Virus record (IMG/VR): IMGVR_UViG_3300048587_001023
Coordinates: 1 to 55,554 of that record
Length of the DNA: 55,554 nucleotides
Origin: a virus
Lineage: Duplodnaviria > Caudoviricetes
Strand: one strand, 5' to 3'
Shown: piece after piece, positions 1 through 55,554 of the stretch
Layout: every line of letters starts with the position of its first letter
Position numbering within the stretch: position 1 is the stretch's first letter
Position numbers and translations under genes: made by a program
The notes under the pieces: model-generated
Told to the model about the DNA's origin: nothing
Database searches by the model: none
What the model saw: the letters and a program-made list of their open reading frames with translations, nothing else

Positions 1-60
1 AGCGGCTACCAGATCCTCTGGAATCCGGCGGTCGCCGAGATGCTGAAGGAGGCCGCATGA
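1..60 (+). CDS. 3' end of upstream phage gene (partial; possibly antirepressor-like)
   Basis: Frame 1 reads SGYQILWNPAVAEMLKEAA*; TGA 58-60 overlaps ATG 57 of the next gene. Confidence 0.5.
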   Translation, partial: SGYQILWNPAVAEMLKEAA

Positions 61-893
61 GCCTCCCCATCATCTCCGCGCAGCAGCGCATGGCCGAGCG
101 CAAGGGCGTGAAGCTGCTGATGCTCGGCAAATCCGGCATCGGCAAGACCACCCGCCTGCGTGATCTCGATCCGTCGACGACGCTCTTCATCGACATCGAG
201 GCCGGCGATCTCTCGGTAGCCGACTGGCCCGGCGACACCATCCGCCCGGCCTCCTGGCCGGAGTGCCGCGACCTGTTCGTGTACCTCGCGGGACCGGATC
301 GCTCACTGCCGCCGGAGGCCGCGTTCTCGGTCGCGCACTACGAGCACGTCATCGGCCAGTTCGGCGATGTCGCGCAGATCGACCGCTACGCCACCTTCTT
401 CGTCGACTCGATCACGCAGCTGTCGCGGCTGTGCTTTACCTGGTGCAAGTCGCAGCCGGGCGCCATCAGCGATCGCTCCGGGAAACCCGACCTGCGCGCG
501 GCCTACGGACTGCTCGGCCAGGAAATGGTCGGCGCGCTGACCCACCTGCAGCACGCCCGCGGCAAGAACGTGGTGTTCGTCGCGATCCTCGACGAGCGCC
601 TCGACGACTACAACCGCAGGGTCTTCGAGCCGCAGATCGAGGGCAGCAAGACTGGTCTGCAGATGCCGGGGATCGTCGACGAGGTCGTGACCCTGGCGGA
701 GATCAAGGCCGAGGACGGCAGCGCCTACCGCGCCTTCGTCACCCACACGCTGAACCCCTACGGCTTCCCGGCCAAAGACCGCTCCGGTCGCCTCGATCTG
801 CTCGAACCACCGGACCTCGGCGCACTGATCGCCAAGTGCGCGGCGAATGCCGCGTCGACCTCTTCGCCTGCCACCACCATTTCCAAGGAGTAA
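57..893 (+). CDS. Phage AAA ATPase (AAA_24/Sak4-like recombination protein)
   Basis: Walker A GKSGIGKT, Walker B FVDSIT, C-terminal AKDRSG; adjacent to an SSB-like gene. Confidence 0.85.
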   Translation: MSLPIISAQQRMAERKGVKLLMLGKSGIGKTTRLRDLDPSTTLFIDIEAGDLSVADWPGDTIRPASWPECRDLFVYLAGPDRSLPPEAAFSVAHYEHVIGQFGDVAQIDRYATFFVDSITQLSRLCFTWCKSQPGAISDRSGKPDLRAAYGLLGQEMVGALTHLQHARGKNVVFVAILDERLDDYNRRVFEPQIEGSKTGLQMPGIVDEVVTLAEIKAEDGSAYRAFVTHTLNPYGFPAKDRSGRLDLLEPPDLGALIAKCAANAASTSSPATTISKE

Positions 894-896
894 TCC

Positions 897-1544
897 ATGA
901 CCACGTCCAACGCTTCGAGCTGGAACGACTTCAACGACGCCGACACCCAGAGCGGCTTCGACCTGATCCCCAAGGGCACGCTGGTGCCGGTGCGCATGAC
1001 CATCAAGCCGGGCGGCTTCGATGAGCCGGCGCAGGGCTGGACGGGCGGCTACGCCACGCAGTCCTTCGAGACCGGCGCGGTGTACCTCGCCGCCGAGTTC
1101 GTCGTCACCGGCGGCGACTTCGCCAAGCGCAAGCTGTGGAGCAACATCGGCCTGTACTCGGCCAAGGGCCCGACCTGGGGCCAGATGGGCCGCAGCTTCC
1201 TCCGGGCCGCGCTCAACAGCGCCCGCAACGTCCACCCGCAGGACAACTCGCCGCCGGCGGTCGCCGCGCGCCGCATCGCCGGCTTCCACGAGCTCGACGG
1301 CCTGGAGTTCCTCGCCCGCGTCGACGTCGAGAAGGACGCCAAAGGCGGCGACCGCAATGTGGTGAAGCTCGCGGTGGAACCCGACCACCCCGACTACGCG
1401 CGCCTGATGGGTGTGCCGGCCCGCGCCCACGGCGCACCGTCGGCGCCCACGGCACGCGCCGCCTCAGCACCGGCGCATTCGCCCGCACCGGCATCCGCCA
1501 CGCCGGCACGCGCGCCCACCGGCAAGCCCGCGTGGGCGAGCTAA
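897..1544 (+). CDS. Putative phage single-stranded DNA-binding protein (DUF669-like)
   Basis: FDLIPKG N-terminus, Ala/Pro-rich tail ending KPAWA, RBS AAGGAG, position after the ATPase. Confidence 0.7.
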   Translation: MTTSNASSWNDFNDADTQSGFDLIPKGTLVPVRMTIKPGGFDEPAQGWTGGYATQSFETGAVYLAAEFVVTGGDFAKRKLWSNIGLYSAKGPTWGQMGRSFLRAALNSARNVHPQDNSPPAVAARRIAGFHELDGLEFLARVDVEKDAKGGDRNVVKLAVEPDHPDYARLMGVPARAHGAPSAPTARAASAPAHSPAPASATPARAPTGKPAWAS

Positions 1545-1553
1545 GGAGGGCCC

Positions 1554-2027
1554 TTGAAATGCTGGGTCTGCAAACGACAGGCGCGCGGGTTCGGCCATGC
1601 CGACACCCGCTTCAAGCCGACCGATCCGCGCCACCACCCCTGGGACTGGGTCTTCTGCTCGCGCCGCTGCCAGGACGCCTTTCACGCCCTGTACGGCCGC
1701 TGGAAAACCGCGCGCACCCAGGGAATCCCCATTCCGGAGACCGACATGATCGATGCCACTGAGATCGAGCGCGCGTGCCTGCAGAAGTGCTTGAAAGCCT
1801 TCGGCGCCGCCGCGGACGCGATCGGATTCGATAAGCCACTCGGCGAGTACGCCGAGCCCGAAGCCCTGCAGGTGATCGGCGCCATCGTCACCTGCTTCAC
1901 AAACGCGATGGCGGCTCACCACGAGATGGCGAAGTACCCGCCTGTGCGCGGCATGCCCGAAGTGCGCGACCCACTAACCGACTTCTCCGACCTGGAGGAC
2001 AAGGCGTTCTGGGAGAAGTCGCCATGA
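1554..2027 (+). CDS. Phage Cys-rich protein (DUF6511-like)
   Basis: CWVC...FCSRRC motif; TTG start after AAGGAGG. Confidence 0.65.
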   Translation: MKCWVCKRQARGFGHADTRFKPTDPRHHPWDWVFCSRRCQDAFHALYGRWKTARTQGIPIPETDMIDATEIERACLQKCLKAFGAAADAIGFDKPLGEYAEPEALQVIGAIVTCFTNAMAAHHEMAKYPPVRGMPEVRDPLTDFSDLEDKAFWEKSP

Positions 2028-2764
2028 CGCTCGACTTCAATGCAACGGCCAGCGTCAGCGGACAGGTCTCGGCGCGCATCGACCGAGGGCTGCAGGCGGC
2101 GCGCGCGAACGAGAAGTCGCGCGACTACCTCGGCGCCTCGCGCTTGGGTGTCGAGTGCGAGCGCGCGCTCCAGTTCGAGTACGCCAAAGCCCCGGTGGAC
2201 TACGGACGCGACGTCGACGGGCGGATGCTGCGCATCTTCCAGCGTGGCCACGTGATGGAAGACTGCATGGTGGCCTGGCTGCGCGATGCCGGCTTCGATC
2301 TGCGCACCCGCCGTGCCAACGGCGAGCAGTTCGGCTTCGCCGACGCCGACGGCCGACTGCGCGGGCACGTCGATGGCGTGATCGTCGGCGGACCGGACGG
2401 CTTCGCTTACCCGGCGCTGTGGGAGAACAAGTGTCTCGGCGCCAAGGCGTGGCGCGAGGTTGAGTCCAAGGGACTCGCCATCGCCAAGCCGGTCTATGCG
2501 GCGCAGGTGGCGCTGTACCAAGCGCATCTCGAACTGCACGAACACCCGGCGATCTTCACCGCGATCAACGCTGACTCGATGGAGATCTACGTTGAGCGCG
2601 TGCCGTTCAACGCGGCGCTGGCGCAGCAGATGACGGATCGCGCCGTGCGGGTGATCACTGCCACCGAGGCCGGCGAATTGCTTCCCCGCCGCTTCTTTGA
2701 CGCCACCCACTTCGAGTGCCGGATGTGCGCCTGGCAGGACCGCTGCTGGAGGGCCGCCGCATGA
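2024..2764 (+). CDS. PD-(D/E)XK exonuclease, Cas4-like
   Basis: YLGASRLG, GHVDG, WENK, QVALY and terminal CRMCAWQDRC. Confidence 0.8.
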   Translation: MTLDFNATASVSGQVSARIDRGLQAARANEKSRDYLGASRLGVECERALQFEYAKAPVDYGRDVDGRMLRIFQRGHVMEDCMVAWLRDAGFDLRTRRANGEQFGFADADGRLRGHVDGVIVGGPDGFAYPALWENKCLGAKAWREVESKGLAIAKPVYAAQVALYQAHLELHEHPAIFTAINADSMEIYVERVPFNAALAQQMTDRAVRVITATEAGELLPRRFFDATHFECRMCAWQDRCWRAAA

Positions 2765-2991
2765 CGACGCCCTCGGTCGATCTCGTGCTCGGCGAGAAAC
2801 TCGTCGACGCGCGCAGCGCTGCCATGAGTCTCAACCTGCCATTGCACTGGCTGGCACAGAAGCAGCAGCGCAAGTATCGCGGCATTCCGCACTACCGCGT
2901 CGGCAAGCTGGTGCGTTTCAAGCTCGGCGAACTGTTGGCCTGGATGCAGGCCCAGCAGCCGGACGCCTCCGAGGAGGCTGCCCATGCTTGA
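2761..2991 (+). CDS. Xis/AlpA-like helix-turn-helix protein
   Basis: GIPHYRVGKLVRFKLGELLAW; ATGA overlap with the upstream gene. Confidence 0.75.
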   Translation: MTTPSVDLVLGEKLVDARSAAMSLNLPLHWLAQKQQRKYRGIPHYRVGKLVRFKLGELLAWMQAQQPDASEEAAHA

Positions 2992-5263
2992 TTTCAACGA
3001 AGCCGACGCAGCTCCGCTCCCGGACCGCAGCGCGCAGCGTGATGCCGTGCGCGCGGCGCTGATCGCGCGGATCGACAGCGTGCTGTCGGTGCTGTTCCCG
3101 GCCGGCAAGAAGCGCAAAGGTCTGTTCCTGATCGGCGACGTGCTCGGCAGCCCCGGCGACAGCCTCGAGGTCGTGCTCGTCGGCGACAAGATCGGGCTGT
3201 GGACTGACCGCGCGACCGGCGATGGTGGCGATCTCTTCGATCTGATCGCTGCGGCGCGCGGCATCGATCCGTTGACTGACTTCCCGTGCCTGCTCGACGC
3301 GGCGTCAGACCTCGCAGGCCGAGTGCCGGCGATGCAGACCAAGCCGTCGCGCAAGGAAGCGCCGGTGGATGATCTCGGCCCGGCGACGGCGAAGTGGGAC
3401 TACCTCGACGCCGCCGGCAAGCTGATCGCGGTCGTCTACCGCTACGACCCGCCCGGGCGGAAGAAGGAGTTCCGCCCCTGGGATGCGCGTCGCCGCAAGA
3501 CGGCGCCGCCCGATCCGCGGCCGCTCTACCACCAGCCGGGAATCGTCGCTGCCGCGCAGGTGGTCCTGGTGGAAGGCGAGAAGTGTGCGCAGGCCTTGAT
3601 CGATGCGGGCATCTGCGCAACGACGGCCATGCACGGCGCCAACGCGCCGGTCGACAAGACTGATTGGTTGCCGCTGGCCGGCAAGGCCGTGCTTATCTGG
3701 CCGGATCGCGACAAGCCCGGCTGGGAGTACGCCACGCTTGCGGCGCAGGCAATCCTGTCGGCCGGCGCCAAAACCTGTCACATCCTGTACCCGCCCGAGG
3801 AAGCCGCGGACGGCTGGGACGCCGCGGACGCGGTGGCGGAAGGCTTCGATGTCGCCACTTTCCTCACCCACGGCCCGCGTCTGCAGATGCATGACCTGGC
3901 TGACGATGTCGATCCGGTAGCCAGCAGCGACGAATCCGTCTGGGGCACTGAAGACGCGCTGGCGCTGGCCTTCACCCGCCGCTACCACCGCGACTGGCGT
4001 TACGTGGCTGCGTGGGGACGTTGGCTGGTGTGGGACGGACAACGCTGGCGTACTGAAGACACGCTGGCCGCCACCGACCTGATCCGTAGCGTCTGCCGCC
4101 AGACGGCGGTACGTGCCGACAACCCCAAGGTCGCCGCCAAGCTGGCGAGCGCCAGCACCGTCAGCGGCGTGGAACGGCTGGCGCGCGCCGATCGCAGGCA
4201 CGCGGCCACCACGGACGAATGGGACGCCGATCCGTGGCTGCTCAACACGCCCGGTGGCGTGGTTGATCTCAGGACCGGTCGCAAGCGCGCGAACGACCGC
4301 GCCGACCGGATGACGAAGATCACCACCGCCACGCCGGGCGGCGACTGTCCGCAATGGATGGCATTCCTCTCGGACATCGCGGGTGGCGATGTTGACCTGC
4401 AGACCTACCTGCAGCGGATGGCCGGCTATTGCCTGACCGGCGTGACCAGCGCCCACGCGCTGTTCTTCCTCTACGGCACGGGTGCGAACGGCAAGAGCGT
4501 GTTCGCCAACGTCATCAGCACCATCCTCGGCGACTACGCCGCCACGGCGTCGATGGACACCTTCGTCGAAACCCGTGGCGACCGCCATCCGACCGACCTG
4601 GCGGGCCTGCGCGGCGCGCGCTTCGTGACGGCCATTGAGACCGAACAGGGACGGCGCTTGAACGAGTCCAAGGTCAAGGCCATCACCGGCGGCGACAAGA
4701 TCTCCGCGCGCTTCATGCGCCAGGACTTCTTCGAGTACACGCCGCAGTTCAAACCGGTGATCGTCGGCAACCACAAGCCTGCCATCCGCAACATCGACGA
4801 GGCGATGAAGCGGCGGATGCACATGATCCCCTTCACGGTGACGATTCCGCCCGAGCGGCGCGATGGCCGCCTGACCGAGAAGCTGCTGGCCGAGCGCGAT
4901 GGGATTCTGGCGTGGGCGGTGGCCGGCTGCCTTGCGTGGCAGCGCGAAGGGTTGAAGCCGCCCGCCTGCGTGGTGTCGGCGACCGAAGAGTATTTCGAAG
5001 CCGAGGATGCGCTGGGCCGCTGGCTCGATGAGCGCTGCGTGCGCGCGCCGAACGCCAAGTCACTGACCGCGGAACTGTTCACCGACTGGAAGCAATGGGC
5101 CGAAGCCGCCGGTGAGTTTGTCGGCGCTCAACGCCGATTCTCCGACCTGCTGATCACGCGCGGCGTCGAGAAGTGGCGCAACGGCGCAGGCGTGCGGGGA
5201 TTTCAGGGCATTGGCCTCAAGCACACGCCTACGCCCGCTTACACCCCTTACGCCGACGACTGA
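2984..5263 (+). CDS. Phage/plasmid primase-helicase, P4/D5 family
   Basis: TOPRIM motifs VEGEKCA and WPDRD; SF3 helicase Walker A GTGANGKS. Confidence 0.92.
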   Translation: MLDFNEADAAPLPDRSAQRDAVRAALIARIDSVLSVLFPAGKKRKGLFLIGDVLGSPGDSLEVVLVGDKIGLWTDRATGDGGDLFDLIAAARGIDPLTDFPCLLDAASDLAGRVPAMQTKPSRKEAPVDDLGPATAKWDYLDAAGKLIAVVYRYDPPGRKKEFRPWDARRRKTAPPDPRPLYHQPGIVAAAQVVLVEGEKCAQALIDAGICATTAMHGANAPVDKTDWLPLAGKAVLIWPDRDKPGWEYATLAAQAILSAGAKTCHILYPPEEAADGWDAADAVAEGFDVATFLTHGPRLQMHDLADDVDPVASSDESVWGTEDALALAFTRRYHRDWRYVAAWGRWLVWDGQRWRTEDTLAATDLIRSVCRQTAVRADNPKVAAKLASASTVSGVERLARADRRHAATTDEWDADPWLLNTPGGVVDLRTGRKRANDRADRMTKITTATPGGDCPQWMAFLSDIAGGDVDLQTYLQRMAGYCLTGVTSAHALFFLYGTGANGKSVFANVISTILGDYAATASMDTFVETRGDRHPTDLAGLRGARFVTAIETEQGRRLNESKVKAITGGDKISARFMRQDFFEYTPQFKPVIVGNHKPAIRNIDEAMKRRMHMIPFTVTIPPERRDGRLTEKLLAERDGILAWAVAGCLAWQREGLKPPACVVSATEEYFEAEDALGRWLDERCVRAPNAKSLTAELFTDWKQWAEAAGEFVGAQRRFSDLLITRGVEKWRNGAGVRGFQGIGLKHTPTPAYTPYADD

Positions 5264-5282
5264 TCGCAATGAAAACCACGTC

Positions 5283-5379
5283 GCCTGACGCAGCGGACGC
5301 AGTTGCACGTAACTCTCTATACGCGTGTACGCGCGCGCCTCATGGAAAGTTACGTCAAGCCGTGTCGACTGCGTCAGGC
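5283..5379. repeat. Long interrupted palindrome, candidate replication origin
   Basis: GCCTGACGCAG/CTGCGTCAGGC outer arms, ACGTAACT/AGTTACGT inner arms; directly downstream of the primase gene. Confidence 0.6.
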
Positions 5380-5403
5380 CAGCCAAGACCAAGGACTGAC
5401 ACC

Positions 5404-5868
5404 ATGACTACGAAGATCCTCGCCCTCGATCTGGGCACCACCACCGGCTGGGCGCTGCGCGGCAGCGACGGCGTCATCACCAGCGGCAGCGCGAACTTCC
5501 GACCGCAACGCTTCGAAGGCGGCGGCATGCGCTTCCTGCGCTTCAAGCGCTGGCTCGCGGAACTCAAGGACATGACCGGCGGCGTTGATGCGCTGCACTT
5601 CGAGGAAGTGCGCCGGCATGTCTCGACCGACGCGGCGCACGCCTACGGTGGCTTCCTTGCCACGCTCACTGCCTGGTGCGAGAACCACCAGATCCCCTAC
5701 CAAGGCGTGCCGGTCGGCACGATCAAGAAGCACGCCACCGGCAAGGGCAACGCCAGCAAAGAGCAGGTGATCGCGGTGATGACCGCCCGCGGACACGCAC
5801 CGGTCGACGACAACGAAGCCGATGCGCTGGCCCTGTTGCACTGGGCCATCGCCGGACAGGAGGGCTGA
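5404..5868 (+). CDS. RuvC-like Holliday junction resolvase (phage type)
   Basis: ILALDLG, HFEEV, IKKHATGKGNASK, DDNEADALA. Confidence 0.8.
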   Translation: MTTKILALDLGTTTGWALRGSDGVITSGSANFRPQRFEGGGMRFLRFKRWLAELKDMTGGVDALHFEEVRRHVSTDAAHAYGGFLATLTAWCENHQIPYQGVPVGTIKKHATGKGNASKEQVIAVMTARGHAPVDDNEADALALLHWAIAGQEG

Positions 5869-5869
5869 G

Positions 5870-6082
5870 ATGAAGATCCCGACCCCGAGCTATCGCTGCG
5901 CTTTGGCCCGCCTGCAACCGGAGACCCGACCCGATCCCGAGCAGATCAAGCGCGACGGCTGGCGCACCCAGCACATCCTGGTCGTCTCGCCCGACGACTC
6001 GCGCTTGGACTGGATCGAACGTGAACTGCTGCGGCAGATCGGCGAGCGCCTGTACGGCGCCAAGGAGCGTCGCCATGGCTGA
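5870..6082 (+). CDS. Phage hypothetical protein
   Basis: 70-aa ORF MKIPTPSYRC with RBS, tightly packed between neighbours. Confidence 0.65.
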   Translation: MKIPTPSYRCALARLQPETRPDPEQIKRDGWRTQHILVVSPDDSRLDWIERELLRQIGERLYGAKERRHG

Positions 6083-6458
6083 CTGGACGATCCAACGCGT
6101 CGCCGATCGCTTCGACGAAGCGGCGCGCGTGGCACAGCGCCTGCCGCCCGTGCGGGTGCAGGGCTACTTCAACAACTGGCCGGCCATCCGTCGCATGCCG
6201 TGGGAGAACCTCGGTGCGGAACCGCCCAGGCTCCGCCTGCCGCCGTCACCCGCGGCGATCGACCGCATGATCGAAACCATGGGTTGGGTGCAGTGGCTCG
6301 ACGAGGAGCGCCGGCACCTGGTGTGGATGCGCGCACAGCACTATGGCTGGCGCGACATCACCCACCGTTTCGGCTGTGACCGCAGCACCGCGTGGCGGCG
6401 CTGGCAGGCGTCGCTCGGCTACGTGGCGGCACGACTGAACGTGGATGCTGCTCGGTAG
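6075..6458 (+). CDS. DUF6362-like HTH protein, probable late-gene activator
   Basis: Sigma region-4-like C-terminus (WRDITHRFGCDRSTAWRRW); last gene before the cos/packaging region. Confidence 0.65.
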   Translation: MADWTIQRVADRFDEAARVAQRLPPVRVQGYFNNWPAIRRMPWENLGAEPPRLRLPPSPAAIDRMIETMGWVQWLDEERRHLVWMRAQHYGWRDITHRFGCDRSTAWRRWQASLGYVAARLNVDAAR

Positions 6459-6614
6459 GGTTTTGGCGTGTTTTGGCGCGTAGGGTGCTGAGATTGCGGT
6501 GGCAGTGGGGCATGCGCGGCGATGAGGCCACGCAACAAATTCGACGATCCGGCGTAGGATTTCATCCATGCTCGGTGGCTCTGGCGATACAGAGCTCGCC
6601 ACCGGGAAATCGAT

Positions 6615-6710
6615 GGGTCCTCCCTGCGGAAGATCCCATGCGGGGGGCGCGAGCGCGCAACCCTTCTAGCGTCTGATCGCAAACCAAGGTTTGCAGGGTT
6701 TGCGGTTTGC
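6615..6710 (+). other. Putative cos packaging site (cosQ-cosN-cosB-like)
   Basis: GGGTCCT (6615-6621) equals lambda cosQ; TGCGGGGGGCGCGAGCGCGCA follows at lambda-like spacing; four GGTTTGC boxes at 6679-6710, one inverted; phage encodes a GpA-type terminase. Confidence 0.6.
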
Positions 6711-6730
6711 ACCCCGCCACACACCAGCAC

Positions 6731-6770
6731 AGGCCCGCCCACGTCCCCACGTCGGCGGGCCTTTTCGTTT
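6731..6770 (+). terminator. Intrinsic terminator-like hairpin
   Basis: AGGCCCGCC...GGCGGGCCT followed by TTTCGTTT. Confidence 0.5.
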
Positions 6771-6852
6771 CGGGGCGACAGCGCCGACGCGGCCCGGACG
6801 GGCCTCACTCCACCCGTCTGGGCCGCACCTATCCGAGGATCCGCTTCTGAAC

Positions 6853-8241
6853 ATGCTCAACGTCGAGTACCGCAAGGTCGCGGCGCTGATTCCCTATGCG
6901 CGCAACCCGCGCACGCATAGCGAGACGCAGGTGGCCAAGATCGCCGCCAGCATCGTCGAGTACGGCTGGACCAACCCGGTTCTGGTCGACGGCGACAACG
7001 GCGTCATCGCCGGCCACGGCCGACTGGCTGCCGCGCGCAAGCTCGGCTTGGACGAGGTGCCGGTGATTGAACTGGTTCACCTGTCGCCGACGCAGAAGCG
7101 CGCCTATGTGATCTCCGACAATCGGCTGGCGCTCGATGCCGGCTGGGACGAGGAACTGCTCGCGCTGGAGTTGGCCGAGTTGTCTGAAGCCGGCTACGAC
7201 CTGGATCTGACCGGCTTCGATGAGGCTGAGATCGAGGGCTTGCTGACGGACGATGGTGCCGATGCACCGACGGAAGCCGACGAGGCCGACAGCGAGGAAA
7301 TTCCAGAACCGCCGGTAACGCCGGTGTCCCGCCATGGCGATATCTGGGCGTTGGGTGAGCACCGGATCATCTGTGGCGACGCCGCCGATCCGTCGGTGAT
7401 CGCCGCGCTGATGCAGGGTGCGACCGCGCGCCTGTGCATCACCTCACCGCCCTACGGCAACCAGCGCGACTACACCTCCGGCGGCATTGCCGATTGGGAT
7501 GGCCTGATGCGCGGGGTGTTTGCCCAACTGCCGATAGCCGACGACGGCCAGGTCCTGGTCAACCTCGGCCTGATCCACCGCGACAACGAAGTCGTCCCGT
7601 ACTGGAACGCCTGGCTCGAGTGGATGCGCGCGCAGGGCTGGCGCCGGTTCGGCTGGTATGTCTGGGACCAAGGACCGGGCATGCCCGGCGATTGGCAGGG
7701 ACGACTGGCGCCGAGCTTCGAGTTCGTCTTCCACTTTAATCGCCAGAGCCGCAAACCCCACAAGATCGTGCCCTGCAAGCACGCAGGCCTGGAGTCGCAT
7801 CTGCGTGCCGATGGCAGTTCCACTGCGATGCGCGGCAAGGATGGCGAGGTCGGCGGCTGGACCCACCACGGCCAGCCGACGCAGGACACCCGCATTCCCG
7901 ATTCGGTGATCCGGGTGATGCGCCACAAAGGCAAGATCGGTCAGGGCATCGACCATCCCGCAGTATTCCCGGTCGCGCTGCCAGAGTTCGTCATCGAGGC
8001 CTACTCGGACGCAGGCGATCTCGTATTCGAACCCTTCGGCGGCAGCGGCACGACGATGCTGGCCGCGCAGCGTACGGGCCGGGTTTGCCGGTCGGTGGAG
8101 ATTGCGCCGGAGTACGTGGATGTCGCCATCCGGCGCTTCCAGCAGAACTACCCCACTGTCGCGGTCACGCTGCTGGCCAGCGGCAAGACGTTCGAAGCCG
8201 TCGCAGACGAACGGTTGCAGCCTGCGGAGGCCGCGCCATGA
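6853..8241 (+). CDS. ParB-domain DNA methyltransferase (SPPY motif; probably m4C)
   Basis: ParB/Srx motif IAGHGRL, catalytic TSPPY, SAM motif EPFGGSGTT. Confidence 0.9.
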   Translation: MLNVEYRKVAALIPYARNPRTHSETQVAKIAASIVEYGWTNPVLVDGDNGVIAGHGRLAAARKLGLDEVPVIELVHLSPTQKRAYVISDNRLALDAGWDEELLALELAELSEAGYDLDLTGFDEAEIEGLLTDDGADAPTEADEADSEEIPEPPVTPVSRHGDIWALGEHRIICGDAADPSVIAALMQGATARLCITSPPYGNQRDYTSGGIADWDGLMRGVFAQLPIADDGQVLVNLGLIHRDNEVVPYWNAWLEWMRAQGWRRFGWYVWDQGPGMPGDWQGRLAPSFEFVFHFNRQSRKPHKIVPCKHAGLESHLRADGSSTAMRGKDGEVGGWTHHGQPTQDTRIPDSVIRVMRHKGKIGQGIDHPAVFPVALPEFVIEAYSDAGDLVFEPFGGSGTTMLAAQRTGRVCRSVEIAPEYVDVAIRRFQQNYPTVAVTLLASGKTFEAVADERLQPAEAAP

Positions 8242-9548
8242 CCGCAGCGTGGTTCGCCGATCGGATCGAGCAGTGGCCGACGGCCAAGCTCCTCCCGTAT
8301 GCCAGAAACGCCCGAACCCATAGCGACGAGCAGGTCGCGCAGATTGCCGCATCGATTGCCGAGTTCGGCTTCACCAATCCGATCCTGGCCGGCGGCGACG
8401 GCGTGATCGTTGCCGGGCATGGCCGCCTCGCAGCCGCCCACAAATTGGGCCTGCAGGTGGTGCCGGTGGTCGTGCTCGACCATCTGAGCCCGACGCAGCG
8501 CCGGGCGTTGGTGATCGCGGATAACCGCATCGCCGAGAACGCCGGCTGGGATGACGCGATGCTGCGCATCGAGCTGACGGCGTTACAGGACGAAGACTTC
8601 GATGTAGCGCTGACGGGCTTCGATGCTGATGCGCTGGCGGAGTTGATGGCCGGCGACGAGCCGGACGGTGATGGCGCTACCGATGATGACGACGTGCCGG
8701 AGACGGCCGAGACTGCGGTTTCGCGTCCGGGCGATGTCTGGCTGCTCGGCGAGCATCGACTGCTGTGCGGCGATGCCACCGTCGCAGCGTCCTACGAGCG
8801 GTTGCTGGGTGACCAGCACGCCGACATGGTGTTCACCGATCCGCCGTACAACGTCAACTACGCCAACAGCGCCAAGGACAAACTGCGCGGCAAGGACCGC
8901 GCGATCCTCAACGACAACCTGGGCGATGGCTTCTACGATTTCCTGCTGGCAGCACTGACGCCGACCCTCGCGCGCTGTCAGGGCGGTGTTTACGTCGCCA
9001 TGTCGTCAAGCGAATTGGATGTGCTGCAGGCCGCCTTCCGCGCGGCCGGCGGTCGCTGGTCGACCTTCATCATCTGGGCCAAGCACACCTTCACGCTCGG
9101 CCGCGCCGACTACCAGCGCCAGTACGAGCCGATCCTGTACGGATGGCGCGAGGGTGCGCAGCGCCACTGGTGCGGCGACCGCGACCAGGGCGATGTCTGG
9201 AATATCAAAAAACCGCAGAAGAACGACCTGCACCCGACGATGAAGCCGGTGGAGTTGGTCGAGCGCGCGATCCGCAATTCCAGTCGCCCCGGCGACGTGG
9301 TACTTGATCCCTTCGGCGGCTCCGGCACGACGCTGATCGCGGCCGAGAAATCGGGACGGCAGGCGCGGCTGATCGAACTCGACCCGAAGTACGTCGACGT
9401 GATCGTGCGCCGCTGGCAGGACTGGTCGGGAAAGTCCGCCACCCGTGAATCTGATGGGGTGGCGTTCGATGCGTTGTCGGGCTCGCCGGCTCAGTCGCCG
9501 GCGGACTCCTCGACGATGCCGCAGTGCGTGACGAACCCCGTCAGGTAA
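8238..9548 (+). CDS. ParB-domain DNA methyltransferase (DPPY motif; probably m6A)
   Basis: VAGHGRL, TDPPY, HPTMKP, DPFGGSGTT; ATGA overlap with the first methyltransferase. Confidence 0.9.
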   Translation: MTAAWFADRIEQWPTAKLLPYARNARTHSDEQVAQIAASIAEFGFTNPILAGGDGVIVAGHGRLAAAHKLGLQVVPVVVLDHLSPTQRRALVIADNRIAENAGWDDAMLRIELTALQDEDFDVALTGFDADALAELMAGDEPDGDGATDDDDVPETAETAVSRPGDVWLLGEHRLLCGDATVAASYERLLGDQHADMVFTDPPYNVNYANSAKDKLRGKDRAILNDNLGDGFYDFLLAALTPTLARCQGGVYVAMSSSELDVLQAAFRAAGGRWSTFIIWAKHTFTLGRADYQRQYEPILYGWREGAQRHWCGDRDQGDVWNIKKPQKNDLHPTMKPVELVERAIRNSSRPGDVVLDPFGGSGTTLIAAEKSGRQARLIELDPKYVDVIVRRWQDWSGKSATRESDGVAFDALSGSPAQSPADSSTMPQCVTNPVR

Positions 9549-9859
9549 GCCAGGCCGCGGGGGATCCCGTAGTCGCGGCTGACCTGTCGACCGATGGTCC
9601 AGGCGTTCCAACGTTGCGTGGCGGCGTCGATCGACTGCTGCACGCTTTGCCCGCTGTGAATGCCATCGCGTACCTCGTCGGCAAAGTGTCGCCCGTAGCG
9701 ACTGTCGAGGAAGGCGCGGACGGCCTCCAGGCTGCAATCGGTCGCGTCGGCAATCGCGCCCATGGCCAGCGGCCAAGCAGCGTCAGCGTACGGGCCCATG
9801 GTGCCGAAGAATCCCCAGCCTTCGTTCTGGGTGGCGGGGATGGATGGGGTGCGGGTCAT
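9491..9859 (-). CDS. Phage hypothetical protein (122 aa)
   Basis: MTRTPSIPATQNEGWGFFG...FLDSRYGRHFAD; RBS AGGAGA; preceded by the repeated motif. Confidence 0.75.
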   Translation of the reverse strand: MTRTPSIPATQNEGWGFFGTMGPYADAAWPLAMGAIADATDCSLEAVRAFLDSRYGRHFADEVRDGIHSGQSVQQSIDAATQRWNAWTIGRQVSRDYGIPRGLAYLTGFVTHCGIVEESAGD

Positions 9860-9892
9860 GGTGTTCTCCTGCGAGTTGATCGTGGCGACACC

Positions 9893-9927
9893 CGTAGTTA
9901 CGCGCTGGTCAATCGAGAAGCCAAGGC
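9893..9927 (-). promoter_or_regulatory. Repeated promoter/operator motif, copy D
   Basis: Minus strand CTTGGCTTC-N9-CAGCGCGTAACT. Confidence 0.55.
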
Positions 9928-9954
9928 GTTTTCGGCACCTTGATCGAACATTTT

Positions 9955-10263
9955 TCAATCGACACGGACGCCGACGTAGCGTCCGTAGTTGCCACCGGAC
10001 GGATCGACGTACAGCGTCGTGCGATTGGGCGCAGTGACCTCCACCACGCTGCGCCCGCCGCCCTCGAGGTAGCCACCGCGCCCGGCCAGCCATTCGCGAT
10101 CGTCGAGCAAAGTCTTGGCGAAGGCGTCGTACTCGGCCTCAGTCAGCTCCTTGCGGAGCTCGATCTCGACGGGCTCGGGTTGGGCGCTGGCATCGCCGTT
10201 GTGCAGGACGCAGTCAAGGTCGTAAGGCTTGCGTGCGAATCGGGCGCGAATCGTGGTGGTCAT
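9955..10263 (-). CDS. Phage hypothetical protein (102 aa, DUF6329-like)
   Basis: EYDAFAKTLLDD...YVDPSGGNYGRYVG; RBS AGGAG. Confidence 0.7.
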   Translation of the reverse strand: MTTTIRARFARKPYDLDCVLHNGDASAQPEPVEIELRKELTEAEYDAFAKTLLDDREWLAGRGGYLEGGGRSVVEVTAPNRTTLYVDPSGGNYGRYVGVRVD

Positions 10264-10294
10264 GAAGGGCTCCTGGGTGAATGTGGGCGACGTC

Positions 10295-10349
10295 CCCATG
10301 AACACGCTGTTCGCGCGGGAAGCCAAGCGCTTCCTGCTTGGCTTCCGCG
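10295..10349 (-). promoter_or_regulatory. Repeated promoter/operator motif, copy C, with inverted repeat
   Basis: CTTGGCTTC-N9-CAGCGTGTTCAT; GGAAGCCAAGC/GCTTGGCTTCC stem. Confidence 0.65.
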
Positions 10350-10359
10350 GGAGTTTCGA

Positions 10360-10932
10360 TCAGGCGACGCGGTAGACGCGCTCGCCGCCCGCTGCCTTGT
10401 CCGAGGTGAGGGACAAACCAAGCTTCTTCTTGAAGGCCCCGGCAAAGGTGCCGCGCACGGTGTGCGCCTGCCAGCCGGTGGCTTCGCAGATTTGCCGGAT
10501 GGTGGCGCCCTCGGGGCGCTGCAACATGCGGATGACTTCCGCCTGCTTGCTGTTGTCTCGAGTGCGTAGGGGCGTAGCGCTCGGCACAAAGGATGCCTCG
10601 GCAGCGGCGACGTCGGCTTCTACGCTCGCGTCGTTCGTCCTCTGCGCGGCGTCCGCGTTGGCGATGATGGCATCGAGCTTGGCCTCGAACATCGACTTCC
10701 GCTTCTTGTTGATGCGCGGGCGTTCGATGCCCAAGGCGTCGTAACCCTCGGCGGCCACGACAAACTGGCCGTCGATCTGCACCACCAGGACACGGTTGAA
10801 AAGACCGTCGAGCACCTTCTGGCGGGCGCCGCCTTTGATGTTCTCGGGGAACCACTCGATCTTGCCATCGGTGTGCGCAATGGCGTGGGCCAGGATGGCG
10901 TGCTGGGTCGGGGTCAGTTGAATCGTGCTCAT
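10360..10932 (-). CDS. DUF3489 domain protein (winged-helix-like)
   Basis: SKQAEVIRMLQRPEGATI...GWQAHTVRG...KKLGL. Confidence 0.85.
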   Translation of the reverse strand: MSTIQLTPTQHAILAHAIAHTDGKIEWFPENIKGGARQKVLDGLFNRVLVVQIDGQFVVAAEGYDALGIERPRINKKRKSMFEAKLDAIIANADAAQRTNDASVEADVAAAEASFVPSATPLRTRDNSKQAEVIRMLQRPEGATIRQICEATGWQAHTVRGTFAGAFKKKLGLSLTSDKAAGGERVYRVA

Positions 10933-10960
10933 GCTCTGCTCCGTGGCAGTGGATCGGAAG

Positions 10961-11008
10961 GTGATGAACGCGCTGTGCGGCGATGAAGCCAAGCGCCTTC
11001 TGCTTGGC
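10961..11008 (-). promoter_or_regulatory. Repeated promoter/operator motif, copy B, with inverted repeat
   Basis: CTTGGCTTC-N9-CAGCGCGTTCATCAC; GCCAAGC/GCTTGGC stem. Confidence 0.65.
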
Positions 11009-11009
11009 C

Positions 11010-11201
11010 TCAGCCCTGCTTCGCGCGGCGCTTGGATTTGGCGTCCTGCTGGCCGGCCCTGAAGGCCGCTTCCAAGGCATCGCGCACGCACCAGACGCCG
11101 ACGTCGTGGAAGTCGAGGGAATCGGAATTTCGGGTTTCCAGCGTTTCGATGCGCAGGTGCTGCTGTGCGATCTGGGTGAGGAGGTCGTCGAGGGTATTCA
11201 T
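11010..11201 (-). CDS. DUF6900-like small protein
   Basis: IETLETRNSDSLDFHDVGVWCVRDALEAAF. Confidence 0.8.
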   Translation of the reverse strand: MNTLDDLLTQIAQQHLRIETLETRNSDSLDFHDVGVWCVRDALEAAFRAGQQDAKSKRRAKQG

Positions 11202-11230
11202 GGCGGGTCCGGGTGGTGGTTGGCGACGGT

Positions 11231-11265
11231 GTGATGAACGCGCTGTTCGCGACGGAAGCCAAGCG
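11231..11265 (-). promoter_or_regulatory. Repeated promoter/operator motif, copy A
   Basis: CTTGGCTTC-N9-CAGCGCGTTCATCAC, 29 nt upstream of the start codon. Confidence 0.65.
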
Positions 11266-11303
11266 TTTCGCCCGGGAATCGCGATCATTGATTGAAGGGG
11301 CCG

Positions 11304-11831
11304 ATGGGCATCTCGATTCGCGCCTATGCGCGCCACCGCGGGGTGACCGATACCGCCGTGCACAAGGCGATCCGTGCCGGCCGCATTACCCCTGAAGCCG
11401 ACGGCACGATTGACCCGGCCCGCGCCGACCAGGACTGGGCGCGCAACTCCGAAGCCCCGCGCGCTGGTACGCGCACCAAGGCTGCTCGTGTGGCCATGCC
11501 GGATGCTGGGGCCGACAGCGGCACGCCGCTCCCTGTGGGCGGCGCCTCGTTGCTACAGGCGCGCACCGTCAACGAGGTGGTCAAGGCGCAGACCAACAAG
11601 GTCCGGCTGGCACGCCTCAAGGGCGAACTGGTCGACCGGCCGCAGGCCATCGCCCATGTATTCAAGCTGGCGCGCGCTGAGCGCGATGCCTGGCTCAACT
11701 GGCCGGCGCGGGTATCAGCGCAGATGGCCGCGCTGCTGGGCATCGATGGCCACGCGCTACATGTCGCGCTGGAGGCCGCCGTACGCGAGCACCTGCAGGA
11801 ACTGGGCGAGGTCCGCCCGCGAGTGGATTGA
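11304..11831 (+). CDS. Terminase small subunit (Nu1-like)
   Basis: N-terminal HTH SIRAYARHRG, coiled coil ending KGELVD, overlaps the large subunit start. Confidence 0.8.
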   Translation: MGISIRAYARHRGVTDTAVHKAIRAGRITPEADGTIDPARADQDWARNSEAPRAGTRTKAARVAMPDAGADSGTPLPVGGASLLQARTVNEVVKAQTNKVRLARLKGELVDRPQAIAHVFKLARAERDAWLNWPARVSAQMAALLGIDGHALHVALEAAVREHLQELGEVRPRVD

Positions 11832-13795
11832 TGACGATCGTGGCGGATTACGAGGGCGGGCTCGATATCGAGCGCGCCTGGCGGGAAGGCCTGACTCCCG
11901 ATCCCCTGCTTTCGGTGTCGGAATGGGCCGATCGGCACCGGATGCTATCGAGCAAGGCCTCGGCCGAGCCCGGGCGCTGGCGCACTAGCCGCACGCCTTA
12001 CCTCAAGGCGATCATGGATTGCCTGTCGCCGACTTCGGCGATCGAGCGCGTGGTGTTCATGAAGGCCGCGCAGCTCGGCGCGACCGAGATGGGCAACAAC
12101 TGGATCGGCTACGTGATCCATCACGCGCCGGGACCGATGATGGCGGTGTCGCCCACGGTCGAGATGGCCAAGCGCAACTCGAAGCAGCGCATCGACCCGC
12201 TGATCGAAGAATCGCCGGTGCTGGCCGAGCTGATCGCACCGGCGCGCTCGCGCGACGCCGGCAACACGATTCTGGCCAAGGAGTTCCGCGGCGGCGTGCT
12301 GGTGATGACCGGCGCGAACAGCGCCGTCGGCCTGCGCTCCATGCCGGTGCGCTACCTGTTCCTGGACGAAGTCGACGGTTATCCCAGCGACGTTGATGGC
12401 GAGGGCGATGCGATCTCGCTGGCGGAGGCGCGCACCCGCACCTTCACCCGGCGCAAGATCTTCATCGTCTCGACGCCGACGATTGCCGGCGCCAGTTCGA
12501 TCGAGCGCGAGTACGAAGCCTCAGACCAACGCCGCTTCTTTTTGCCCTGCCCGCATTGCACGCATCGGCAGTGGCTGCGGTTCGAGCAGTTGCGCTGGGA
12601 CAAGGGCCGGCCAGACACGGCCGCCTACGTCTGCGAGTCCTGCGAGCAGCCGATCGCGGAGAGCCACAAGACCTGGATGCTGGAGCGCGGCGAGTGGCGG
12701 GCCCTGGCCACAGCGAGCAATGGCAAGACCGCGGGCTTTCATCTCTCCTCGCTGTACAGCCCGGTGGGCTGGCGCAGTTGGCGGGAAATTGCTGCGGCCT
12801 GGGAGGCCGCGGTGAACAAGGAATCGGGATCGGCGGCGGCGATCAAGACCTTCAAGAACACCGAGCTCGGCGAGACCTGGGTCGAGGAAGGCGAAGCACC
12901 GGATTGGCAGCGCTTGATCGAGCGCCGCGAGGACTACGTGCCGGGCCGAATTCCGGCTGGCGGCCTGCTGCTGGTCGGTGGCGCCGACGTGCAAAAGGAC
13001 CGCATCGAGGCCTCGATCTGGGCCTTCGGCCGCGGCAAGGAAGCCTGGCTGGTCGAGCACCGCGTGCTGATGGGCGACACCGCCCGCGACGGCGTGTGGC
13101 GCCGGCTCGGCGAGTTGCTGGCGGAGACCTGGACCCACGCCTCCGGCGCTCAGTTGCCGCTGGCGCGCTTTGCGCTGGACACCGGCTTTGCCACGCAGGA
13201 GGCCTATGCCTTCGTGCGCGGCTGCCGTGATCCGCGGGCGATGGCGGTCAAAGGCGTGTCGAAGGGCGCGGCCCTGATCGGCACACCGACGGCTGTCGAC
13301 CTCACGCAAGGCGGCAAGAAACTGCGCCGTGGCATCAAGGTGTTCTCGGTCGCTGTCGGCATCGCCAAGCTCGAGTTCTACAACAACCTGCGCAAGAACG
13401 CCGACGTGTTGGAGGACGGCATCACGCTGCGCTACCCGGTCGGCTTCGTGCACTTGCCCAAGGTCGACGCCGAGTTTGTGCAGCAGTTGTGCGCCGAACA
13501 ACTGATCACCCGCCGCGATCGCAACGGTTTCGCGATTCGCGAGTGGCAAAAGATGCGCGAGCGTAACGAGGCCCTGGACTGCTACGTGTACGCCCGCGCG
13601 GCCGCGAGTGCCGCCGGCCTCGACCGTTTCGAAGAACGCCATTGGAGCGAATTGGAACGCCAGCTTGGCGTGCCGCCGCCCCAGGCAATCATCACCACTG
13701 AACCCCTGATCGAGGCCACCCCACGCGGTGGCCTCGCTGTTTCCGCACCCCGCACCAGCGGCCGCCGCCTCATTCGCAGCCGCTGGGTCGGCTGA
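11831..13795 (+). CDS. Terminase large subunit, GpA family
   Basis: KAAQLGATE, FLDEVD, STPT, CPHC, RNEALDC. Confidence 0.95.
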   Translation: MTIVADYEGGLDIERAWREGLTPDPLLSVSEWADRHRMLSSKASAEPGRWRTSRTPYLKAIMDCLSPTSAIERVVFMKAAQLGATEMGNNWIGYVIHHAPGPMMAVSPTVEMAKRNSKQRIDPLIEESPVLAELIAPARSRDAGNTILAKEFRGGVLVMTGANSAVGLRSMPVRYLFLDEVDGYPSDVDGEGDAISLAEARTRTFTRRKIFIVSTPTIAGASSIEREYEASDQRRFFLPCPHCTHRQWLRFEQLRWDKGRPDTAAYVCESCEQPIAESHKTWMLERGEWRALATASNGKTAGFHLSSLYSPVGWRSWREIAAAWEAAVNKESGSAAAIKTFKNTELGETWVEEGEAPDWQRLIERREDYVPGRIPAGGLLLVGGADVQKDRIEASIWAFGRGKEAWLVEHRVLMGDTARDGVWRRLGELLAETWTHASGAQLPLARFALDTGFATQEAYAFVRGCRDPRAMAVKGVSKGAALIGTPTAVDLTQGGKKLRRGIKVFSVAVGIAKLEFYNNLRKNADVLEDGITLRYPVGFVHLPKVDAEFVQQLCAEQLITRRDRNGFAIREWQKMRERNEALDCYVYARAAASAAGLDRFEERHWSELERQLGVPPPQAIITTEPLIEATPRGGLAVSAPRTSGRRLIRSRWVG

Positions 13796-13831
13796 TCGAA
13801 CGCTTCCGAATCACCCTCCACGGAGTCCTGC

Positions 13832-14323
13832 ATGAGTCTGCAAACGCAACTGAACAGCTTCGTCGTCCGCGTCGCCGACGAGTTCAACACCGTCAAAGGC
13901 CGCACCGGCGCCCTGGCCGCGCTGAACACCAGCGACAAGTCGAACCTGGTCGCGGCCATCAACGAGGTCAAGGCCGCCATCGTCGCGGCCGCCGCAATCG
14001 ACGATACCCAGGCAACGCTCGCCACCACCTACTCGTCGAGCAAGATCGTCACCCTGCTCGATACCCTCAAGGCCGACATCCTCGGCGGCGCCGATCCGGC
14101 CTACGACACCCTGCTCGAACTGCAGCAAGCGCTGCAGAACGACCAGACCGGCATCGCCGCGCTGACCGCCGCGATTGAAGCGCGCGTGCGCTTCGATGCC
14201 GCGCAGACGCTGACGCCCACCGAGCAGGCGCAGGCGCGCAGCAATATCGGCGCGGTCGCGGCCAGCGACATCGGCGATGTGGCGACCGACTTCGTGGCGA
14301 TCTTCGAAGCGGCCCTGGTCTAA
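13832..14323 (+). CDS. Short fibre-like virion protein
   Basis: Fibre motifs KSNLVAAINEV, DTLLELQQAL and QAQARSNIGA. Confidence 0.6.
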   Translation: MSLQTQLNSFVVRVADEFNTVKGRTGALAALNTSDKSNLVAAINEVKAAIVAAAAIDDTQATLATTYSSSKIVTLLDTLKADILGGADPAYDTLLELQQALQNDQTGIAALTAAIEARVRFDAAQTLTPTEQAQARSNIGAVAASDIGDVATDFVAIFEAALV

Positions 14324-14326
14324 TCC

Positions 14327-14716
14327 ATGAGCCTGAGCGGACAGTTCGCGGCTCTGGCCGCGCGCATCGGCGGCGAGATCAAGGACCTGATCCGACCGGA
14401 TCATCCGGGACTCGCCCGCGCCTGGGTGTCGTTCGGGTGGGACGGCAGCGAAATCGTGATCGCCGCGTCGTATGGCGTGGCGGCCGTCCAGCGCCTGGCC
14501 GCCGGTCGCTACCGCGTCGAGTTCAGCGCGCCGTTTCCCGATGCCGGCTATTGCTGGACGGCCAGCGGGCGCAGCGCCGGTGCGAATGGCGCGATTCGCT
14601 TCATCGTCACGCGCAGCGTCGATGCCAAGACCGCGACGCAGCTCGACCTCGCTTGCAGCACCAGCAACAACAGCCTCGCTGACGCCAGCGAAGTGAACCT
14701 GGTGGTGTATCGATGA
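14327..14716 (+). CDS. Putative virion fibre-tip-like protein
   Basis: AWVSF...SYGVAAVQRLAAGRYRVEF; N-terminus resembles that of the preceding gene. Confidence 0.55.
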   Translation: MSLSGQFAALAARIGGEIKDLIRPDHPGLARAWVSFGWDGSEIVIAASYGVAAVQRLAAGRYRVEFSAPFPDAGYCWTASGRSAGANGAIRFIVTRSVDAKTATQLDLACSTSNNSLADASEVNLVVYR

Positions 14717-14940
14717 GTGTGACCTACACCGAAGTGCAGCTTCAGGCGCTGCGCGAGGCCCTGGCGCGCGGCGAGAAACGTGTGAGCTTCGGCGACAAGA
14801 CGGTCGAGTACCGCACCGTCGATGAGCTGCAAGCCGCCATCGCCGCGGTGGAGGCGGCGATGCACAAGGACGCGGTCGCCACCGGCCTGTACCCGCGGGC
14901 ACCCCGGCAGATCCGCGTGACCACCGGGAAGGGCTTCTGA
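14713..14940 (+). CDS. gpW-like head-tail joining protein
   Basis: ALARGEKRVSFGDKTVEYR; position directly before the portal. Confidence 0.85.
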   Translation: MSVTYTEVQLQALREALARGEKRVSFGDKTVEYRTVDELQAAIAAVEAAMHKDAVATGLYPRAPRQIRVTTGKGF

Positions 14941-16430
14941 TGGGCTGGCTCCGTAATGTCGGGCGCCGGCTGTGGGGCGGCACGCCGACCTATGACGGCA
15001 CCGGGTCGGGCCGGCGCACGCTCGCCTGGGCGGTCAGCAATCCGGGCGCGGTGGCGGCGCTGGCCTATACGCAGGACGGGCTGCGCGCCAAGAGCCGCGA
15101 CCTCGTGCGCCGCAATGCCTGGGCCGCGGCCGGCATCGATTCGTTTGTGGCGAACGCCATCGGCACCGGTATCAAGCCGCAGTCGATGGTGGCCGATCTG
15201 GCGCAACGCGAGTCGATCCAAGCGCTGTGGCGCGACTGGTGCGAGGACGCCGATGCGGCCGGGCTCACCGACTTTTACGGGCTGCAGGCACTGGCTTGCC
15301 GCTCGCTGCTCGAAGGCGGCGAGGCGCTGGTGCGCCTGCGCTGGCGCCGCCCCGACGATGGCCTGCCGGTCGCACTGCAATTGCAGGTGCTGGAAGCCGA
15401 GCACTTGCCGCTGGCGATGAACCAGGACCTGCCGGGCGGCAACACCGTCCGCGCCGGCATCGAGTTCGATCGACTCGGTCGGCGCGTGGCCTACCACCTG
15501 TACCGCTCGCATCCGAACGACGGCGGGCTCGCGCCGATGTCCTCGGCCGGTGGCCTCGATACCGTGCGGGTGCCAGCCTCAGACGTGCTGCACCTGTTCC
15601 GCCCACTGCGCCCGGGCCAGATCCGCGGCGAGCCGTGGCTGACCCGCGCGCTGGTCAAGCTCAACGAGCTCGATCAGTACGACGACGCGGAACTGGTGCG
15701 CAAAAAGACCGCGGCGATGTTCGCGGGCTTCATCACGCGGATGGCGCCCGAGGACAACCTGCTCGGCGAAGGCGGTGCCGACGCACAGGGCGTCGCACTG
15801 GCTGGCCTTGAGCCCGGCACGCTGCAGATTCTGGAGCCGGGCGAGGACATCAAGTTCTCGGCACCGGCCGACGTCGGCAGTTCCTACGCCGAGTTCATGC
15901 GCCAGCAGTTCCGCGCGGTGGCCGCGGCGATGGGCATCACCTACGAGATGCTCACCGGCGATCTGACCCAGGTGAACTACTCGTCGATCCGCGCCGGGCT
16001 GCTGGAGTTTCGCCGCCGCTGCGAGTCGATCCAGCACGGCGTGTTCGTGCACCAGATGTGTCGGCCGATCTGGCGCGCGTGGATGGATCAGGCCGTGCTC
16101 GAAGGCGCCCTGCTGCTGCCTGGCTACCGCCCGCGCCAACGTGCCTATCAGGCCGCCAAGTGGATCCCGCAAGGCTGGCAGTGGGTGGATCCGCAAAAGG
16201 AATTCAACGCGATGAAGCTCGCGATCCGCGCCGGCTTGATGAGCCGCTCGGAAGCGATCTCGGCGCACGGCTACGACGCCGAGGACGTCGATCGCGAAAT
16301 CGCCGCCGACAACGCGCGCGCCGATGGCCTGGGCCTGGTGTTCGACTCCGATCCGCGCAGCGACGCCAACCGCCTGTCCGCCGCCGTCCCACCGACCCGG
16401 CCGGATGACGCCGACTCAACCGAGGAGTGA
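14940..16430 (+). CDS. Portal protein, lambda family
   Basis: SRDLVRRN, RPGQIRGEPW, VNYSSIR, WVDPQKE. Confidence 0.95.
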   Translation: MGWLRNVGRRLWGGTPTYDGTGSGRRTLAWAVSNPGAVAALAYTQDGLRAKSRDLVRRNAWAAAGIDSFVANAIGTGIKPQSMVADLAQRESIQALWRDWCEDADAAGLTDFYGLQALACRSLLEGGEALVRLRWRRPDDGLPVALQLQVLEAEHLPLAMNQDLPGGNTVRAGIEFDRLGRRVAYHLYRSHPNDGGLAPMSSAGGLDTVRVPASDVLHLFRPLRPGQIRGEPWLTRALVKLNELDQYDDAELVRKKTAAMFAGFITRMAPEDNLLGEGGADAQGVALAGLEPGTLQILEPGEDIKFSAPADVGSSYAEFMRQQFRAVAAAMGITYEMLTGDLTQVNYSSIRAGLLEFRRRCESIQHGVFVHQMCRPIWRAWMDQAVLEGALLLPGYRPRQRAYQAAKWIPQGWQWVDPQKEFNAMKLAIRAGLMSRSEAISAHGYDAEDVDREIAADNARADGLGLVFDSDPRSDANRLSAAVPPTRPDDADSTEE

Positions 16431-16433
16431 TTG

Positions 16434-17693
16434 ATGCTGCCCCATCTTGCGGCCCGGCTATTCGGGACGCCCCTGCTCATCCAGCGCGCCAAGCTCGATG
16501 TGATTCTGTCGGTACTGGGCCCGCGCCTGGGCCTCGGCGAGTTGCCTGCCACTGACGCGCGCATGGCGCTGCCGGCCGCGCGACCGGTTCCCTCCGGCAC
16601 GAATGGGATCGCGGTCATCCCGATCCACGGCACCCTGGTCAAACGCACCGGTGGCCTCGAAGCCGCGTCGGGCCTCGCCAGTTACCAGGACATCGGCGCG
16701 CAGTTCGATATGGCGCTCGCCGATCCGAGCGTGGCCGGCATTCTGCTCGACGTCGATTCCCCCGGCGGCGAGGCCTCCGGCAGCTTCGAGCTCGCACGCC
16801 GCATCCGCGCCGCCGGCGACCACAAACCAATCTGGGCGGTCGCCAACGATGGCGCCTTCTCGGCGGCTTACGCGCTGGCCTCGGCCGCGCAGCGGCTGGT
16901 GGTGACCGAAACCGGCGGCGTCGGCTCGATCGGCGTGATCGCACTGCATGTCGATCAGTCATTGCGTGATGCGCAGGAAGGCTATCGCTACACCGCGCTC
17001 ACCGCCGGCCGCCACAAGAACGATTTCTCCCCGCACGAGCCACTCGACGATGCCGCGCGCAGCGAACTGCAAGCCGAGATCGATCGGCTGTACGCGATCT
17101 TCATTGGACAGGTCGCGAGTTTTCGCGGCCTGCCGGAAGCCGCCGTGCAAGCGACCGAAGCCGCGCTCTACTTCGGCCCGCACGCCGTCGCCGCCGGCCT
17201 GGCCGATGCCGTCGGCACGCTCGACGCCACGCTCGCCGAGTTCTCCCTCCACCTCAGTTCCCGAGGCCGCAACGCGCCCCCGACTCGGGCCCAAGCACGA
17301 CCCGGGACGCCGCACACCAGGACCCCTTCAATGGATCACGACCCCATGGACACCGAACGCAACGACCCTGGGCAGAACGACGCCCGGGAAACCATCGACG
17401 TCGCCGAAGCCGCGGTGCTGATCGCCGAGGCGCGGCGCGAGGTCGGCCAGTCGGCGCAGGCCATCGCCGAACTCTGCCTGATCGCCGGCTGCCCCGACCG
17501 GGCCGCCACCTTCATTGCCGAAGGCCGAACCGAAGCCGAGGTCCGCCGCCAGCTGATCGAAGCCAAGGCCGCGCGCTCGGACGCCACCCCGATCGGCTCG
17601 ACCATCACCGCCGACGCCGGCACCGCCGCCTCCCCGCGCGCAGAGGCCTCGCCGGTCGTCGCCGCCATCAAGAAACTCATCGGCAAGGAGTAA
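16434..17693 (+). CDS. S49 family capsid maturation protease (gpC-like)
   Basis: DVDSPGG, SAAYALAS, GSIGV. Confidence 0.9.
   Translation: MLPHLAARLFGTPLLIQRAKLDVILSVLGPRLGLGELPATDARMALPAARPVPSGTNGIAVIPIHGTLVKRTGGLEAASGLASYQDIGAQFDMALADPSVAGILLDVDSPGGEASGSFELARRIRAAGDHKPIWAVANDGAFSAAYALASAAQRLVVTETGGVGSIGVIALHVDQSLRDAQEGYRYTALTAGRHKNDFSPHEPLDDAARSELQAEIDRLYAIFIGQVASFRGLPEAAVQATEAALYFGPHAVAAGLADAVGTLDATLAEFSLHLSSRGRNAPPTRAQARPGTPHTRTPSMDHDPMDTERNDPGQNDARETIDVAEAAVLIAEARREVGQSAQAIAELCLIAGCPDRAATFIAEGRTEAEVRRQLIEAKAARSDATPIGSTITADAGTAASPRAEASPVVAAIKKLIGKE
17331..17693 (+). CDS. Probable nested scaffold protein (Nu3-like internal start)
   Basis: In-frame ATG at 17331 preceded by AGGAC, after the protease domain and a Pro/Arg linker; same arrangement as lambda C/Nu3. 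Confidence 0.5.
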   Translation: MDHDPMDTERNDPGQNDARETIDVAEAAVLIAEARREVGQSAQAIAELCLIAGCPDRAATFIAEGRTEAEVRRQLIEAKAARSDATPIGSTITADAGTAASPRAEASPVVAAIKKLIGKE

Positions 17694-17696
17694 GGC

Positions 17697-18074
17697 ATGC
17701 CCGCCCTCAATGAACGCGACACCCTCGGCAATCTGCTCAAGTACGAAGCGCCCCAGCTGTATTCGCGCGATATCGGCACCCTGGCCGCCGGCCAGAATCT
17801 CAATCTCGGCACCGTGCTGGCCAAGCGCACCAGCGACGGCAAATGGCTGGCGCTGGATCCGGCCGCCAGCGATGGCAGCGAAATTGCCCTCGGCGTACTC
17901 GCCATCGACTGCGATGCCACGCTGATCGATCGCGACGACGCCCTGGTCATCGCCCGGCACGCCATCGTCGCGCGCACGGCCCTGCGCTGGCCGGCCGCGA
18001 TCACCCTCGCGCAGAAAGCCACCGCGCAAGCGCAACTCGAAGCGCGCGGAATCCTGGTGCGCGACGCCGCCTGA
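17697..18074 (+). CDS. Head decoration protein (gpD-like)
   Basis: YSRD...GTVL...DGSEIALGVL; located between protease and capsid genes. Confidence 0.85.
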   Translation: MPALNERDTLGNLLKYEAPQLYSRDIGTLAAGQNLNLGTVLAKRTSDGKWLALDPAASDGSEIALGVLAIDCDATLIDRDDALVIARHAIVARTALRWPAAITLAQKATAQAQLEARGILVRDAA

Positions 18075-18099
18075 TTCCCCTCCACACGCAGTCCCCCGC

Positions 18100-18120
18100 A
18101 ACCCGCCGCTCGGCGGGTTT
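18100..18120 (+). promoter_or_regulatory. Stem-loop upstream of the major capsid RBS
   Basis: AACCCGCC-GCTC-GGCGGGTT then CATTTCTGGAGA; same module at 32374-32408. Confidence 0.45.
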
Positions 18121-18138
18121 CGCATTTCTGGAGATCCC

Positions 18139-19143
18139 ATGCAGAACCTTTTTGATAATCCCGGCTTCGCGATGGCGAGCCTGACCGCGGCGATCAACCT
18201 CGTCCCCAACCGCTACGGCCGTCTGGAACAGCTCGGCCTGTTCCCCACCAAGCCGGTGCGCACCCGACAGATCATCGTCGAGGAATACGCCGGCCGCCTG
18301 AACCTGCTGCCGACCAGGCCGCCCGGCTCGCCCGGCACCGTCGGCCAGCGTGGCAAGCGCACGCTGCGCTCCTTCGTCATTCCGCACATCCCGCACGACG
18401 ACGTGGTGCTGCCCGAAGAGGTGCAAGGCATCCGCGCCTTCGGCTCGGAAACCGAGATGGAAGCCATCGCCGGCGTCATGGCGCGGCATCTCGACACCAT
18501 GCGCAACAAGCACGCGATCACCCTGGAGCACCTGCGCATCGGTGCGCTCAAGGGGCAGATCCTCGATGCCGACGGCAGCACGATCTACGACCTGTACAGC
18601 GAGTTTGGCCTGACCCCGAAGACGGTCGGCTTCGATCTGGCGAACGCCAATAGCGACATCAAGGGCCACTGCTACGACCTGCTCGCGGCGGTCGAGGACG
18701 GCTTGCTCGGCGAGTTCATGACCGGCGTGCACGTGCTCTGCTCGCCGGAGTTCTTCCGGGCGCTGACCACCCACAAGGAGGTCAAGACCGCCTACGCCAA
18801 CTGGCAGCAGGGCGCGATCCTGATCAACGACGTGCGTGCCGGATTCCCGTATGCCGGTATCACTTTCGAGGAATACCGCGGCCAGGCCAGCGACGCCGAA
18901 GGCACGGTGCGCCGTTTCATCGCCGCTGGCGAAGCGCATGCCTTCCCGATCGGCACGGTGGACACCTTTGCCACCTACGTGGCGCCGGCCGATTTCAACG
19001 AGACGGTCAACACGCTCGGCCAGCCGCTGTACGCCAAGCAGGAACCGCGCAAGTTCGATCGCGGCACCGATCTGCACACCCAGTCCAACCCGCTGCCGAT
19101 GTGCCATCGCCCGGGCGTGCTGGTGAAGCTGACCAGCGCCTGA
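18139..19143 (+). CDS. Major capsid protein, lambda E family
   Basis: LTAAIN, TLEHLRIGALKG, QSNPLP; position in head module. Confidence 0.92.
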   Translation: MQNLFDNPGFAMASLTAAINLVPNRYGRLEQLGLFPTKPVRTRQIIVEEYAGRLNLLPTRPPGSPGTVGQRGKRTLRSFVIPHIPHDDVVLPEEVQGIRAFGSETEMEAIAGVMARHLDTMRNKHAITLEHLRIGALKGQILDADGSTIYDLYSEFGLTPKTVGFDLANANSDIKGHCYDLLAAVEDGLLGEFMTGVHVLCSPEFFRALTTHKEVKTAYANWQQGAILINDVRAGFPYAGITFEEYRGQASDAEGTVRRFIAAGEAHAFPIGTVDTFATYVAPADFNETVNTLGQPLYAKQEPRKFDRGTDLHTQSNPLPMCHRPGVLVKLTSA

Positions 19144-19427
19144 TGGTCGCGATCACCGACCTCTACGATGCCGCGGCCCGCGCCGGCCTGTTGACTCCGG
19201 TCACGGTCGGCGCGGTCACCGTCGCCTGCAGCTTTCGGGCACCGGATGAATCGGTGCTCGATGGCCTCGCGCTGTCGCGCGATTACGCCATCGAGTACCC
19301 AAGCGCCCGGCTATCGCTGAGCACCGGCGACACCGTCGAGATCCTGGGCCAGACCTATCGGGTGCGCGAGGTGCTGGCGCTGCGCGATGGCAGTGAGTGC
19401 CGGGCCAAGCTCGCGAGGTTGTCATGA
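19143..19427 (+). CDS. Head-tail joining protein
   Basis: GDTVEILGQTYRVREV...DGSE; TGATG overlap with the capsid gene. Confidence 0.75.
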   Translation: MVAITDLYDAAARAGLLTPVTVGAVTVACSFRAPDESVLDGLALSRDYAIEYPSARLSLSTGDTVEILGQTYRVREVLALRDGSECRAKLARLS

Positions 19428-19852
19428 CCTCGCGCCGCGAAGCGATTCTCCGTGAAGTCTTGGCTCGCTGCCGTGCCGCCGTTACACCGGTGGCAGTGAT
19501 ACGCGACCCCGGCATTGCCCTGACCCGGGACCAGGTGCCGGCGCTGGTGCTGACGATCGAGGCCGATGCTCCGCTCGGACGTCACAACGATCGGATCGAA
19601 CGCGCGTTGGCCGTTCGCCTGACCGCCCTGGTGCGCTCCCCAGGCGATGGCCACGCCGAGGCGGATGCGTTGATCTGCGCGGCCCACGCCGCGCTGTTCA
19701 CCGACGTCAGCCTGGGCGGTCTCGCGCTCGACATCACCGAGCTCGAAGCGGACTACCAGATCGAGGACGCCGATCTCGATGCCATCGCGATCCCGGCGCT
19801 CTACCGCATCACCTACCGAACCCTCGTTTCCGATCTTCGCCAAGGAGGCTGA
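19424..19852 (+). CDS. Putative tail terminator/completion protein
   Basis: SRREAIL...YRITYRT; size and position. Confidence 0.6.
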   Translation: MTSRREAILREVLARCRAAVTPVAVIRDPGIALTRDQVPALVLTIEADAPLGRHNDRIERALAVRLTALVRSPGDGHAEADALICAAHAALFTDVSLGGLALDITELEADYQIEDADLDAIAIPALYRITYRTLVSDLRQGG

Positions 19853-19853
19853 G

Positions 19854-20054
19854 ATGCCTGCGCTGCAACTCACCGCGCCGCATACCCATGCCGGCGTGTC
19901 CTATCCCGCGGGTCACGTGCTCGACGTGGATGCCCACACCGCCCGCTGGCTGCTCGATCAGGGCATCGCCATCGCCCTCGACCCGCCGGCCGAACCGCCG
20001 CCCGCCGCGCCCGCCGTGCCGGCCCGGCCCATCAAACCGCACACCAAGGAGTGA
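19854..20054 (+). CDS. Small phage protein
   Basis: PHTHAGVSYPAGHVLDVD...ARWL; RBS AAGGAGG. Confidence 0.65.
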   Translation: MPALQLTAPHTHAGVSYPAGHVLDVDAHTARWLLDQGIAIALDPPAEPPPAAPAVPARPIKPHTKE

Positions 20055-20060
20055 TTCCGC

Positions 20061-20816
20061 ATGTCCTTCTACGCTTCCTTCCAAGGCCGCGTGTACCTCG
20101 GTAAGCGCGACGCCAACGGCGCGCCGATCGAGGTGCGCTCGCCCGGCAACGTCGCCGACCTCTCGCTGTCGCTCAAATCCGATGTGATCGAGCACTACGA
20201 GAGCCAGTCCGGCCAACGCGCAGTGGATCTGCGTCTGGTCAAACAGAAATCCGCCACGGTGATGCTCACCATCGAGGAGTTCACCAAGGAAAACCTCGCG
20301 CTCGCCCTGTACGGCAACTACGTCACCGGCGCGGGCGGCAGCGTCACCGATGAACCGATCGAAGGCGCGGCGCCCACCCTCGGCGATCGCTACTGCCTGG
20401 CCCACCCCAAGGTGTCGGCACTAACGGTGGTCGATTCGGCCGCCACGCCGGCGACGCTCACGCTCGGCACCCACTACACCGCCGATGTCGACTTCGGTGC
20501 CGTCCAGTTGCTGGACATCACCGGCCTGACGCCGCCGTTCAAGGCGAGCTACACCTTTGGTGCAGTGACCGAGATCGGCATCTTCACCCAGCCACTCCCC
20601 GAGCGTTTCCTGCGGCTGGAGGGCGTGAACACCGCCGCCGGCAACGCCAAGGTGCTGGTCGAGCTGTACCGCGTCGCGTTCGATCCACTGAAGAAGCTCG
20701 ACTTCATCTCCAACGAGCTCAACAAGTTCGAACTCGAAGGCTCGCTGCTCGCGGACTCCACCAAACCCTTCGATGCGACGCTCGGCCAGTTCGGCCGCAT
20801 CGTGCAGATCGGGTGA
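20061..20816 (+). CDS. Major tail tube protein
   Basis: QGRVYLG, GNVADLSL, VELYRV; position before the chaperone and tape measure genes. Confidence 0.8.
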   Translation: MSFYASFQGRVYLGKRDANGAPIEVRSPGNVADLSLSLKSDVIEHYESQSGQRAVDLRLVKQKSATVMLTIEEFTKENLALALYGNYVTGAGGSVTDEPIEGAAPTLGDRYCLAHPKVSALTVVDSAATPATLTLGTHYTADVDFGAVQLLDITGLTPPFKASYTFGAVTEIGIFTQPLPERFLRLEGVNTAAGNAKVLVELYRVAFDPLKKLDFISNELNKFELEGSLLADSTKPFDATLGQFGRIVQIG

Positions 20817-21244
20817 GTGCCATGACCGACACGATGTTTGCGGCGCTGCCGCCGCTGGCCGATTCACTGACCATCGCCGGCGAGACCCTCGAGATCACGC
20901 CGCTGCGCGTGGGCGAACTGCCGTCGTTCGCCCGCGCCGTTCAGCCGATCGCCGGGCGCCTGTCCGTTGATCCCGACTGGTTGCGATTGCTGGCCGACGA
21001 CGGCGATGCCGTACTGCAGGCACTGGCCATCGCCTGCCGACGACCGCTCGCCTGGGTGGCCGGCCTCGCGATCGACGAGGCGATCCGGCTGGCGGAGGCG
21101 GTCTTCGCCGCGAACGCGGATTTTTTTCTGCGCCGGGTGGTGCCGGAGATCAGCCGCGCGAGCGCCGGCCTCCAGCAGCGGATGCCTGGGCTGACGTCAT
21201 TCACCGACTCGTCCGCGCCGGCCACCGCTACCCCGATCTGCTGA
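20813..21244 (+). CDS. Tail assembly chaperone (gpG-like)
   Basis: NADFF motif containing slippery T-TTT-TTT at 21121-21127. Confidence 0.75.
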   Translation: MSAMTDTMFAALPPLADSLTIAGETLEITPLRVGELPSFARAVQPIAGRLSVDPDWLRLLADDGDAVLQALAIACRRPLAWVAGLAIDEAIRLAEAVFAANADFFLRRVVPEISRASAGLQQRMPGLTSFTDSSAPATATPIC

Positions 21245-21393
21245 CCTACACCCTGGTGCAGGTGCGCTGCTTTCTGGCGGCCAGTGACCGCGCCGAGCGC
21301 GAGGCCCTGGCCGCGCAGTTCGCGCTGCTCGTCACCGCGCAGCGCGGCGGCCGCGCAGAGATCCAATCGCTGTTGAAAGAACTGAGCTCATGA
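21127..21393 (+). CDS. -1 frameshift extension of the tail chaperone (gpGT-like); not in the ORF track
   Basis: -1 frame open from the slip site to TGA 21391-21393: ...WADVIHRLVRAGHRYPDLLTYTLVQVRCFL...LKELSS*. Confidence 0.75.
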   Translation, partial: SAPGGAGDQPRERRPPAADAWADVIHRLVRAGHRYPDLLTYTLVQVRCFLAASDRAEREALAAQFALLVTAQRGGRAEIQSLLKELSS

Positions 21394-21467
21394 CAAAACG
21401 ACAGGACTGGCGTTTTGCACGCCCGAAGGGCGCCCGTCAGGGTGGCGCACAGGGATGTGCGCCATGA
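21390..21467 (+). repeat. 78-bp ATGA-to-ATGA junction element, copy 1 (25-aa mini-ORF, CsrA-type hairpin)
   Basis: 77/78 identical to 29525-29602; reads MTKRQDWRFARPKGARQGGAQGCAP*. Confidence 0.9.
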
Positions 21468-22117
21468 AGCTGTCCCTGACCACCGGCGGCCTGCTCGATC
21501 CCAAGCGGCTCGACAGTTGGGTACCGGCCAAGCGCCGGGCCATTCGCAAAGCCGTCGAGGCCGGAATGAAGACGGCGGGCAAGGACATCGCCCTGCTCGC
21601 ACAGGCGCGCATGGGCTCGGCCTTCACGGTGCGCAAGGCGGGCTTCGTGAAGTCGATGCGGCATCGACTCTACGCCGGCAGTCCGGAGCGCTTCCCGGCG
21701 CTGCGAATCGGCTCGCGAATTCCCTGGCTGGGCATCCATCTGCGTGGCGGCAGCATCAGCGGCCGGATGCTGATTCCGCTGCTGCCCGAACACCGCCGGA
21801 TCGGCCGCCGGGCCTTTCGCCGTGTGATCGACGCGCTGATGCGCTCGGGCAATGCCTTCTTCATCGAGCGCAACGGCAAGGTCATCTTGATGGCCGAAAA
21901 CATTCGGGAGAACGCCTCCCAACTCGGCCGCTTCCGGCGTGCCGAGCGCGCGCGCCGCGGTGCGGGCGCGATTCGCCGCGGAGAGGAAATCCCCATCGCC
22001 GTGCTGGTGCCCACCGTGGTGCTGCGCCGCCGCTTCGACCTGTCGGGCCTCGTTCGCTCGCAACTGCCCAAGCTCGCCGACGCCATCGTGAAGCAACTGG
22101 ACGCCCATGGCCTCTGA
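21464..22117 (+). CDS. DUF6441-like basic phage protein (possible neck/tail completion protein)
   Basis: Arg-rich, GSRIPWLGIH, IPIAVLV; SD AGGGA 8 nt upstream. Confidence 0.7.
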   Translation: MKLSLTTGGLLDPKRLDSWVPAKRRAIRKAVEAGMKTAGKDIALLAQARMGSAFTVRKAGFVKSMRHRLYAGSPERFPALRIGSRIPWLGIHLRGGSISGRMLIPLLPEHRRIGRRAFRRVIDALMRSGNAFFIERNGKVILMAENIRENASQLGRFRRAERARRGAGAIRRGEEIPIAVLVPTVVLRRRFDLSGLVRSQLPKLADAIVKQLDAHGL

Positions 22118-25067
22118 CCGCGCGCAAATCCTGATCACCGCGGTCGACCAGACGCGGGCGGCGCTCGCCTCGGTGAAGGGCAACCTCGAGGGCCTGTCCG
22201 CGGCGGCGAGCAAAGTCAGTGGCGTGCTGGCGAGCCTGGGCGTTGCACTGTCGGTGGGCGCCCTGGTCGCCGCCGGTCGGGCCGCGCTCAATACCGCAGA
22301 CGATCTCGCCAAGCTCGCGCAGAAGACCGGCCTGTCGGTCGAGTCGCTTTCGCTGCTGAAGCCAATCGCCGAGCAGGCTGGCGTCTCGTTGGAGGGGCTG
22401 GCCAAAGGTATGCAACGGCTCGCAACCTCGATGATCGAGGCTGCGGGCGGATCTCAGGCACAAGCCGAGGTGTTTCGCCGCCTCGGCGTATCAGTCACCG
22501 ACGCGGCGGGCCAGATTCGCCCGACCGAGCAGGTGCTGCTAGACCTGTCCGATGCGTTTGCGTCGATGCCGGACGGTGCCGAAAAATCGGCGCTGGCGGT
22601 GCGCTTGTTCGGCAAGAGCGGCGTCGAGCTGATCCCCTTCCTGAATCAAGGGCGCGCCGGCATCGAGCAGTTGAAGGAGCAGTTCAAGGCGCTCGGCATC
22701 GAGATCAGCGGCGACACCGCACGTGCCGCCGAGAAATTCAACGACACCCTCGACACCGTCAAGCAGGCGCTGCAAGGCATCGCGATGCGCATTGCCGAAG
22801 CGGCGCTGCCAGCGCTGCAGCAGTTGGCCGATGCGCTGGTCGTCGCGGCCAGCCACGGCAGCGAGATCACTACCGTCGTGCGCGTGCTCGGCGAGGTGAT
22901 CTTCGCGGCGCTAGCGGTCAAGGGCGCGACCGCGGTTGCGGCGTTGCTGCAGTCGGTCACCGTGCTCAAGGCCGCCTTCATGCGGTTCTTGCCGGTTCTG
23001 GCGGCGGTCGCGGTGTGGGAAGTCGGCAGCGGCATCGTGCAGGCGATCCAGGACATCCGCGAAACCGATCGCATGCTGGATCAACTCGCGCGCCAGCGCG
23101 AGAACCTGGCGCTGCTCACCCAGGCCATGGACGAGTTGGCCGCGAACGGAGTCGTCAGCGTCAAAACGCAGATGGCGCTGGCCGCGCTGGCCGCCGAGCG
23201 CCTGAAGGAAACGCTGCCCGCCACCGCCGATGCGCTGCGCGGCATCCAGGGCGCCGCCACCCAAGCCGGCGAGGCCATCCGCCAATCCCTCGATGCCGAG
23301 GCCAAGAAGGCCGCCGAAACGGTCAAGCAGTTGGCGACCACCCATCAGAAGGTCGCCAGCGATATCAAGGCGATCTGGGATGCTCGCGTCGCCGCCATCG
23401 AGGCCAACTACAAGCGGCAGGAGGCCGCCGCGCAGAACTCGGCGCGCTCCGAATCGGCTGCGATTCGGGACACCACCCGCGCACTGGTAAACGCCGAGCG
23501 CGACAAATTGACGGCAGTCGAAGCCGGTGCGCGGCAAGCTGAAGCCACCTGGCGCACTACCTATGCGCAAGCCGTGGCCTTGGCCCGCGCGGCCGGTCAG
23601 GACGTGCAGGCGGTCGAGCGGCAGGCGGTCGATGCGCGCATCGCGCTCTACCGGCAGTTGGAATCCGCCTACCGCGCCACGGTCGATCGACTGATCGCCG
23701 AGGAACAACGCCATCTGCAGGCGGCCAAGGCCGCCGATGACGCGCGGCTCAACCTGCGCCTGTCGGTCGAGGATCGCATCCGCGAGCTCTCGCGCCGGGG
23801 CATGGACGAGTACGCGGCCTATCAGGACCGGCTGCGACAGATCGATGAGAAGCAGGCGCAGGCGCGCGATGCCCTCGCCGCCGGCAACTATGAGCAGGCC
23901 CGCAAGCTGGCCGAGGAAGCCATTGCGCTCGCCGAGCGCTCGGCCTCGGCGGTGACCAAACAGGTCGAGCAGAACGGCAAGGCCATCACCCAGACCCTGG
24001 TGTCGGAAGGCCAGGCTGCTGCCACCGCCATTGCGGAGATCAAGGACGCCGCCGGCATCGCCGATGCCGCCCTCGATGGCCTGGGCGATGCCCACCGCCG
24101 CGCGGCCTCGGCGGCGGGCGACGGCGCCGATCAAGCCAAACGCGCGCTGGCCTCGGTCACCTCCGAACTCGGCAAGCTGCGCGAGCAATTGCTGGCGCAG
24201 GACACGCTCAAGCTCGAGGTCGATCTCGATGCCGCGCGCGACGGTATCGCCCGGATCAAAGCGCTGACCGAGGCCGAAACCCTGATCGCGCAGATCCAGA
24301 TCGATACCCGTGAGGCGCGGGCCTCGCTGGAGAAACTGCAGGCGGATGTCGACAACCTGTCCTTGCTCGCCACCGTCGAGGTCGACAGTCGCCAGGTGCT
24401 CGACGATATCGACCGGCTCAAGCGCACGCTGACCGACGTCGGTGTCGACATCCCTGCGCTGGTGTCGTTCGATCAACCGCGGCAGGCGCTGGCGGCCTTC
24501 GCGACGGACGCCAAGATCGTGCTCACGGCGCCGACCGAGGCTACCCATACGCCCAACCCCGATCTGTCGCGCTACCGCGCGGCCGTATCGGAACTCTCGC
24601 GCCCGACCAGCAGCACCCACACGATCTACGTCAGTCGAGTGCAGACCAACGCGCAGGGCGGCTTGATTCAGCGCTTGGCCGAAGGGGGTCAGGCGGTGAC
24701 GGGTGCCTTCCGGCGCGTGGCCGGTCGCGTGCTGGGTCCGGGCACGGAGACGTCGGATTCGGTGCCCGCGCTGCTGTCCCACGGCGAGTTCGTGATTCGC
24801 GCCGCCAGCGTGCGCCGGTTCGGCGAAGGGTTCTTCGCCGCGCTCAATGCAGGCTTGCTGCCTGCACTTCCGCGCTTTGCTGTGGGTGGCGCGGCCGCAA
24901 CCACGCTGCGGAGTGTGATCGGCCACGCCGACACCGGATCGGCCTCGGCGCGCGAAGTGGTGGATCTGCGTTTCCATGTGGGCGGCAAGACGCACGCGGT
25001 GCAGTCCTCACGCGAGACGGCGATGCATCTGGCTCAGGCACTGCGCGAACTGTCGCGGGGCGCGTGA
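22107..25067 (+). CDS. Tail tape measure protein
   Basis: ILITAVDQT start, LFGKSG motif, long Ala-rich helical body, C-terminal GPGTETSDSVPALLSHGEFV. Confidence 0.92.
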   Translation: MASDRAQILITAVDQTRAALASVKGNLEGLSAAASKVSGVLASLGVALSVGALVAAGRAALNTADDLAKLAQKTGLSVESLSLLKPIAEQAGVSLEGLAKGMQRLATSMIEAAGGSQAQAEVFRRLGVSVTDAAGQIRPTEQVLLDLSDAFASMPDGAEKSALAVRLFGKSGVELIPFLNQGRAGIEQLKEQFKALGIEISGDTARAAEKFNDTLDTVKQALQGIAMRIAEAALPALQQLADALVVAASHGSEITTVVRVLGEVIFAALAVKGATAVAALLQSVTVLKAAFMRFLPVLAAVAVWEVGSGIVQAIQDIRETDRMLDQLARQRENLALLTQAMDELAANGVVSVKTQMALAALAAERLKETLPATADALRGIQGAATQAGEAIRQSLDAEAKKAAETVKQLATTHQKVASDIKAIWDARVAAIEANYKRQEAAAQNSARSESAAIRDTTRALVNAERDKLTAVEAGARQAEATWRTTYAQAVALARAAGQDVQAVERQAVDARIALYRQLESAYRATVDRLIAEEQRHLQAAKAADDARLNLRLSVEDRIRELSRRGMDEYAAYQDRLRQIDEKQAQARDALAAGNYEQARKLAEEAIALAERSASAVTKQVEQNGKAITQTLVSEGQAAATAIAEIKDAAGIADAALDGLGDAHRRAASAAGDGADQAKRALASVTSELGKLREQLLAQDTLKLEVDLDAARDGIARIKALTEAETLIAQIQIDTREARASLEKLQADVDNLSLLATVEVDSRQVLDDIDRLKRTLTDVGVDIPALVSFDQPRQALAAFATDAKIVLTAPTEATHTPNPDLSRYRAAVSELSRPTSSTHTIYVSRVQTNAQGGLIQRLAEGGQAVTGAFRRVAGRVLGPGTETSDSVPALLSHGEFVIRAASVRRFGEGFFAALNAGLLPALPRFAVGGAAATTLRSVIGHADTGSASAREVVDLRFHVGGKTHAVQSSRETAMHLAQALRELSRGA

Positions 25068-27235
25068 TGACCAAGCAGTCTGCAACCGTCGTCCGCGTCC
25101 ACGAATGTCCCTGGCCGGCATTCGAGACCACCATCGACCCGTGCGACCGCGATCTGTACGACTGGATCGAAAGCGTGCCCTCGGTGCTGCGCACCGTGTC
25201 GATGAACGTCGAGTTCCAACGCATCACGATGGTGACCTCGCAGAAGCAGTACGAGGCGTGGTCGCGCTGCGAGGCCAGTCGCTACGAAACGCCTTCGGCA
25301 CCGGCAGCGGGCTTGCGCATCGCCATCGCCAGCCAAGTCGCCGGCAGCACGGCGAGCACCGACCAGGAAGAATCCCCGGAGACCGTGTCGGCGCGCCTGT
25401 CGCTGTCCTTCACGCCAAGCACGGTGACGCCCCACACCTGCCCGCCGATCGCCTATCCCGTGCTGCATCGCGTGGCGCAGGTCGGCATCAATTCCTACCT
25501 GCAAAACACCCAAGTCGAGTTCACCACCGCGCCCAGCACGATTTGGGACGGTATCGGTCCCTGGGAAGGCAGCAAGGTGTTCATGTGTTGGACGCGCACG
25601 AACTGGTCGCTGCGCAGCCTGCAGCACTTCTTTCGTGGCCAGCTGCGGATCCGCAATCCCAAGGTGTTTGATCATTGGGTGCAGTTCGCTGCGTTCGACG
25701 CGCCGCCAGCGCCACAGAGCCTGGTCGTCCGCGGCCAGCCCTACAACGCCAGCGCGCTGCAGGTGCTGACCATTGGACCGGTCAGCGGCCAAGGCTGGCG
25801 AGTGATCACCGAGTACTGCAATCAGGACACCGGCGAGACCCTGCTGGTGGACCGCTGGCTGACCGGTGGCCTGTGGTCCGAGGTGGGATTGGGCGGCTAT
25901 GGGACCGAGCATTCGTTCTTCGACACCCTCCCGAGCAACGCGCCCACCGCCACCGACGGCACCTGGCTGCACCGCGTCTGCGTCTACGCCTTCCAGCGGC
26001 CATCGACGGCCTTCAGCGTGCGCTACGACGGCATCGAACTGGTCGCGGGGCATTCGGCAATCACGCCCTCGATCACCACCGAATACCAACCCGGCGTCAG
26101 CACCGGCATTGCCTCCGTCGATGACTCGGTCGATATCCGCACGGTCGGCGCGAACAAGGCTGCTTTCCGCATCTTGGGCATTGAACCGGTGCCGGGCTTC
26201 GGGGTCCGCTTCACCGTGCAACTGATCAACGAGTTGCACTTCGATGCCTGCATCGTCAGCCCGTTCCTGTCCGGCATCGGCGATCGCAGCTCGTGGCAGA
26301 CCAATACCGGCATGCACTTTGAGATGCCGCCGGTGTGGGTGGTGCGAAACCTGCCCGCGAACTCGGCCAGCGAGCCGATTGGCGTGCTGGTGCCGATGCG
26401 CATCCTCGAAACCGGTGATTGGCCACTGCGTGATTTGCATTGGCGGCTGGCCATCACCCAGCAGGCCTACCCGGCCCCGCTCAATCATTTTGCCGATGGC
26501 GTGTATGGCGGCGGCAGCAATGCGCTCTACCCAAACATCGGCAGTTGGCCACCACCGGGCTATCGGATCAGCAGCAATCCCGAGCAGGTCGCCTTTCTGC
26601 TCGCCGGTTACCTGGAGAACGGTGATGTGGTGTGGAACAGCGCCTGGGATGGCTCGGCCGATACCCAGCGCGTACTGGTCACGGTGCCCGTGCGCCGCGC
26701 TCCCGGCGCCGAAGTGATCGCCATGCGCGATCCGCAGTTCTCTAGCACTGCGGTGTCGTACTTCGAACAGAAGCCGTTTCGCGCCTACATCGAGTGGACC
26801 GCGGAGAAGCGCATTTCCAGCAACCCGGAAGTCTGGGAGCCGCGCACCGGTCGCGTGGCGCTGGGTCTGGACCTGCAACCGGCACTGACCCGCTACGGAC
26901 GCACGCTGACGGTGCCGGTCGCGGCCGGCCGTCCGATGTGGTCGCCCTACTACGGCAAATGGATCACCGTGTTCGAGTCCTGGCCCGGAGGCGATGTCGA
27001 GGAGTTGGAGGTCCATCTCGTCGATACCTATTTGCGACCGAACTATCCGGCGAGCCAGGGCTGGCGGAACTTTCAGTACACCTCGCTCAAGAAGCCCTAC
27101 CTCACCGCCAACGTGGCGTGGTGGTTCGCGAGCACGCCCTTCCAGGACCAGCCCGGCTACCTGCACGCGCTCACCCTGATCAAAGAAGCCCCCAACGCCG
27201 ACACCGTCGACGTGGCGCTCGTCGGCTACTGGTAG
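25067..27235 (+). CDS. Large hypothetical virion/tail protein (722 aa)
   Basis: TGATG-coupled to the tape measure gene; phage-like codon use; Trp/Pro/Thr-rich; no recognised motif. Confidence 0.7.
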   Translation: MTKQSATVVRVHECPWPAFETTIDPCDRDLYDWIESVPSVLRTVSMNVEFQRITMVTSQKQYEAWSRCEASRYETPSAPAAGLRIAIASQVAGSTASTDQEESPETVSARLSLSFTPSTVTPHTCPPIAYPVLHRVAQVGINSYLQNTQVEFTTAPSTIWDGIGPWEGSKVFMCWTRTNWSLRSLQHFFRGQLRIRNPKVFDHWVQFAAFDAPPAPQSLVVRGQPYNASALQVLTIGPVSGQGWRVITEYCNQDTGETLLVDRWLTGGLWSEVGLGGYGTEHSFFDTLPSNAPTATDGTWLHRVCVYAFQRPSTAFSVRYDGIELVAGHSAITPSITTEYQPGVSTGIASVDDSVDIRTVGANKAAFRILGIEPVPGFGVRFTVQLINELHFDACIVSPFLSGIGDRSSWQTNTGMHFEMPPVWVVRNLPANSASEPIGVLVPMRILETGDWPLRDLHWRLAITQQAYPAPLNHFADGVYGGGSNALYPNIGSWPPPGYRISSNPEQVAFLLAGYLENGDVVWNSAWDGSADTQRVLVTVPVRRAPGAEVIAMRDPQFSSTAVSYFEQKPFRAYIEWTAEKRISSNPEVWEPRTGRVALGLDLQPALTRYGRTLTVPVAAGRPMWSPYYGKWITVFESWPGGDVEELEVHLVDTYLRPNYPASQGWRNFQYTSLKKPYLTANVAWWFASTPFQDQPGYLHALTLIKEAPNADTVDVALVGYW

Positions 27236-27246
27236 GACCACCGCCA

Positions 27247-27627
27247 ATGATTGTTCTGGACGGCATTGCCTTGCCGATGGGCCTGCTGTGGTCCGATGAA
27301 TTTGCCGCGGGGTCGGTCGCGCAAACCATGCGTCGCACGCTCGATGGCTCGCTGGTCGTGTTCTACAGCGCGCTGCATGCCGGTCTGCCGATCACGCTCG
27401 AATCGCAGGCCGATGCCGGCTGGTTGCAACGCCATCAGGTCGAAGCCCTGGCGCTGCGCGCAGCCAGTCCCGGCGGCGTCTATCCGCTGACCCTGCGTGG
27501 CCAGACCCGCGCCGTGATGTTCCGCCACCACGACGCACCCGCCTTCGAGGCCAAGCCGCTGGTTGCGCTCGCCACGCCGCAGGCCGGCGACTACTACCTC
27601 GCCACGCTCAAGCTCATGACCGTCTGA
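27247..27627 (+). CDS. Putative distal tail (Dit-like) protein
   Basis: LLWSDEF...RRTLDGSLVV...PITL. Confidence 0.65.
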   Translation: MIVLDGIALPMGLLWSDEFAAGSVAQTMRRTLDGSLVVFYSALHAGLPITLESQADAGWLQRHQVEALALRAASPGGVYPLTLRGQTRAVMFRHHDAPAFEAKPLVALATPQAGDYYLATLKLMTV

Positions 27628-27672
27628 GCAGGCGGCTTCATTCAACACCCGCAGTACCGAAGGACTTCGCTC

Positions 27673-28683
27673 ATGCCCATTCTCGACAATGAAATCGTCT
27701 GGCGCCCCTCGGCGCTGGTCTCCGACAGCACGCCCGCGCAAAACGGTGGCCGCATGGCCAGCGCGTTGCTGATCTCCGGCGTCAAAAACAACCTGTTCCC
27801 CGACGTTTCTCAAGCCGAGCGGCTCGCCGGCTCGGTGAAGTGGCGCAAGGCCTTCGTGCACGTAAACAGCGTTCAGGACACGGCCCTGCTCAATGTGCGG
27901 CTGTTCCTGGATGCGCTGACGCCCGCGGGCGATTTCGTGCTGTTCCAGCCGGGCACCCAGACCGACACCGAGAACCAGATCAGCGGTCGGGTCTATGGCG
28001 TCGGTACGCTGTTCTCGCCGATCACCGCGGGCAGCAGCCAGTTTCAGGTCGCCTGCGAGAACCCCAGCGAGTACGCCACCTTGCAGCCATTTCGCGTCGG
28101 CGATGTGTTGCGCGTGGCGGACCGGCCAAGTGTTGGCGGCGCCGGCAACGAAGACTGGGTGACGGTCACATCAATCACATACGGCGCCGACTACGCCACC
28201 GTCGATGTGGCCTCCCCGCTGGCCAACAGCTACGGCACTGCGAACACCGTCGTCTCCAGCGTGTTGGAAGTCGCCAGCGTTGCCGGCACCGTCAGCAGCG
28301 TGGTGGTGACCAGCGTCGGCGGCAGCTTCAATTCCGCGACGGTCGGCAATTTGGTCGCACACAACAAAGGCGCGGTGGCCGAGAGCTGGACACTGACCTT
28401 TACCGGCGCCACCAGTTACACCGTCAGCGGTACCAGCGTCGGCGCGCTGCCGAGCAGCGGCTCCACCAGCGCCGATTACGCGCCCATCAACCCGAGCACT
28501 GGCACGCCCTATTTCACGATCAAGGCGCTCGGCTGGGGCGGTAACTTCCAGACCGGCAACACCATGACGTTCACCACCACGCCCGCCGCGATCCCGGTCT
28601 GGTATCGACGCCAGGTGCCGGCCGGCACCTTCAGCCTGGCCAACGACTATGCATCGCTCGCCATCCATGGGGAGAGCGCCTGA
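27673..28683 (+). CDS. Tail structural protein
   Basis: NGGRM...NNLFPDVSQAERLAG...RKAF; Thr/Ser/Gly-rich beta-type composition. Confidence 0.7.
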   Translation: MPILDNEIVWRPSALVSDSTPAQNGGRMASALLISGVKNNLFPDVSQAERLAGSVKWRKAFVHVNSVQDTALLNVRLFLDALTPAGDFVLFQPGTQTDTENQISGRVYGVGTLFSPITAGSSQFQVACENPSEYATLQPFRVGDVLRVADRPSVGGAGNEDWVTVTSITYGADYATVDVASPLANSYGTANTVVSSVLEVASVAGTVSSVVVTSVGGSFNSATVGNLVAHNKGAVAESWTLTFTGATSYTVSGTSVGALPSSGSTSADYAPINPSTGTPYFTIKALGWGGNFQTGNTMTFTTTPAAIPVWYRRQVPAGTFSLANDYASLAIHGESA

Positions 28684-29528
28684 TGGCGCGCGTCGGCTTC
28701 AAGAACGCCTATGCGGCCGCGGCGTTCGACAAGCCCGCGGTGGCTGCCTTGTTCGACAGCATCAAGACCACGCTGATCGATGCCGGCTTTCAGGTCGTGC
28801 TCAACACGCCGAACGCCATCGACGTGGTGCCGATCGGGACCAATGCCGCGGTGCCGAATGACGACTCGCAGCACTGGGCCATCGCCTTCGAAGACCTTGG
28901 CGCGAACGGACAGATTCTCGCCAGCGCCGTGTTCGGCGCGAACTACCTCGACCCGGGCGCGCTGGTGAATACCCTCGCCGTGGTCAGTACCGAATGGCTC
29001 GATAGCCCGAGCCCGGCGCTGACCGTCTGGTTCGCCGCCGACGGCGCGGCCGGCTGGTGGTGGCTGCATGCCGCTATCGCAGACAGCAACAGCAGCACGG
29101 GCGTGGACACGCGCTTCGCCTGCGCTGGCGTCAGCACGCGGCGTTATCCCGCCGACCACTACCAAGGCCTCAGCACGCGCTACGGTCTGTGGGACCCGTG
29201 GGGCGATTTCTATCCGGCCTATGCCCGCCAGACCGACGGCGGTGTCGACTCCGGCGCCTGGACCGGCACCTGGTCGCTCTTCGGGGAAGGCTGGAGCTAC
29301 AACGCTCGGCGCCATCCCGGCTCACCGCTGCCCAAGATGGCGGTGCCGCAGTTCCCGAACCGCGATGGCAACGCTGCCTGCCTGTACGGCGAGTTCAACG
29401 AGATCCTGATTCTCACCGATGGCTATGCGCAGGAGGAAACAGTCCTGCCCGGCTGGGTGGCCATGATCGGCAGTGACAACGACCAACCCTTTGCGGTGCC
29501 GGCACCGCCGAGCTTCGCGCTGCTATGA
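28683..29528 (+). CDS. Hypothetical tail-region protein
   Basis: TGATG coupling; 281 aa, aromatic-rich. Confidence 0.7.
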   Translation: MARVGFKNAYAAAAFDKPAVAALFDSIKTTLIDAGFQVVLNTPNAIDVVPIGTNAAVPNDDSQHWAIAFEDLGANGQILASAVFGANYLDPGALVNTLAVVSTEWLDSPSPALTVWFAADGAAGWWWLHAAIADSNSSTGVDTRFACAGVSTRRYPADHYQGLSTRYGLWDPWGDFYPAYARQTDGGVDSGAWTGTWSLFGEGWSYNARRHPGSPLPKMAVPQFPNRDGNAACLYGEFNEILILTDGYAQEETVLPGWVAMIGSDNDQPFAVPAPPSFALL

Positions 29529-29602
29529 CAAAACGACAGGACTGGCGTTTTGCACGCCCGCAGGGCGCCCGTCAGGGTGGCGCACAGGGATGTGCGCCAT
29601 GA
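29525..29602 (+). repeat. 78-bp ATGA-to-ATGA junction element, copy 2
   Basis: Differs from copy 1 only at one hairpin-loop base (GAA vs GCA); reads MTKRQDWRFARPQGARQGGAQGCAP*. Confidence 0.9.
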
Positions 29603-31314
29603 CCATCGGTCATGCGCTCGCCCTGGAATTCGGGGCGGGCCTGCACATTGCCTCCGGCCGGCCGCGCCTCAAACGACAGTTCGTGGCCGCCTGGGGCAAG
29701 ACCGAAGTGTTCCTCGCTCAGGCGACCTGCTGGGATCTCACCCGTCAGCGCGCCTGGCAGCACCGCAGCGAGTGGGCCCTTCGCATGGCGCAACAGTTCC
29801 GCGGAATCTACGGCCTGCGCGTGGAGCGTGGCCTGCAGCATCCCTACGGCGAGTTGCGTCGGCATCGGCATCGGTGGATGGCGATCTATGGCGATCTGGC
29901 GGTGAGGTCCACTCGCTTCGCCGTGGCCTACGGCGATCAGATCACCGTCCGAATCAGCAATCACTTCGCAATCGTCTACAGCGGCCGCCGTGACGTGCGG
30001 GCGCAGCACCGCGCCGACTACGCGGCGGTCGCGTCGAGCACGATCCGCACCCGACTGACGCTTGCTTACGGCGCCACCACGCCGATCCGCGTCCAGCAAC
30101 GCGTCCCGTGGGGACTTTTGGCCGGCTGCAAGCAATCCGTGCGCATGCCCTATTGGCTCAGCACGCGCGTGGCCGCGCGCCAGGTCAGCGCCTACGCGAT
30201 CACCGACACCAATCCGGTGACGGGTGAGCTCGCCACCTCGTGGTCCTTGCTGGAAGACGCCCGCCTGCAGGCAGTGATGAATACGCCCGAGCTGACCTGG
30301 CGCGAGCGTCGCGTACCGATCATCGAAGCCACGCTGTCCTGCGATGAAGGCAGCCCGGTCTGGATGGCCAGCGTCGAGCTCGCGAGCACGGAGGATTTCG
30401 CCGCCATCGCTATTGGCGATCGCATCCGCCTCGTGCTCGGGCTGGAAGTCTTCGAGTTGATGGTGGATGGCAAAACCCTGTCGCGCAGTTCGCCGACCGA
30501 GCAACGCGCCGAGATCACGGCGCTATCGCCGCTGACGCTGCTGGATGCGCCGTTTGCGAGCACGTTGCGCTACTACGCCGCGGAACCTGTCTCTGCTCGC
30601 GGCGCGGTGACCGATTTGATCGGCACGGTCGATTGGCAGATGCCGGATTGGATCATCCCGGCCGGCCGCTTGCTGCTGGAAGGCACGACGCCGCTGGCGG
30701 CAGCACGCAGCATCGTGGCGGCCATCGGCGGCATCGTCGAGAGCCAGCCAGATGGCTCGGTGGTCTGCCGGCGCCGGCATCCGGTGAGCATTCCCGACTA
30801 TTTATGGGCCGGCGTCGCACACGCGCTGTTCGATGCCGATGTGCTGTCGGCGCAGGCGCAGATCTCGCCGTTGCGTGGCTTCAACCGGGTGACCGTGGCC
30901 AACGAGGACGGCGCCGGCGTATCCACGGGCGATCAACTCGAGTACGTGCCCGACGAAGACAGCAGCACGCTCGGCACGGTGCGCGCTTACCTGGGCATCG
31001 ATCGGCCGGTCGTGCTGGCGCATACCGGCCATCCGGCCACCGTTGTGACCAGCCTGAGCGCAGTCGTGCGCCGGGAGACGGAAGTCGTCGAGTTCATCGA
31101 AGGTCGCGCACGCACGCGCTATCCAGTGACCACCATCGAATCGCTGGACTGGCAGCACGCCGGGCTCGGCGATGTCACCTACGCAGGCACCCGCCTCGAT
31201 GCCGCGACCGCGGGCTACAGCCTGCTCCGCATCACCTACACCACCACCTCGTTGAACTGGCGCGTGGGCCTGTCGGCCGACGAAGACGTCCAGTTCGTGC
31301 TCGTCGATTCGTGA
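29599..31314 (+). CDS. Tail protein with about 14-aa Y/W-G repeats and a hub-like C-terminal region
   Basis: Periodic ...YG/WG repeats in the N-terminal third; IVAAIGGIVESQPDGSVV segment. Confidence 0.7.
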   Translation: MTIGHALALEFGAGLHIASGRPRLKRQFVAAWGKTEVFLAQATCWDLTRQRAWQHRSEWALRMAQQFRGIYGLRVERGLQHPYGELRRHRHRWMAIYGDLAVRSTRFAVAYGDQITVRISNHFAIVYSGRRDVRAQHRADYAAVASSTIRTRLTLAYGATTPIRVQQRVPWGLLAGCKQSVRMPYWLSTRVAARQVSAYAITDTNPVTGELATSWSLLEDARLQAVMNTPELTWRERRVPIIEATLSCDEGSPVWMASVELASTEDFAAIAIGDRIRLVLGLEVFELMVDGKTLSRSSPTEQRAEITALSPLTLLDAPFASTLRYYAAEPVSARGAVTDLIGTVDWQMPDWIIPAGRLLLEGTTPLAAARSIVAAIGGIVESQPDGSVVCRRRHPVSIPDYLWAGVAHALFDADVLSAQAQISPLRGFNRVTVANEDGAGVSTGDQLEYVPDEDSSTLGTVRAYLGIDRPVVLAHTGHPATVVTSLSAVVRRETEVVEFIEGRARTRYPVTTIESLDWQHAGLGDVTYAGTRLDAATAGYSLLRITYTTTSLNWRVGLSADEDVQFVLVDS

Positions 31315-31323
31315 GGACCCTGC

Positions 31324-31836
31324 ATGGCCAACGCCACCATTCGAGTTCAATTCGGCAGTCCAGACGGCGCCGGCGGCGCCGCGGGCGCACACCTGTCGGC
31401 GGAAGTCGACACCCGCCCCGAAGGCCTCAACGGCGGACGCTCGTCCTTCAGTCCGGGCGAAACCGCCTACATCCTGGTTTATAAGTCCGACAACGTCAGC
31501 ATCACCGACACGATCTGCTCGGCCGGATCGCTCACGGCGCAAGGCAGCGCCGTGGTGCCGGTGACCGAGGAACTGATGTTCGAGGATTCCGAGATCGCGA
31601 CGCTCGGCAAACCCGCACGCTCCGGCCTGTCGCAGTCGGTCTGGTACGGGCGCAGCCTCGGTGCGCTCACCCTGCAGTCGGACAAGGTGACGATCCGCGC
31701 GGCAAGCAAGGGCGTGGCGGTGGCCAAGGTCACCTACGACGCCTTGGCCATGGTCTATGCCCTGACATCGCCCGCCACCCTCAACGGCGAAACCGACTTC
31801 AGCATCCTCGCCTTGATCAAGGGCAGCGCCACATGA
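31324..31836 (+). CDS. Hypothetical tail protein
   Basis: RBS GAGGA; coupled to the next gene. Confidence 0.7.
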   Translation: MANATIRVQFGSPDGAGGAAGAHLSAEVDTRPEGLNGGRSSFSPGETAYILVYKSDNVSITDTICSAGSLTAQGSAVVPVTEELMFEDSEIATLGKPARSGLSQSVWYGRSLGALTLQSDKVTIRAASKGVAVAKVTYDALAMVYALTSPATLNGETDFSILALIKGSAT

Positions 31837-32129
31837 TCATCGAGGTCTACCGCGGCGACGGCCTGCGCGAAGGCCTGCCGATCATCGAGCCGCTGCTGTC
31901 CGACGACGCGCTGATCCATCGCGGTCGCGCCGAGATGGATGCCCACGCCCACACCATGAACCGAGTTGATCTGGCGGTCGTCTTCCGGCCTGGGTTTCGC
32001 CTCGGACAACTCATCGAAGCGACCGACCCGACCAGCGCCCACGCCTATCGCGCCAAGGTGACCGGTATCCAGATCCGGGTGACCCAGGCCGCCATCGACA
32101 CCCGCTTGAATCTGGAGCAACCGCGATGA
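31833..32129 (+). CDS. Hypothetical tail protein (hub-fragment-like)
   Basis: ATGA overlaps on both sides; RGRAEMD...RLGQLIE. Confidence 0.65.
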   Translation: MIIEVYRGDGLREGLPIIEPLLSDDALIHRGRAEMDAHAHTMNRVDLAVVFRPGFRLGQLIEATDPTSAHAYRAKVTGIQIRVTQAAIDTRLNLEQPR

Positions 32130-32344
32130 GCTTCGCCCTGCAGGAACTCTCGCGCTTACTCACGACCGAGCGCCCGCTGGTCGGCAGCGTCGTCTCGGTC
32201 GACGGCGCGCAGGTCAAGGTCGCCACGGCACGCGGAGCAATCAGCGCCCGTGCGCTCGAGGCCCTGGCGGTCGGCGACCGCGTGCACCTCCACAACGGCA
32301 TCGCCTCCCGCGCGCCCACCGCCCACCAAGCATTTCCCGTCTGA
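32126..32344 (+). CDS. Small OB-fold-like tail protein
   Basis: GSVVSVDG...LAVGDRVHLHNG. Confidence 0.6.
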   Translation: MSFALQELSRLLTTERPLVGSVVSVDGAQVKVATARGAISARALEALAVGDRVHLHNGIASRAPTAHQAFPV

Positions 32345-32373
32345 CCCGCAGCCCCCATCCCCGCGCTACCACC

Positions 32374-32400
32374 ACCCGCCCGCGAGGCGGGTTTTTCATT
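32374..32400 (+). terminator. Intrinsic terminator after the tail genes
   Basis: ACCCGCC-CGCGA-GGCGGGT followed by TTTTCATTT. Confidence 0.6.
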
Positions 32401-32414
32401 TCTGGAGACCGCCC

Positions 32415-32714
32415 ATGATCGAGCCCGAACGCCCGCATCCCACCGAAAACATCCTCACGTTGCGCCGTGAGGACTTCGACCACCTGCTCGATCTCGCCGC
32501 CGAACGCGGCGTCGAACGCGTGCTGGCACACCTCGGCCTGGAGAACGGCCACGCCGCCCGCGACATCCGCGAACTGCGCGACCTGCTCGCCGCCTGGCGC
32601 GACGCCCGGCGCACCGCCTGGCAGACCTTTATCAAGGTGGTGACCACCGGCGTGCTCGCCGCCTTACTGGTCGGCGCCGCCATCAAGCTCAAGCTGCTCG
32701 GAGGTGCCCAGTGA
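32415..32714 (+). CDS. DUF6127-like membrane protein (lysis module)
   Basis: DIRELRDLLAAWRDARRTAW plus one C-terminal hydrophobic helix. Confidence 0.75.
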   Translation: MIEPERPHPTENILTLRREDFDHLLDLAAERGVERVLAHLGLENGHAARDIRELRDLLAAWRDARRTAWQTFIKVVTTGVLAALLVGAAIKLKLLGGAQ

Positions 32715-33187
32715 TCGAGACCCTACTCGGCGGCCTGATGGGCGGCCTGTTCCGACTCGCCCCCGAAGTGCTCAAGTGGCTCGACCGCAAAGGCGAGCGC
32801 GGCCACGAACTGGCCATGCAGGACAAAGCCCTGGAGTTCGAGAAGCTGCGCGGCGCGCAGAAGATGGCCGAGATCGGTGCCACCGCCGAAGCAGCCTGGA
32901 ACACCGGCGCCCTGGCCAGCCTGCGCGAAGCCATTTCCGCCCAAGGCCAGCGCTCGGGCATCGGCTGGGCCGACGCCTTGTCGGTCAGCGTCCGCCCGAT
33001 CATCACCTATTGGTTCATGGCCCTGTACTGCGCAGCCAAAACTGCAGCCTTCGTTTCCTCCGTTGAACACGGCCTGCAGTGGGGTGACGCCGTTGTCCTG
33101 GCCTGGACCGACGCCGACCAGGCCCTGTGGGCCGGCGTGCTGAACTTCTGGTTCCTTGGGCGCGTCTTCGATCGGGTGAGCCGGTGA
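32711..33187 (+). CDS. Holin-like membrane protein
   Basis: SVRPIITY...LNFWFLGR; hydrophobic segments; directly before the lysozyme. Confidence 0.65.
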   Translation: MIETLLGGLMGGLFRLAPEVLKWLDRKGERGHELAMQDKALEFEKLRGAQKMAEIGATAEAAWNTGALASLREAISAQGQRSGIGWADALSVSVRPIITYWFMALYCAAKTAAFVSSVEHGLQWGDAVVLAWTDADQALWAGVLNFWFLGRVFDRVSR

Positions 33188-33645
33188 TCGCGGTTCCACA
33201 GTCCGCGATCGATCTGGCCAAGCGCTTCGAAGGGTTCCACCGGGCTCCGAAATCGGACCCCGGCCGGGCCCATCCCTATCTGTGTCCGGCCGGGTATTGG
33301 ACCATCGGCTACGGCCATCTATGCGCGCAGGACCATCCGCCGATCACGCTGGCCGAGGCGGAGCAATACCTCGCCGGCGATCTGCAGTCGGCGCTCGTCG
33401 CCACGCTGAGGCTGTGCCCGGTGCTGGCCACCGAGCCCCAGGGGCGTATGGCGGCTATAGTCGACTTCACCTTCAACCTGGGCGCCGGGCGGCTGCAAAC
33501 ATCGACGCTACGCCTGCGGGTAAACCAGAAGGACTGGACAGGCGCGGAGAGGGAGTTGAAGCGCTGGGTCTACGGTGGCGGAAAGGTCCTGCCTGGGCTC
33601 GTGGCTCGACGACAGGCCGAAGTGGAGCTTCTCGCGGCAGACTAG
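33184..33645 (+). CDS. Phage lysozyme (GH24 endolysin)
   Basis: FEG...YLCPAGYWTIGYGH, FNLG, LPGLVARR. Confidence 0.92.
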   Translation: MIAVPQSAIDLAKRFEGFHRAPKSDPGRAHPYLCPAGYWTIGYGHLCAQDHPPITLAEAEQYLAGDLQSALVATLRLCPVLATEPQGRMAAIVDFTFNLGAGRLQTSTLRLRVNQKDWTGAERELKRWVYGGGKVLPGLVARRQAEVELLAAD

Positions 33646-33678
33646 GGTCGACTTCGAATCAGTTGGATTTGACCCGCG

Positions 33679-35781
33679 CTACGGTTTCAAGTCGCCCAGA
33701 AACTCCGACTCCGGCGACACGCCGGACGCATGCAAAAACTCGCGCGCCCGTGTGCACGCCACGTAGAGCAAATGGCGTTCCGTCGCGTAAACCTCGTCGA
33801 GATCGCTCTCGTCGCTCACGCTCTCGATACGGGATTGCAGCGGGATAACCTCATCGTCGCACGCCATGACTGCCACAGCGCGAAACTCCAGGCCCTTGGC
33901 AAAGTGCATGGACGCGATTGATGCCTTCCCGACCACCGACTGCACTTTTTCGTCCAGCACGACGAAGGGCAACCCCGCGCGTTGCAGCGCCTGTTCGGCG
34001 CGATCCAGTTCAGCGGCGCTGCGAACGAACACGCCGATTTCATGCGGAGCCAGTCGTGCCTCGGATTGAGCCTTGAGCCAATCGCCCACGCCTTCGATCT
34101 CCAGCGTTTGCGACTTGAACTCGCGCACGGTAGGCGCCGGGCCATTGAACACTGACACCGTGCCCTTACGGGACTCGGTGTTGCCGTCCACATCGGCGAT
34201 CTCGTCGGCGAGCAGCCGGTCCGCCCGCGCCCGAATCTGATGCGAAGTGCGGTAGTTGACGATCAGTGTTCGCGAGCGACCACGGACATCCACGCCGAGA
34301 GACTTCCACGAGAACGCTGTCTGGAAAATGCGCTGACCCAGGTCGCCTGCGAAGAACAGTGCATTCGGGCGCGCACCGCCCACTGCGGCTAGAAACTTCA
34401 ATTGCGCCACCGACACGTCCTGTGCCTCATCCAACACCACATGCTCGAACGGCGGATGCTTGCGTTTGGGTACTTCGCCCGCCAGCCGCGTGAAGACACC
34501 CGCCATCGAAACCAGTCCTTCGGCCTTCAGTTCCTGCCGGACAGCGTCGAACACCGACCACAACGTCGATCGCTGTGCGTCAGACAATCGGGTCTTGCGC
34601 CCCAGCCGCTTGACGTCTCGGTAGTCCTCCCACGTTTCCAACTGCCACGCATCGACGACCTGCTGCCACTCGCCGAAAAGAAAGGCCTCACTGAAGCGTG
34701 AACTGGATCCCCCCGCGCCATGTTTCGCCAGTCGCGCCTTCACATCGGCGATGGTCGCGAGCCGAGCCTTGCCGAAACTGGCCTCGTAAAGCCGCAGGCC
34801 CACCGCATCCAGTGCGGCGACTTCGATGCGCTCGCCCAGCCTCGGCTCCGAGCTGATCAGGTGTCGCAACTTCGCGCGCAGTGCAGTCGCAAGACCTTCA
34901 GAAAACGTGGTCAACAGCACCCGCGCATCGGGATTGGCGCGCACCAGGTGGGCCGCACGATGCAGAGCCACTATGGTCTTGCCGGTGCCAGCCGAGCCGG
35001 AAACGCGCGCCGGGCCGTTGTAGTCGCGGTGGACGAACTGACGCTGATCCGGATGCAGGAAGATTGTCCACTTCTCCCATGGCGCCTCGAAAGCGCGCTC
35101 AAGCTCCTCCACGTTCGCAACGACGCGGAAGCGGCGCAGTGCGTCGGGGTGCTCGAAGGGATCGGCATTCGGCGCCACGGCCACCGGCGCCACCTTGGGC
35201 ATGCCGCCGGTCGCCAGTTCCAAGAGGGCTTCGCCTGCCTCGGCGGGAAGATGGTCGACCAAGTCGAGTAGGGAATCCTCGTCGGCGCCGCGCACTTCAT
35301 CCAGCCATTCCGCCGGCACACCGAAACCGAGCAGCAACTGCTCCGGCGTCTGGGCGAACAGCAGGGGCTTTAGCGTGCGCCTGGCCGCCATTGCGTGCAC
35401 CGGTGCAGGTGCCTCCACCTCGACCACTTTCCGCACGCGGATTTCCTCCACGCGCTCGCGTACCTCCACGAACTGCGCCGCGCCCGTGGTCGGGTGCACT
35501 TCCAGCTTGCGCCGCTCGGCCCATGCATAGGCCTTGTCGTGATGATCGACAAAGCACAGCAGCAGGCTGCTGGCGGACTTGTGCACGATCAGCCGGAGAT
35601 CAGCGCCGACCCGAACTGACCAGAATCGCGGGTCCTTGGCACGGTCGAGCTTGTGGAAGCTCATGCCAGGACTGGATGGATTGAGCTGCAAGTCGAAGGC
35701 GGTGGTCTTGACCGCCTTCTGCTCGTCCCCGGTTAGCCGCGCGAGACTATCGGTGAAAGTGTCGGCAATGCGGAAATCCAT
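33679..35781 (-). CDS. UvrD-like SF1 helicase with N-terminal RelE/ParE-like domain
   Basis: GSAGTGKT, LDEAQD, GDLGQRI, NYR, AKGLEF, YVACTRAR; N-terminal PGMSFHKL...WSVRV...DHHDKAY. Confidence 0.85.
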   Translation of the reverse strand: MDFRIADTFTDSLARLTGDEQKAVKTTAFDLQLNPSSPGMSFHKLDRAKDPRFWSVRVGADLRLIVHKSASSLLLCFVDHHDKAYAWAERRKLEVHPTTGAAQFVEVRERVEEIRVRKVVEVEAPAPVHAMAARRTLKPLLFAQTPEQLLLGFGVPAEWLDEVRGADEDSLLDLVDHLPAEAGEALLELATGGMPKVAPVAVAPNADPFEHPDALRRFRVVANVEELERAFEAPWEKWTIFLHPDQRQFVHRDYNGPARVSGSAGTGKTIVALHRAAHLVRANPDARVLLTTFSEGLATALRAKLRHLISSEPRLGERIEVAALDAVGLRLYEASFGKARLATIADVKARLAKHGAGGSSSRFSEAFLFGEWQQVVDAWQLETWEDYRDVKRLGRKTRLSDAQRSTLWSVFDAVRQELKAEGLVSMAGVFTRLAGEVPKRKHPPFEHVVLDEAQDVSVAQLKFLAAVGGARPNALFFAGDLGQRIFQTAFSWKSLGVDVRGRSRTLIVNYRTSHQIRARADRLLADEIADVDGNTESRKGTVSVFNGPAPTVREFKSQTLEIEGVGDWLKAQSEARLAPHEIGVFVRSAAELDRAEQALQRAGLPFVVLDEKVQSVVGKASIASMHFAKGLEFRAVAVMACDDEVIPLQSRIESVSDESDLDEVYATERHLLYVACTRAREFLHASGVSPESEFLGDLKP

Positions 35782-36222
35782 TCAGACAGGACTCCACTCT
35801 TGCCCGTCATTGAAAAGTAGCGGCGCCTTGGAAGCACGCGCCAACTGCAGAGCGCACTCCTTCTGCTTCGCCTTCTGCTCGTCCGGATCGCTGTCGTTCC
35901 AAGCCCAACCGCGAATTACCGCATGCCGTTCAGGAGGTTCTGATGAGGCAATCGAAAGGAGTGCCGCACGCACATCGCTTGCTTGGAACATTGCCGCGCC
36001 GTAAAGCTTGCGTCCATTCGCCGCAGCCGCACCAAGGGCACGAAGCGTTTCAAGTGGCTCGCGTCCGTGACGAGAAACCGATGTTTCGCGGTCCCTCTTC
36101 CCCGGAAGGAACACGCTTGGATCGACTTGCTGCTTTGAAAAGTGGCTGCTCTGGGTCAAGAAACGAGCGATCTGCTCGTCGTCTCCAACCGCTTCAGGCA
36201 GCCCAGAGGACAGCAACGTCAT
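35782..36222 (-). CDS. Hypothetical protein, possible ADP-ribosyltransferase-fold toxin
   Basis: EQIARF...FLP...TSVSR...HAVI pattern (R, SxS, H). Confidence 0.5.
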   Translation of the reverse strand: MTLLSSGLPEAVGDDEQIARFLTQSSHFSKQQVDPSVFLPGKRDRETSVSRHGREPLETLRALGAAAANGRKLYGAAMFQASDVRAALLSIASSEPPERHAVIRGWAWNDSDPDEQKAKQKECALQLARASKAPLLFNDGQEWSPV

Positions 36223-36727
36223 TGGAGATGATGGCTCTCAGATTGGACAAGAATCTTGCCGGCAGGGACGGCGCACGGAATCGCTCAACCGCATGCCCCT
36301 TGTCCGAGCCGTCGATCCATGCATAAGCAAGTCTCTCCGAGCCCGATACGCTAACGGAGAACATGCGATCTCGCGTGGCAGTCCAAGTCAGAGAAATGGC
36401 CCCGTCCGGGTCAATCCCCACTTGCGGCAACTGCAGGTCATCCGGCAGGGCGAGCAAAAGTTGTCGTGCATTGCGAAGCGCATCCGCCGGAACGGCGTCT
36501 TGATCGTCATCTATCACCAACGATTCCACGACTTCGGACATACGCGACAACGCCGTCGCCTTGTTGCCGTACAGAACCTCTGAGCCCTCGCGGTCGCGGA
36601 GAACCCGAGACGCGGCTTTGCAGACTTGAATCGCCTCATCCGAGGTAGCGCTGGTCGCGCACTCATACCCCGCCAACGCGGAGTACCCAAGACACAATGC
36701 AGCAGCTACTGGAACAGGCTTAAACAT
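36194..36727 (-). CDS. Hypothetical protein (candidate antitoxin)
   Basis: LP...DPDGAISLTW...FSVSV...YAW; overlaps both neighbours. Confidence 0.6.
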   Translation of the reverse strand: MFKPVPVAAALCLGYSALAGYECATSATSDEAIQVCKAASRVLRDREGSEVLYGNKATALSRMSEVVESLVIDDDQDAVPADALRNARQLLLALPDDLQLPQVGIDPDGAISLTWTATRDRMFSVSVSGSERLAYAWIDGSDKGHAVERFRAPSLPARFLSNLRAIISNDVAVLWAA

Positions 36728-37461
36728 TTGTCTGTCAACGTATTCTGAAACACCCGGTTTTTCAAGCCCCGCAGACCCTGTAACGTGCGTTCGAGCGTTG
36801 GCCAGTCATCCGGTATAAATGGCCTGTCCGCTTTCGCGGAGATGTCGAAGATGACGGGCAGTTTGTCGTCCCTAGCTGCCTCCGCGGTGAGCACCGTATT
36901 CACTTGGAAGCCAGTGTTTGTCTCGACTGCGAGGCTTTGATTCAAGAAGCCTGAGAACGCCAGCCCGCTGTTCTCCGGCAGCTTCGGGCCGCTCTTGAAA
37001 TAGTCATCGAGATTGACGGCACCATCTGACATAGGAAGCTGGATACGGTTGATGTATCGCAACTGCACAGCCCGGACCTGCACTGGCTTTGCAATGCCGC
37101 GATATAGCTCCCACGACCTACGGATCTCGGGAAGGTAATCGTCCAGGCTGGCATACGGGGCAAGTCGGTTAAACGAGTAGCCACCTCGACGAATCTGAAC
37201 GATCTGCAGCTCATCGTCCTGCAGAAATTGTAACGCCTGTAATGTGCTATTCGTCGATTTATCAGTGATACCACCCGAAGTGGCCTCTAGCTTGAGCTCC
37301 TGCAAGAGCTGCTTGCGCAACTTTGGATAGCTTTGCCTAAGCGCATCTCGGCTCGACGCTTCGATATCCAGCAAGCTGAACTTAGGCTCCAGATCGCAAT
37401 CGATATCGAGCACGGCTTCGACAATCGGCGGGTTACGAAGGTTCAAGGTTACTGCGGTCAT
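36706..37461 (-). CDS. TIGR04255 family protein
   Basis: NPPIVEAVLDI, NRLAPY, LRYINRI, FDI motifs; about 250 aa. Confidence 0.8.
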   Translation of the reverse strand: MTAVTLNLRNPPIVEAVLDIDCDLEPKFSLLDIEASSRDALRQSYPKLRKQLLQELKLEATSGGITDKSTNSTLQALQFLQDDELQIVQIRRGGYSFNRLAPYASLDDYLPEIRRSWELYRGIAKPVQVRAVQLRYINRIQLPMSDGAVNLDDYFKSGPKLPENSGLAFSGFLNQSLAVETNTGFQVNTVLTAEAARDDKLPVIFDISAKADRPFIPDDWPTLERTLQGLRGLKNRVFQNTLTDKCLSLFQ

Positions 37462-40307
37462 GACTGGCGCTCCGCTGACGGCACCCGAAAGACCTTCATC
37501 ACCTCGTCTCCCAGGTGGTTGATGACCTTCACCGCGATCCGACCGGAGGCGGGCTTGTCGAAGGGGCGCGAGGTGTCGCTGTTCAGGCTGGCCCAGGCAT
37601 CGGCGTCGATCTCGGCCTTCAAGGTGGTCTTCAAGGCTTTGTAGGGGTCGTTGGCGCCGAGGAAGTAGGCGTGGCGGACGAAGAAGCTCTCCTCGTTGTA
37701 GTCGGTATCGATGAACCAGCAGGCGATGCCGTCGGCGCCGTCGCTGCGGATTTCGCCGCTGTTGGGGTGGAACACGTCCACGCCGTTCACCTTGACGCGC
37801 ATCTGGCCGGGCTCGCCGTCATCGCCGGCATCGAGAATGTCGATGTCGGGCTCGCCGAAGATCACGAACAGGTTGCCCTTGCCGGTGTTCTTGAGGTCTT
37901 CGGCCATGTGCAGGTCGGCGTTCATGCGCGCCTGCAGCACGCGGATACGGCCAAGCTTGGCAAGATCGCTGGCGTGGGCATCGAAACTGAAGGCGCAGGC
38001 GATCAGCACGTCGAAGTCGGCTTCGGCCGCTTCGCGCGCGGCCGCAGCCAGGTCCACGCGGGTGACGGTGCCGAACTCCGGACCGATGAAGATCGCAGCG
38101 CGACGCTCGTCCGTGCCCTCCAGGTAGCGCCCCTCGGCGCAGATCAGTTCACCCGGCCAGGGCGTCAACGCGGTGAAGTCGATTTTGTCGGCCTTGTGTG
38201 CCTGCTGCACGCCAGCCGTGCGCAGGTTTTCCAGGATGATGGCGTTGAAGTCGCGGCCATACTCCGCCTGCGCCTCGGCGACCTGATCGATCAGGTCGTC
38301 GTTCTCATCCACGCCCAGCACGCGATGCGGACTCAAGGACTCCACCGTGAACGGCCCGGCCACGCGCACCTTCTTCTTGTCCTCGTAGGGCTTGTCATAG
38401 AGGAACTCGGAGTCGGCCTTGGCGGCGATGGAGGCGTCGATCTCCTTCTGGCGGGCGATGCGCTGCTGCCACCAGTCGGCGTGTGCCTGTTTAGCGGCAT
38501 CCGACCACTTGGCATCCGCTTGCCGCGGGATTTCCCAATCCTCCCACTTTTTGCCAACCGCCTTGTTCAAGGCAGCGCGCAGCGGCTCCAGCAGCGCCTG
38601 AAACTTGTCCCAGATAACGTCGATTTCGGCATTGCTGACGATGTTACTGAGCATGATGTGCGGCACCCGCTCATAGACGAAGCCCTGGCGGATGTTGCCT
38701 AAGGCTGGCTTACTGCTCGGAGCGGTGCGCGTAACCTCCGCCTCCTTTTGCTGCCCCTCCTTGCTATCGGCGAGCAGGTAGAACGGATAGCGCGCACCCA
38801 TAATGCGCGCACGAGCCAGCGCCAATGCCACCCGCGAAGTGTCGATCGTGATCCAGCGGCGGCCCCACTGCTCGGCGACATAGGCCGTAGTGCCCGAACC
38901 ACATGTTGGGTCTAGCACGAGATCACCGGGATCGGTCGCCATCAAGATGCACCGCTCGACGACCTTTGCTGAAGTTTCGACGACGTATCGTTTGTCCGAG
39001 GCAAAACCTGCGATTCCGGTATCACTCCAGACATTGCTCTCGGGGAACGCGGCAAAGTCTTCAAAGTATCGAACGTAATAGAGTCCCTTATCACTCGATG
39101 CCAATCGGTCTGCCCGGAGCAAGTGCTTCATACCCTCTTCATTAGTCTTCCAGCGCACCTTCTCGGAAGGACGCAGAGTTTTGCCATGAAACTGCACTGG
39201 AAACCAAGACGCTGCGCCTTCGCCCTTGTCGCGCCCAACACTTTGGCTGGTCAGATTGTCGATGCGGAACACTCTCGAACCGCCAGGCAAATCAATCGCA
39301 CCTGCGATTTCTTCCTTCGAAAGAGGCCTCTCGCTCAGGTCAGCCAGCTTCAACTTCCTGTAAGCCCCACCTCCGGCGCCACCGACCTGCTTTGTCGTTA
39401 GTGGCTGCCGATATTTGAGGCGCTGGCGATCTTTCGCGTAAAAAACAAGAACGTCGTATGTTCCAGCCAAATACTCAGAAGTCGCGCCGGCAGTCTTCGA
39501 AAATATGATCTGCGAAACGAAGTTGTCGGAACCGAAGACTTCATCAAGTAGCGATCTCACCAAGTGGCTATTGTCCTGGCCGATCTGGACGAATACCGAG
39601 CCCGACTCAGTTAGCAGGTCCCGAGCCACCGTCAACCGGTCGCGCAGATAGGTCAGGTACGAGTGGATGCCATCGCGCCAGGTATCACGGAAGGCCTTCA
39701 CCTGTTCCGGTTCGCGGGTGATGTGTTCGGCGTTGCCGTCCTTCACGTCGCGGCTGGTGGTTGACCACTGGAAGTTGCTGTTGAACTTGATGCCGTAGGG
39801 CGGATCGAAATAGATGCACTGCACCTTGCCACGTAGCCCCTCGCGCTCGGCCAGGCTCGCCATCACCTGCAGCGAATCACCAAGGATGAAGCGGTTCGCC
39901 CAGTGCGCGTCGTGCTGGTAGAACTCGGTGCGTGCGGCCTCACTGGGCAGGCCATTGAAGTCGGCAAACAGGTCGACCATCGCGCCCAGCTGCTGCTGCG
40001 CCTGCGCCTCGCGCCGACGCTCGCTTTGGCGGCGCAGGTCGTCCACCAGCACCTTCGGATGCACCTTCTCTTGGATATAGAGGGGGGCTGCGTGAACGAC
40101 GAGATCGGATTCGTCCTGGGCATCCTTGCCGCGCCAGACCAGCTGCGGATCGAGGTCGCGGTTTCGACGCTCGTAAGCCACGCGCACCGGACTCTGTTCG
40201 GACTTCGCCAGCACCGCTTGGTATTCCGCGGTGGGAATGTTCTTGCGCGTGGCGTCCTCGTGCTTGAGGGCTTCGACGCTGATCGGGTTATTCTTTTTTG
40301 TGGCCAT
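37458..40307 (-). CDS. mod: Type III-like restriction-modification methyltransferase (Mod)
   Basis: YFDPPYG before DPTCGSGTT (beta order); central variable region. Confidence 0.88.
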   Translation of the reverse strand: MATKKNNPISVEALKHEDATRKNIPTAEYQAVLAKSEQSPVRVAYERRNRDLDPQLVWRGKDAQDESDLVVHAAPLYIQEKVHPKVLVDDLRRQSERRREAQAQQQLGAMVDLFADFNGLPSEAARTEFYQHDAHWANRFILGDSLQVMASLAEREGLRGKVQCIYFDPPYGIKFNSNFQWSTTSRDVKDGNAEHITREPEQVKAFRDTWRDGIHSYLTYLRDRLTVARDLLTESGSVFVQIGQDNSHLVRSLLDEVFGSDNFVSQIIFSKTAGATSEYLAGTYDVLVFYAKDRQRLKYRQPLTTKQVGGAGGGAYRKLKLADLSERPLSKEEIAGAIDLPGGSRVFRIDNLTSQSVGRDKGEGAASWFPVQFHGKTLRPSEKVRWKTNEEGMKHLLRADRLASSDKGLYYVRYFEDFAAFPESNVWSDTGIAGFASDKRYVVETSAKVVERCILMATDPGDLVLDPTCGSGTTAYVAEQWGRRWITIDTSRVALALARARIMGARYPFYLLADSKEGQQKEAEVTRTAPSSKPALGNIRQGFVYERVPHIMLSNIVSNAEIDVIWDKFQALLEPLRAALNKAVGKKWEDWEIPRQADAKWSDAAKQAHADWWQQRIARQKEIDASIAAKADSEFLYDKPYEDKKKVRVAGPFTVESLSPHRVLGVDENDDLIDQVAEAQAEYGRDFNAIILENLRTAGVQQAHKADKIDFTALTPWPGELICAEGRYLEGTDERRAAIFIGPEFGTVTRVDLAAAAREAAEADFDVLIACAFSFDAHASDLAKLGRIRVLQARMNADLHMAEDLKNTGKGNLFVIFGEPDIDILDAGDDGEPGQMRVKVNGVDVFHPNSGEIRSDGADGIACWFIDTDYNEESFFVRHAYFLGANDPYKALKTTLKAEIDADAWASLNSDTSRPFDKPASGRIAVKVINHLGDEVMKVFRVPSAERQS

Positions 40308-40308
40308 C

Positions 40309-43300
40309 TCAGGCGTCCTTACTCAAAGCGGCGGCGTCGATCATGCGTTCAAAGTGCTCCTTGATCTTGGCTGCAAAGTCGTCCTGCATCTCGTAGACGT
40401 CGGTGAACTCGACGAAGGCCCAGCGACCGTATTTGCCCGCGCAGTTCACGCCAGGCACCCAGTAGGTGTCCATCGTCAGCTTCTTCAGCACCGCGTCCTC
40501 GCGACGGTAACCCTTCACTTCGACGATCAGGTGCAGGGGGTCGTCGAGGCCATGGCCATCATCGATTTTCACGATGAAGTCCGGGATGTACTTGCGGGTC
40601 TCCGAGCCGGACCTGTAAGGAACGTCGAGACCGAGGTTGTGGTTCTTGGTGTAGGCCAGCACCTTCGGATGCGCCTCGGCCACACGGCAGAACTCGGCTT
40701 CCCAGTCGCTGTCGAGAATCACCCAGTTGACGTGGTTCTTGGGTGGAGGGCCAAGTGTTTCGTAACGATCCCGACGCGAGGTGTTGAAGGCGACGTGGCA
40801 GGTTGAGCCTTCCGGGTTGTAGGGATCGAACACCGCCTTCACCGGGCGGCCCTGCTTTAACTCCACACGGGTGATGGCTGCGGTGATGCGATCGCAAGCC
40901 TTGTCGGCCAATTCCTGATAGAGCAGCTGCCCAGGAAAAGTGCCGCCCTTGCATACCAGGCAGGTGTCCAGCCATTCCTTGACGATGCGCTTCAACTGCC
41001 CGAAAAGGTGTAGCGGCGGGGCGGCTCCGGCCTCGCGCCATTTGTTCAGGAGCAGGTGCTTGGTGAGATGCATCAACACCGTCGAAGGGCGAACGTCGCC
41101 CAGGTGTTGCAGATTCAGTTCGACGGCCTCGCCAATGATGCCCGCCTGGACGTTACGCGATGGACCAACCAGTTCCGGTGTCAGCACCAATACCGAGTCA
41201 TCAACGAACTCGGCGCTTAATCTGTCCTCTGGCAATTCGACGCGATAGCCCACAACACGAGGGAAGCGGATCTCCAGTGCGTCGCGTTCGGGGCGAACGG
41301 CACGCACGCGGATGACTTCAATCGGCGGTTCAGGCGGGATCACCACGGGCTGCGCGGTGAAATTGAACGGGATACCCAGCACGTCGGCGTATTCGACGTT
41401 GAACAGGCCATCGGCGTTGAGTTCGTAGGACTGTCGGCGAAGGGCGCGACCCACGACCTGTTCGCACAGCAACTGGGTGCCGAAGGCGCGCACACCGAGC
41501 ACGTGGGTGACGGTGTTGGCGTCCCAACCTTCGGTGAGCATCGCCACCGACACCACGCAGCGCACCGAGTCGCCCAGGCGGCCCTCCTTGCCGACGGTAT
41601 TCATCGCCTCACGCAGCAGCTCCGCATCCGTGAGGTTGTCGGCAGCGTGCGCGTCGCCGGTGCGTTCGATGATCTCGCGGCGGAAACGGTCGATCTCGTC
41701 GCTGGCAATGGCGCGGAAGTTGTCATCGAGCGCGTCGCCCGATTCAAGTTGTTCGCTGTCCACCAGCAGGGTGCGCGGCCGCGCGAGCGGACTGCCGTGC
41801 TCGTCGTGGTTCTGGAACAACTTGAGGCGCCCCTCCACCAGCTGGCTGGTGCCGTCGTCGTTCTCCTGCTGAAAGCCGGAAATGTAGTCGTACACCAGCT
41901 TGGATGTGCTGGTGTTGTTGCACACCACGATGAAGCACGGCGGCACCTTGATGCCCGCCTTCTGCCAGTGCTCGAATACCGTGACGTAGTGGCCGTAGAG
42001 CGCTTCCAGCGCGGTCTGCAATTCAACCGGCAGGCTGAGAGGGTCGAGTCGGTTGCCCTTGCCGCGCCCCTTTTTCGGCATGCGCTTGCCGATGTGTTTC
42101 CACAGTTCCCGGTACACCGGAAATTCATTACCAGGGATGTTGTCGGCCACAGGAACGCGCGGCAGTTTGACGATGCCGCACTCGATGGCGTCCATCAGCG
42201 AAAAGTCGCTCATCGTCCAAGGGAACAGGGTGCCTTCGGCGTAGCCCGACCCGCGAAGGAAGAACGGCGTGGCGGAAAGGTCGAACACGCGCGAAAGTCC
42301 AAGCTTGCGGTTCACAGCCTCGAGGCCAGAAATCCACAGGCGCGCTGCCTCATTGTTCTCCTCGACCTCCTTGCGGTCGTCGCCTTTGAGGTCGTCGTTG
42401 TCCTCAACGCTCTCGCCGGGAGGCTTCTCGCGGTAGCAATGGTGTGCCTCGTCGTTGATGGCCAGAATGTTCTTCAGCCCCATCAATTCAGGCAGAACCC
42501 GCTGCAGCATCTGACCTTCGGATTCCAGCGTCTGCAATTCTTCACCACCGCGCCCCTGCAACAGGCGTCGACCGCCGCTGGAGACCTCGAACCGCTCGCG
42601 CAGGCGGAAGGCGTGATAGTTGGTGATGACAATGCGCGCGTGGGCGATGTCGGCCAGCATGTCGCTGGGCACCAACTCGCGGTTGGCGTAGTAGCTCTCG
42701 GTGTCGTTGGGCAGCAGCACGCGCAGGCGATCTTTGATCGTCAAACCTGGCGCAACAATGAGGAAGCCGCGCGTGAACCTCTGGCTGTTCGGACGGCGCA
42801 CTGCATTGATGGTCTGCCACGCGATGAGCATGGCCATGACCGTGGTCTTGCCTGCACCGGTGGCGAGCTTCAGCGCAAGACGGGTGAGTTCGGGATTGGC
42901 CTCGCTGTTGGACTTGGAGAGATGATCGAGGAAGCGCTGACCGCTCTTGCCGAGCTGCGGGGCGACTTCGGTAAGCCAGATGGCCGTCTCCACGGCTTCG
43001 ATCTGACAGAAGAACGGGCGAAGGCCGGAGAAGCGATGGCTGCGCCAGTGCTGCAACAGGCGCGCGGTTTCCGGCGTGACGCGCCACGCAGACGCAGGCA
43101 GCTCGCGCCACTTGTCGACCTCCGCACGCACGGCATTGATGACGGCAGTGTGGTCGTACTGCTGCTTCTCGGAGGACAGACCCTTGCCTTCGTCGAATAA
43201 CAGCGACCCTTGATCGCCCGCACCCTTCTGCTTGCGCGGCTTCGGGATGGGTGTAATGAAATCGGCCTGGCGACGAGCTTCCATGACGACCTGGGTCGGC

Positions 43301-43386
43301 TGACCCGAAGCATCCAACTCCCAATGCCGCGCAGGCCGCGCGTACGGCGAATTCAGGATCGGCTGATCGAAGAACGGATTCGACAT
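40309..43386 (-). CDS. res: Type III-like restriction endonuclease/helicase (Res)
   Basis: ATGAGKT, NDEAHH, SATP, EGWD; C-terminal PDFIV...EVKG nuclease motif. Confidence 0.88.
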   Translation of the reverse strand: MSNPFFDQPILNSPYARPARHWELDASGQPTQVVMEARRQADFITPIPKPRKQKGAGDQGSLLFDEGKGLSSEKQQYDHTAVINAVRAEVDKWRELPASAWRVTPETARLLQHWRSHRFSGLRPFFCQIEAVETAIWLTEVAPQLGKSGQRFLDHLSKSNSEANPELTRLALKLATGAGKTTVMAMLIAWQTINAVRRPNSQRFTRGFLIVAPGLTIKDRLRVLLPNDTESYYANRELVPSDMLADIAHARIVITNYHAFRLRERFEVSSGGRRLLQGRGGEELQTLESEGQMLQRVLPELMGLKNILAINDEAHHCYREKPPGESVEDNDDLKGDDRKEVEENNEAARLWISGLEAVNRKLGLSRVFDLSATPFFLRGSGYAEGTLFPWTMSDFSLMDAIECGIVKLPRVPVADNIPGNEFPVYRELWKHIGKRMPKKGRGKGNRLDPLSLPVELQTALEALYGHYVTVFEHWQKAGIKVPPCFIVVCNNTSTSKLVYDYISGFQQENDDGTSQLVEGRLKLFQNHDEHGSPLARPRTLLVDSEQLESGDALDDNFRAIASDEIDRFRREIIERTGDAHAADNLTDAELLREAMNTVGKEGRLGDSVRCVVSVAMLTEGWDANTVTHVLGVRAFGTQLLCEQVVGRALRRQSYELNADGLFNVEYADVLGIPFNFTAQPVVIPPEPPIEVIRVRAVRPERDALEIRFPRVVGYRVELPEDRLSAEFVDDSVLVLTPELVGPSRNVQAGIIGEAVELNLQHLGDVRPSTVLMHLTKHLLLNKWREAGAAPPLHLFGQLKRIVKEWLDTCLVCKGGTFPGQLLYQELADKACDRITAAITRVELKQGRPVKAVFDPYNPEGSTCHVAFNTSRRDRYETLGPPPKNHVNWVILDSDWEAEFCRVAEAHPKVLAYTKNHNLGLDVPYRSGSETRKYIPDFIVKIDDGHGLDDPLHLIVEVKGYRREDAVLKKLTMDTYWVPGVNCAGKYGRWAFVEFTDVYEMQDDFAAKIKEHFERMIDAAALSKDA

Positions 43387-43393
43387 TTCCCTG

Positions 43394-43618
43394 TCACCCT
43401 CGGCCTTTGCTTCTTGCGGATTGCCCCTGAGTCGCAGGGAGTAGCGTCTGTTCTTCGATCCAGCGGTCCAGGTCGGCCGTGCGAAAACGCCAGGTCCCCC
43501 CAAGCTTGAACGCCGGAATTTGGCCGTTCGACGCGAGTCGATAGACGGTGCGCTTTCCGGCTTTCAGGTAGATCGCCACCTCGTCCAGCGTCAGAATGTC
43601 ACCTTCGATGTTCGCCAT
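43394..43618 (-). CDS. Excisionase-like HTH regulator (MAD1-like) heading the RM operon
   Basis: ILTLDEVAIYLKAGKRTVYRLA...IPAFKLGGTWRF. Confidence 0.85.
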   Translation of the reverse strand: MANIEGDILTLDEVAIYLKAGKRTVYRLASNGQIPAFKLGGTWRFRTADLDRWIEEQTLLPATQGQSARSKGRG

Positions 43619-43647
43619 CGCCTTGCCGAACGTGGAAACGGATTGCC

Positions 43648-43668
43648 AAGTCTAGCCAATTTAGACTT
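43648..43668. promoter_or_regulatory. Candidate operator upstream of the HTH-RM operon
   Basis: AAGTCTA-N7-TAGACTT perfect inverted repeat 30-50 bp before the start codon. Confidence 0.4.
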
Positions 43669-43833
43669 CGGAGGGCGCCACGCTGCATCTCAGTCGCTTG
43701 GATTGCCACCTCCCTGTCTCGCAGGCTGAGACTCGCTCTTCGTTGGACCTGGCCGTGAGCCCCCCCCCTCAAGCCACGGTGGTCATTCGGAGGCCTTCGA
43801 TACCCGACTCGACCAACTGTACGGGGCTGGCCG

Positions 43834-46800
43834 TCAAGGGGCGAAAACCAGCTCTGGCAACACAACATCCCAACCCTCACATAGGTACTGGGACTGGTAC
43901 TCGGGCTTGCTGTCGGATTTTCGCCAGGCCAAGACCGCACCTACGCGGGCCGCCTGACAGTGCAGGCCTGTCGGTGGAACGAAGCGCTTTGACAACTTGC
44001 CCACGACCACGCCGGCCTGATCCTCAAGTCGAATACCGCGTTCGTCCGCGACATAGCGCAACGGGTCACCGACGCGCAGCGCCGCGATGGCTTGATGCGT
44101 TCTGCTACCCGCGCCCTGCCGACCGGCATGACCCAAATCGACATCTCTCATGGCGAGCTTGAAGTACCGATACGACATCGGGCCCGGCGCCGGAAGGCGG
44201 CCGGCCTGGGGCCTGCGGAACAGGGCCGGATGGTCATCCAATCCATCGAGAATCTCATTGCCCGCATCCAAGCGCGCCAGTGTCAACGTAGCGCGAGCTC
44301 GGGTCATGGCGACGTAATAGAGTCGGCGCACCGCGTCCTGGTCTTCATTGCTGCCTGCGCGCCATTCGCCGTCGAGCACGAACACATGGTCAAATTCCAG
44401 GCCCTTGGCGCGATGCGCGGTCAGCAACATCACGCCTTGCTGGTCACGCCGACTGGCGCGCCCCCACTCTGCGAGCCAGTCACGGAACACGGGCAACGAA
44501 ACCTCCGCACCCTGGGTGTCTTCAGCAAACGCCGCGATGGCTTCGACCACCATGGGCCACCAGCCGGCGCCGTCTTGCAGGGCAAGCCAAGCCTGAATGT
44601 CGTCGGCCGTGAGCAATCGGGACCGTGACACCTTTTGCCGCTCATCCAGATAGGCAAGCAGGGTCTGCGTTTCCCTCAAGCGCCACAGGGGTGGAGATTG
44701 CTCATCCGCCATGACGACCGGCATTCCTGCCGCCTCAAGCGCGGCGCGCAGGGGGTCGAGGAACTTCCACTGGCGAGCGATCACGGCCGTCTTCTTCGGA
44801 TCAAGGCCAAGCGCCATCATTCGCTTGAACTCGGTGTAGACCGCGAGCGCCTGCTCCGTCGCGCTTTGACCGGCCGGCAGGATCTGAACCCGTCCCTGTC
44901 CGACCAGATCGATCTTCTGCCAGTCCCCTCCAGGATGGGACTTCGCTCGCGCGGCGTTCACTCGAATCGCCTCGGCTTTCATCCGCTCGGAAGCGACCGC
45001 AATCACGGCGTTGGCGGCGTCGACAATGTGGCGCGTGGAACGGTAATTCTCGATCAGAAACTGCGTCTTGGCCTGGTAGTCGTCGGCGAAGCGGCGGATG
45101 AACTCCACCGATGCGCCCGCAAAGCCGTAGATGTTTTGATCATCGTCACCGACGGCAAACAGATTGAGCCGGCCATCTTCATCACTTCGCTTGCGGCCCG
45201 CGAGTGCCGAAATCAGTTTGTACTGCCCTTCGTCGATGTCCTGATACTCGTCGACCAGAATCCAGCGAAAGCCGGCGAGCAGCCGGTCGCGCTGAGTATC
45301 AGCATCTTCCGGCGGCAGGTCGCGACCTTCGAGCAACGCCGTGGCCTCCGCCAACACGGCATCGAAATCGGCCTCCTCGCTGCGCTGGGCAAAACTGGCG
45401 CCGACCAAGCGCATGGCCAACCCATGGCAGGTCAACACGGTGACCCTGCGCGCATCGTCGCCGATCAACTCAGCCAGCCGCCGTCGAATCTCAAGCGCCG
45501 CATGGCGGTTGTAGGCCAGGGCCAAGAGGGCATTAGGATTTTCGCGGCGAACACGCACCAGATACGCAATGCGATGGACAAGCACGCGCGTCTTGCCTGA
45601 TCCAGGACCGGCCAGGACCAGCACATTTGTATTCTCGCGGTCATCGGCAACGATGTTGCGCTGGTGCGGGCGGGACAAGGTCTCGACGATGGCTTCCCAC
45701 GACTGCGGCGTGGTCTGCCGGGTGAGCTCGCTCTCCCGGCCCGGCAGCCACCGACGGCAGAACTCCTCGCGCGACAAGCGGAAATAGTCCATCGCCAGAT
45801 TCAAGGCATCCGCCATTTTCTGCCTGCCCCGCTCGGCGTACTCGGCCATGATGTGAATCTGCCGAGTCAGTTCGTCGTAGTGCAGCGCCAGCGGCTGGAA
45901 GTTGCTCTTCTCGAACTGCAGCTTCCAGTTGCTTTCCAGATTCAAGGTCATGGCCGAGCGGAAGATCGCCAGCCCCTTGTTCAGACGCAGCACTTCCTGC
46001 TCATGCAGCCAGAGCAGCGCTCGCTCGACCAGCTTGCGCAGATCCGGCGTGCTATTAACCAGGAGCGCGTCGCCCGCGACGCTGGCGGTGAGCTCACCAA
46101 AGGTGGTCTCCGCGAGTTGATCCACGCCGCGGGCGCCTTTCGGCAGGCTCGCAATCCAGTGATCGAGCAGCCGTCCCGCGGCTGTCCGCCGTCGCTCTGC
46201 GATCTCCTCTACGGTGCTCCATGGGCGGTTGAGCTCGATATAGACCGTTTCAGGGTCATGGCCGCGCTTCAACGTCAGGCTGCCTCTGCCCTCTGATCCA
46301 TCGCGACCGTCACCGGCCAGCCCGGCGATGATCTGCCGCAACCGCTGTGGCAGTGCGGCGAACCCATCGTCCTTGAGTCGCTGGGACAGCAGACGAAGAT
46401 GCAGCGGCGAGCCCTCGCCCACTTCAAGGTCCGGCGCTTCTTCCCGCAACGTGGCGATAACGGCCCGTTCCAGAGAGACCGCCTCCTCGAAGCGCTTTTT
46501 TGACGATCGCTCCACGGCGACATGGACATACGCCGTCATGGCCAAGTCGTTACTGGCAATACCGAGGCGATCGAGCAGAAACAGCGCTTCCCGCAGGCCA
46601 TCGGCGTTGAACCCCGTGGCAGCCATCAGCTCATCGGTGGACAGCCCCTCATCGGCCGCGGCGGACAGCAGGATCTGGATCAGATCCAGGTACTTCTTGC
46701 GGTCCGAGATCGCAACGCCCGCCAGCTTTCGCTCGGCATCGGCAAGACTCTTGACCCGCAGCGCCGAAGGAAATATCTGCACGGCGTTTTCTTCGCGCCG

Positions 46801-48975
46801 TACCAGCCCCGCTTCTTCCAGCCAAGCAATCGCCGTGCGAACGCGCGTGTCGTCGGTCGCGATATCGCGCTTGAACTTGCCCTCGTCATCTTCGTCGAGA
46901 ATTTCGCCACTGGTGGCAACGAGCGCCTGGCTGCGATCCTTCTTCCGCTGTAACTGACGAAGGGCGCGCAACACGCTCTGGATATCGCGTTGCGACAACC
47001 GCGATGAGGCCGACATGCCGTGCTGTCGCTCGACGTCCTCAGACGTGTAGAGCAGTACGCATCGCGCCTGTGCGCGGTCGCGACCTGCGCGGCCGGCTTC
47101 CTGCAGGTAGTTCTCCAGCGATCCGGGAATGTCCGCATGCACCACCAGGCGCACGTCTGGCTTATCGATACCCATGCCGAACGCATTGGTCGCGGCGATG
47201 ACACGAAGCTCCCCGCCGATGAAGGCCTTCTGCGTCACCTTCTTGGCTTCGGGCGGTAGCTTCGCGTGATACGGCGCGGCGGCAAGCCCCTTATCGCGCA
47301 GGAAGTCGGCTAGATCTTCCGTTTGCTTGCGAGTCGCGCAGTAAGCGATCGCACCGCCGGACATGTCCGGCGGAAGATCCCGCTCGATCAGCTCAAAGAC
47401 CCGAGTGAACTTTTCGCTCGCGGTGGTCTCAATGACGTCGAACTCGAGGTTGTCTCGCTTCGATCCGCCATCCAGAACCCGCACCTCCACACCCAGCTTT
47501 TCCCGGAAGTGCCCGACGATGTCGGCAACGACTTCGGGCTTGGCCGTAGCGGTCAAACACTGGATCAGCGGCAAATCGCCGCCCGGACTGGACTCGGCGT
47601 TCTCGCGAATAAACCGCGCGACATAGCGGTAATCCGGGCGGAAATCCTGCCCCCATTTGGACAGGCAGTGTGCTTCGTCAAAGATCCAAGCGCCGATCTC
47701 GCGCTGCGCCAGCACTTTTCGCACGCTCTTGTTGCGGAGTTGTTCCGGCGCGATGAGCAGAATACCGATGTCGCCGAGCCGCACTCGATCGAGCACATCG
47801 GCTCGCTCCGGCATCGACAGCAGGCCGTTGATCGCCGCGCAGGATTCGATGCCACGCTCGCGCAAGCCCTTGACCTGGTCCTCCATCAGCGCCACCAAGG
47901 GCGAGATGACGATGGACAGCGCACCGGTCCGCACGAAGCGCGACAGTGCGGGCACCTGATAGCACAGCGACTTTCCGGTGCCGGTGGGAAGGATGCCGAG
48001 CGCGTGTTCGCCACGCATTGCCGCCTCGACAATCACCTTCTGCAAGGGCTGTCCGCTCGCAGTGTCTTTCGGCTCGGGCCGGAAGTCGTAGGTCTGACCA
48101 AACCAGTGCTGCAACTGGGTCAGCGCATCGTGCTCGCGACGGCACCAGTCACAATCTACTTCTCCGCAGGGGGCGTCGCGCAGCGATCGGACCAACCGCC
48201 CTGCCTCCGGGAACTGGTGGCGCACCCACGGCGGCATCACAGAATTGCCGCCAGCCACCGACAGCCAGGCGAGTGCATAGGCCAGCGGCCAGGCCACGCG
48301 CTCGGCTTCGGAGGCAGCCTCCTCAATTAGCCGAGCGCTCGCGTGGCGACAGGCCGCGCCCTCCAATAGCCGGCCGATGGCGGCTTTGGCCTCGAGCTCG
48401 CTAGGCGTGCTGGCCCGGCGCACCACCATAAAGAACCGATTGAGCCCAGACACCTTGCCGTCCTGGGTGGTCAGCCAGTGCCAGGCGAGCAGCAGGTCCG
48501 GGGAGGACTCCTGCATCGCCTTGAGGGCCAATTCTTGATCAAGGAACACGCGCAGGACGAGTTCGGAATCGAGCAAGGGATCGTTGCGGCGATTGCCAAG
48601 CAACTGCCCGTCCTGGTAATGCTTGACGAGGTGGTGGTAGGGGTTACGCGGGAATGCGAGCGGGTTCAGGCGCAGCGTATCCACCGCGGGTTTATCGAGT
48701 AGCCGCAAGTTGGGTTCAGCCGCGCGCAACTGCGGCAAATCGAACGCGATCAGGTTGTGACCGATGACGAACGCCGCGGCGTCACCGAGGGAATCGAGTG
48801 CATCCAGCGCTTGGTGCAACGTTCCCGGTGGGAAAACCACGGTATCGCCGCTGTCCCCGCGAACGCCGGCTAGCTGATGGATGCGCCCGCTGTCTCGGCC
48901 GACCTCCAGATCGATCGCCAGACACTTTGCTCCGCGGCGGCCAGAGGCGCTGGACTGGTCATCCTGTGTGGTCAT
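43834..48975 (-). CDS. Multidomain 3'-5' exonuclease-like / RecQ helicase / UvrD helicase fusion (1713 aa)
   Basis: IDLEV...GHN...FD; PTGTGKSLCYQ, DEAHCLSKWGQDFRPDY, QEAGRAGRD; AGPGSGKT, VDEYQD, VGDDDQNIY, YVAMTRAR. Confidence 0.9.
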   Translation of the reverse strand: MTTQDDQSSASGRRGAKCLAIDLEVGRDSGRIHQLAGVRGDSGDTVVFPPGTLHQALDALDSLGDAAAFVIGHNLIAFDLPQLRAAEPNLRLLDKPAVDTLRLNPLAFPRNPYHHLVKHYQDGQLLGNRRNDPLLDSELVLRVFLDQELALKAMQESSPDLLLAWHWLTTQDGKVSGLNRFFMVVRRASTPSELEAKAAIGRLLEGAACRHASARLIEEAASEAERVAWPLAYALAWLSVAGGNSVMPPWVRHQFPEAGRLVRSLRDAPCGEVDCDWCRREHDALTQLQHWFGQTYDFRPEPKDTASGQPLQKVIVEAAMRGEHALGILPTGTGKSLCYQVPALSRFVRTGALSIVISPLVALMEDQVKGLRERGIESCAAINGLLSMPERADVLDRVRLGDIGILLIAPEQLRNKSVRKVLAQREIGAWIFDEAHCLSKWGQDFRPDYRYVARFIRENAESSPGGDLPLIQCLTATAKPEVVADIVGHFREKLGVEVRVLDGGSKRDNLEFDVIETTASEKFTRVFELIERDLPPDMSGGAIAYCATRKQTEDLADFLRDKGLAAAPYHAKLPPEAKKVTQKAFIGGELRVIAATNAFGMGIDKPDVRLVVHADIPGSLENYLQEAGRAGRDRAQARCVLLYTSEDVERQHGMSASSRLSQRDIQSVLRALRQLQRKKDRSQALVATSGEILDEDDEGKFKRDIATDDTRVRTAIAWLEEAGLVRREENAVQIFPSALRVKSLADAERKLAGVAISDRKKYLDLIQILLSAAADEGLSTDELMAATGFNADGLREALFLLDRLGIASNDLAMTAYVHVAVERSSKKRFEEAVSLERAVIATLREEAPDLEVGEGSPLHLRLLSQRLKDDGFAALPQRLRQIIAGLAGDGRDGSEGRGSLTLKRGHDPETVYIELNRPWSTVEEIAERRRTAAGRLLDHWIASLPKGARGVDQLAETTFGELTASVAGDALLVNSTPDLRKLVERALLWLHEQEVLRLNKGLAIFRSAMTLNLESNWKLQFEKSNFQPLALHYDELTRQIHIMAEYAERGRQKMADALNLAMDYFRLSREEFCRRWLPGRESELTRQTTPQSWEAIVETLSRPHQRNIVADDRENTNVLVLAGPGSGKTRVLVHRIAYLVRVRRENPNALLALAYNRHAALEIRRRLAELIGDDARRVTVLTCHGLAMRLVGASFAQRSEEADFDAVLAEATALLEGRDLPPEDADTQRDRLLAGFRWILVDEYQDIDEGQYKLISALAGRKRSDEDGRLNLFAVGDDDQNIYGFAGASVEFIRRFADDYQAKTQFLIENYRSTRHIVDAANAVIAVASERMKAEAIRVNAARAKSHPGGDWQKIDLVGQGRVQILPAGQSATEQALAVYTEFKRMMALGLDPKKTAVIARQWKFLDPLRAALEAAGMPVVMADEQSPPLWRLRETQTLLAYLDERQKVSRSRLLTADDIQAWLALQDGAGWWPMVVEAIAAFAEDTQGAEVSLPVFRDWLAEWGRASRRDQQGVMLLTAHRAKGLEFDHVFVLDGEWRAGSNEDQDAVRRLYYVAMTRARATLTLARLDAGNEILDGLDDHPALFRRPQAGRLPAPGPMSYRYFKLAMRDVDLGHAGRQGAGSRTHQAIAALRVGDPLRYVADERGIRLEDQAGVVVGKLSKRFVPPTGLHCQAARVGAVLAWRKSDSKPEYQSQYLCEGWDVVLPELVFAP

Positions 48976-49577
48976 GCCACGGCCTCCATATAGGGCCGCA
49001 TCACATTGGCCACGCGACTTAGTGTCGCGTAGCGCCACAGGTCGTCCGCCGATGCTTTGCGCTTGCTGCGCACGTCCTTCAGCGCCTCGAGCGCCACGTC
49101 CAGACCAATCTTGTTCCGATGCTTGAAGCAGTCGGCCACCGTTTTGGCGGCGCAGTACACACGCAGCTTCACGCCGTCGCGCTCAAACGTCTCGATGCCC
49201 TCGGAATAAGCCGCACCGGTCATCTGCACCATCTTGATCGGCGGAAAGTCGAGCCGGGGCACGTGGCTACCGCGCGGCATGGAGATCCAGACATGGCGAG
49301 GCAGTTGCGTGGTCAGTTCGTGGAATTGCAGCGCCGTCAGCAGGCAGAGCACGGCCTGCGGCACTCGGGTCGCGACGGCAGCCAGACCCTCGTGCTCCGA
49401 ACCCGGTTGGCTGGGCAGGCGGTAGAGCCCTCGCCCGACCCTCTCAAGCAAGCCGGAGGCGGTCAGTCGCGTGAGAACAATGCGTGGCGCTTGGATCTCA
49501 TCCAGATCGCTGGCTCGCAGCAGGCCCTTCTGGCTGACCAGATCAAGGACGCGCTGGATGTGGGTGTCAGCCGGCAT
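48972..49577 (-). CDS. AbiEi-family antitoxin / transcriptional regulator (no AbiEii partner)
   Basis: LERVGRGLY, CLLTALQFHELTTQLP, KTVADCFKHRNKIGLDVALEAL. Confidence 0.88.
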   Translation of the reverse strand: MPADTHIQRVLDLVSQKGLLRASDLDEIQAPRIVLTRLTASGLLERVGRGLYRLPSQPGSEHEGLAAVATRVPQAVLCLLTALQFHELTTQLPRHVWISMPRGSHVPRLDFPPIKMVQMTGAAYSEGIETFERDGVKLRVYCAAKTVADCFKHRNKIGLDVALEALKDVRSKRKASADDLWRYATLSRVANVMRPYMEAVA

Positions 49578-49732
49578 GACAGGAGCATGTTGCGTTTATT
49601 CGTCAGATGCAACGTTTCGACGAAAAACAGGAACAGACTCGTTTCCTATGCAATCAGCCACATCGGATGCCATTGGCAGGGCCACGGCCAATCTCGCCGG
49701 CTGTCGGCCCGCCGATGCGTGGCGATACTGGC

Positions 49733-49810
49733 GGCGAAAATGGCGAAATCAGCGAAATTAGTGCCGTGGCAAACACTTGCGACTGATCCGCCCCGGCGAA
49801 ATCAGCGAAA
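49733..49810. repeat. GCGAAA repeat cluster with 16-bp direct repeat
   Basis: GGCGAAATCAGCGAAA at 49742-49757 and 49795-49810, plus another GGCGAAA just before the first copy. Confidence 0.7.
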
Positions 49811-49873
49811 AAATCCCCACGCCGCTCCGGCGGTCGCCAACCGATATAACCGCAGCGGTGGGCTCAACAGGGC

Positions 49874-50440
49874 TCACGAACTGGCAATTGGCGGAGGCGC
49901 CAGGCCCACATCAGCGTCGGCGCGACGGCAGGGCCGCAGGTGATGCACTTCCCAGCGAAACAGTTCCTCGATGCTGAAACGGATCACCTTCGCATCCCCT
50001 AGCACATAGAACGGAATGCCCAAGCGCCGCCGACACGCGTCCTGGACGAGCCAGTGACCTGGAATTCCGCTGATCTCCGTGGCCTTCTTGACGTCGAACA
50101 GGACCATGTCGCGGCGACCAACGCGGCGTATCGTCATCTGCCGGATGGCGTCCTCGCGGGCTGTTGGCGACGACTCGGACAACGCGCCTCCGTCCTTGGA
50201 CCGCCACGTGACTTGCGCCTTGCGCTCGAACGTTTCGATCTCGATCAGTAGGTAACGGACCTGTCGGGCCAGGTGCCAGGCGGGTGGCCCGATTCCCTCC
50301 CTGCGCCACCGCTGCAGCGTCTTGGGCGACAGATTCCATCTCGATGACAGTGTCGACTCGTCGAGGGCCGGATAGATGATGTGCGGGGCCAGAGGGTTAA
50401 CGACTGCGGGTTGCGCGAGCGACTCAACCTTGTGCGTCAT
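49874..50440 (-). CDS. Double Xis/AlpA-like HTH protein
   Basis: RWNLSPKTLQRWRREGIGP and a second domain GIPFYVLG...IRFSIEELFRW. Confidence 0.7.
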   Translation of the reverse strand: MTHKVESLAQPAVVNPLAPHIIYPALDESTLSSRWNLSPKTLQRWRREGIGPPAWHLARQVRYLLIEIETFERKAQVTWRSKDGGALSESSPTAREDAIRQMTIRRVGRRDMVLFDVKKATEISGIPGHWLVQDACRRRLGIPFYVLGDAKVIRFSIEELFRWEVHHLRPCRRADADVGLAPPPIASS

Positions 50441-50795
50441 CGTGCTTCTCCACGACGGCGACTTCAGCGGCCGCGAGACTGCCGTACTGCGCGATCAGCG
50501 CTACGGCCTCGCTCAAGGTGTACCGCTTCGGCTCGGGGTCGGCAGGCGCATCAACCTCGGCGACCAAACGGGTTTCGACCAGTGGCCGGAGCGGCGGCAG
50601 CGGCGCGTCTTCGCGCATTCCGCGGTGCTGCTGTTGCTCATAGGCCACGATGTCCTCGACGGCGTAGCGCACCGCCTTGGAGAGCTTGAAGAAGGGAGGC
50701 CCTCGCTTTTCAGAGCGCCAACGCTGCAGCGTCTTGACACTGACGTTCCAGCGCAGGGCAAGCTCGCTCTCGTTGAATGCAGTCTCCGTCGGCAT
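50424..50795 (-). CDS. Xis/AlpA-like HTH protein
   Basis: ELALRWNVSVKTLQRWRSEKRGPPFFKLSKAVRY; RBS GGAGG. Confidence 0.8.
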   Translation of the reverse strand: MPTETAFNESELALRWNVSVKTLQRWRSEKRGPPFFKLSKAVRYAVEDIVAYEQQQHRGMREDAPLPPLRPLVETRLVAEVDAPADPEPKRYTLSEAVALIAQYGSLAAAEVAVVEKHDDAQG

Positions 50796-51026
50796 CGCTT
50801 CGCCTCCCGTTTTCGGTTCCGCGAATTACGGTCACGAAGGGCGCCAAAGCCAAGTCGGCAGGCGTCCCAGGGCACCGGGCTGACTGCGGCGCCTACCGCT
50901 CAGTCCTCCAATTTTTGCGGGCCGAGCGTCTCTGCGGGCGGGCTAAATCCTTCCGCACACCGGCGCATATCTAGCGGGGTTTCAGCACACCTTGTAGGCT
51001 GTGCACGGGCGCGGGTTTGGTTTAGC

Positions 51027-51145
51027 GGCGGACTCCGCCACCATCCCCAGAGCCTTATAGAACGCGGCCTGCAGCGACTTCTTGGCTTAGCGTTCCGTCG
51101 CGCCTTTTTGGCCTTCGACCGTTCTGGTGCCTACCCGGTGCCTAC
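51027..51145. other. Candidate att junction
   Basis: GGCGGACTCCGCCA (tRNA-Ser-like 3' end CTCCGCCA) and GGTGCCTAC direct repeats at 51126 and 51137. Confidence 0.3.
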
Positions 51146-51369
51146 TTGTCCCGGGCTAGGGGCCCCGACACCGCTTTCGGCAGCATCATCCGCTGATAGG
51201 CGCCACGGTCACGCAGGGTGAACCGCACCGGATCAGCGAATGCGGCCGAGCAGCCGCAGCAGGCGAACAGGGGCAGCGTATAGGGCGCTCGGCCAGGTCG
51301 GTCGATCTGCACCGCTTCAAAGGACGTGCAGTCGCACAGCGGGCAGCGGAAACGCATGGTCGTGGTCAT
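51142..51369 (-). CDS. Small zinc-ribbon-like protein
   Basis: CPLC...CCGC. Confidence 0.45.
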   Translation of the reverse strand: MTTTMRFRCPLCDCTSFEAVQIDRPGRAPYTLPLFACCGCSAAFADPVRFTLRDRGAYQRMMLPKAVSGPLARDK

Positions 51370-51418
51370 GCGCTGATGGTTGCGCCGATGCGTCTCACCG
51401 CCTGAGCGGCGCAGTCCG

Positions 51419-51808
51419 CTACTTCATCGATCTGCGCGCCACCGCCGCTTGGATGATAGTCGACCAGTACCGCATGGCCTCTGCATCGCGTTCTGAGTTC
51501 TCGTCCATAGCGGCAGGGTCATCCGCCGACTCGATGCCCGCCCTTGTCACCCCCTTCGCGGTCAGTGACAGCCCATGTTTGCTCGCAAGGGCTTGCGCTA
51601 GGGACTCCGGGTCCGGATGCGAGTCCACCAATGCATGGATGACGCTCTCAGCCGCGTGCAGTTTGGTCTGCATTGCAATCAACCAACTCGACTGAGTGGT
51701 GATCGCCTCAGAATTGCGAGCAATTTGTTCTTGAGCACTTCTGAGAATGTCAGTCAGGCCGTTCACTGCCGAAGATTGCGCGGTAACCAATTCCTTGAGC
51801 GAACCCAT
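51419..51808 (-). CDS. Hypothetical coiled-coil protein (129 aa)
   Basis: MGSLKELVTAQ...; helical composition, AT-richer codons. Confidence 0.45.
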   Translation of the reverse strand: MGSLKELVTAQSSAVNGLTDILRSAQEQIARNSEAITTQSSWLIAMQTKLHAAESVIHALVDSHPDPESLAQALASKHGLSLTAKGVTRAGIESADDPAAMDENSERDAEAMRYWSTIIQAAVARRSMK

Positions 51809-52116
51809 TGCCGCGCCCCGATGGCGGCGACTGGCTGCGCGACTATCGCGCCGTGGGCCGAAACGTTCTGAGATCAGATCGAGCGCGGGGTACTCGGCGG
51901 ACAGAGGCGGTTTGGACCGCTGTTCGCGGCGCATGGTCATCGCCAACATCTTGCTGCAGCAGGGCACGTTGGCCACTCTCGGCGTGGTCGCGATCGCGTG
52001 CTGGCGGCGCTGCTGGGGATCGCGGTGCCGTGCCATGGGTTGTGGCGTTGCGGGCCGGCGGGTCGGGTCAGACGCGTCAGGTCGAAGCTCGGGTGACCAG
52101 TCCGCATACTGGTGCG

Positions 52117-53205
52117 ATGCCGGTCTTCTCCGCTATCGAGCTGCTGCAGGCGCTGGTGATGCTGCCTAGCCTGCTGCTGTCTGCATTTCTGTTTTGGCGG
52201 GGGATACTGTGGCCCCTGGCGGCATTTCTGGGCCTGCTGGGATTGCAGCTGGGGTGGAATCTGGCGTTGGCGCAGGGCTTATCGGTGCCGCCTGAGCTCG
52301 GGGCGGGTCTGGACTTCGCGTATGGGCCGCTGGTGCTGGCCTTGGTGCGACACTTGGGCTGGCGCGCGCGGCCGATGTTGAGCGCCTGGCATGCATTGCC
52401 TGCCCTGCTGATGCCGCCGGCGCTCATCGCCTGGCCCGTTCTCAGCGACTGGATCGGCTGGCTGCTCGGTGCCACATCGACCGCGTATCTGTTGCGGGCC
52501 CAGTTCGAACTCGATCGCTTCCATCGGGCGTTGCGTGCCACCCATTCCGCTTTCGAGGCGCAGAGCCTGGTCTGGCTTCGCAAGGCCATCTGGGGTTTGC
52601 TGGGGGTGTTCGCGCTGGACCTCATGCGAGTGGCGATGCGGCCGCGCTGGCCAGAATCCGAGCCCGCCTTGATTGCCGCCATCTATATCGGAGCGCTGGC
52701 GTTCGTATGCGCGCTGGTCTGGCGGGGATTGCAGCAGCCGGCCCTGTTTTCGGGCATCAGCGAGGACGAACAGGATCTCGCAGAACCACCGGGTCCCGTG
52801 CCGTTAGCCGGCGACCCACAGCAATCGTTGGCGGGCGTGGCTGAGCGCATCCAGTCGCACCTGCGCGAAGCCAGGCCCCACCTCGATCCCGATTTGACGG
52901 TACAGGGCTTGTCCGACCAGCTTCGGCTGCCCGCCAAACTCGTATCGTCTGCGATCAATCAGCACCTGGGGCGCAATTTCAACGATCTGATCAATTCGGC
53001 CCGGGTCGAAGCGGCCTGCAGGCTGCTGCGCGACCCCGCCCGCCGCAACGACAAGCTGCTGGCCATCCAGCTCGATGCCGGATTCGGATCACGCACCGTG
53101 TTCAATGCCGCCTTCAAGCGCGAAACCGGACTGACGCCCAGCCAATGGCGCCAGAGCAAGCACACAGACGGGCCGCCGGCCGACAAACCGCTTTCGGAAT
53201 CCTGA
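52117..53205 (+). CDS. Membrane-anchored AraC-family transcriptional regulator
   Basis: Several N-terminal hydrophobic helices; LDPDLTV...NFNDLINSARV...AGFGSRTVFNAAFKRETGLTPSQW. Confidence 0.9.
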   Translation: MPVFSAIELLQALVMLPSLLLSAFLFWRGILWPLAAFLGLLGLQLGWNLALAQGLSVPPELGAGLDFAYGPLVLALVRHLGWRARPMLSAWHALPALLMPPALIAWPVLSDWIGWLLGATSTAYLLRAQFELDRFHRALRATHSAFEAQSLVWLRKAIWGLLGVFALDLMRVAMRPRWPESEPALIAAIYIGALAFVCALVWRGLQQPALFSGISEDEQDLAEPPGPVPLAGDPQQSLAGVAERIQSHLREARPHLDPDLTVQGLSDQLRLPAKLVSSAINQHLGRNFNDLINSARVEAACRLLRDPARRNDKLLAIQLDAGFGSRTVFNAAFKRETGLTPSQWRQSKHTDGPPADKPLSES

Positions 53206-53235
53206 GTTTGCTGTCCGGAATCCGGATTCCGGACA
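53195..53235. promoter_or_regulatory. Candidate AraC operator: 24-bp perfect palindrome plus direct repeat
   Basis: TGTCCGGAATCCGGATTCCGGACA (53212-53235); CGGAATCC at 53195 and 53216, 21 bp apart. Confidence 0.55.
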
Positions 53236-53310
53236 TCTTGCTTCAGGGCGCGAGGCACACTGCCCACGCGCTCCCGCCGGTGCGCAAGCCCCCGCCAACG
53301 AGCCCCCCTG

Positions 53311-55125
53311 ATGCGCCTGCCACGAAAGTTTCGAACCCTGCCCCTGCTGCTGACCCTGCTATGCGGACATGCGATCGGCGCATCCTCAGACCTGGCCGAT
53401 CTCCCGCAACAGATCGAGGCCGAACTTCAGCGCAGCGGCGTGCGCGGTGCCAGCTACGCGGTGTTCGACCAGGGCGGTGTGATTGTCTCGGGTGCCGCTG
53501 GCGCCGCCGATCTGGCGCGGCAGCGGCCGATGACCGCGCGCACGCTGATGCGGGCCGGCTCGATCACGAAGACGCTGACCGCCATCGCGGTGCTGCGGAT
53601 GATCGAACAGGGCCGGTTCCAGTTGCACACGCCGGTTCGCGAACTGCTGCCGGAGGCTCCGGTGGTGAATGCCTGGGAGGCGAGCGACCCGATCCGGGTC
53701 ATGCATCTGCTGGAACACAGCGCCGGCTTCGATGACACCAGCCTCGGCAAACTGTTTGTAGCCGAAGAAGCGCGCGACGGCCACCTCGCCAGCCTGCTCG
53801 CCGATCCGCGACCGCTGACCGCACGCTGGCGCCCGGGCACGATGATGAGCTACGCCAACCCCGGCTACGCGCTGCTGGCCGCAATCATGGAGCAGCAGAC
53901 CGGGCTGACCTGGGAAGACATCGTTCGCAACGAGGTGCTGCGGCCGCTGGGAATGCGCGACAGCGTGCTCACCATCGCCGAAGCGACCCTGCGCGAATAC
54001 GCCACCGGCTATCGTGGTGACGACATGCACGCGGTGCCGCTGCTGCCGATGCCCGACCGCGCCGCCGGCGCCCTGTGGACTACGCCGGAAGACCTGAGCC
54101 GCCTCGGGCGCTTCCTGATGAGCGACGGCGCCAGCGCACCGGGCGTGTTGCCCGCCGAGACCGTTCGGGCAATGAAGACGGTCCATTCGACCCTGGCCGC
54201 GAAGGCGGGGCTGGCCTGGGGCTATGGCTTCGGCGTGCAGCGCAGCGCCGTCCTGGGTGCCGAGTGGCTGGGCCACACCGGCAGCGTCTATGGCGCCGGC
54301 GCAAGCCTGCAATACCAGCCGCAGCGTGGCCTGGGCTACGTGCTGATGGTGAACACCGACGAAGTGGGCGAGCTGGCCGCACCGCTGGCGCAATTTATCC
54401 TCAGCCAGCCAGCGCCGGACGCAACGACGCCGCCCAAGGTCGCCATCAGCGGCGATATCGATGGCTGGTATCGCCGCCGTGATAGCCGTCCCGAACTCGG
54501 TGCCGGCATCAACTGGCTGCTGGGTGTCGTCCGGGTGTGGCGTGACCCGGCGGATGCCCGGCAGCTGTACATTCAGGAGCCGCTGTCCGAACCCAGCGCC
54601 TACAGCTCACCCGATAACCGCTGCCTGGTCCGGGACAATACCGGCCTGATCCGTTCGGTCCTGATTCGTGAGGGCGGCCGCGTCACTGCCATGGATCTCA
54701 ATGGCGGCCTCTTCATGGAACGCGTGTCGGCAGGCTCCGCGGTCGCGCCGCTGCTGATCGCCGGCTTCAGCGTCATCGCCCTGGTGACCGCCCCGTTCGG
54801 GCGCCGTCGCGTCTTGCGCAACCTGTGGCTGCGACGCCTGCCAAGCTTGGTGTTGATCTCGCTGATTGCATTCATCGCACTGATGTTCCAGCTTGATCTG
54901 ACCACGCTCGGACAGATCAATGCCGTCGCCATCGGCATCCTGCTCAGCACCTCGCTGCTGCCCGTTTTTGCCGTGGCCGGCCTGCTGCTGAGCGTGCTGA
55001 CCTGGAAACAGGAGCCGGCACGGGTGGCCAAGCTGCGCTGCCTGCTGGCTTCGCTGGGCGCTTGCTGGATCGCGCTGTTCTTCGCCTGCTTCCATGGCTT
55101 CGCGCTGCGTATCTGGCAGTGGTAG
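53311..55125 (+). CDS. Serine hydrolase, beta-lactamase/AmpC-like superfamily, with C-terminal membrane helices
   Basis: Signal peptide, SITK (SxxK), YAN (YxN), GHTG. Confidence 0.88.
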   Translation: MRLPRKFRTLPLLLTLLCGHAIGASSDLADLPQQIEAELQRSGVRGASYAVFDQGGVIVSGAAGAADLARQRPMTARTLMRAGSITKTLTAIAVLRMIEQGRFQLHTPVRELLPEAPVVNAWEASDPIRVMHLLEHSAGFDDTSLGKLFVAEEARDGHLASLLADPRPLTARWRPGTMMSYANPGYALLAAIMEQQTGLTWEDIVRNEVLRPLGMRDSVLTIAEATLREYATGYRGDDMHAVPLLPMPDRAAGALWTTPEDLSRLGRFLMSDGASAPGVLPAETVRAMKTVHSTLAAKAGLAWGYGFGVQRSAVLGAEWLGHTGSVYGAGASLQYQPQRGLGYVLMVNTDEVGELAAPLAQFILSQPAPDATTPPKVAISGDIDGWYRRRDSRPELGAGINWLLGVVRVWRDPADARQLYIQEPLSEPSAYSSPDNRCLVRDNTGLIRSVLIREGGRVTAMDLNGGLFMERVSAGSAVAPLLIAGFSVIALVTAPFGRRRVLRNLWLRRLPSLVLISLIAFIALMFQLDLTTLGQINAVAIGILLSTSLLPVFAVAGLLLSVLTWKQEPARVAKLRCLLASLGACWIALFFACFHGFALRIWQW

Positions 55126-55269
55126 CCCAGCACCCAGCTGGCTCTTCGCCATGGCGAAAACACACACCAAGAACCTGCATACCACGCTGGGCGCGCTCGC
55201 CGTCGCGGGGCTGTGCTGGCGCCATCGGCCAAGGACGACACCGGCGCGAATGGATTTTCGCTGAAAGCC

Positions 55270-55359
55270 CGTAGGACGGGTTGAGCACAGCGATGCCCAT
55301 CGGCCACACGAACACGCGAACACGCGCGAAGTGATGGGCTTCTGGCGCCACATCCTACG
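55270..55359. repeat. Degenerate inverted pair of GTAG-type REP sequences (REPIN-like)
   Basis: CGTAGGACGGGTTGAGCACAGCGATGCCCATC ... GATGGGCTTCTGGCGCCACATCCTACG. Confidence 0.55.
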
Positions 55360-55554
55360 CACGATCGGTTGTCCGGCGTTGGCTTCGCGGTTGCGCGCCG
55401 GGAGCGGACCTGTCTGGGTGCGTCTAACCTGAAGTTCCGCTCTTCCGTCGTCATAAACCCCAATCCCAACGCGGTTTTCCACCTGATTGGGGGTTGGGGT
55501 TTCTGACTACGTTCGTATGGATGCAAGTAGATCGAGCGCTCGTTGTTGGGTGGG

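Follow-up and report, generated by a model that had tools for sequence, protein, structure and literature searches.

A hairpin-forming repeat at stop/start overlaps of a tailed phage: a proposed mobile element that may rebuild start codons and relay translation

Main Finding

Two copies of a 78-nt repeat, located at two gene junctions in the tail region of a phage of the Caudoviricetes, are probably (with a likelihood of roughly 60%) copies of a non-autonomous mobile element of about 71 nt, which would enter a TGA triplet in either orientation, rebuild the stop and start codons and keep the neighbouring genes coupled by a translational relay. The element belongs to a large family, present in Xanthomonas-like bacteria and in their phages, which is apparently undescribed. 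The window is the complete stretch of viral DNA that was analysed, 55,554 nt in length.

The Repeat Pair and Its Gene Junctions

The ungapped alignment of positions 21390-21467 (copy A) and 29525-29602 (copy B), 8.1 kb apart on the same strand, shows 77/78 identical bases. The sole mismatch, an A in copy A and a C in copy B, falls within a hairpin loop. The outer ATGA marks the exact limit of the similarity on both sides, and the repeat pair with ATGA-to-ATGA ends, as originally predicted, is real. Its 70-nt core has two matches in the window at up to three mismatches, as opposed to none in 100 dinucleotide shuffles, and a covariance model scan of the window returned copies A and B only. Each repeat had also been described as one 25-codon ORF, which is borne out by the ORF reading: positions 21390-21467 form a single ATG-to-TGA frame of 25 amino acids, encoding the peptide printed in that prediction. 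The 78-mer gave no blastn match in an annotated phage collection. The features of the two junctions are as follows.

20813-21393, plus strand: tail assembly chaperone gene (20813-21244) and its -1 frame extension, which stops at TGA 21391-21393; slippery T7 run at 21121-21127
21390-21467, plus strand: copy A, an ATGA-to-ATGA unit of 78 nt with a mini-ORF of 25 codons; 74 nt inserted relative to relatives
21464-22117, plus strand: DUF6441 gene, downstream of copy A; the next gene is the tape measure gene, 22107-25067
28683-29528, plus strand: tail-region gene of 281 aa, its stop being the TGA in the opening ATGA of copy B
29525-29602, plus strand: copy B, an ATGA-to-ATGA unit of 78 nt, 78/78 identical to the copy in viral contig locus L086
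29599-31314, plus strand: tail protein gene of 571 aa, starting at the rebuilt ATG of copy B

It had been claimed that the first TGA of each copy is the stop of the upstream gene and the last ATG the start of the downstream one. This applies fully to copy B, where the upstream ORF ends within the repeat and the N-terminus of the 571-aa protein, MTIGHALALEFGAGL, aligns with MTLGISLA... of relatives. In copy A the claim stands for the downstream gene, since position 1 of the Pfam DUF6441 profile aligns to residue 1 of the protein starting at ATG 21464, but not for the upstream one: the ORF ending at this TGA is no independent gene, and the stop belongs to the -1 extension of the chaperone gene, whose -1 frame is open for at least 98 codons.

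Empty Sites and the Insertion Target

Related phages harbour precise empty sites. At junction A, the element is found in 0/80 DUF6441 loci, where the gene starts with ATGA in 50/80 and with GTGA in 13/80; among the 30 closest loci, 27 carry a single ATGA and three a single GTGA. At junction B, all the relatives covering the junction (12/12) carry a single ATGA. Empty-site orthologues with a single ATGA, proposed in the original prediction as a check, are present at both junctions. In one metagenome run (X3), a 2005-nt contig joins 21387 to 21462, with exactly 74 nt skipped; the sequencing runs, with a highest word share of 0.20 (at most 0.08 in RNA runs), contain relatives only, as contigs. 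Furthermore, at a junction between the small and large terminase subunits that bears a reverse copy, two related Ralstonia prophages show one TGATG each and a gap of 74 alignment columns. By comparison with such relatives, copies A and B are precise insertions of 74 nt.

A TGA, within ATGA or, with the end bases of the element, within TGATG, is found on both sides of the inserted copies and once at the empty sites, the same pattern that would be seen if the element carried its own TGA. Read on the strand of the element, most left flanks are ATGA or ATCA, and the same letters recur at the right end; older chromosomal copies have CTGA, GTGA, ACGA or AAGA as left flank (these flanks were tallied by eye). 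The element had been thought to target and duplicate ATGA overlaps. Both junctions do contain ATGA, but the target is better described as a TGA triplet, with an apparent 3-nt duplication and insertion in either orientation, as in the reverse copies at TGATG. We infer that the TGA itself is probably targeted, rather than the pattern being due to post-insertion selection alone, although such selection would leave the same flanks.

Distribution in Phages and Bacteria

Other phage contigs carry the element at five more junction classes, which gives seven classes in total, and in all of them the units measure 75 or 78 nt and add 71 or 74 nt (2 mod 3). Copy B has an identical counterpart (78/78) at a methylase/methylase junction, seen in other contigs and also in a Mizugakiibacter genome. 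One of the junction classes has the element in reverse orientation, at a TGATG overlap, and reverse copies are kept across diverged phages.

In bacteria, the covariance model detected the family in 63/121 sampled genomes of the bacterial family that contains Stenotrophomonas, often in tandem arrays, with 1 to 42 copies per genome as lower bounds. The arrays comprise from 3 to at least 7 units. At a chromosomal junction between a DUF58 gene and a TgpA gene (L114), three 75-nt units share their ATGA; a second array (L133) shows in-frame periods of 69 nt and a last unit of 75 nt that overlaps the start of a PepSY_TM gene. About 10 copies with a period of 73 lie within a weak Y2_Tnp-like transposase remnant (20.8 bits, against a cut-off of 20.9); they look inserted into the remnant rather than being an end of it.

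The expectation that further copies would always lie at ATGA overlaps holds only in part. Copies between ATGA and ATGA recur at unrelated junctions, but others are placed in reverse at TGATG, at plain starts that have an SD (Shine-Dalgarno sequence) of their own, just past stops and ahead of terminators, or in tandem arrays.

No earlier description of the element was found in Rfam or, by keyword, in the literature covered, which comprises papers outside subscription journals, and the hairpin strings appear in no relevant paper there.

Hairpins, Length Rule and Mini-ORF

The element folds into four hairpins in a fixed order, positioned in the two copies as follows.

21394-21417 (copy A) and 29529-29552 (copy B), plus strand: hairpin 1, a covarying stem with a conserved CAGGA loop (folding, alignment and covariation)
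21420-21442 and 29555-29577, plus strand: two mini-hairpins, a 5-bp stem with a GAA loop followed by CCC-GTCA-GGG (folding, alignment and covariation)
21443-21464 and 29578-29599, plus strand: hairpin 3, a 9-bp stem with a GGGA loop; the final base of the hairpin supplies the A of the rebuilt ATG (folding and covariation)
21451-21455 and 29586-29590, plus strand: AGGGA in the loop of hairpin 3, Shine-Dalgarno-like, 8 nt before ATG 21464 in copy A, and core of a match to the CsrA consensus (sequence and consensus)

In the four hairpins, 24/25 pairs change on both sides, and 95.5% of the cells are paired, compared with at most 53.8% when the partners are slid, in an alignment that was fitted to the structure of the covariance model. 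A hand-made alignment gave 18 cells changed on both sides versus 4.9 in shuffles. These counts show the covariation of the hairpins and support the structure. The sequence of hairpin 3 is ACAGGGAUGU; in a diverged subfamily it is ACAAGGAUGU, and the stem there carries compensatory changes. At the top of helix 4, ACA/UGU is nearly invariant, while the lower pairs covary. In hairpin 1, conservation of the CAGGA loop reaches at least 90%, and no start codon follows it. Immediately before hairpin 3 lies a variable base, giving CCCG-N-AGGG (CCCGNAGGG) with N being A, C or T; in the window, the loop is GTCA.

A length rule applies to the family, with an added length of 2 mod 3. Among 32 aligned units, many of them related by descent, 29 are multiples of three (66 nt in one, 75 nt in 22 and 78 nt in six), comprising several hairpin architectures, and indel variants compensate each other so that the unit length remains a multiple of three. 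The tandem chains of L114 and L133 conform to the rule as well. The exceptions are L101 (77 nt), L158 (76 nt, interrupted by a TAG in frame) and L165 (79 nt; here the ATGs are instead fused in frame). The idea that insert lengths keep the mini-ORF in frame is confirmed for the 66-, 75- and 78-nt variants but fails for L101, L158 and the period-73 copies in the transposase remnant, which are out of frame or decayed. An open frame of 24 codons in G+C-rich DNA is, by itself, weak evidence.

Proposed Translational Relay

It is proposed that an element of about 71 nt enters a TGA triplet in either orientation and, with the apparent duplication of the TGA, adds 74 nt. The 3´ end of the element (...CA) and the duplicated TGA would always create a new ATG. 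In the forward orientation, A+TG would rebuild the downstream start as ATGA; in the reverse orientation, TGA+TG would give a TGATG that starts the mini-ORF. Because the added length (62, 71 or 74 nt) is 2 mod 3, an open mini-ORF of 21-25 codons would extend from the upstream stop/start overlap to a TGA overlapping the downstream ATG.

The start of the mini-ORF overlaps the upstream stop, and its stop the downstream start, in both window copies, in the reverse copy at L087 and in the chain of units at L114. Given these overlaps at both ends, ribosomes that finish the upstream gene could pass to the downstream one by terminating and reinitiating twice in succession. The transcript of forward copies, to which both window copies belong, would also offer the SD-like AGGGA in the loop of the last hairpin, separated from the rebuilt ATG by 8 nt. 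From this arrangement of signals, we infer that such a relay may operate and that the SD in the loop may be used. At copy A, the relay would carry little flux, since the upstream ORF is read there only by frameshifted ribosomes. Insertions elsewhere are presumably lost, which would explain why the surviving copies lie at stop/start overlaps, at start codons or just after stops.

Small interspersed repeats are commonly regarded as intergenic clutter and as disruptive to any gene they hit. This family would exemplify a mobile element with ends and length fitted to the translation signals in which it lands. In the proposed reading, both genes stay intact and coupled when the element interrupts a stop/start overlap or a start codon, whatever its orientation, and copies can be stacked; this fit would explain the colonisation of tightly packed phage operons. 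Synthetic operon design could draw on the element as a portable coupling cassette of natural origin, and annotators should consider that ORFs of 24-25 codons at gene junctions may be transposon-borne.

Search for a Mobiliser

The absence of a transposase from the window had been part of the original prediction, and it stands for the two families examined, as neither the Y1_Tnp nor the rve profile was found there. Two more of its observations are upheld. There are no terminal inverted repeats, the termini CAAAAC... and ...GCGCCA not being complementary and the folds pairing local hairpins only, and, the flanking TGA repeats apart, no examined feature of MITEs or REP/RAYT systems fits the element. 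Rfam likewise gave no family match.

A RAYT or IS200/IS605 mobiliser was rejected: Y1_Tnp is present in 4/5 element-bearing genomes, none of these genes adjoins the element, and the profile is absent from a genome carrying 22 copies. Beside the five Y1_Tnp genes inspected there was no copy, the best score of the covariance model (R1) being 16 bits. Y2_Tnp matched in none of the five element-bearing genomes (5/5 without a match), a result that says little because its control also matched nowhere. Type III repeats as the ends of an IS were rejected as well, since the inverted pairs enclose ORFs of unrelated cargo and no transposase. No mobilising enzyme emerged from the Y1_Tnp, Y2_Tnp and rve searches, and no parent IS with the same ends was detected in the Y1_Tnp neighbourhoods or, for Y1_Tnp and rve, in the window.

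Alternative Explanations

It is scarcely credible that the repeats arose by local duplication, by gene conversion within one phage, from one junction to the other, or as an assembly artefact and are not mobile. A pair of copies on one strand, 8.1 kb apart and the only two in the window, would fit such an origin, but the similarity stops precisely at ATGA on both sides, related or identical copies occupy five other phage junction classes and many chromosomal sites in many genera, and relatives show precise empty sites. An assembly artefact is excluded because the two copies have different flanks and are distinguished by one base, and because other contigs and a bacterial genome contain identical or nearly identical copies. 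It is also very improbable that the repeat represents the duplication of a small gene, with the 25-codon ORF specifying a functional small protein. Most copies do keep this ORF open, with its start and stop at coupled positions, but compensatory changes in the stems rewrite the peptide (for instance MKKRQDSRFSRRS..., MTKHQDECFAQQS..., MTNDQEPICTAAG...), whose only constant part is that encoded by the invariant hairpin 3. Moreover, its length ranges from 21 to 25 codons, and reverse copies yield an unrelated peptide from the other strand. A third reading, unlikely although less remote than the previous two, considers the repeat as purely selfish DNA moved as ssDNA by a HUH tyrosine transposase, in the style of REP/RAYT or of IS200/IS605-derived PATEs. 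Hairpins and loops would then serve the transposase only, and the mini-ORF and the rebuilt ATG would be the residue of selection against harmful insertions. Hairpins with GNA triloops are consistent with this, including GCGAAGC, which is a very stable DNA mini-hairpin; so are the lack of terminal inverted repeats, an insertion adjoining a fixed short motif, the maintenance of the hairpins in both orientations relative to genes, and the tandem arrays, which an element ending in its own target should produce. On the other hand, the Y1_Tnp results given above argue against such a mobiliser, no GTAG head is conserved, because the base N in CCCGNAGGG is variable, the copy numbers (as lower bounds) are low for REPs, and transposase recognition alone leaves unexplained the compensating indels that hold the length at 2 mod 3.

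The remaining explanation concerns regulation; the regulatory RNA module of the original prediction is likewise a hypothesis. The element may be mainly a portable CsrA/RsmA binding module, in which hairpin 3 (ACA-GGGA-UGU, closed by G-C) and hairpin 1 (CAGGA) would form two putative sites about 48 nt apart. Since the downstream one of the two, in hairpin 3, overlaps the SD of the rebuilt start, the downstream tail genes would be under RsmA control, and tandem arrays would act as RsmA sponges. This is a possibility, though not a probable one. CsrA is nearly universal in Gammaproteobacteria, so its gene being present in 5/5 element-bearing genomes says little, and there is no CsrA gene in the window. 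More in its favour, hairpin 3, as ACAGGGAUGU or ACAAGGAUGU, fits the ACA..GGA..UGU consensus with its GGA looped on a covarying stem; the SELEX consensus given in a review is RUACARGGAUGU, in which ACA and GGA show 100% conservation and the GGA sits in a hairpin loop. The near invariance of ACA/UGU over covarying lower pairs, the conservation of the CAGGA loop without a start codon behind it and the arrays of several units point in the same direction. Furthermore, Xanthomonas has an RsmA-binding RNA made from a 3´ UTR, RsmU, the only RsmA-sequestering RNA described for this genus in the literature covered. Against this reading, the match to the consensus was noticed post hoc, the loops could instead be recognised on DNA by a transposase, and reverse copies, although kept across diverged phages, put the complement into the mRNA. 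In Rfam, the elements had no match at E up to 1, and the Csr/Rsm models (clan CL00106) remained below gathering on the L133 array, at chance level (RsmW 18.7 bits versus 52, RsmV 10.6 versus 100). RsmU was rejected as a family member because the comEA 3´ UTR of a related genome, a stand-in for the sequence of RsmU itself, is GGA-rich but lacks a match to the model. More doubtful is the extended proposal that the family consists of mobile plug-in start cassettes responsive to CsrA/RsmA, with a new start after the TGA, its SD inside a putative high-affinity RsmA hairpin and a second hairpin upstream, and that the arrays are RsmA sponges in Xanthomonadales. If this were true, the cassette would wire phage tail and host genes into the Csr/Rsm regulon in one step; and should RsmA bind the GGA hairpins, the family would offer a rapid way to rewire a global post-transcriptional regulon, and RsmA-sequestering RNAs of Xanthomonadales might derive from it.

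Comparison with Known Systems

The mobile element proposed here, with its translational relay, shares traits with several known systems. The REP/BIME repeats and their RAYTs offer a first parallel, as these are likewise short, G+C-rich, hairpin-forming interspersed repeats of Gammaproteobacteria, often clustered and without coding capacity for a transposase. The element differs from them in lacking the conserved GTAG/CGTC head and an association with RAYT, and in the 1 to 42 copies found per genome. It also has four ordered hairpins, a precise insertion at TGA, a rebuilt start and a spanning mini-ORF, and is present in phages.

Bacterial MITEs, such as Correia/NEMIS of Neisseria, are small, non-autonomous insertions with a short target duplication, co-transcribed with their neighbours and able to alter expression. 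The element is non-autonomous and small as well, but has no terminal inverted repeats, its apparent duplication is TGA rather than TA, and a parent IS was not detected. The Rickettsia palindromic elements (RPE), mobile repeats of small size, persist in translated regions owing to a frame-keeping length and are fused in frame into host proteins. In contrast, the element stays as a separate mini-ORF between two genes and rebuilds a stop and a start, a comparison made with RPE by description only. PATEs derived from IS200/IS605 have subterminal hairpins, no inverted terminal repeats and insertions adjoining a short fixed motif, with tandem insertion being possible. Here, by contrast, Y1 transposase is missing from the 22-copy genome, the element ends flank none of the inspected Y1_Tnp genes, and the flanking motif is on both sides.

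The RNAs of the CsrB/RsmZ type and RsmU also display GGA in hairpin loops and arrays of hairpins, and some copies of the element lie, as RsmU does, in 3´ UTRs ahead of terminators. The element belongs to no Csr/Rsm family of Rfam, however, and is dispersed, mobile and mostly placed at translation starts, its binding being putative.

Finally, there are the natural ATGA and TGATG overlaps that couple genes by termination-reinitiation. The element starts and ends with the same overlaps, and its mini-ORF would be coupled at both ends; in contrast to the natural overlaps, the coupled unit would here be a transposable insert that can be chained, as with the three in a row at the DUF58/TgpA junction.

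The two copies in the window

Copy A (21390-21467) and copy B (29525-29602) align without gaps and are identical at 77 of 78 positions, with the similarity ending precisely at the outer ATGA on both sides, which bears out the duplication described in the original prediction. The 70-nt core matches the window twice at up to three mismatches, versus no match in 100 shuffles, and R1, a covariance model of the element built from 21 units, finds copies A and B only. Each copy is, as claimed, a single 25-codon ORF, and both strands are open in the relevant frame. The window is the whole of an IMG/VR virus record (55,554 bases) and so offers no host genome for searching. The genes at the two junctions are as follows:

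21464: start ATG of the DUF6441 gene, downstream of copy A; the Pfam profile begins at the residue encoded by this ATG
Next after the DUF6441 gene: tape measure gene (986 aa)
28683-29528: 281-aa ORF upstream of copy B; its stop is the first TGA of copy B
29599: start ATG of the 571-aa tail protein gene, downstream of copy B

The first TGA of each copy had been read as the stop of the upstream gene and the last ATG as the start of the downstream gene. This is correct at junction B; at junction A the start ATG 21464 stands, and the stop belongs to the tail assembly chaperone gene as extended in its -1 frame. At least 98 codons are open in that frame, with a T7 slippery run at 21121-21127 in the correct register, giving a programmed frameshift of the G/GT type. 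Across the chaperone region (20813-21393), this frame is open from before the T7 run up to the TGA at 21391-21393, and a similar T run is present in Ralstonia prophage relatives. The frame of the 571-aa tail gene is open upstream across all of copy B, to GTG 29473 (29473-29598), so automatic gene callers may call a 613-aa protein that swallows the copy.

Empty sites

The expectation of empty-site orthologues was borne out at both junctions. None of 80 viral loci encoding DUF6441 relatives carries the element at junction A (best blastn-short matches of 15 nt or less), and the gene start is ATGA in 50, GTGA in 13 and arranged otherwise in 17. The 30 closest loci (69-80% identity) comprise 27 with ATGA and three with GTGA, the upstream frame terminating in that TGA. 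Twelve of the 14 loci that encode relatives of the 281-aa protein extend across junction B, and all 12 have a single ATGA overlap. Among the contigs of the public sequencing run X3, a 2005-nt record has 21387 followed directly by 21462, with exactly 74 nt missing between them. In two further public runs, the relatives' junctions are diverged, not simply empty. Some contigs of run X1 match the element alone and others break at its edges. A single TGATG is found at the terminase junction in two Ralstonia prophage relatives, with a gap of 74 columns in the alignment. Copies A and B are both insertions, and the mobility of the element is taken as shown.

Other phage junctions

Searches with the exact 23-mer of the last hairpin returned five further viral contigs, and a degenerate pattern returned 15 viral stretches. 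Window included, the element occupies seven junction classes.

Table. Junction classes of the element in phages (L numbers are loci from other contigs or genomes)
Class 1: chaperone extension / DUF6441; this window
Class 2: 281-aa / 571-aa tail genes; this window
Class 3: two tandem ParB-N/DNA methylase genes; L086, L088, L089, L087 and the Mizugakiibacter sediminis contig L129
Class 4: start of a small Cys-rich gene; L085, L223
Class 5: start of a gene beginning MNS...; L228, L229 and a second site in the Mizugakiibacter contig
Class 6: one further gene start; L230
Class 7: terminase small/large subunit junction; seven contigs, element reversed

Further copies had been expected always at ATGA overlaps. 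This applies to several junctions; in three classes the ATGA is a plain start codon with its own upstream Shine-Dalgarno and no stop/start overlap, and other copies lie reversed at TGATG or after chromosomal stops. Copy B and the methylase-junction copy are identical at 78 of 78 positions, suggesting that the element spread recently among phages sharing one host group, probably Rhodanobacteraceae-like Xanthomonadales. In the phage contig L089 (5580-8334), only the element lies between the two tandem paralogous ParB-N/DNA methyltransferase genes.

At the terminase junction, the inverted element reads on the gene strand from TGATG to TGATG. The small-subunit-like ORF stops at the first TGA, the overlapping ATG opens a 24-aa mini-ORF, and this stops at the second TGA, overlapping the start ATG of the large subunit (Pfam GpA_ATPase and GpA_nuclease). 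In L087, L222, L224-L227 and L231, the reverse element is near-identical and the coding flanks differ at ~40% of the positions shown. Strong constraint would account for such near-identity, as would repeated events of insertion or conversion.

The wider family in bacteria

Exact matches to the 22-nt hairpin were obtained in 86 stretches of the genome collection, 86 such matches being counted by script in 80 loci of these. The carriers are Gammaproteobacteria, mainly Xanthomonadales/Lysobacterales, with some Chromatiaceae, Sedimenticolaceae, Cellvibrionales-like and Methylophaga records. Judged by eye, the triplet that follows is TGA in 35 of the 86 matches (with an added A in one more), TCA in 28 (and a near variant in four more), GTT, GTG or GCG in 14, which belong to another, longer repeat found in Oleiagrimonas and its relatives, and something else in four. 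The hairpin is therefore a module common to several families of repeats, the ATGA type being the largest among them.

R1 gives 135 matches in 86 sources. Five whole genomes contain at least 11, 22, 3, 1 and 42 matches (150 candidates scored per genome), and 63 of 121 sampled genomes from the family of a Stenotrophomonas genome have matches. The lower-scoring chromosomal copies, presumably older, frequently have a stop codon on one side and a terminator-like hairpin on the other, with CTGA, GTGA, ATGA, ACGA or AAGA as left flanks.

Several related repeats were also observed. In Oleiagrimonas (L140:2103-3926 and L148:3546-5537), the longer repeat with the same 22-nt hairpin is inverted around unrelated 446- and 413-aa ORFs, which by eye look like low-G+C cargo genes. 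A longer repeat (~120 nt or more, by eye) in L090, L098, L107, L119, L124, L128, L131 and the G005 loci L202-L209 has short inverted ends and embeds the same three-hairpin module; in the copies of [Pseudomonas] boreopolis (G005), hairpin 3 has a compensating stem and a ACAAGGATGT loop. In the related 5-Mb genome G015, the part of R1 that covers hairpin 3 has ~20 short matches; at the G015 loci L212 and L213, a hairpin with the top ACAAGGATGT or ACATGGATGT precedes a second one with a CAGGATG loop, representing another two-GGA-hairpin repeat.

Length rule and tandem chains

In all seven phage classes the unit is 75 or 78 nt long, so that the added length is 71 or 74 nt, or 2 mod 3. The claim that insert lengths keep the mini-ORF in frame holds there and in 29 of 32 aligned units, which are multiples of three (75 nt in 22, 78 nt in six, 66 nt in one), longer or shorter single hairpins being offset by changes elsewhere within the unit; many of the 32 share common descent, and the independent events are thus only ~5. 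It fails in L101 (77 nt), L158 (76 nt, with an ATGG flank and in-frame TAG), L165 (79 nt, the ATGs being fused in frame instead) and ~10 copies within a weak Y2_Tnp-like remnant, with a period of 73 and a broken frame. These remnant copies (L121:6453-6529 and ~10 similar, in L097, L105, L123, L135, L142, L153, L154 and L167) are reverse elements at the same codon position of the transposase remnant across several genera.

Chromosomal chains follow the length rule. In L114, three 75-nt units sharing ATGA lie between the DUF58 and TgpA genes, while L133 (2494-2982) has at least seven tandem units of period 69, forming one continuous ORF of 23-aa repeats whose final 75-nt unit ends in a TGA overlapping the PepSY_TM gene start. 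In L111 and L158, related to L133, copies lie ahead of a gene with a similar start (by eye).

Structure, insertion and translation

In each folded unit, hairpin 1, with a CAGGA loop, is followed by one or two mini-hairpins with GNA-type loops and then by hairpin 3, which has a GGGA loop and ends in the A of the rebuilt ATG. In a hand-made gapless alignment, four pairs and 18 cells change on both sides, versus 4.9 cells in shuffles. In the model-fitted alignment (135 matches, 110 distinct), which favours the model's structure, 24 of 25 pairs change on both sides and 95.5% of cells pair, versus 83.2% in shuffles and at most 53.8% with partners slid. Sequence conservation is seen in the loops and in the ACA/UGU top of hairpin 3, and covariation in the lower stems.

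The simplest description is a ~71-nt element that would insert at TGA triplets, either way round and with three nucleotides apparently duplicated; the ...CA end of the element always makes ATG with the TGA. This triplet may be truly targeted or may be what selection leaves. The upstream stop is retained and the downstream ATG rebuilt on insertion, and a mini-ORF of the right length would carry terminating ribosomes between successive overlaps. Forward copies have AGGGA in the hairpin 3 loop, 8 nt before the start. We infer, with moderate confidence, that keeping translation flowing is what lets the element persist in packed operons. The original reading, a portable ATGA-targeting element with a relay ORF, was largely right, with refinement needed as to target, orientation and the types of site used.

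The hairpins could be CsrA/RsmA binding sites, a prediction that we consider rather unlikely. A CsrA gene is present in all five element-bearing genomes examined and absent from the window. Hairpin 1 provides a second GGA loop ~48 nt upstream of hairpin 3, and CsrA dimers bridge two sites at such distances. Hairpin 3 is ACAGGGAUGU, or ACAAGGAUGU in a diverged subfamily whose stem has compensatory changes, and both forms fit RUACARGGAUGU, which a review (PMC4347634) gives as the SELEX consensus, the GGA being in a hairpin loop; this match was noticed after the fact. Against such a role, the mRNA of reverse copies has the complement, yet these copies are kept, far better conserved than the coding flanks.

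In Xanthomonas campestris, the RsmA-binding RNA RsmU derives from a GGA-rich 3' UTR (PMC7694677). The 3' UTR examined in a related genome as its counterpart is GGA-rich, yet not a copy of the element. At L210 (G015), 3' of a comEA-like gene, a 3' UTR with at least six GGA motifs followed by a terminator resembles RsmU as published and is likewise no copy of the element.

Comparison with known repeats

Rfam has no family matching the element, which has neither terminal inverted repeats, in agreement with the original prediction, nor a conserved GTAG head. The claimed absence of a transposase from the window holds for the two profiles Y1_Tnp and rve. None of five Y1 transposase genes inspected has the element beside it, and the genome with at least 22 R1 copies has no Y1 gene at all; Y2_Tnp gave no match in five genomes, in a search run without a working control. 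No description of such an element was retrieved by sequence strings and keywords from the main texts of openly accessible papers, and as far as searched the family is undescribed. The element is a new variant of the small interspersed bacterial repeats, distinguished by an unusual fit to translation signals.

Follow-up and report, generated by a model that had tools for sequence, protein, structure and literature searches.

A mobile four-hairpin cassette related to RrB at gene junctions of a phage late operon: a putative CsrA/RsmA binder

Two gene junctions in the 55,554-nt stretch of virus DNA analysed here (IMG/VR record IMGVR_UViG_3300048587_001023; hereafter, the window) carry almost the same structured sequence, and we are confident that each copy is an RrB-family cassette of 74 nt, inserted precisely where a stop and a start codon overlap as ATGA within a lambda-like siphophage's late operon. 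The module is portable and moves horizontally, and the regulation that it may bring is not specific to tail genes. Homology and conservation support its description as a putative binder of CsrA/RsmA, and in this way it may couple the making of phage proteins to the physiological state of the host.

The repeat pair and its two junctions

The window holds two copies of a 78-nt repeat, running from ATGA to ATGA, that are 99% identical (Table 1); the single mismatch between them, A versus C at 21426, lies in the loop of hairpin 2, as a preliminary description of this DNA had read it. The strings of hairpin 1 and of hairpin 4 each occur exactly twice in the window, where shuffled sequences lead one to expect none. 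When the cassette RNA was folded with RNAfold, exactly the four consecutive hairpins proposed in that description were returned, with a minimum free energy of -36.9 kcal/mol (z = -3.49, equalled in one of 200 shuffles), and hairpin 4 by itself reached -18.3 kcal/mol (z = -4.97), a value as low as that of none of 200 shuffles. The complementary strand of the cassette folds equally well (-35.8 kcal/mol, z -3.85).

In hairpin 4, positions 21443-21451 pair with 21456-21464 and leave GGGA (21452-21455) as the loop. The A of the start codon at 21464 is paired in this stem, and the AGGGA Shine-Dalgarno sequence, which ends 8 nt upstream of the ATG, is presented in the loop; the earlier reading, which had placed the Shine-Dalgarno sequence at the apex and the A of the ATG in the last stem, was correct on both counts. 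A GGA over a start site also resembles an ordinary Shine-Dalgarno sequence. Both cassette copies contain, in addition, a mini-ORF of 25 codons, from ATG to TGA, whose ATG overlaps the TGA of the upstream gene and whose TGA overlaps the ATG of the downstream gene.

The window copies sit between phage structural genes and not in a tRNA or rRNA operon. Downstream of copy 1 is the gene of a DUF6441 protein, located between the chaperone gene and the tape measure gene (22107-25067), and downstream of copy 2 is the gene of a 571-aa protein that, besides the match given in Table 1, also matches phrog_6079 'tail protein' (5.4e-18).

Table 1. Features of the two cassette-bearing junctions, in coordinates of the window
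Feature	Position	Strand	Remarks
Cassette copy 1 (ATGA...ATGA)	21390..21467	+	Inserted unit 74 nt; model R1 93.9 bits
Inserted 74-nt unit, copy 1	21394-21467, equivalently 21390-21463	+	A relative skips exactly 74 nt
Hairpin 1	21394..21417	+	CAAAACG / CGTTTTG stem, loop ACAGGACTGG; GGA 21404-21406
Hairpin 2	21420..21432	+	CGCCC-GAA-GGGCG; 4 of 5 pairs with compensatory changes in the family
Hairpin 3	21433..21442	+	CCC-GTCA-GGG; in the family, stem conserved, loop variable
Hairpin 4	21443..21464	+	TGGCGCACA-GGGA-TGTGCGCCA; pairing runs up to the A of start codon 21464-21466
Shine-Dalgarno/CsrA-type motif ACAGGGATGT in hairpin 4	21449-21458	+	GGA 21453-21455
Cassette copy 2	29525..29602	+	Model R1 93.3 bits; start codon 29599-29601
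Hairpins 1-4 of copy 2	29529-29552, 29555-29567, 29568-29577, 29578-29599	+	
Tail assembly chaperone G	20813-21244 (with -1 extension 20813..21393)	+	phrog_1442
G-T product, -1 frame extension	Stops at TGA 21391-21393, in the 5' ATGA of cassette 1	+	phrog_13355 match
Slippery run TTTTTTT of the chaperone gene	21121-21127	+	
DUF6441 protein gene, 217 aa, 3' of cassette 1	21464..22117	+	PF20039, 9.3e-79, aligned from residue 1
Gene 5' of cassette 2, 281 aa	28683..29528	+	Without family match; TGA 29526-29528 in the 5' ATGA of the cassette
Tail-region protein gene, 571 aa, 3' of cassette 2	29599..31314	+	phrog_24698, 1.1e-39

Filled and empty junctions

Among relatives of the DUF6441 gene, the cassette was found in none of 80 homologous loci, and the closest of these loci, with a protein 75-80% identical, have a plain ...tcgATGAaa overlap. 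A 2005-nt metagenomic contig from run X3, about 92% identical, joins 21387 to 21462 with exactly 74 nt skipped, and an 11.8-kb contig from run X2 skips 91 nt and has 17 other letters in their place, again a net difference of 74. These results show that the cassette is no ancestral regulator of these tail genes. The preliminary description had placed the genes starting at 21464 and 29599 under host Csr/Rsm translational control; that such regulation belongs to these two genes is not supported, since elsewhere the cassette precedes unrelated genes and close relatives are short by exactly 74 nt. Other cassettes lie upstream of genes for the tape measure, the tail terminator, chaperones, the portal, a ParB-methyltransferase and a restriction-type helicase. 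For the 571-aa protein of junction 2, no relative was confirmed in viral contigs, and therefore no empty site is shown there. The only RNA-library contig compared derives from a relative without the cassette, and no sequencing run contained more than 0.20 of the sampled words.

A prophage of Mizugakiibacter sediminis skMP5 is syntenic with the window, at 66-81% nucleotide identity over 5.4-22.8 kb, and reads TGAcccATG at the position of junction 1. It has two cassettes of its own, 98.8-100% and 91-92% identical to the window copies, and these occupy junctions that are bare ATGA in the window. Copy 2 is 100% identical to a copy in this prophage and to several IMG/VR contigs. Against phages, megablast of positions 20000-32000 gave only matches of about 76%, in the major tail gene, to eight Ralstonia phage records, and the cassette itself had no blastn match in 50,697 isolate phage records.

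Such a distribution would also be produced by a selfish or near-neutral mobile repeat that spreads between phage genomes and stable-RNA operons and has no Csr effect in the phage, a reading that we consider possible though doubtful. The repeat would be tolerated at junctions because its own Shine-Dalgarno sequence and ATG replace the start signal that it displaces; ribosomes that reach the stop codon upstream could be carried on to the next start by the open 25-codon frame of the 78-nt form, and the GGA loops would serve ribosome binding or be a family legacy. Precise presence and absence at junctions, near-identity of copies at different junctions of phages whose genes have diverged, and the lack of relationship among the downstream genes all favour it. 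It has to contend, however, with the absence from the window of any transposase or homing nuclease that we could see, and with cassette ends (GACAAAAC... and ...CCATGA) that are not complementary and so form no terminal inverted repeats. Most junction copies have ATGA on both sides, but a fixed target-site duplication was not found, the 5' side being also ACGA, AGCA, GGGA, GCGA, GACA or TTCA.

A structured family with relatives at tRNA and rRNA genes

A loop-agnostic scan of viral contigs gave 28 loci, 22 of them true, and the same scan of metagenomes gave 91 matches, 84 of them true; the six and seven false positives were excluded before alignment. The alignment comprises 74 of the 76 distinct copies, L003 (cassette identical to W2) and L170 (identical to L150b) being excluded. 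A third 'copy' in a Paraglaciecola MAG, with three mismatches, was rejected as a chance match within a gene. Over the 74 copies, 93.5% of cells are paired, compared with 80.0% in shuffles, and cells with a double change number 196, compared with 60; these values were reached in none of 500 shuffles, and slid controls were 31-43% paired. The stems covary strongly as well as fold, which answers the check by folding and covariation that the preliminary description had named. The wobble test, with 19 G.U against 15 A.C, does not identify the folded strand.

The loop of hairpin 1 contains GGA in 68 of the 74 copies and that of hairpin 4 in 70, so that the GGA loops, on whose conservation among homologues the CsrA reading had been made to depend, are indeed conserved. 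Loop 4 is CANGGANG (C-A-N-GGA-N-G) in 59 of the 74 and CA(N)GGANG in 67, and the C-A-N-GGA-N-G set includes copies that adjoin tRNA or rRNA genes and have no gene downstream. Fifty copies lack a downstream ORF of at least 60 codons; GGA is present in loop 4 of 46 of them and GGAGG in only three, and the flanking A, the GGA and the closing C-G pair are together retained in 44, with varying N positions and stems. Since GGA is kept in copies that precede no gene, more than Shine-Dalgarno conservation is at work, and its retention at sites without a start codon to serve suggests that something acting in trans reads the GGA, which is evidence against a purely selfish repeat. The stronger GGAGG occurs in 14 of the 24 junction copies and suggests selection for ribosome binding there. 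Among the dispersed chromosomal copies inspected, hairpin-4 GGA is missing in 9 of 23; the family can thus persist without it, as a selfish repeat would.

Non-junction relatives adjoin tRNA or 23S-5S genes, often between two terminators. Three marine rrn-linked copies run antisense to the rRNA genes, an arrangement more in keeping with a repeat that is mobile as DNA than with a function of the sense RNA. The selfish reading further draws on copies arranged in head-to-tail tandems joined at ATGA/GTGA (L150, L193, L142, L189, L200 and L207), on the 98 matches that the covariance model R1 gives in one Pectobacterium genome, and on the mini-ORF, which is open and in frame in every 78-nt junction copy starting with ATGA. 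The mini-ORF is out of frame in the 77-nt junction copies, and the non-junction copies have no ATG.

Model R1 was built from family copies, environmental and prophage, with the E. coli sequence excluded. It finds, over its full length, the spacer between T1 and T2 of E. coli rrnB, which holds the small RNA RrB, a 'tRNA-linked repeat' (TLR) (L230:336-417), with 46.6 bits and an E value of 2.6e-11; GGA is present in the RrB loops homologous to hairpins 1 and 4, an assignment read from the sequence. A blastn search of E. coli genomes with a Pectobacterium copy gave no match, and it was the covariance model alone that revealed the E. coli relative. The tyrT repeats are found only weakly by R1 (9.9-11.5 bits, E 0.1-0.28). 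RF00391 at threshold finds four tyrT repeats but neither RrB nor the Pectobacterium repeats; non-coding Pectobacterium copies that share hairpin 1 reach 26.5 and 23.6 bits with RtT, below its gathering score of 45. The window matched no Rfam family at gathering score, and when the limit for the cassette was relaxed to E 10, C4 and anti-hemB were the only matches, both at chance level, with no RtT (RF00391); no Rfam family covers the cassette.

In the RrB study (Stenum et al. 2021, PMC8144298), CsrA is the top protein in an MS2 pull-down with RrB and binds it in EMSA with a KD of ~100 nM, and changing 3 of 5 GGA to UUU abolishes the CsrA shift in vitro. The same study describes the effects of RrB in vivo as modest, gives predictions of <0.01 for CsrA with the other 19 E. 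coli TLRs, and presents TLRs as known in E. coli since 1978 without an agreed function or origin. Binding of CsrA in vitro by the E. coli homologue is a further point against the selfish reading.

Predicted CsrA/RsmA binding and comparison with known systems

The motif ACAGGGATGT, which recurs in copy 2 at 29584-29593, matches (A/U)CANGGANG(U/A) with GGGA as the hairpin loop; this is the CsrA/RsmA hairpin consensus (hcnA-RsmE), given together with the SELEX consensus RUACARGGAUGU in PMC6849547 and PMC2896534. The GGA of loop 4 is closed by a C-G pair, in keeping with the consensus C-ANGGAN-G. The exact fit claimed in the preliminary description is therefore confirmed, but with five occurrences of the bare motif WCANGGANGW in the window, where chance predicts 4.89, a match to the motif carries no significance by itself. 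The second CAGGA noted in hairpin 1 is present in its loop, 49 nt upstream of the GGA of hairpin 4. A spacing of 49 nt between two GGA sites is within the bridging range of the RNA-binding surfaces of a CsrA dimer. The earlier CsrA interpretation is supported by the conserved GGA loops and by homology to RrB; not supported, with the cassette in 0/80 loci, is regulation belonging to the two tail-assembly genes.

Taking these sequence comparisons into consideration, we think it probable that CsrA would bind the cassette in vitro, and are somewhat sceptical that such binding would measurably affect the downstream genes. The cassette brings its own ribosome-binding site, its 3' end giving the ATG now used by the downstream gene. 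From there the mechanism that we propose is the following: (i) a dimer of host CsrA/RsmA would bridge the two GGA loops on the late mRNA, as inferred from RrB; (ii) hairpin 4, already very stable, would be held closed by the bound CsrA, covering the Shine-Dalgarno sequence and the start codon; (iii) the DUF6441 and 571-aa tail genes would be translated less while free CsrA is abundant and more once CsrA is sequestered. For this explanation as a whole, in which an inserted cassette of the RrB/TLR kind would gate the downstream tail genes through host CsrA/RsmA, we see the chances as evenly balanced. The cassette is absent from thriving relatives, so any regulation is dispensable, and with its folding energy hairpin 4 may block initiation with or without CsrA. 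More tentatively, the cassette could be a mobile translational operator, an RrB/TLR-family module that gammaproteobacterial phages exchange horizontally and that is kin to the repeats closing tRNA/rRNA operons, which would land at ATGA overlaps and swap translational coupling for a CsrA/RsmA-gated ribosome-binding site.

csrA was found in four of five genomes with cassette-bearing prophages or chromosomal copies, the exception being a MAG. Of 151 genomes sampled from the phylum, with up to 30 R1 matches scored per genome, 38 were R1-positive and 36 of these have csrA, compared with 70 of the 113 R1-negative genomes, a comparison confounded by relatedness. The phage record itself, which is incomplete, has no csrA, and a comparison of 6 kb of its non-phage end with 400 genomes from the class yielded a single short match.

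The same binding-site evidence (covariation, RrB homology and GGA loops) could equally serve a CsrA sponge, the alternative offered in the preliminary description, in which the abundant late mRNA, through the four GGA hairpins of its two cassettes, would titrate host CsrA late in infection and shift host physiology, leaving the tail genes unregulated. RrB is discussed as a possible CsrA-sequestering RNA (PMC8144298), and non-coding relatives occur in tandem arrays. We nevertheless hold a sponge to be improbable: two cassettes per genome compare poorly with the about 18-22 CsrA sites of CsrB, far higher concentrations of RrB than of CsrB are needed in competition (PMC8144298, PMC2896534), and there are relatives without the cassette.

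The hairpins might instead mark the late transcript for processing or stability, segmenting it as a barrier to RNase E or exonucleases or as a cleavage signal, much as TLRs are cut from tRNA/rRNA precursors; this we judge quite unlikely. Four stable hairpins and the location of non-junction relatives in tRNA/rRNA operons, often flanked by terminators, would suit such a role, and RrB is processed from the rRNA precursor, with RNase E recognition of its 3' repeat proposed (PMC8144298). That source gives as the hallmark of TLRs a 3' end that repeats the final 18-19 nt of the upstream tRNA or rRNA, and it is this repeat that its authors link to RNase E. The window copies, however, have no such repeat of a 5S or tRNA end, finishing in ...GCGCCATGA followed directly by the gene; tRNA-end-like flanks are present in non-junction relatives, for example L154. 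A processing mark would also leave the fixed A-N-GGA-N loop unexplained.

A coding role, in which the 25-codon frame of both copies would yield a peptide rich in arginine (MTKRQDWRFARPKGARQGGAQGCAP), recalling the tpr ORF annotated as 'protamine-like' within rttR, an E. coli TLR, was rejected as very improbable because compensatory stem changes alter the residues (for example G-G-A-Q-G-C-A-P versus G-V-A-Q-G-G-A-T) and because of the broken frame of the 77-nt copies and the missing ATG of non-junction copies. That the cassette terminates or attenuates transcription intrinsically between the tail genes can be set aside almost entirely in spite of the G+C-rich hairpins, for hairpin 4 is followed by AUGAAGCUG / AUGACCAUC with no U run, and essential tail genes lie further downstream in the same operon.

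What would be new is an RNA architecture of the RrB/TLR type as a precisely inserted gene-junction cassette in phages, near-identical between phages that are otherwise diverged, keeping the CsrA hairpin consensus and supplying the start signal of the next gene; a literature search, itself incomplete, returned no paper on TLR/RrB-like elements in phages or on CsrA control of phage structural genes. The cassette connects TLRs, Csr/Rsm regulation and phage genome mosaicism, and junctions that occur in nature both with and without it provide matched controls. Should CsrA bind it, the cassette would be a transposable post-transcriptional operator, and either the output of phage structural genes or the availability of host CsrA would follow host physiology. 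If the mobile-operator reading is true, any gene behind a cassette would be wired to the Csr state of the host, and TLRs would be the form that a mobile, CsrA-binding RNA element takes in chromosomes.

The closest known relatives are the TLRs RrA, RrB and RrF, located in the T1-T2 spacers of rrnA, rrnB and rrnD, which share the four-hairpin plan (Stenum et al. 2021, PMC8144298). RrB is non-coding and lies after the 5S rRNA, between two terminators, and its terminus repeats 18 nt from the 3' end of 5S, whereas the window copies lie between phage protein genes, run into the start codon of the gene that follows and use the last loop as its Shine-Dalgarno sequence. Rfam's RtT RNA (RF00391; tyrT-operon TLRs / rttR) belongs to the same wider TLR family as the cassette. 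Two-site CsrA/RsmA operators, such as those of glgC and of the ColE7 lysis gene cel, likewise pair a GGA in the loop of a hairpin further upstream with a GGA that overlies the Shine-Dalgarno sequence; cel, which CsrA represses through an upstream intercistronic hairpin-loop site and a Shine-Dalgarno site, also lies in a mobile replicon, where the region concerned is again intercistronic (PMC2896534). Operators of the glgC/cel type are, however, fixed parts of particular genes, while the operator predicted here is self-contained, precedes unrelated genes and is missing from orthologous junctions.

Bacterial genomes also contain small, dispersed, structured repeats, namely REP/BIME, ERIC and MITE-like elements. 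With these the cassette has in common many copies per genome, tandem arrays, precise presence or absence and strong secondary structure. It differs from them in having neither terminal inverted repeats nor a linked transposase that was seen, and in possessing GGA loops that are single-stranded and conserved, as well as a form from which the following gene takes its start codon.

A repeated four-hairpin cassette

Four consecutive hairpins, the last of them over a Shine-Dalgarno sequence, had been noted upstream of the DUF6441 gene. The hairpin strings quoted in the preliminary description are real: each occurs exactly twice in the window, where none would be expected by chance, and they belong to a 78-nt direct repeat whose two copies are 99% identical, the sole mismatch lying, as described, in the loop of hairpin 2. 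RNAfold reproduced the four hairpins (-36.9 kcal/mol, z -3.49), and only one of 200 shuffles was as stable. In hairpin 4 (-18.3 kcal/mol) GGGA forms the loop; the hairpin includes AGGGA 8 nt upstream of the ATG, and its pairing extends to the A of that codon. Both copies retain the GGAUG form. The Pfam DUF6441 alignment runs from residue 1 of the start at 21464, and homologues start at the same position. The strings, the repeat, the predicted hairpins and the supported start together confirm the original observation. Two results call for caution: matches to the bare consensus WCANGGANGW number 5 in the window, with 4.89 expected, and the opposite strand of the cassette folds equally well.

The window is a single virus record of 55,554 bp (G+C 65%), with a lambda-like siphophage module on the plus strand of its first 33,200 bp or so. 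The right-hand 22 kb (33679-55125) is unlike phage structural or replication DNA and may represent a defence island or host flank. A second repeat, of 36 nt and 81% identical between its copies, has a G+C hairpin and T run ahead of CATTTCTGGAGA, and looks like a terminator and ribosome-binding module used twice.

Coordinates of the cassettes and of neighbouring features in the window
Feature	Position	Strand	Remarks
Siphophage module	1 to ~33,200	+	Terminase gpA, lambda-type portal, S49 protease, decoration protein, major capsid E, tail terminator, major tail protein, tail assembly chaperone, DUF6441 protein, tape measure, distal tail genes
ParB_N + N6_N4 DNA methylase genes	6691-9548		Two, consecutive
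36-nt repeat, first copy	18099-18134		Directly upstream of major capsid start (18139)
Tail assembly chaperone G/G-T	20813-21393	+	Canonical layout; G frame ends 21244; slippery TTTTTTT 21121-21127; -1 frame open 20971 to TGA 21391-21393, product matches phrog_13355
Cassette, copy 1	21390-21467		
DUF6441 gene	21464-22117	+	
Cassette, copy 2	29525-29602		
571-aa tail-region protein gene	29599-31314	+	
36-nt repeat, second copy	32373-32408		
UvrD-like helicase	33679-35781	-	
N6/N4 methylase	37458-40307	-	
Type III res-like helicase	40309-43503	-	
AbiEi-type regulator	48972-49577	-	
Beta-lactamase-family protein	53311-55125	+	

Conservation of the fold and kinship with RrB

An exact search for hairpin 1 returned 12 viral-contig loci and 13 genome loci. 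Among the latter are prophage copies from Mizugakiibacter, Macondimonas, Rhodanobacteraceae, Chromatiaceae, Paraglaciecola and gammaproteobacterial MAGs. Five others are chromosomal, in Pectobacterium; each follows a tRNA gene at a distance of about 90 nt and has no gene behind it. With wider patterns, where nothing but the outer arms of hairpin 1 was fixed, 22 of 28 loci in viral contigs and 84 of 91 matches in metagenomes were true. Among 76 distinct copies, 74 were aligned; 93.5% of the cells in the four-hairpin structure are paired (80.0% in shuffles) and 196 are changed on both sides (60 in shuffles), values that none of 500 shuffles reached, while sliding the partner by 1-3 columns as a control left 31-43% paired. 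Hairpins 2 and 4 are rich in compensatory changes, one hairpin-4 pair being C-G 29 times, G-C 29 times, A-U 6 times and U-G 3 times. Covariation across homologues, proposed earlier as a check, supports the fold.

The loops are kept while the stems vary: GGA is present in the hairpin-1 loop of 68 of the 74 copies and in the hairpin-4 loop of 70. Hairpin 4 reads C-A-N-GGA-N-G in 59/74 copies, or 67/74 if the first N may be absent, with its closing C-G pair in 69/74; this pattern is the CsrA/RsmE hairpin consensus as given in PMC6849547 and PMC2896534. When copies were split by the presence of a downstream ORF of at least 60 codons, the 24 junction copies often carried the stronger GGAGG (14/24), which is found in only 3 of the 50 others; GGA itself is kept in 46 of these 50, so a Shine-Dalgarno role does not account for its conservation. 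These results show a conserved four-hairpin fold with conserved GGA loops.

The non-junction copies adjoin tRNA or 23S-5S rRNA genes and frequently sit between a pair of terminators. In E. coli, the RNAs of the Rfam RtT family are known as "tRNA-linked repeats" (TLRs). Pectobacterium copies scored 26.5 and 23.6 bits against RtT, below the gathering score of 45, and no Rfam family covers the window cassette. R1, a covariance model of the 74 aligned copies, none of them from E. coli, was run with filters off on the rrnB end and the tyrT region of E. coli K-12. It matched the rrnB spacer over its full length (46.6 bits, E 2.6e-11) and the tyrT repeats with 9.9-11.5 bits only; the RtT model matched the tyrT repeats and missed RrB, the sRNA of the rrnB T1-T2 spacer, and the Pectobacterium repeats. 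The homologous first and last hairpins of RrB likewise have GGA loops. From the R1 match and these shared loops, we assign the cassette to the RrB branch of the TLR family; its window-type form is not described in the literature searched.

RrA, RrB and RrF, the TLRs of the rrnA, rrnB and rrnD T1-T2 spacers, are reported as sRNAs by Stenum et al. 2021 (PMC8144298), with CsrA as the most enriched protein in their pull-down and a shift at about 100 nM CsrA that was lost on changing three of five GGA to UUU.

Insertion at ATGA junctions

In both window copies the TGA of the 5' ATGA ends the upstream frame and the ATG of the 3' ATGA starts the downstream gene. At junction 1, none of 80 viral-contig loci encoding DUF6441 relatives (55-80% identity) has the cassette, and in the closest relatives the upstream frame stops in a plain ...tcgATGAaa overlap. 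Public contigs were compared with window positions 20800-22300: a 2005-nt contig of run X3 (~92% identical) joins 21387 to 21462, with exactly 74 nt absent, and an 11.8-kb contig of run X2 skips 91 nt and has 17 other letters in place, a net 74. For junction 2, relatives of the gene behind the cassette were sought in viral contigs and none was confirmed.

In Mizugakiibacter sediminis skMP5, the prophage is syntenic over ~5.4 to 22.8 kb of the window at 66-81% nucleotide identity and reads TGAcccATG at junction 1. It carries two cassettes, 98.8-100% and 91-92% identical to those of the window, before a ParB-methyltransferase gene and the tail terminator gene, where the window has bare ATGA junctions (before the second ParB_N + N6_N4 methylase gene, ...gcgccATGAccg at 8238-8241). 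These identities, at different junctions in related phages, indicate much stronger conservation of the cassette than of the DNA around it. Elsewhere the genes behind it are varied: those for a tape measure, a Mu-type portal, tail assembly chaperones, type III restriction-type helicases and ParB-methyltransferases. These comparisons show that an RrB-family element of 74 nt has been inserted precisely at ATGA junctions, that it is not ancestral to these genes, and that the next gene takes its ribosome-binding site and start codon from hairpin 4. The cassette is a portable, horizontally moving unit; the earlier reading, in which the regulation belonged to two tail-assembly genes as such, was wrong. 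Most, not all, junction copies have ATGA on both sides, the ends are not inverted repeats, and no transposase or homing nuclease was seen in the window.

R1 matched twice in Mizugakiibacter (both prophage copies), three times and once in two MAGs, 8 times in a Paraglaciecola MAG and about 98 times in Pectobacterium odoriferum, where the copies form a dispersed family that keeps the four-hairpin plan. Of these P. odoriferum copies many (e.g. L239, L244-L253) end in CCATAAAAAA, often in tandem. Head-to-tail cassettes joined exactly at ATGA/GTGA occur at L150, L193, L142, L189, L200 and L207, and one genome has at least seven overlapping matches spaced ~76 nt apart (G429:C11:155361-155972).

Possible CsrA control and competing explanations

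Hairpin 4 alone is strong enough to limit initiation. We propose that a host CsrA/RsmA dimer would bind the two GGA loops, 49 nt apart, and stabilise hairpin 4 over the Shine-Dalgarno and start codon; the yield of the DUF6441 and 571-aa tail proteins would in turn track free CsrA. The earlier central idea, CsrA/RsmA-type hairpins over a Shine-Dalgarno, is appreciably strengthened by the family-wide conservation and by the homology with RrB, a proven CsrA binder. The 78-nt form is also an open 25-codon frame, whose ATG overlaps the upstream stop and whose stop overlaps the downstream ATG, so that ribosomes could pass through the cassette; at cassette 1 few would take this route, because the upstream stop is that of the chaperone's -1 frameshift (G-T) product.

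No csrA was found in the window record (CheckV completeness given as 57), and the gene is present in four of the five genomes carrying the cassette. In a sample of 151 genomes from the phylum, 106 have csrA (PF02599) and 38 have R1 matches at E <= 1e-6, many with at least 30; csrA is present in 36/38 R1-positive against 70/113 other genomes (Fisher p 6e-5), which is consistent with a link and is not independent evidence, since both traits follow relatedness.

Several observations count against CsrA control. Hairpin-4 GGA is missing from 9 of 23 dispersed chromosomal copies inspected (P. odoriferum loci such as L239 and L244-L253, with L254-L256 of genomes G002 and G004), and wobble counts of the stems do not tell which strand folds. 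Three marine metagenome copies beside 23S-5S rRNA genes (L148, L181, L194) lie antisense to them, and hairpin 1 directly adjoins the 5S 3' end in reverse complement; E. coli RrB lies on the same strand as the rRNA. For RrB itself, its authors describe no more than modest effects in vivo, and the other 19 TLRs received low CsrA scores from their predictor (PMC8144298).

The main competitor to CsrA control, possible but on balance doubtful, is a near-neutral mobile repeat, tolerated since the start signal it displaces is replaced; head-to-tail arrays and high copy numbers fit such a selfish element. We think it improbable that the cassette is a CsrA sponge, and slightly more so that it marks processing or stability. 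A small basic peptide gene like E. coli tpr, the annotated 29-residue arginine-rich "protamine-like" ORF within the TLR rttR (L231:1088-1177), is very hard to reconcile with compensatory changes that alter the residues; cassette 1 is likewise a basic ORF, of 25 residues, and the peptides are not obviously alike. A terminator, finally, is scarcely credible with no U run.

The cassette belongs with the RrB/TLR RNAs and, as a putative operator, with the CsrA two-site operators; the proposed occlusion by hairpin 4 would resemble those of glgC and the ColE7 lysis gene as presented in PMC2896534.
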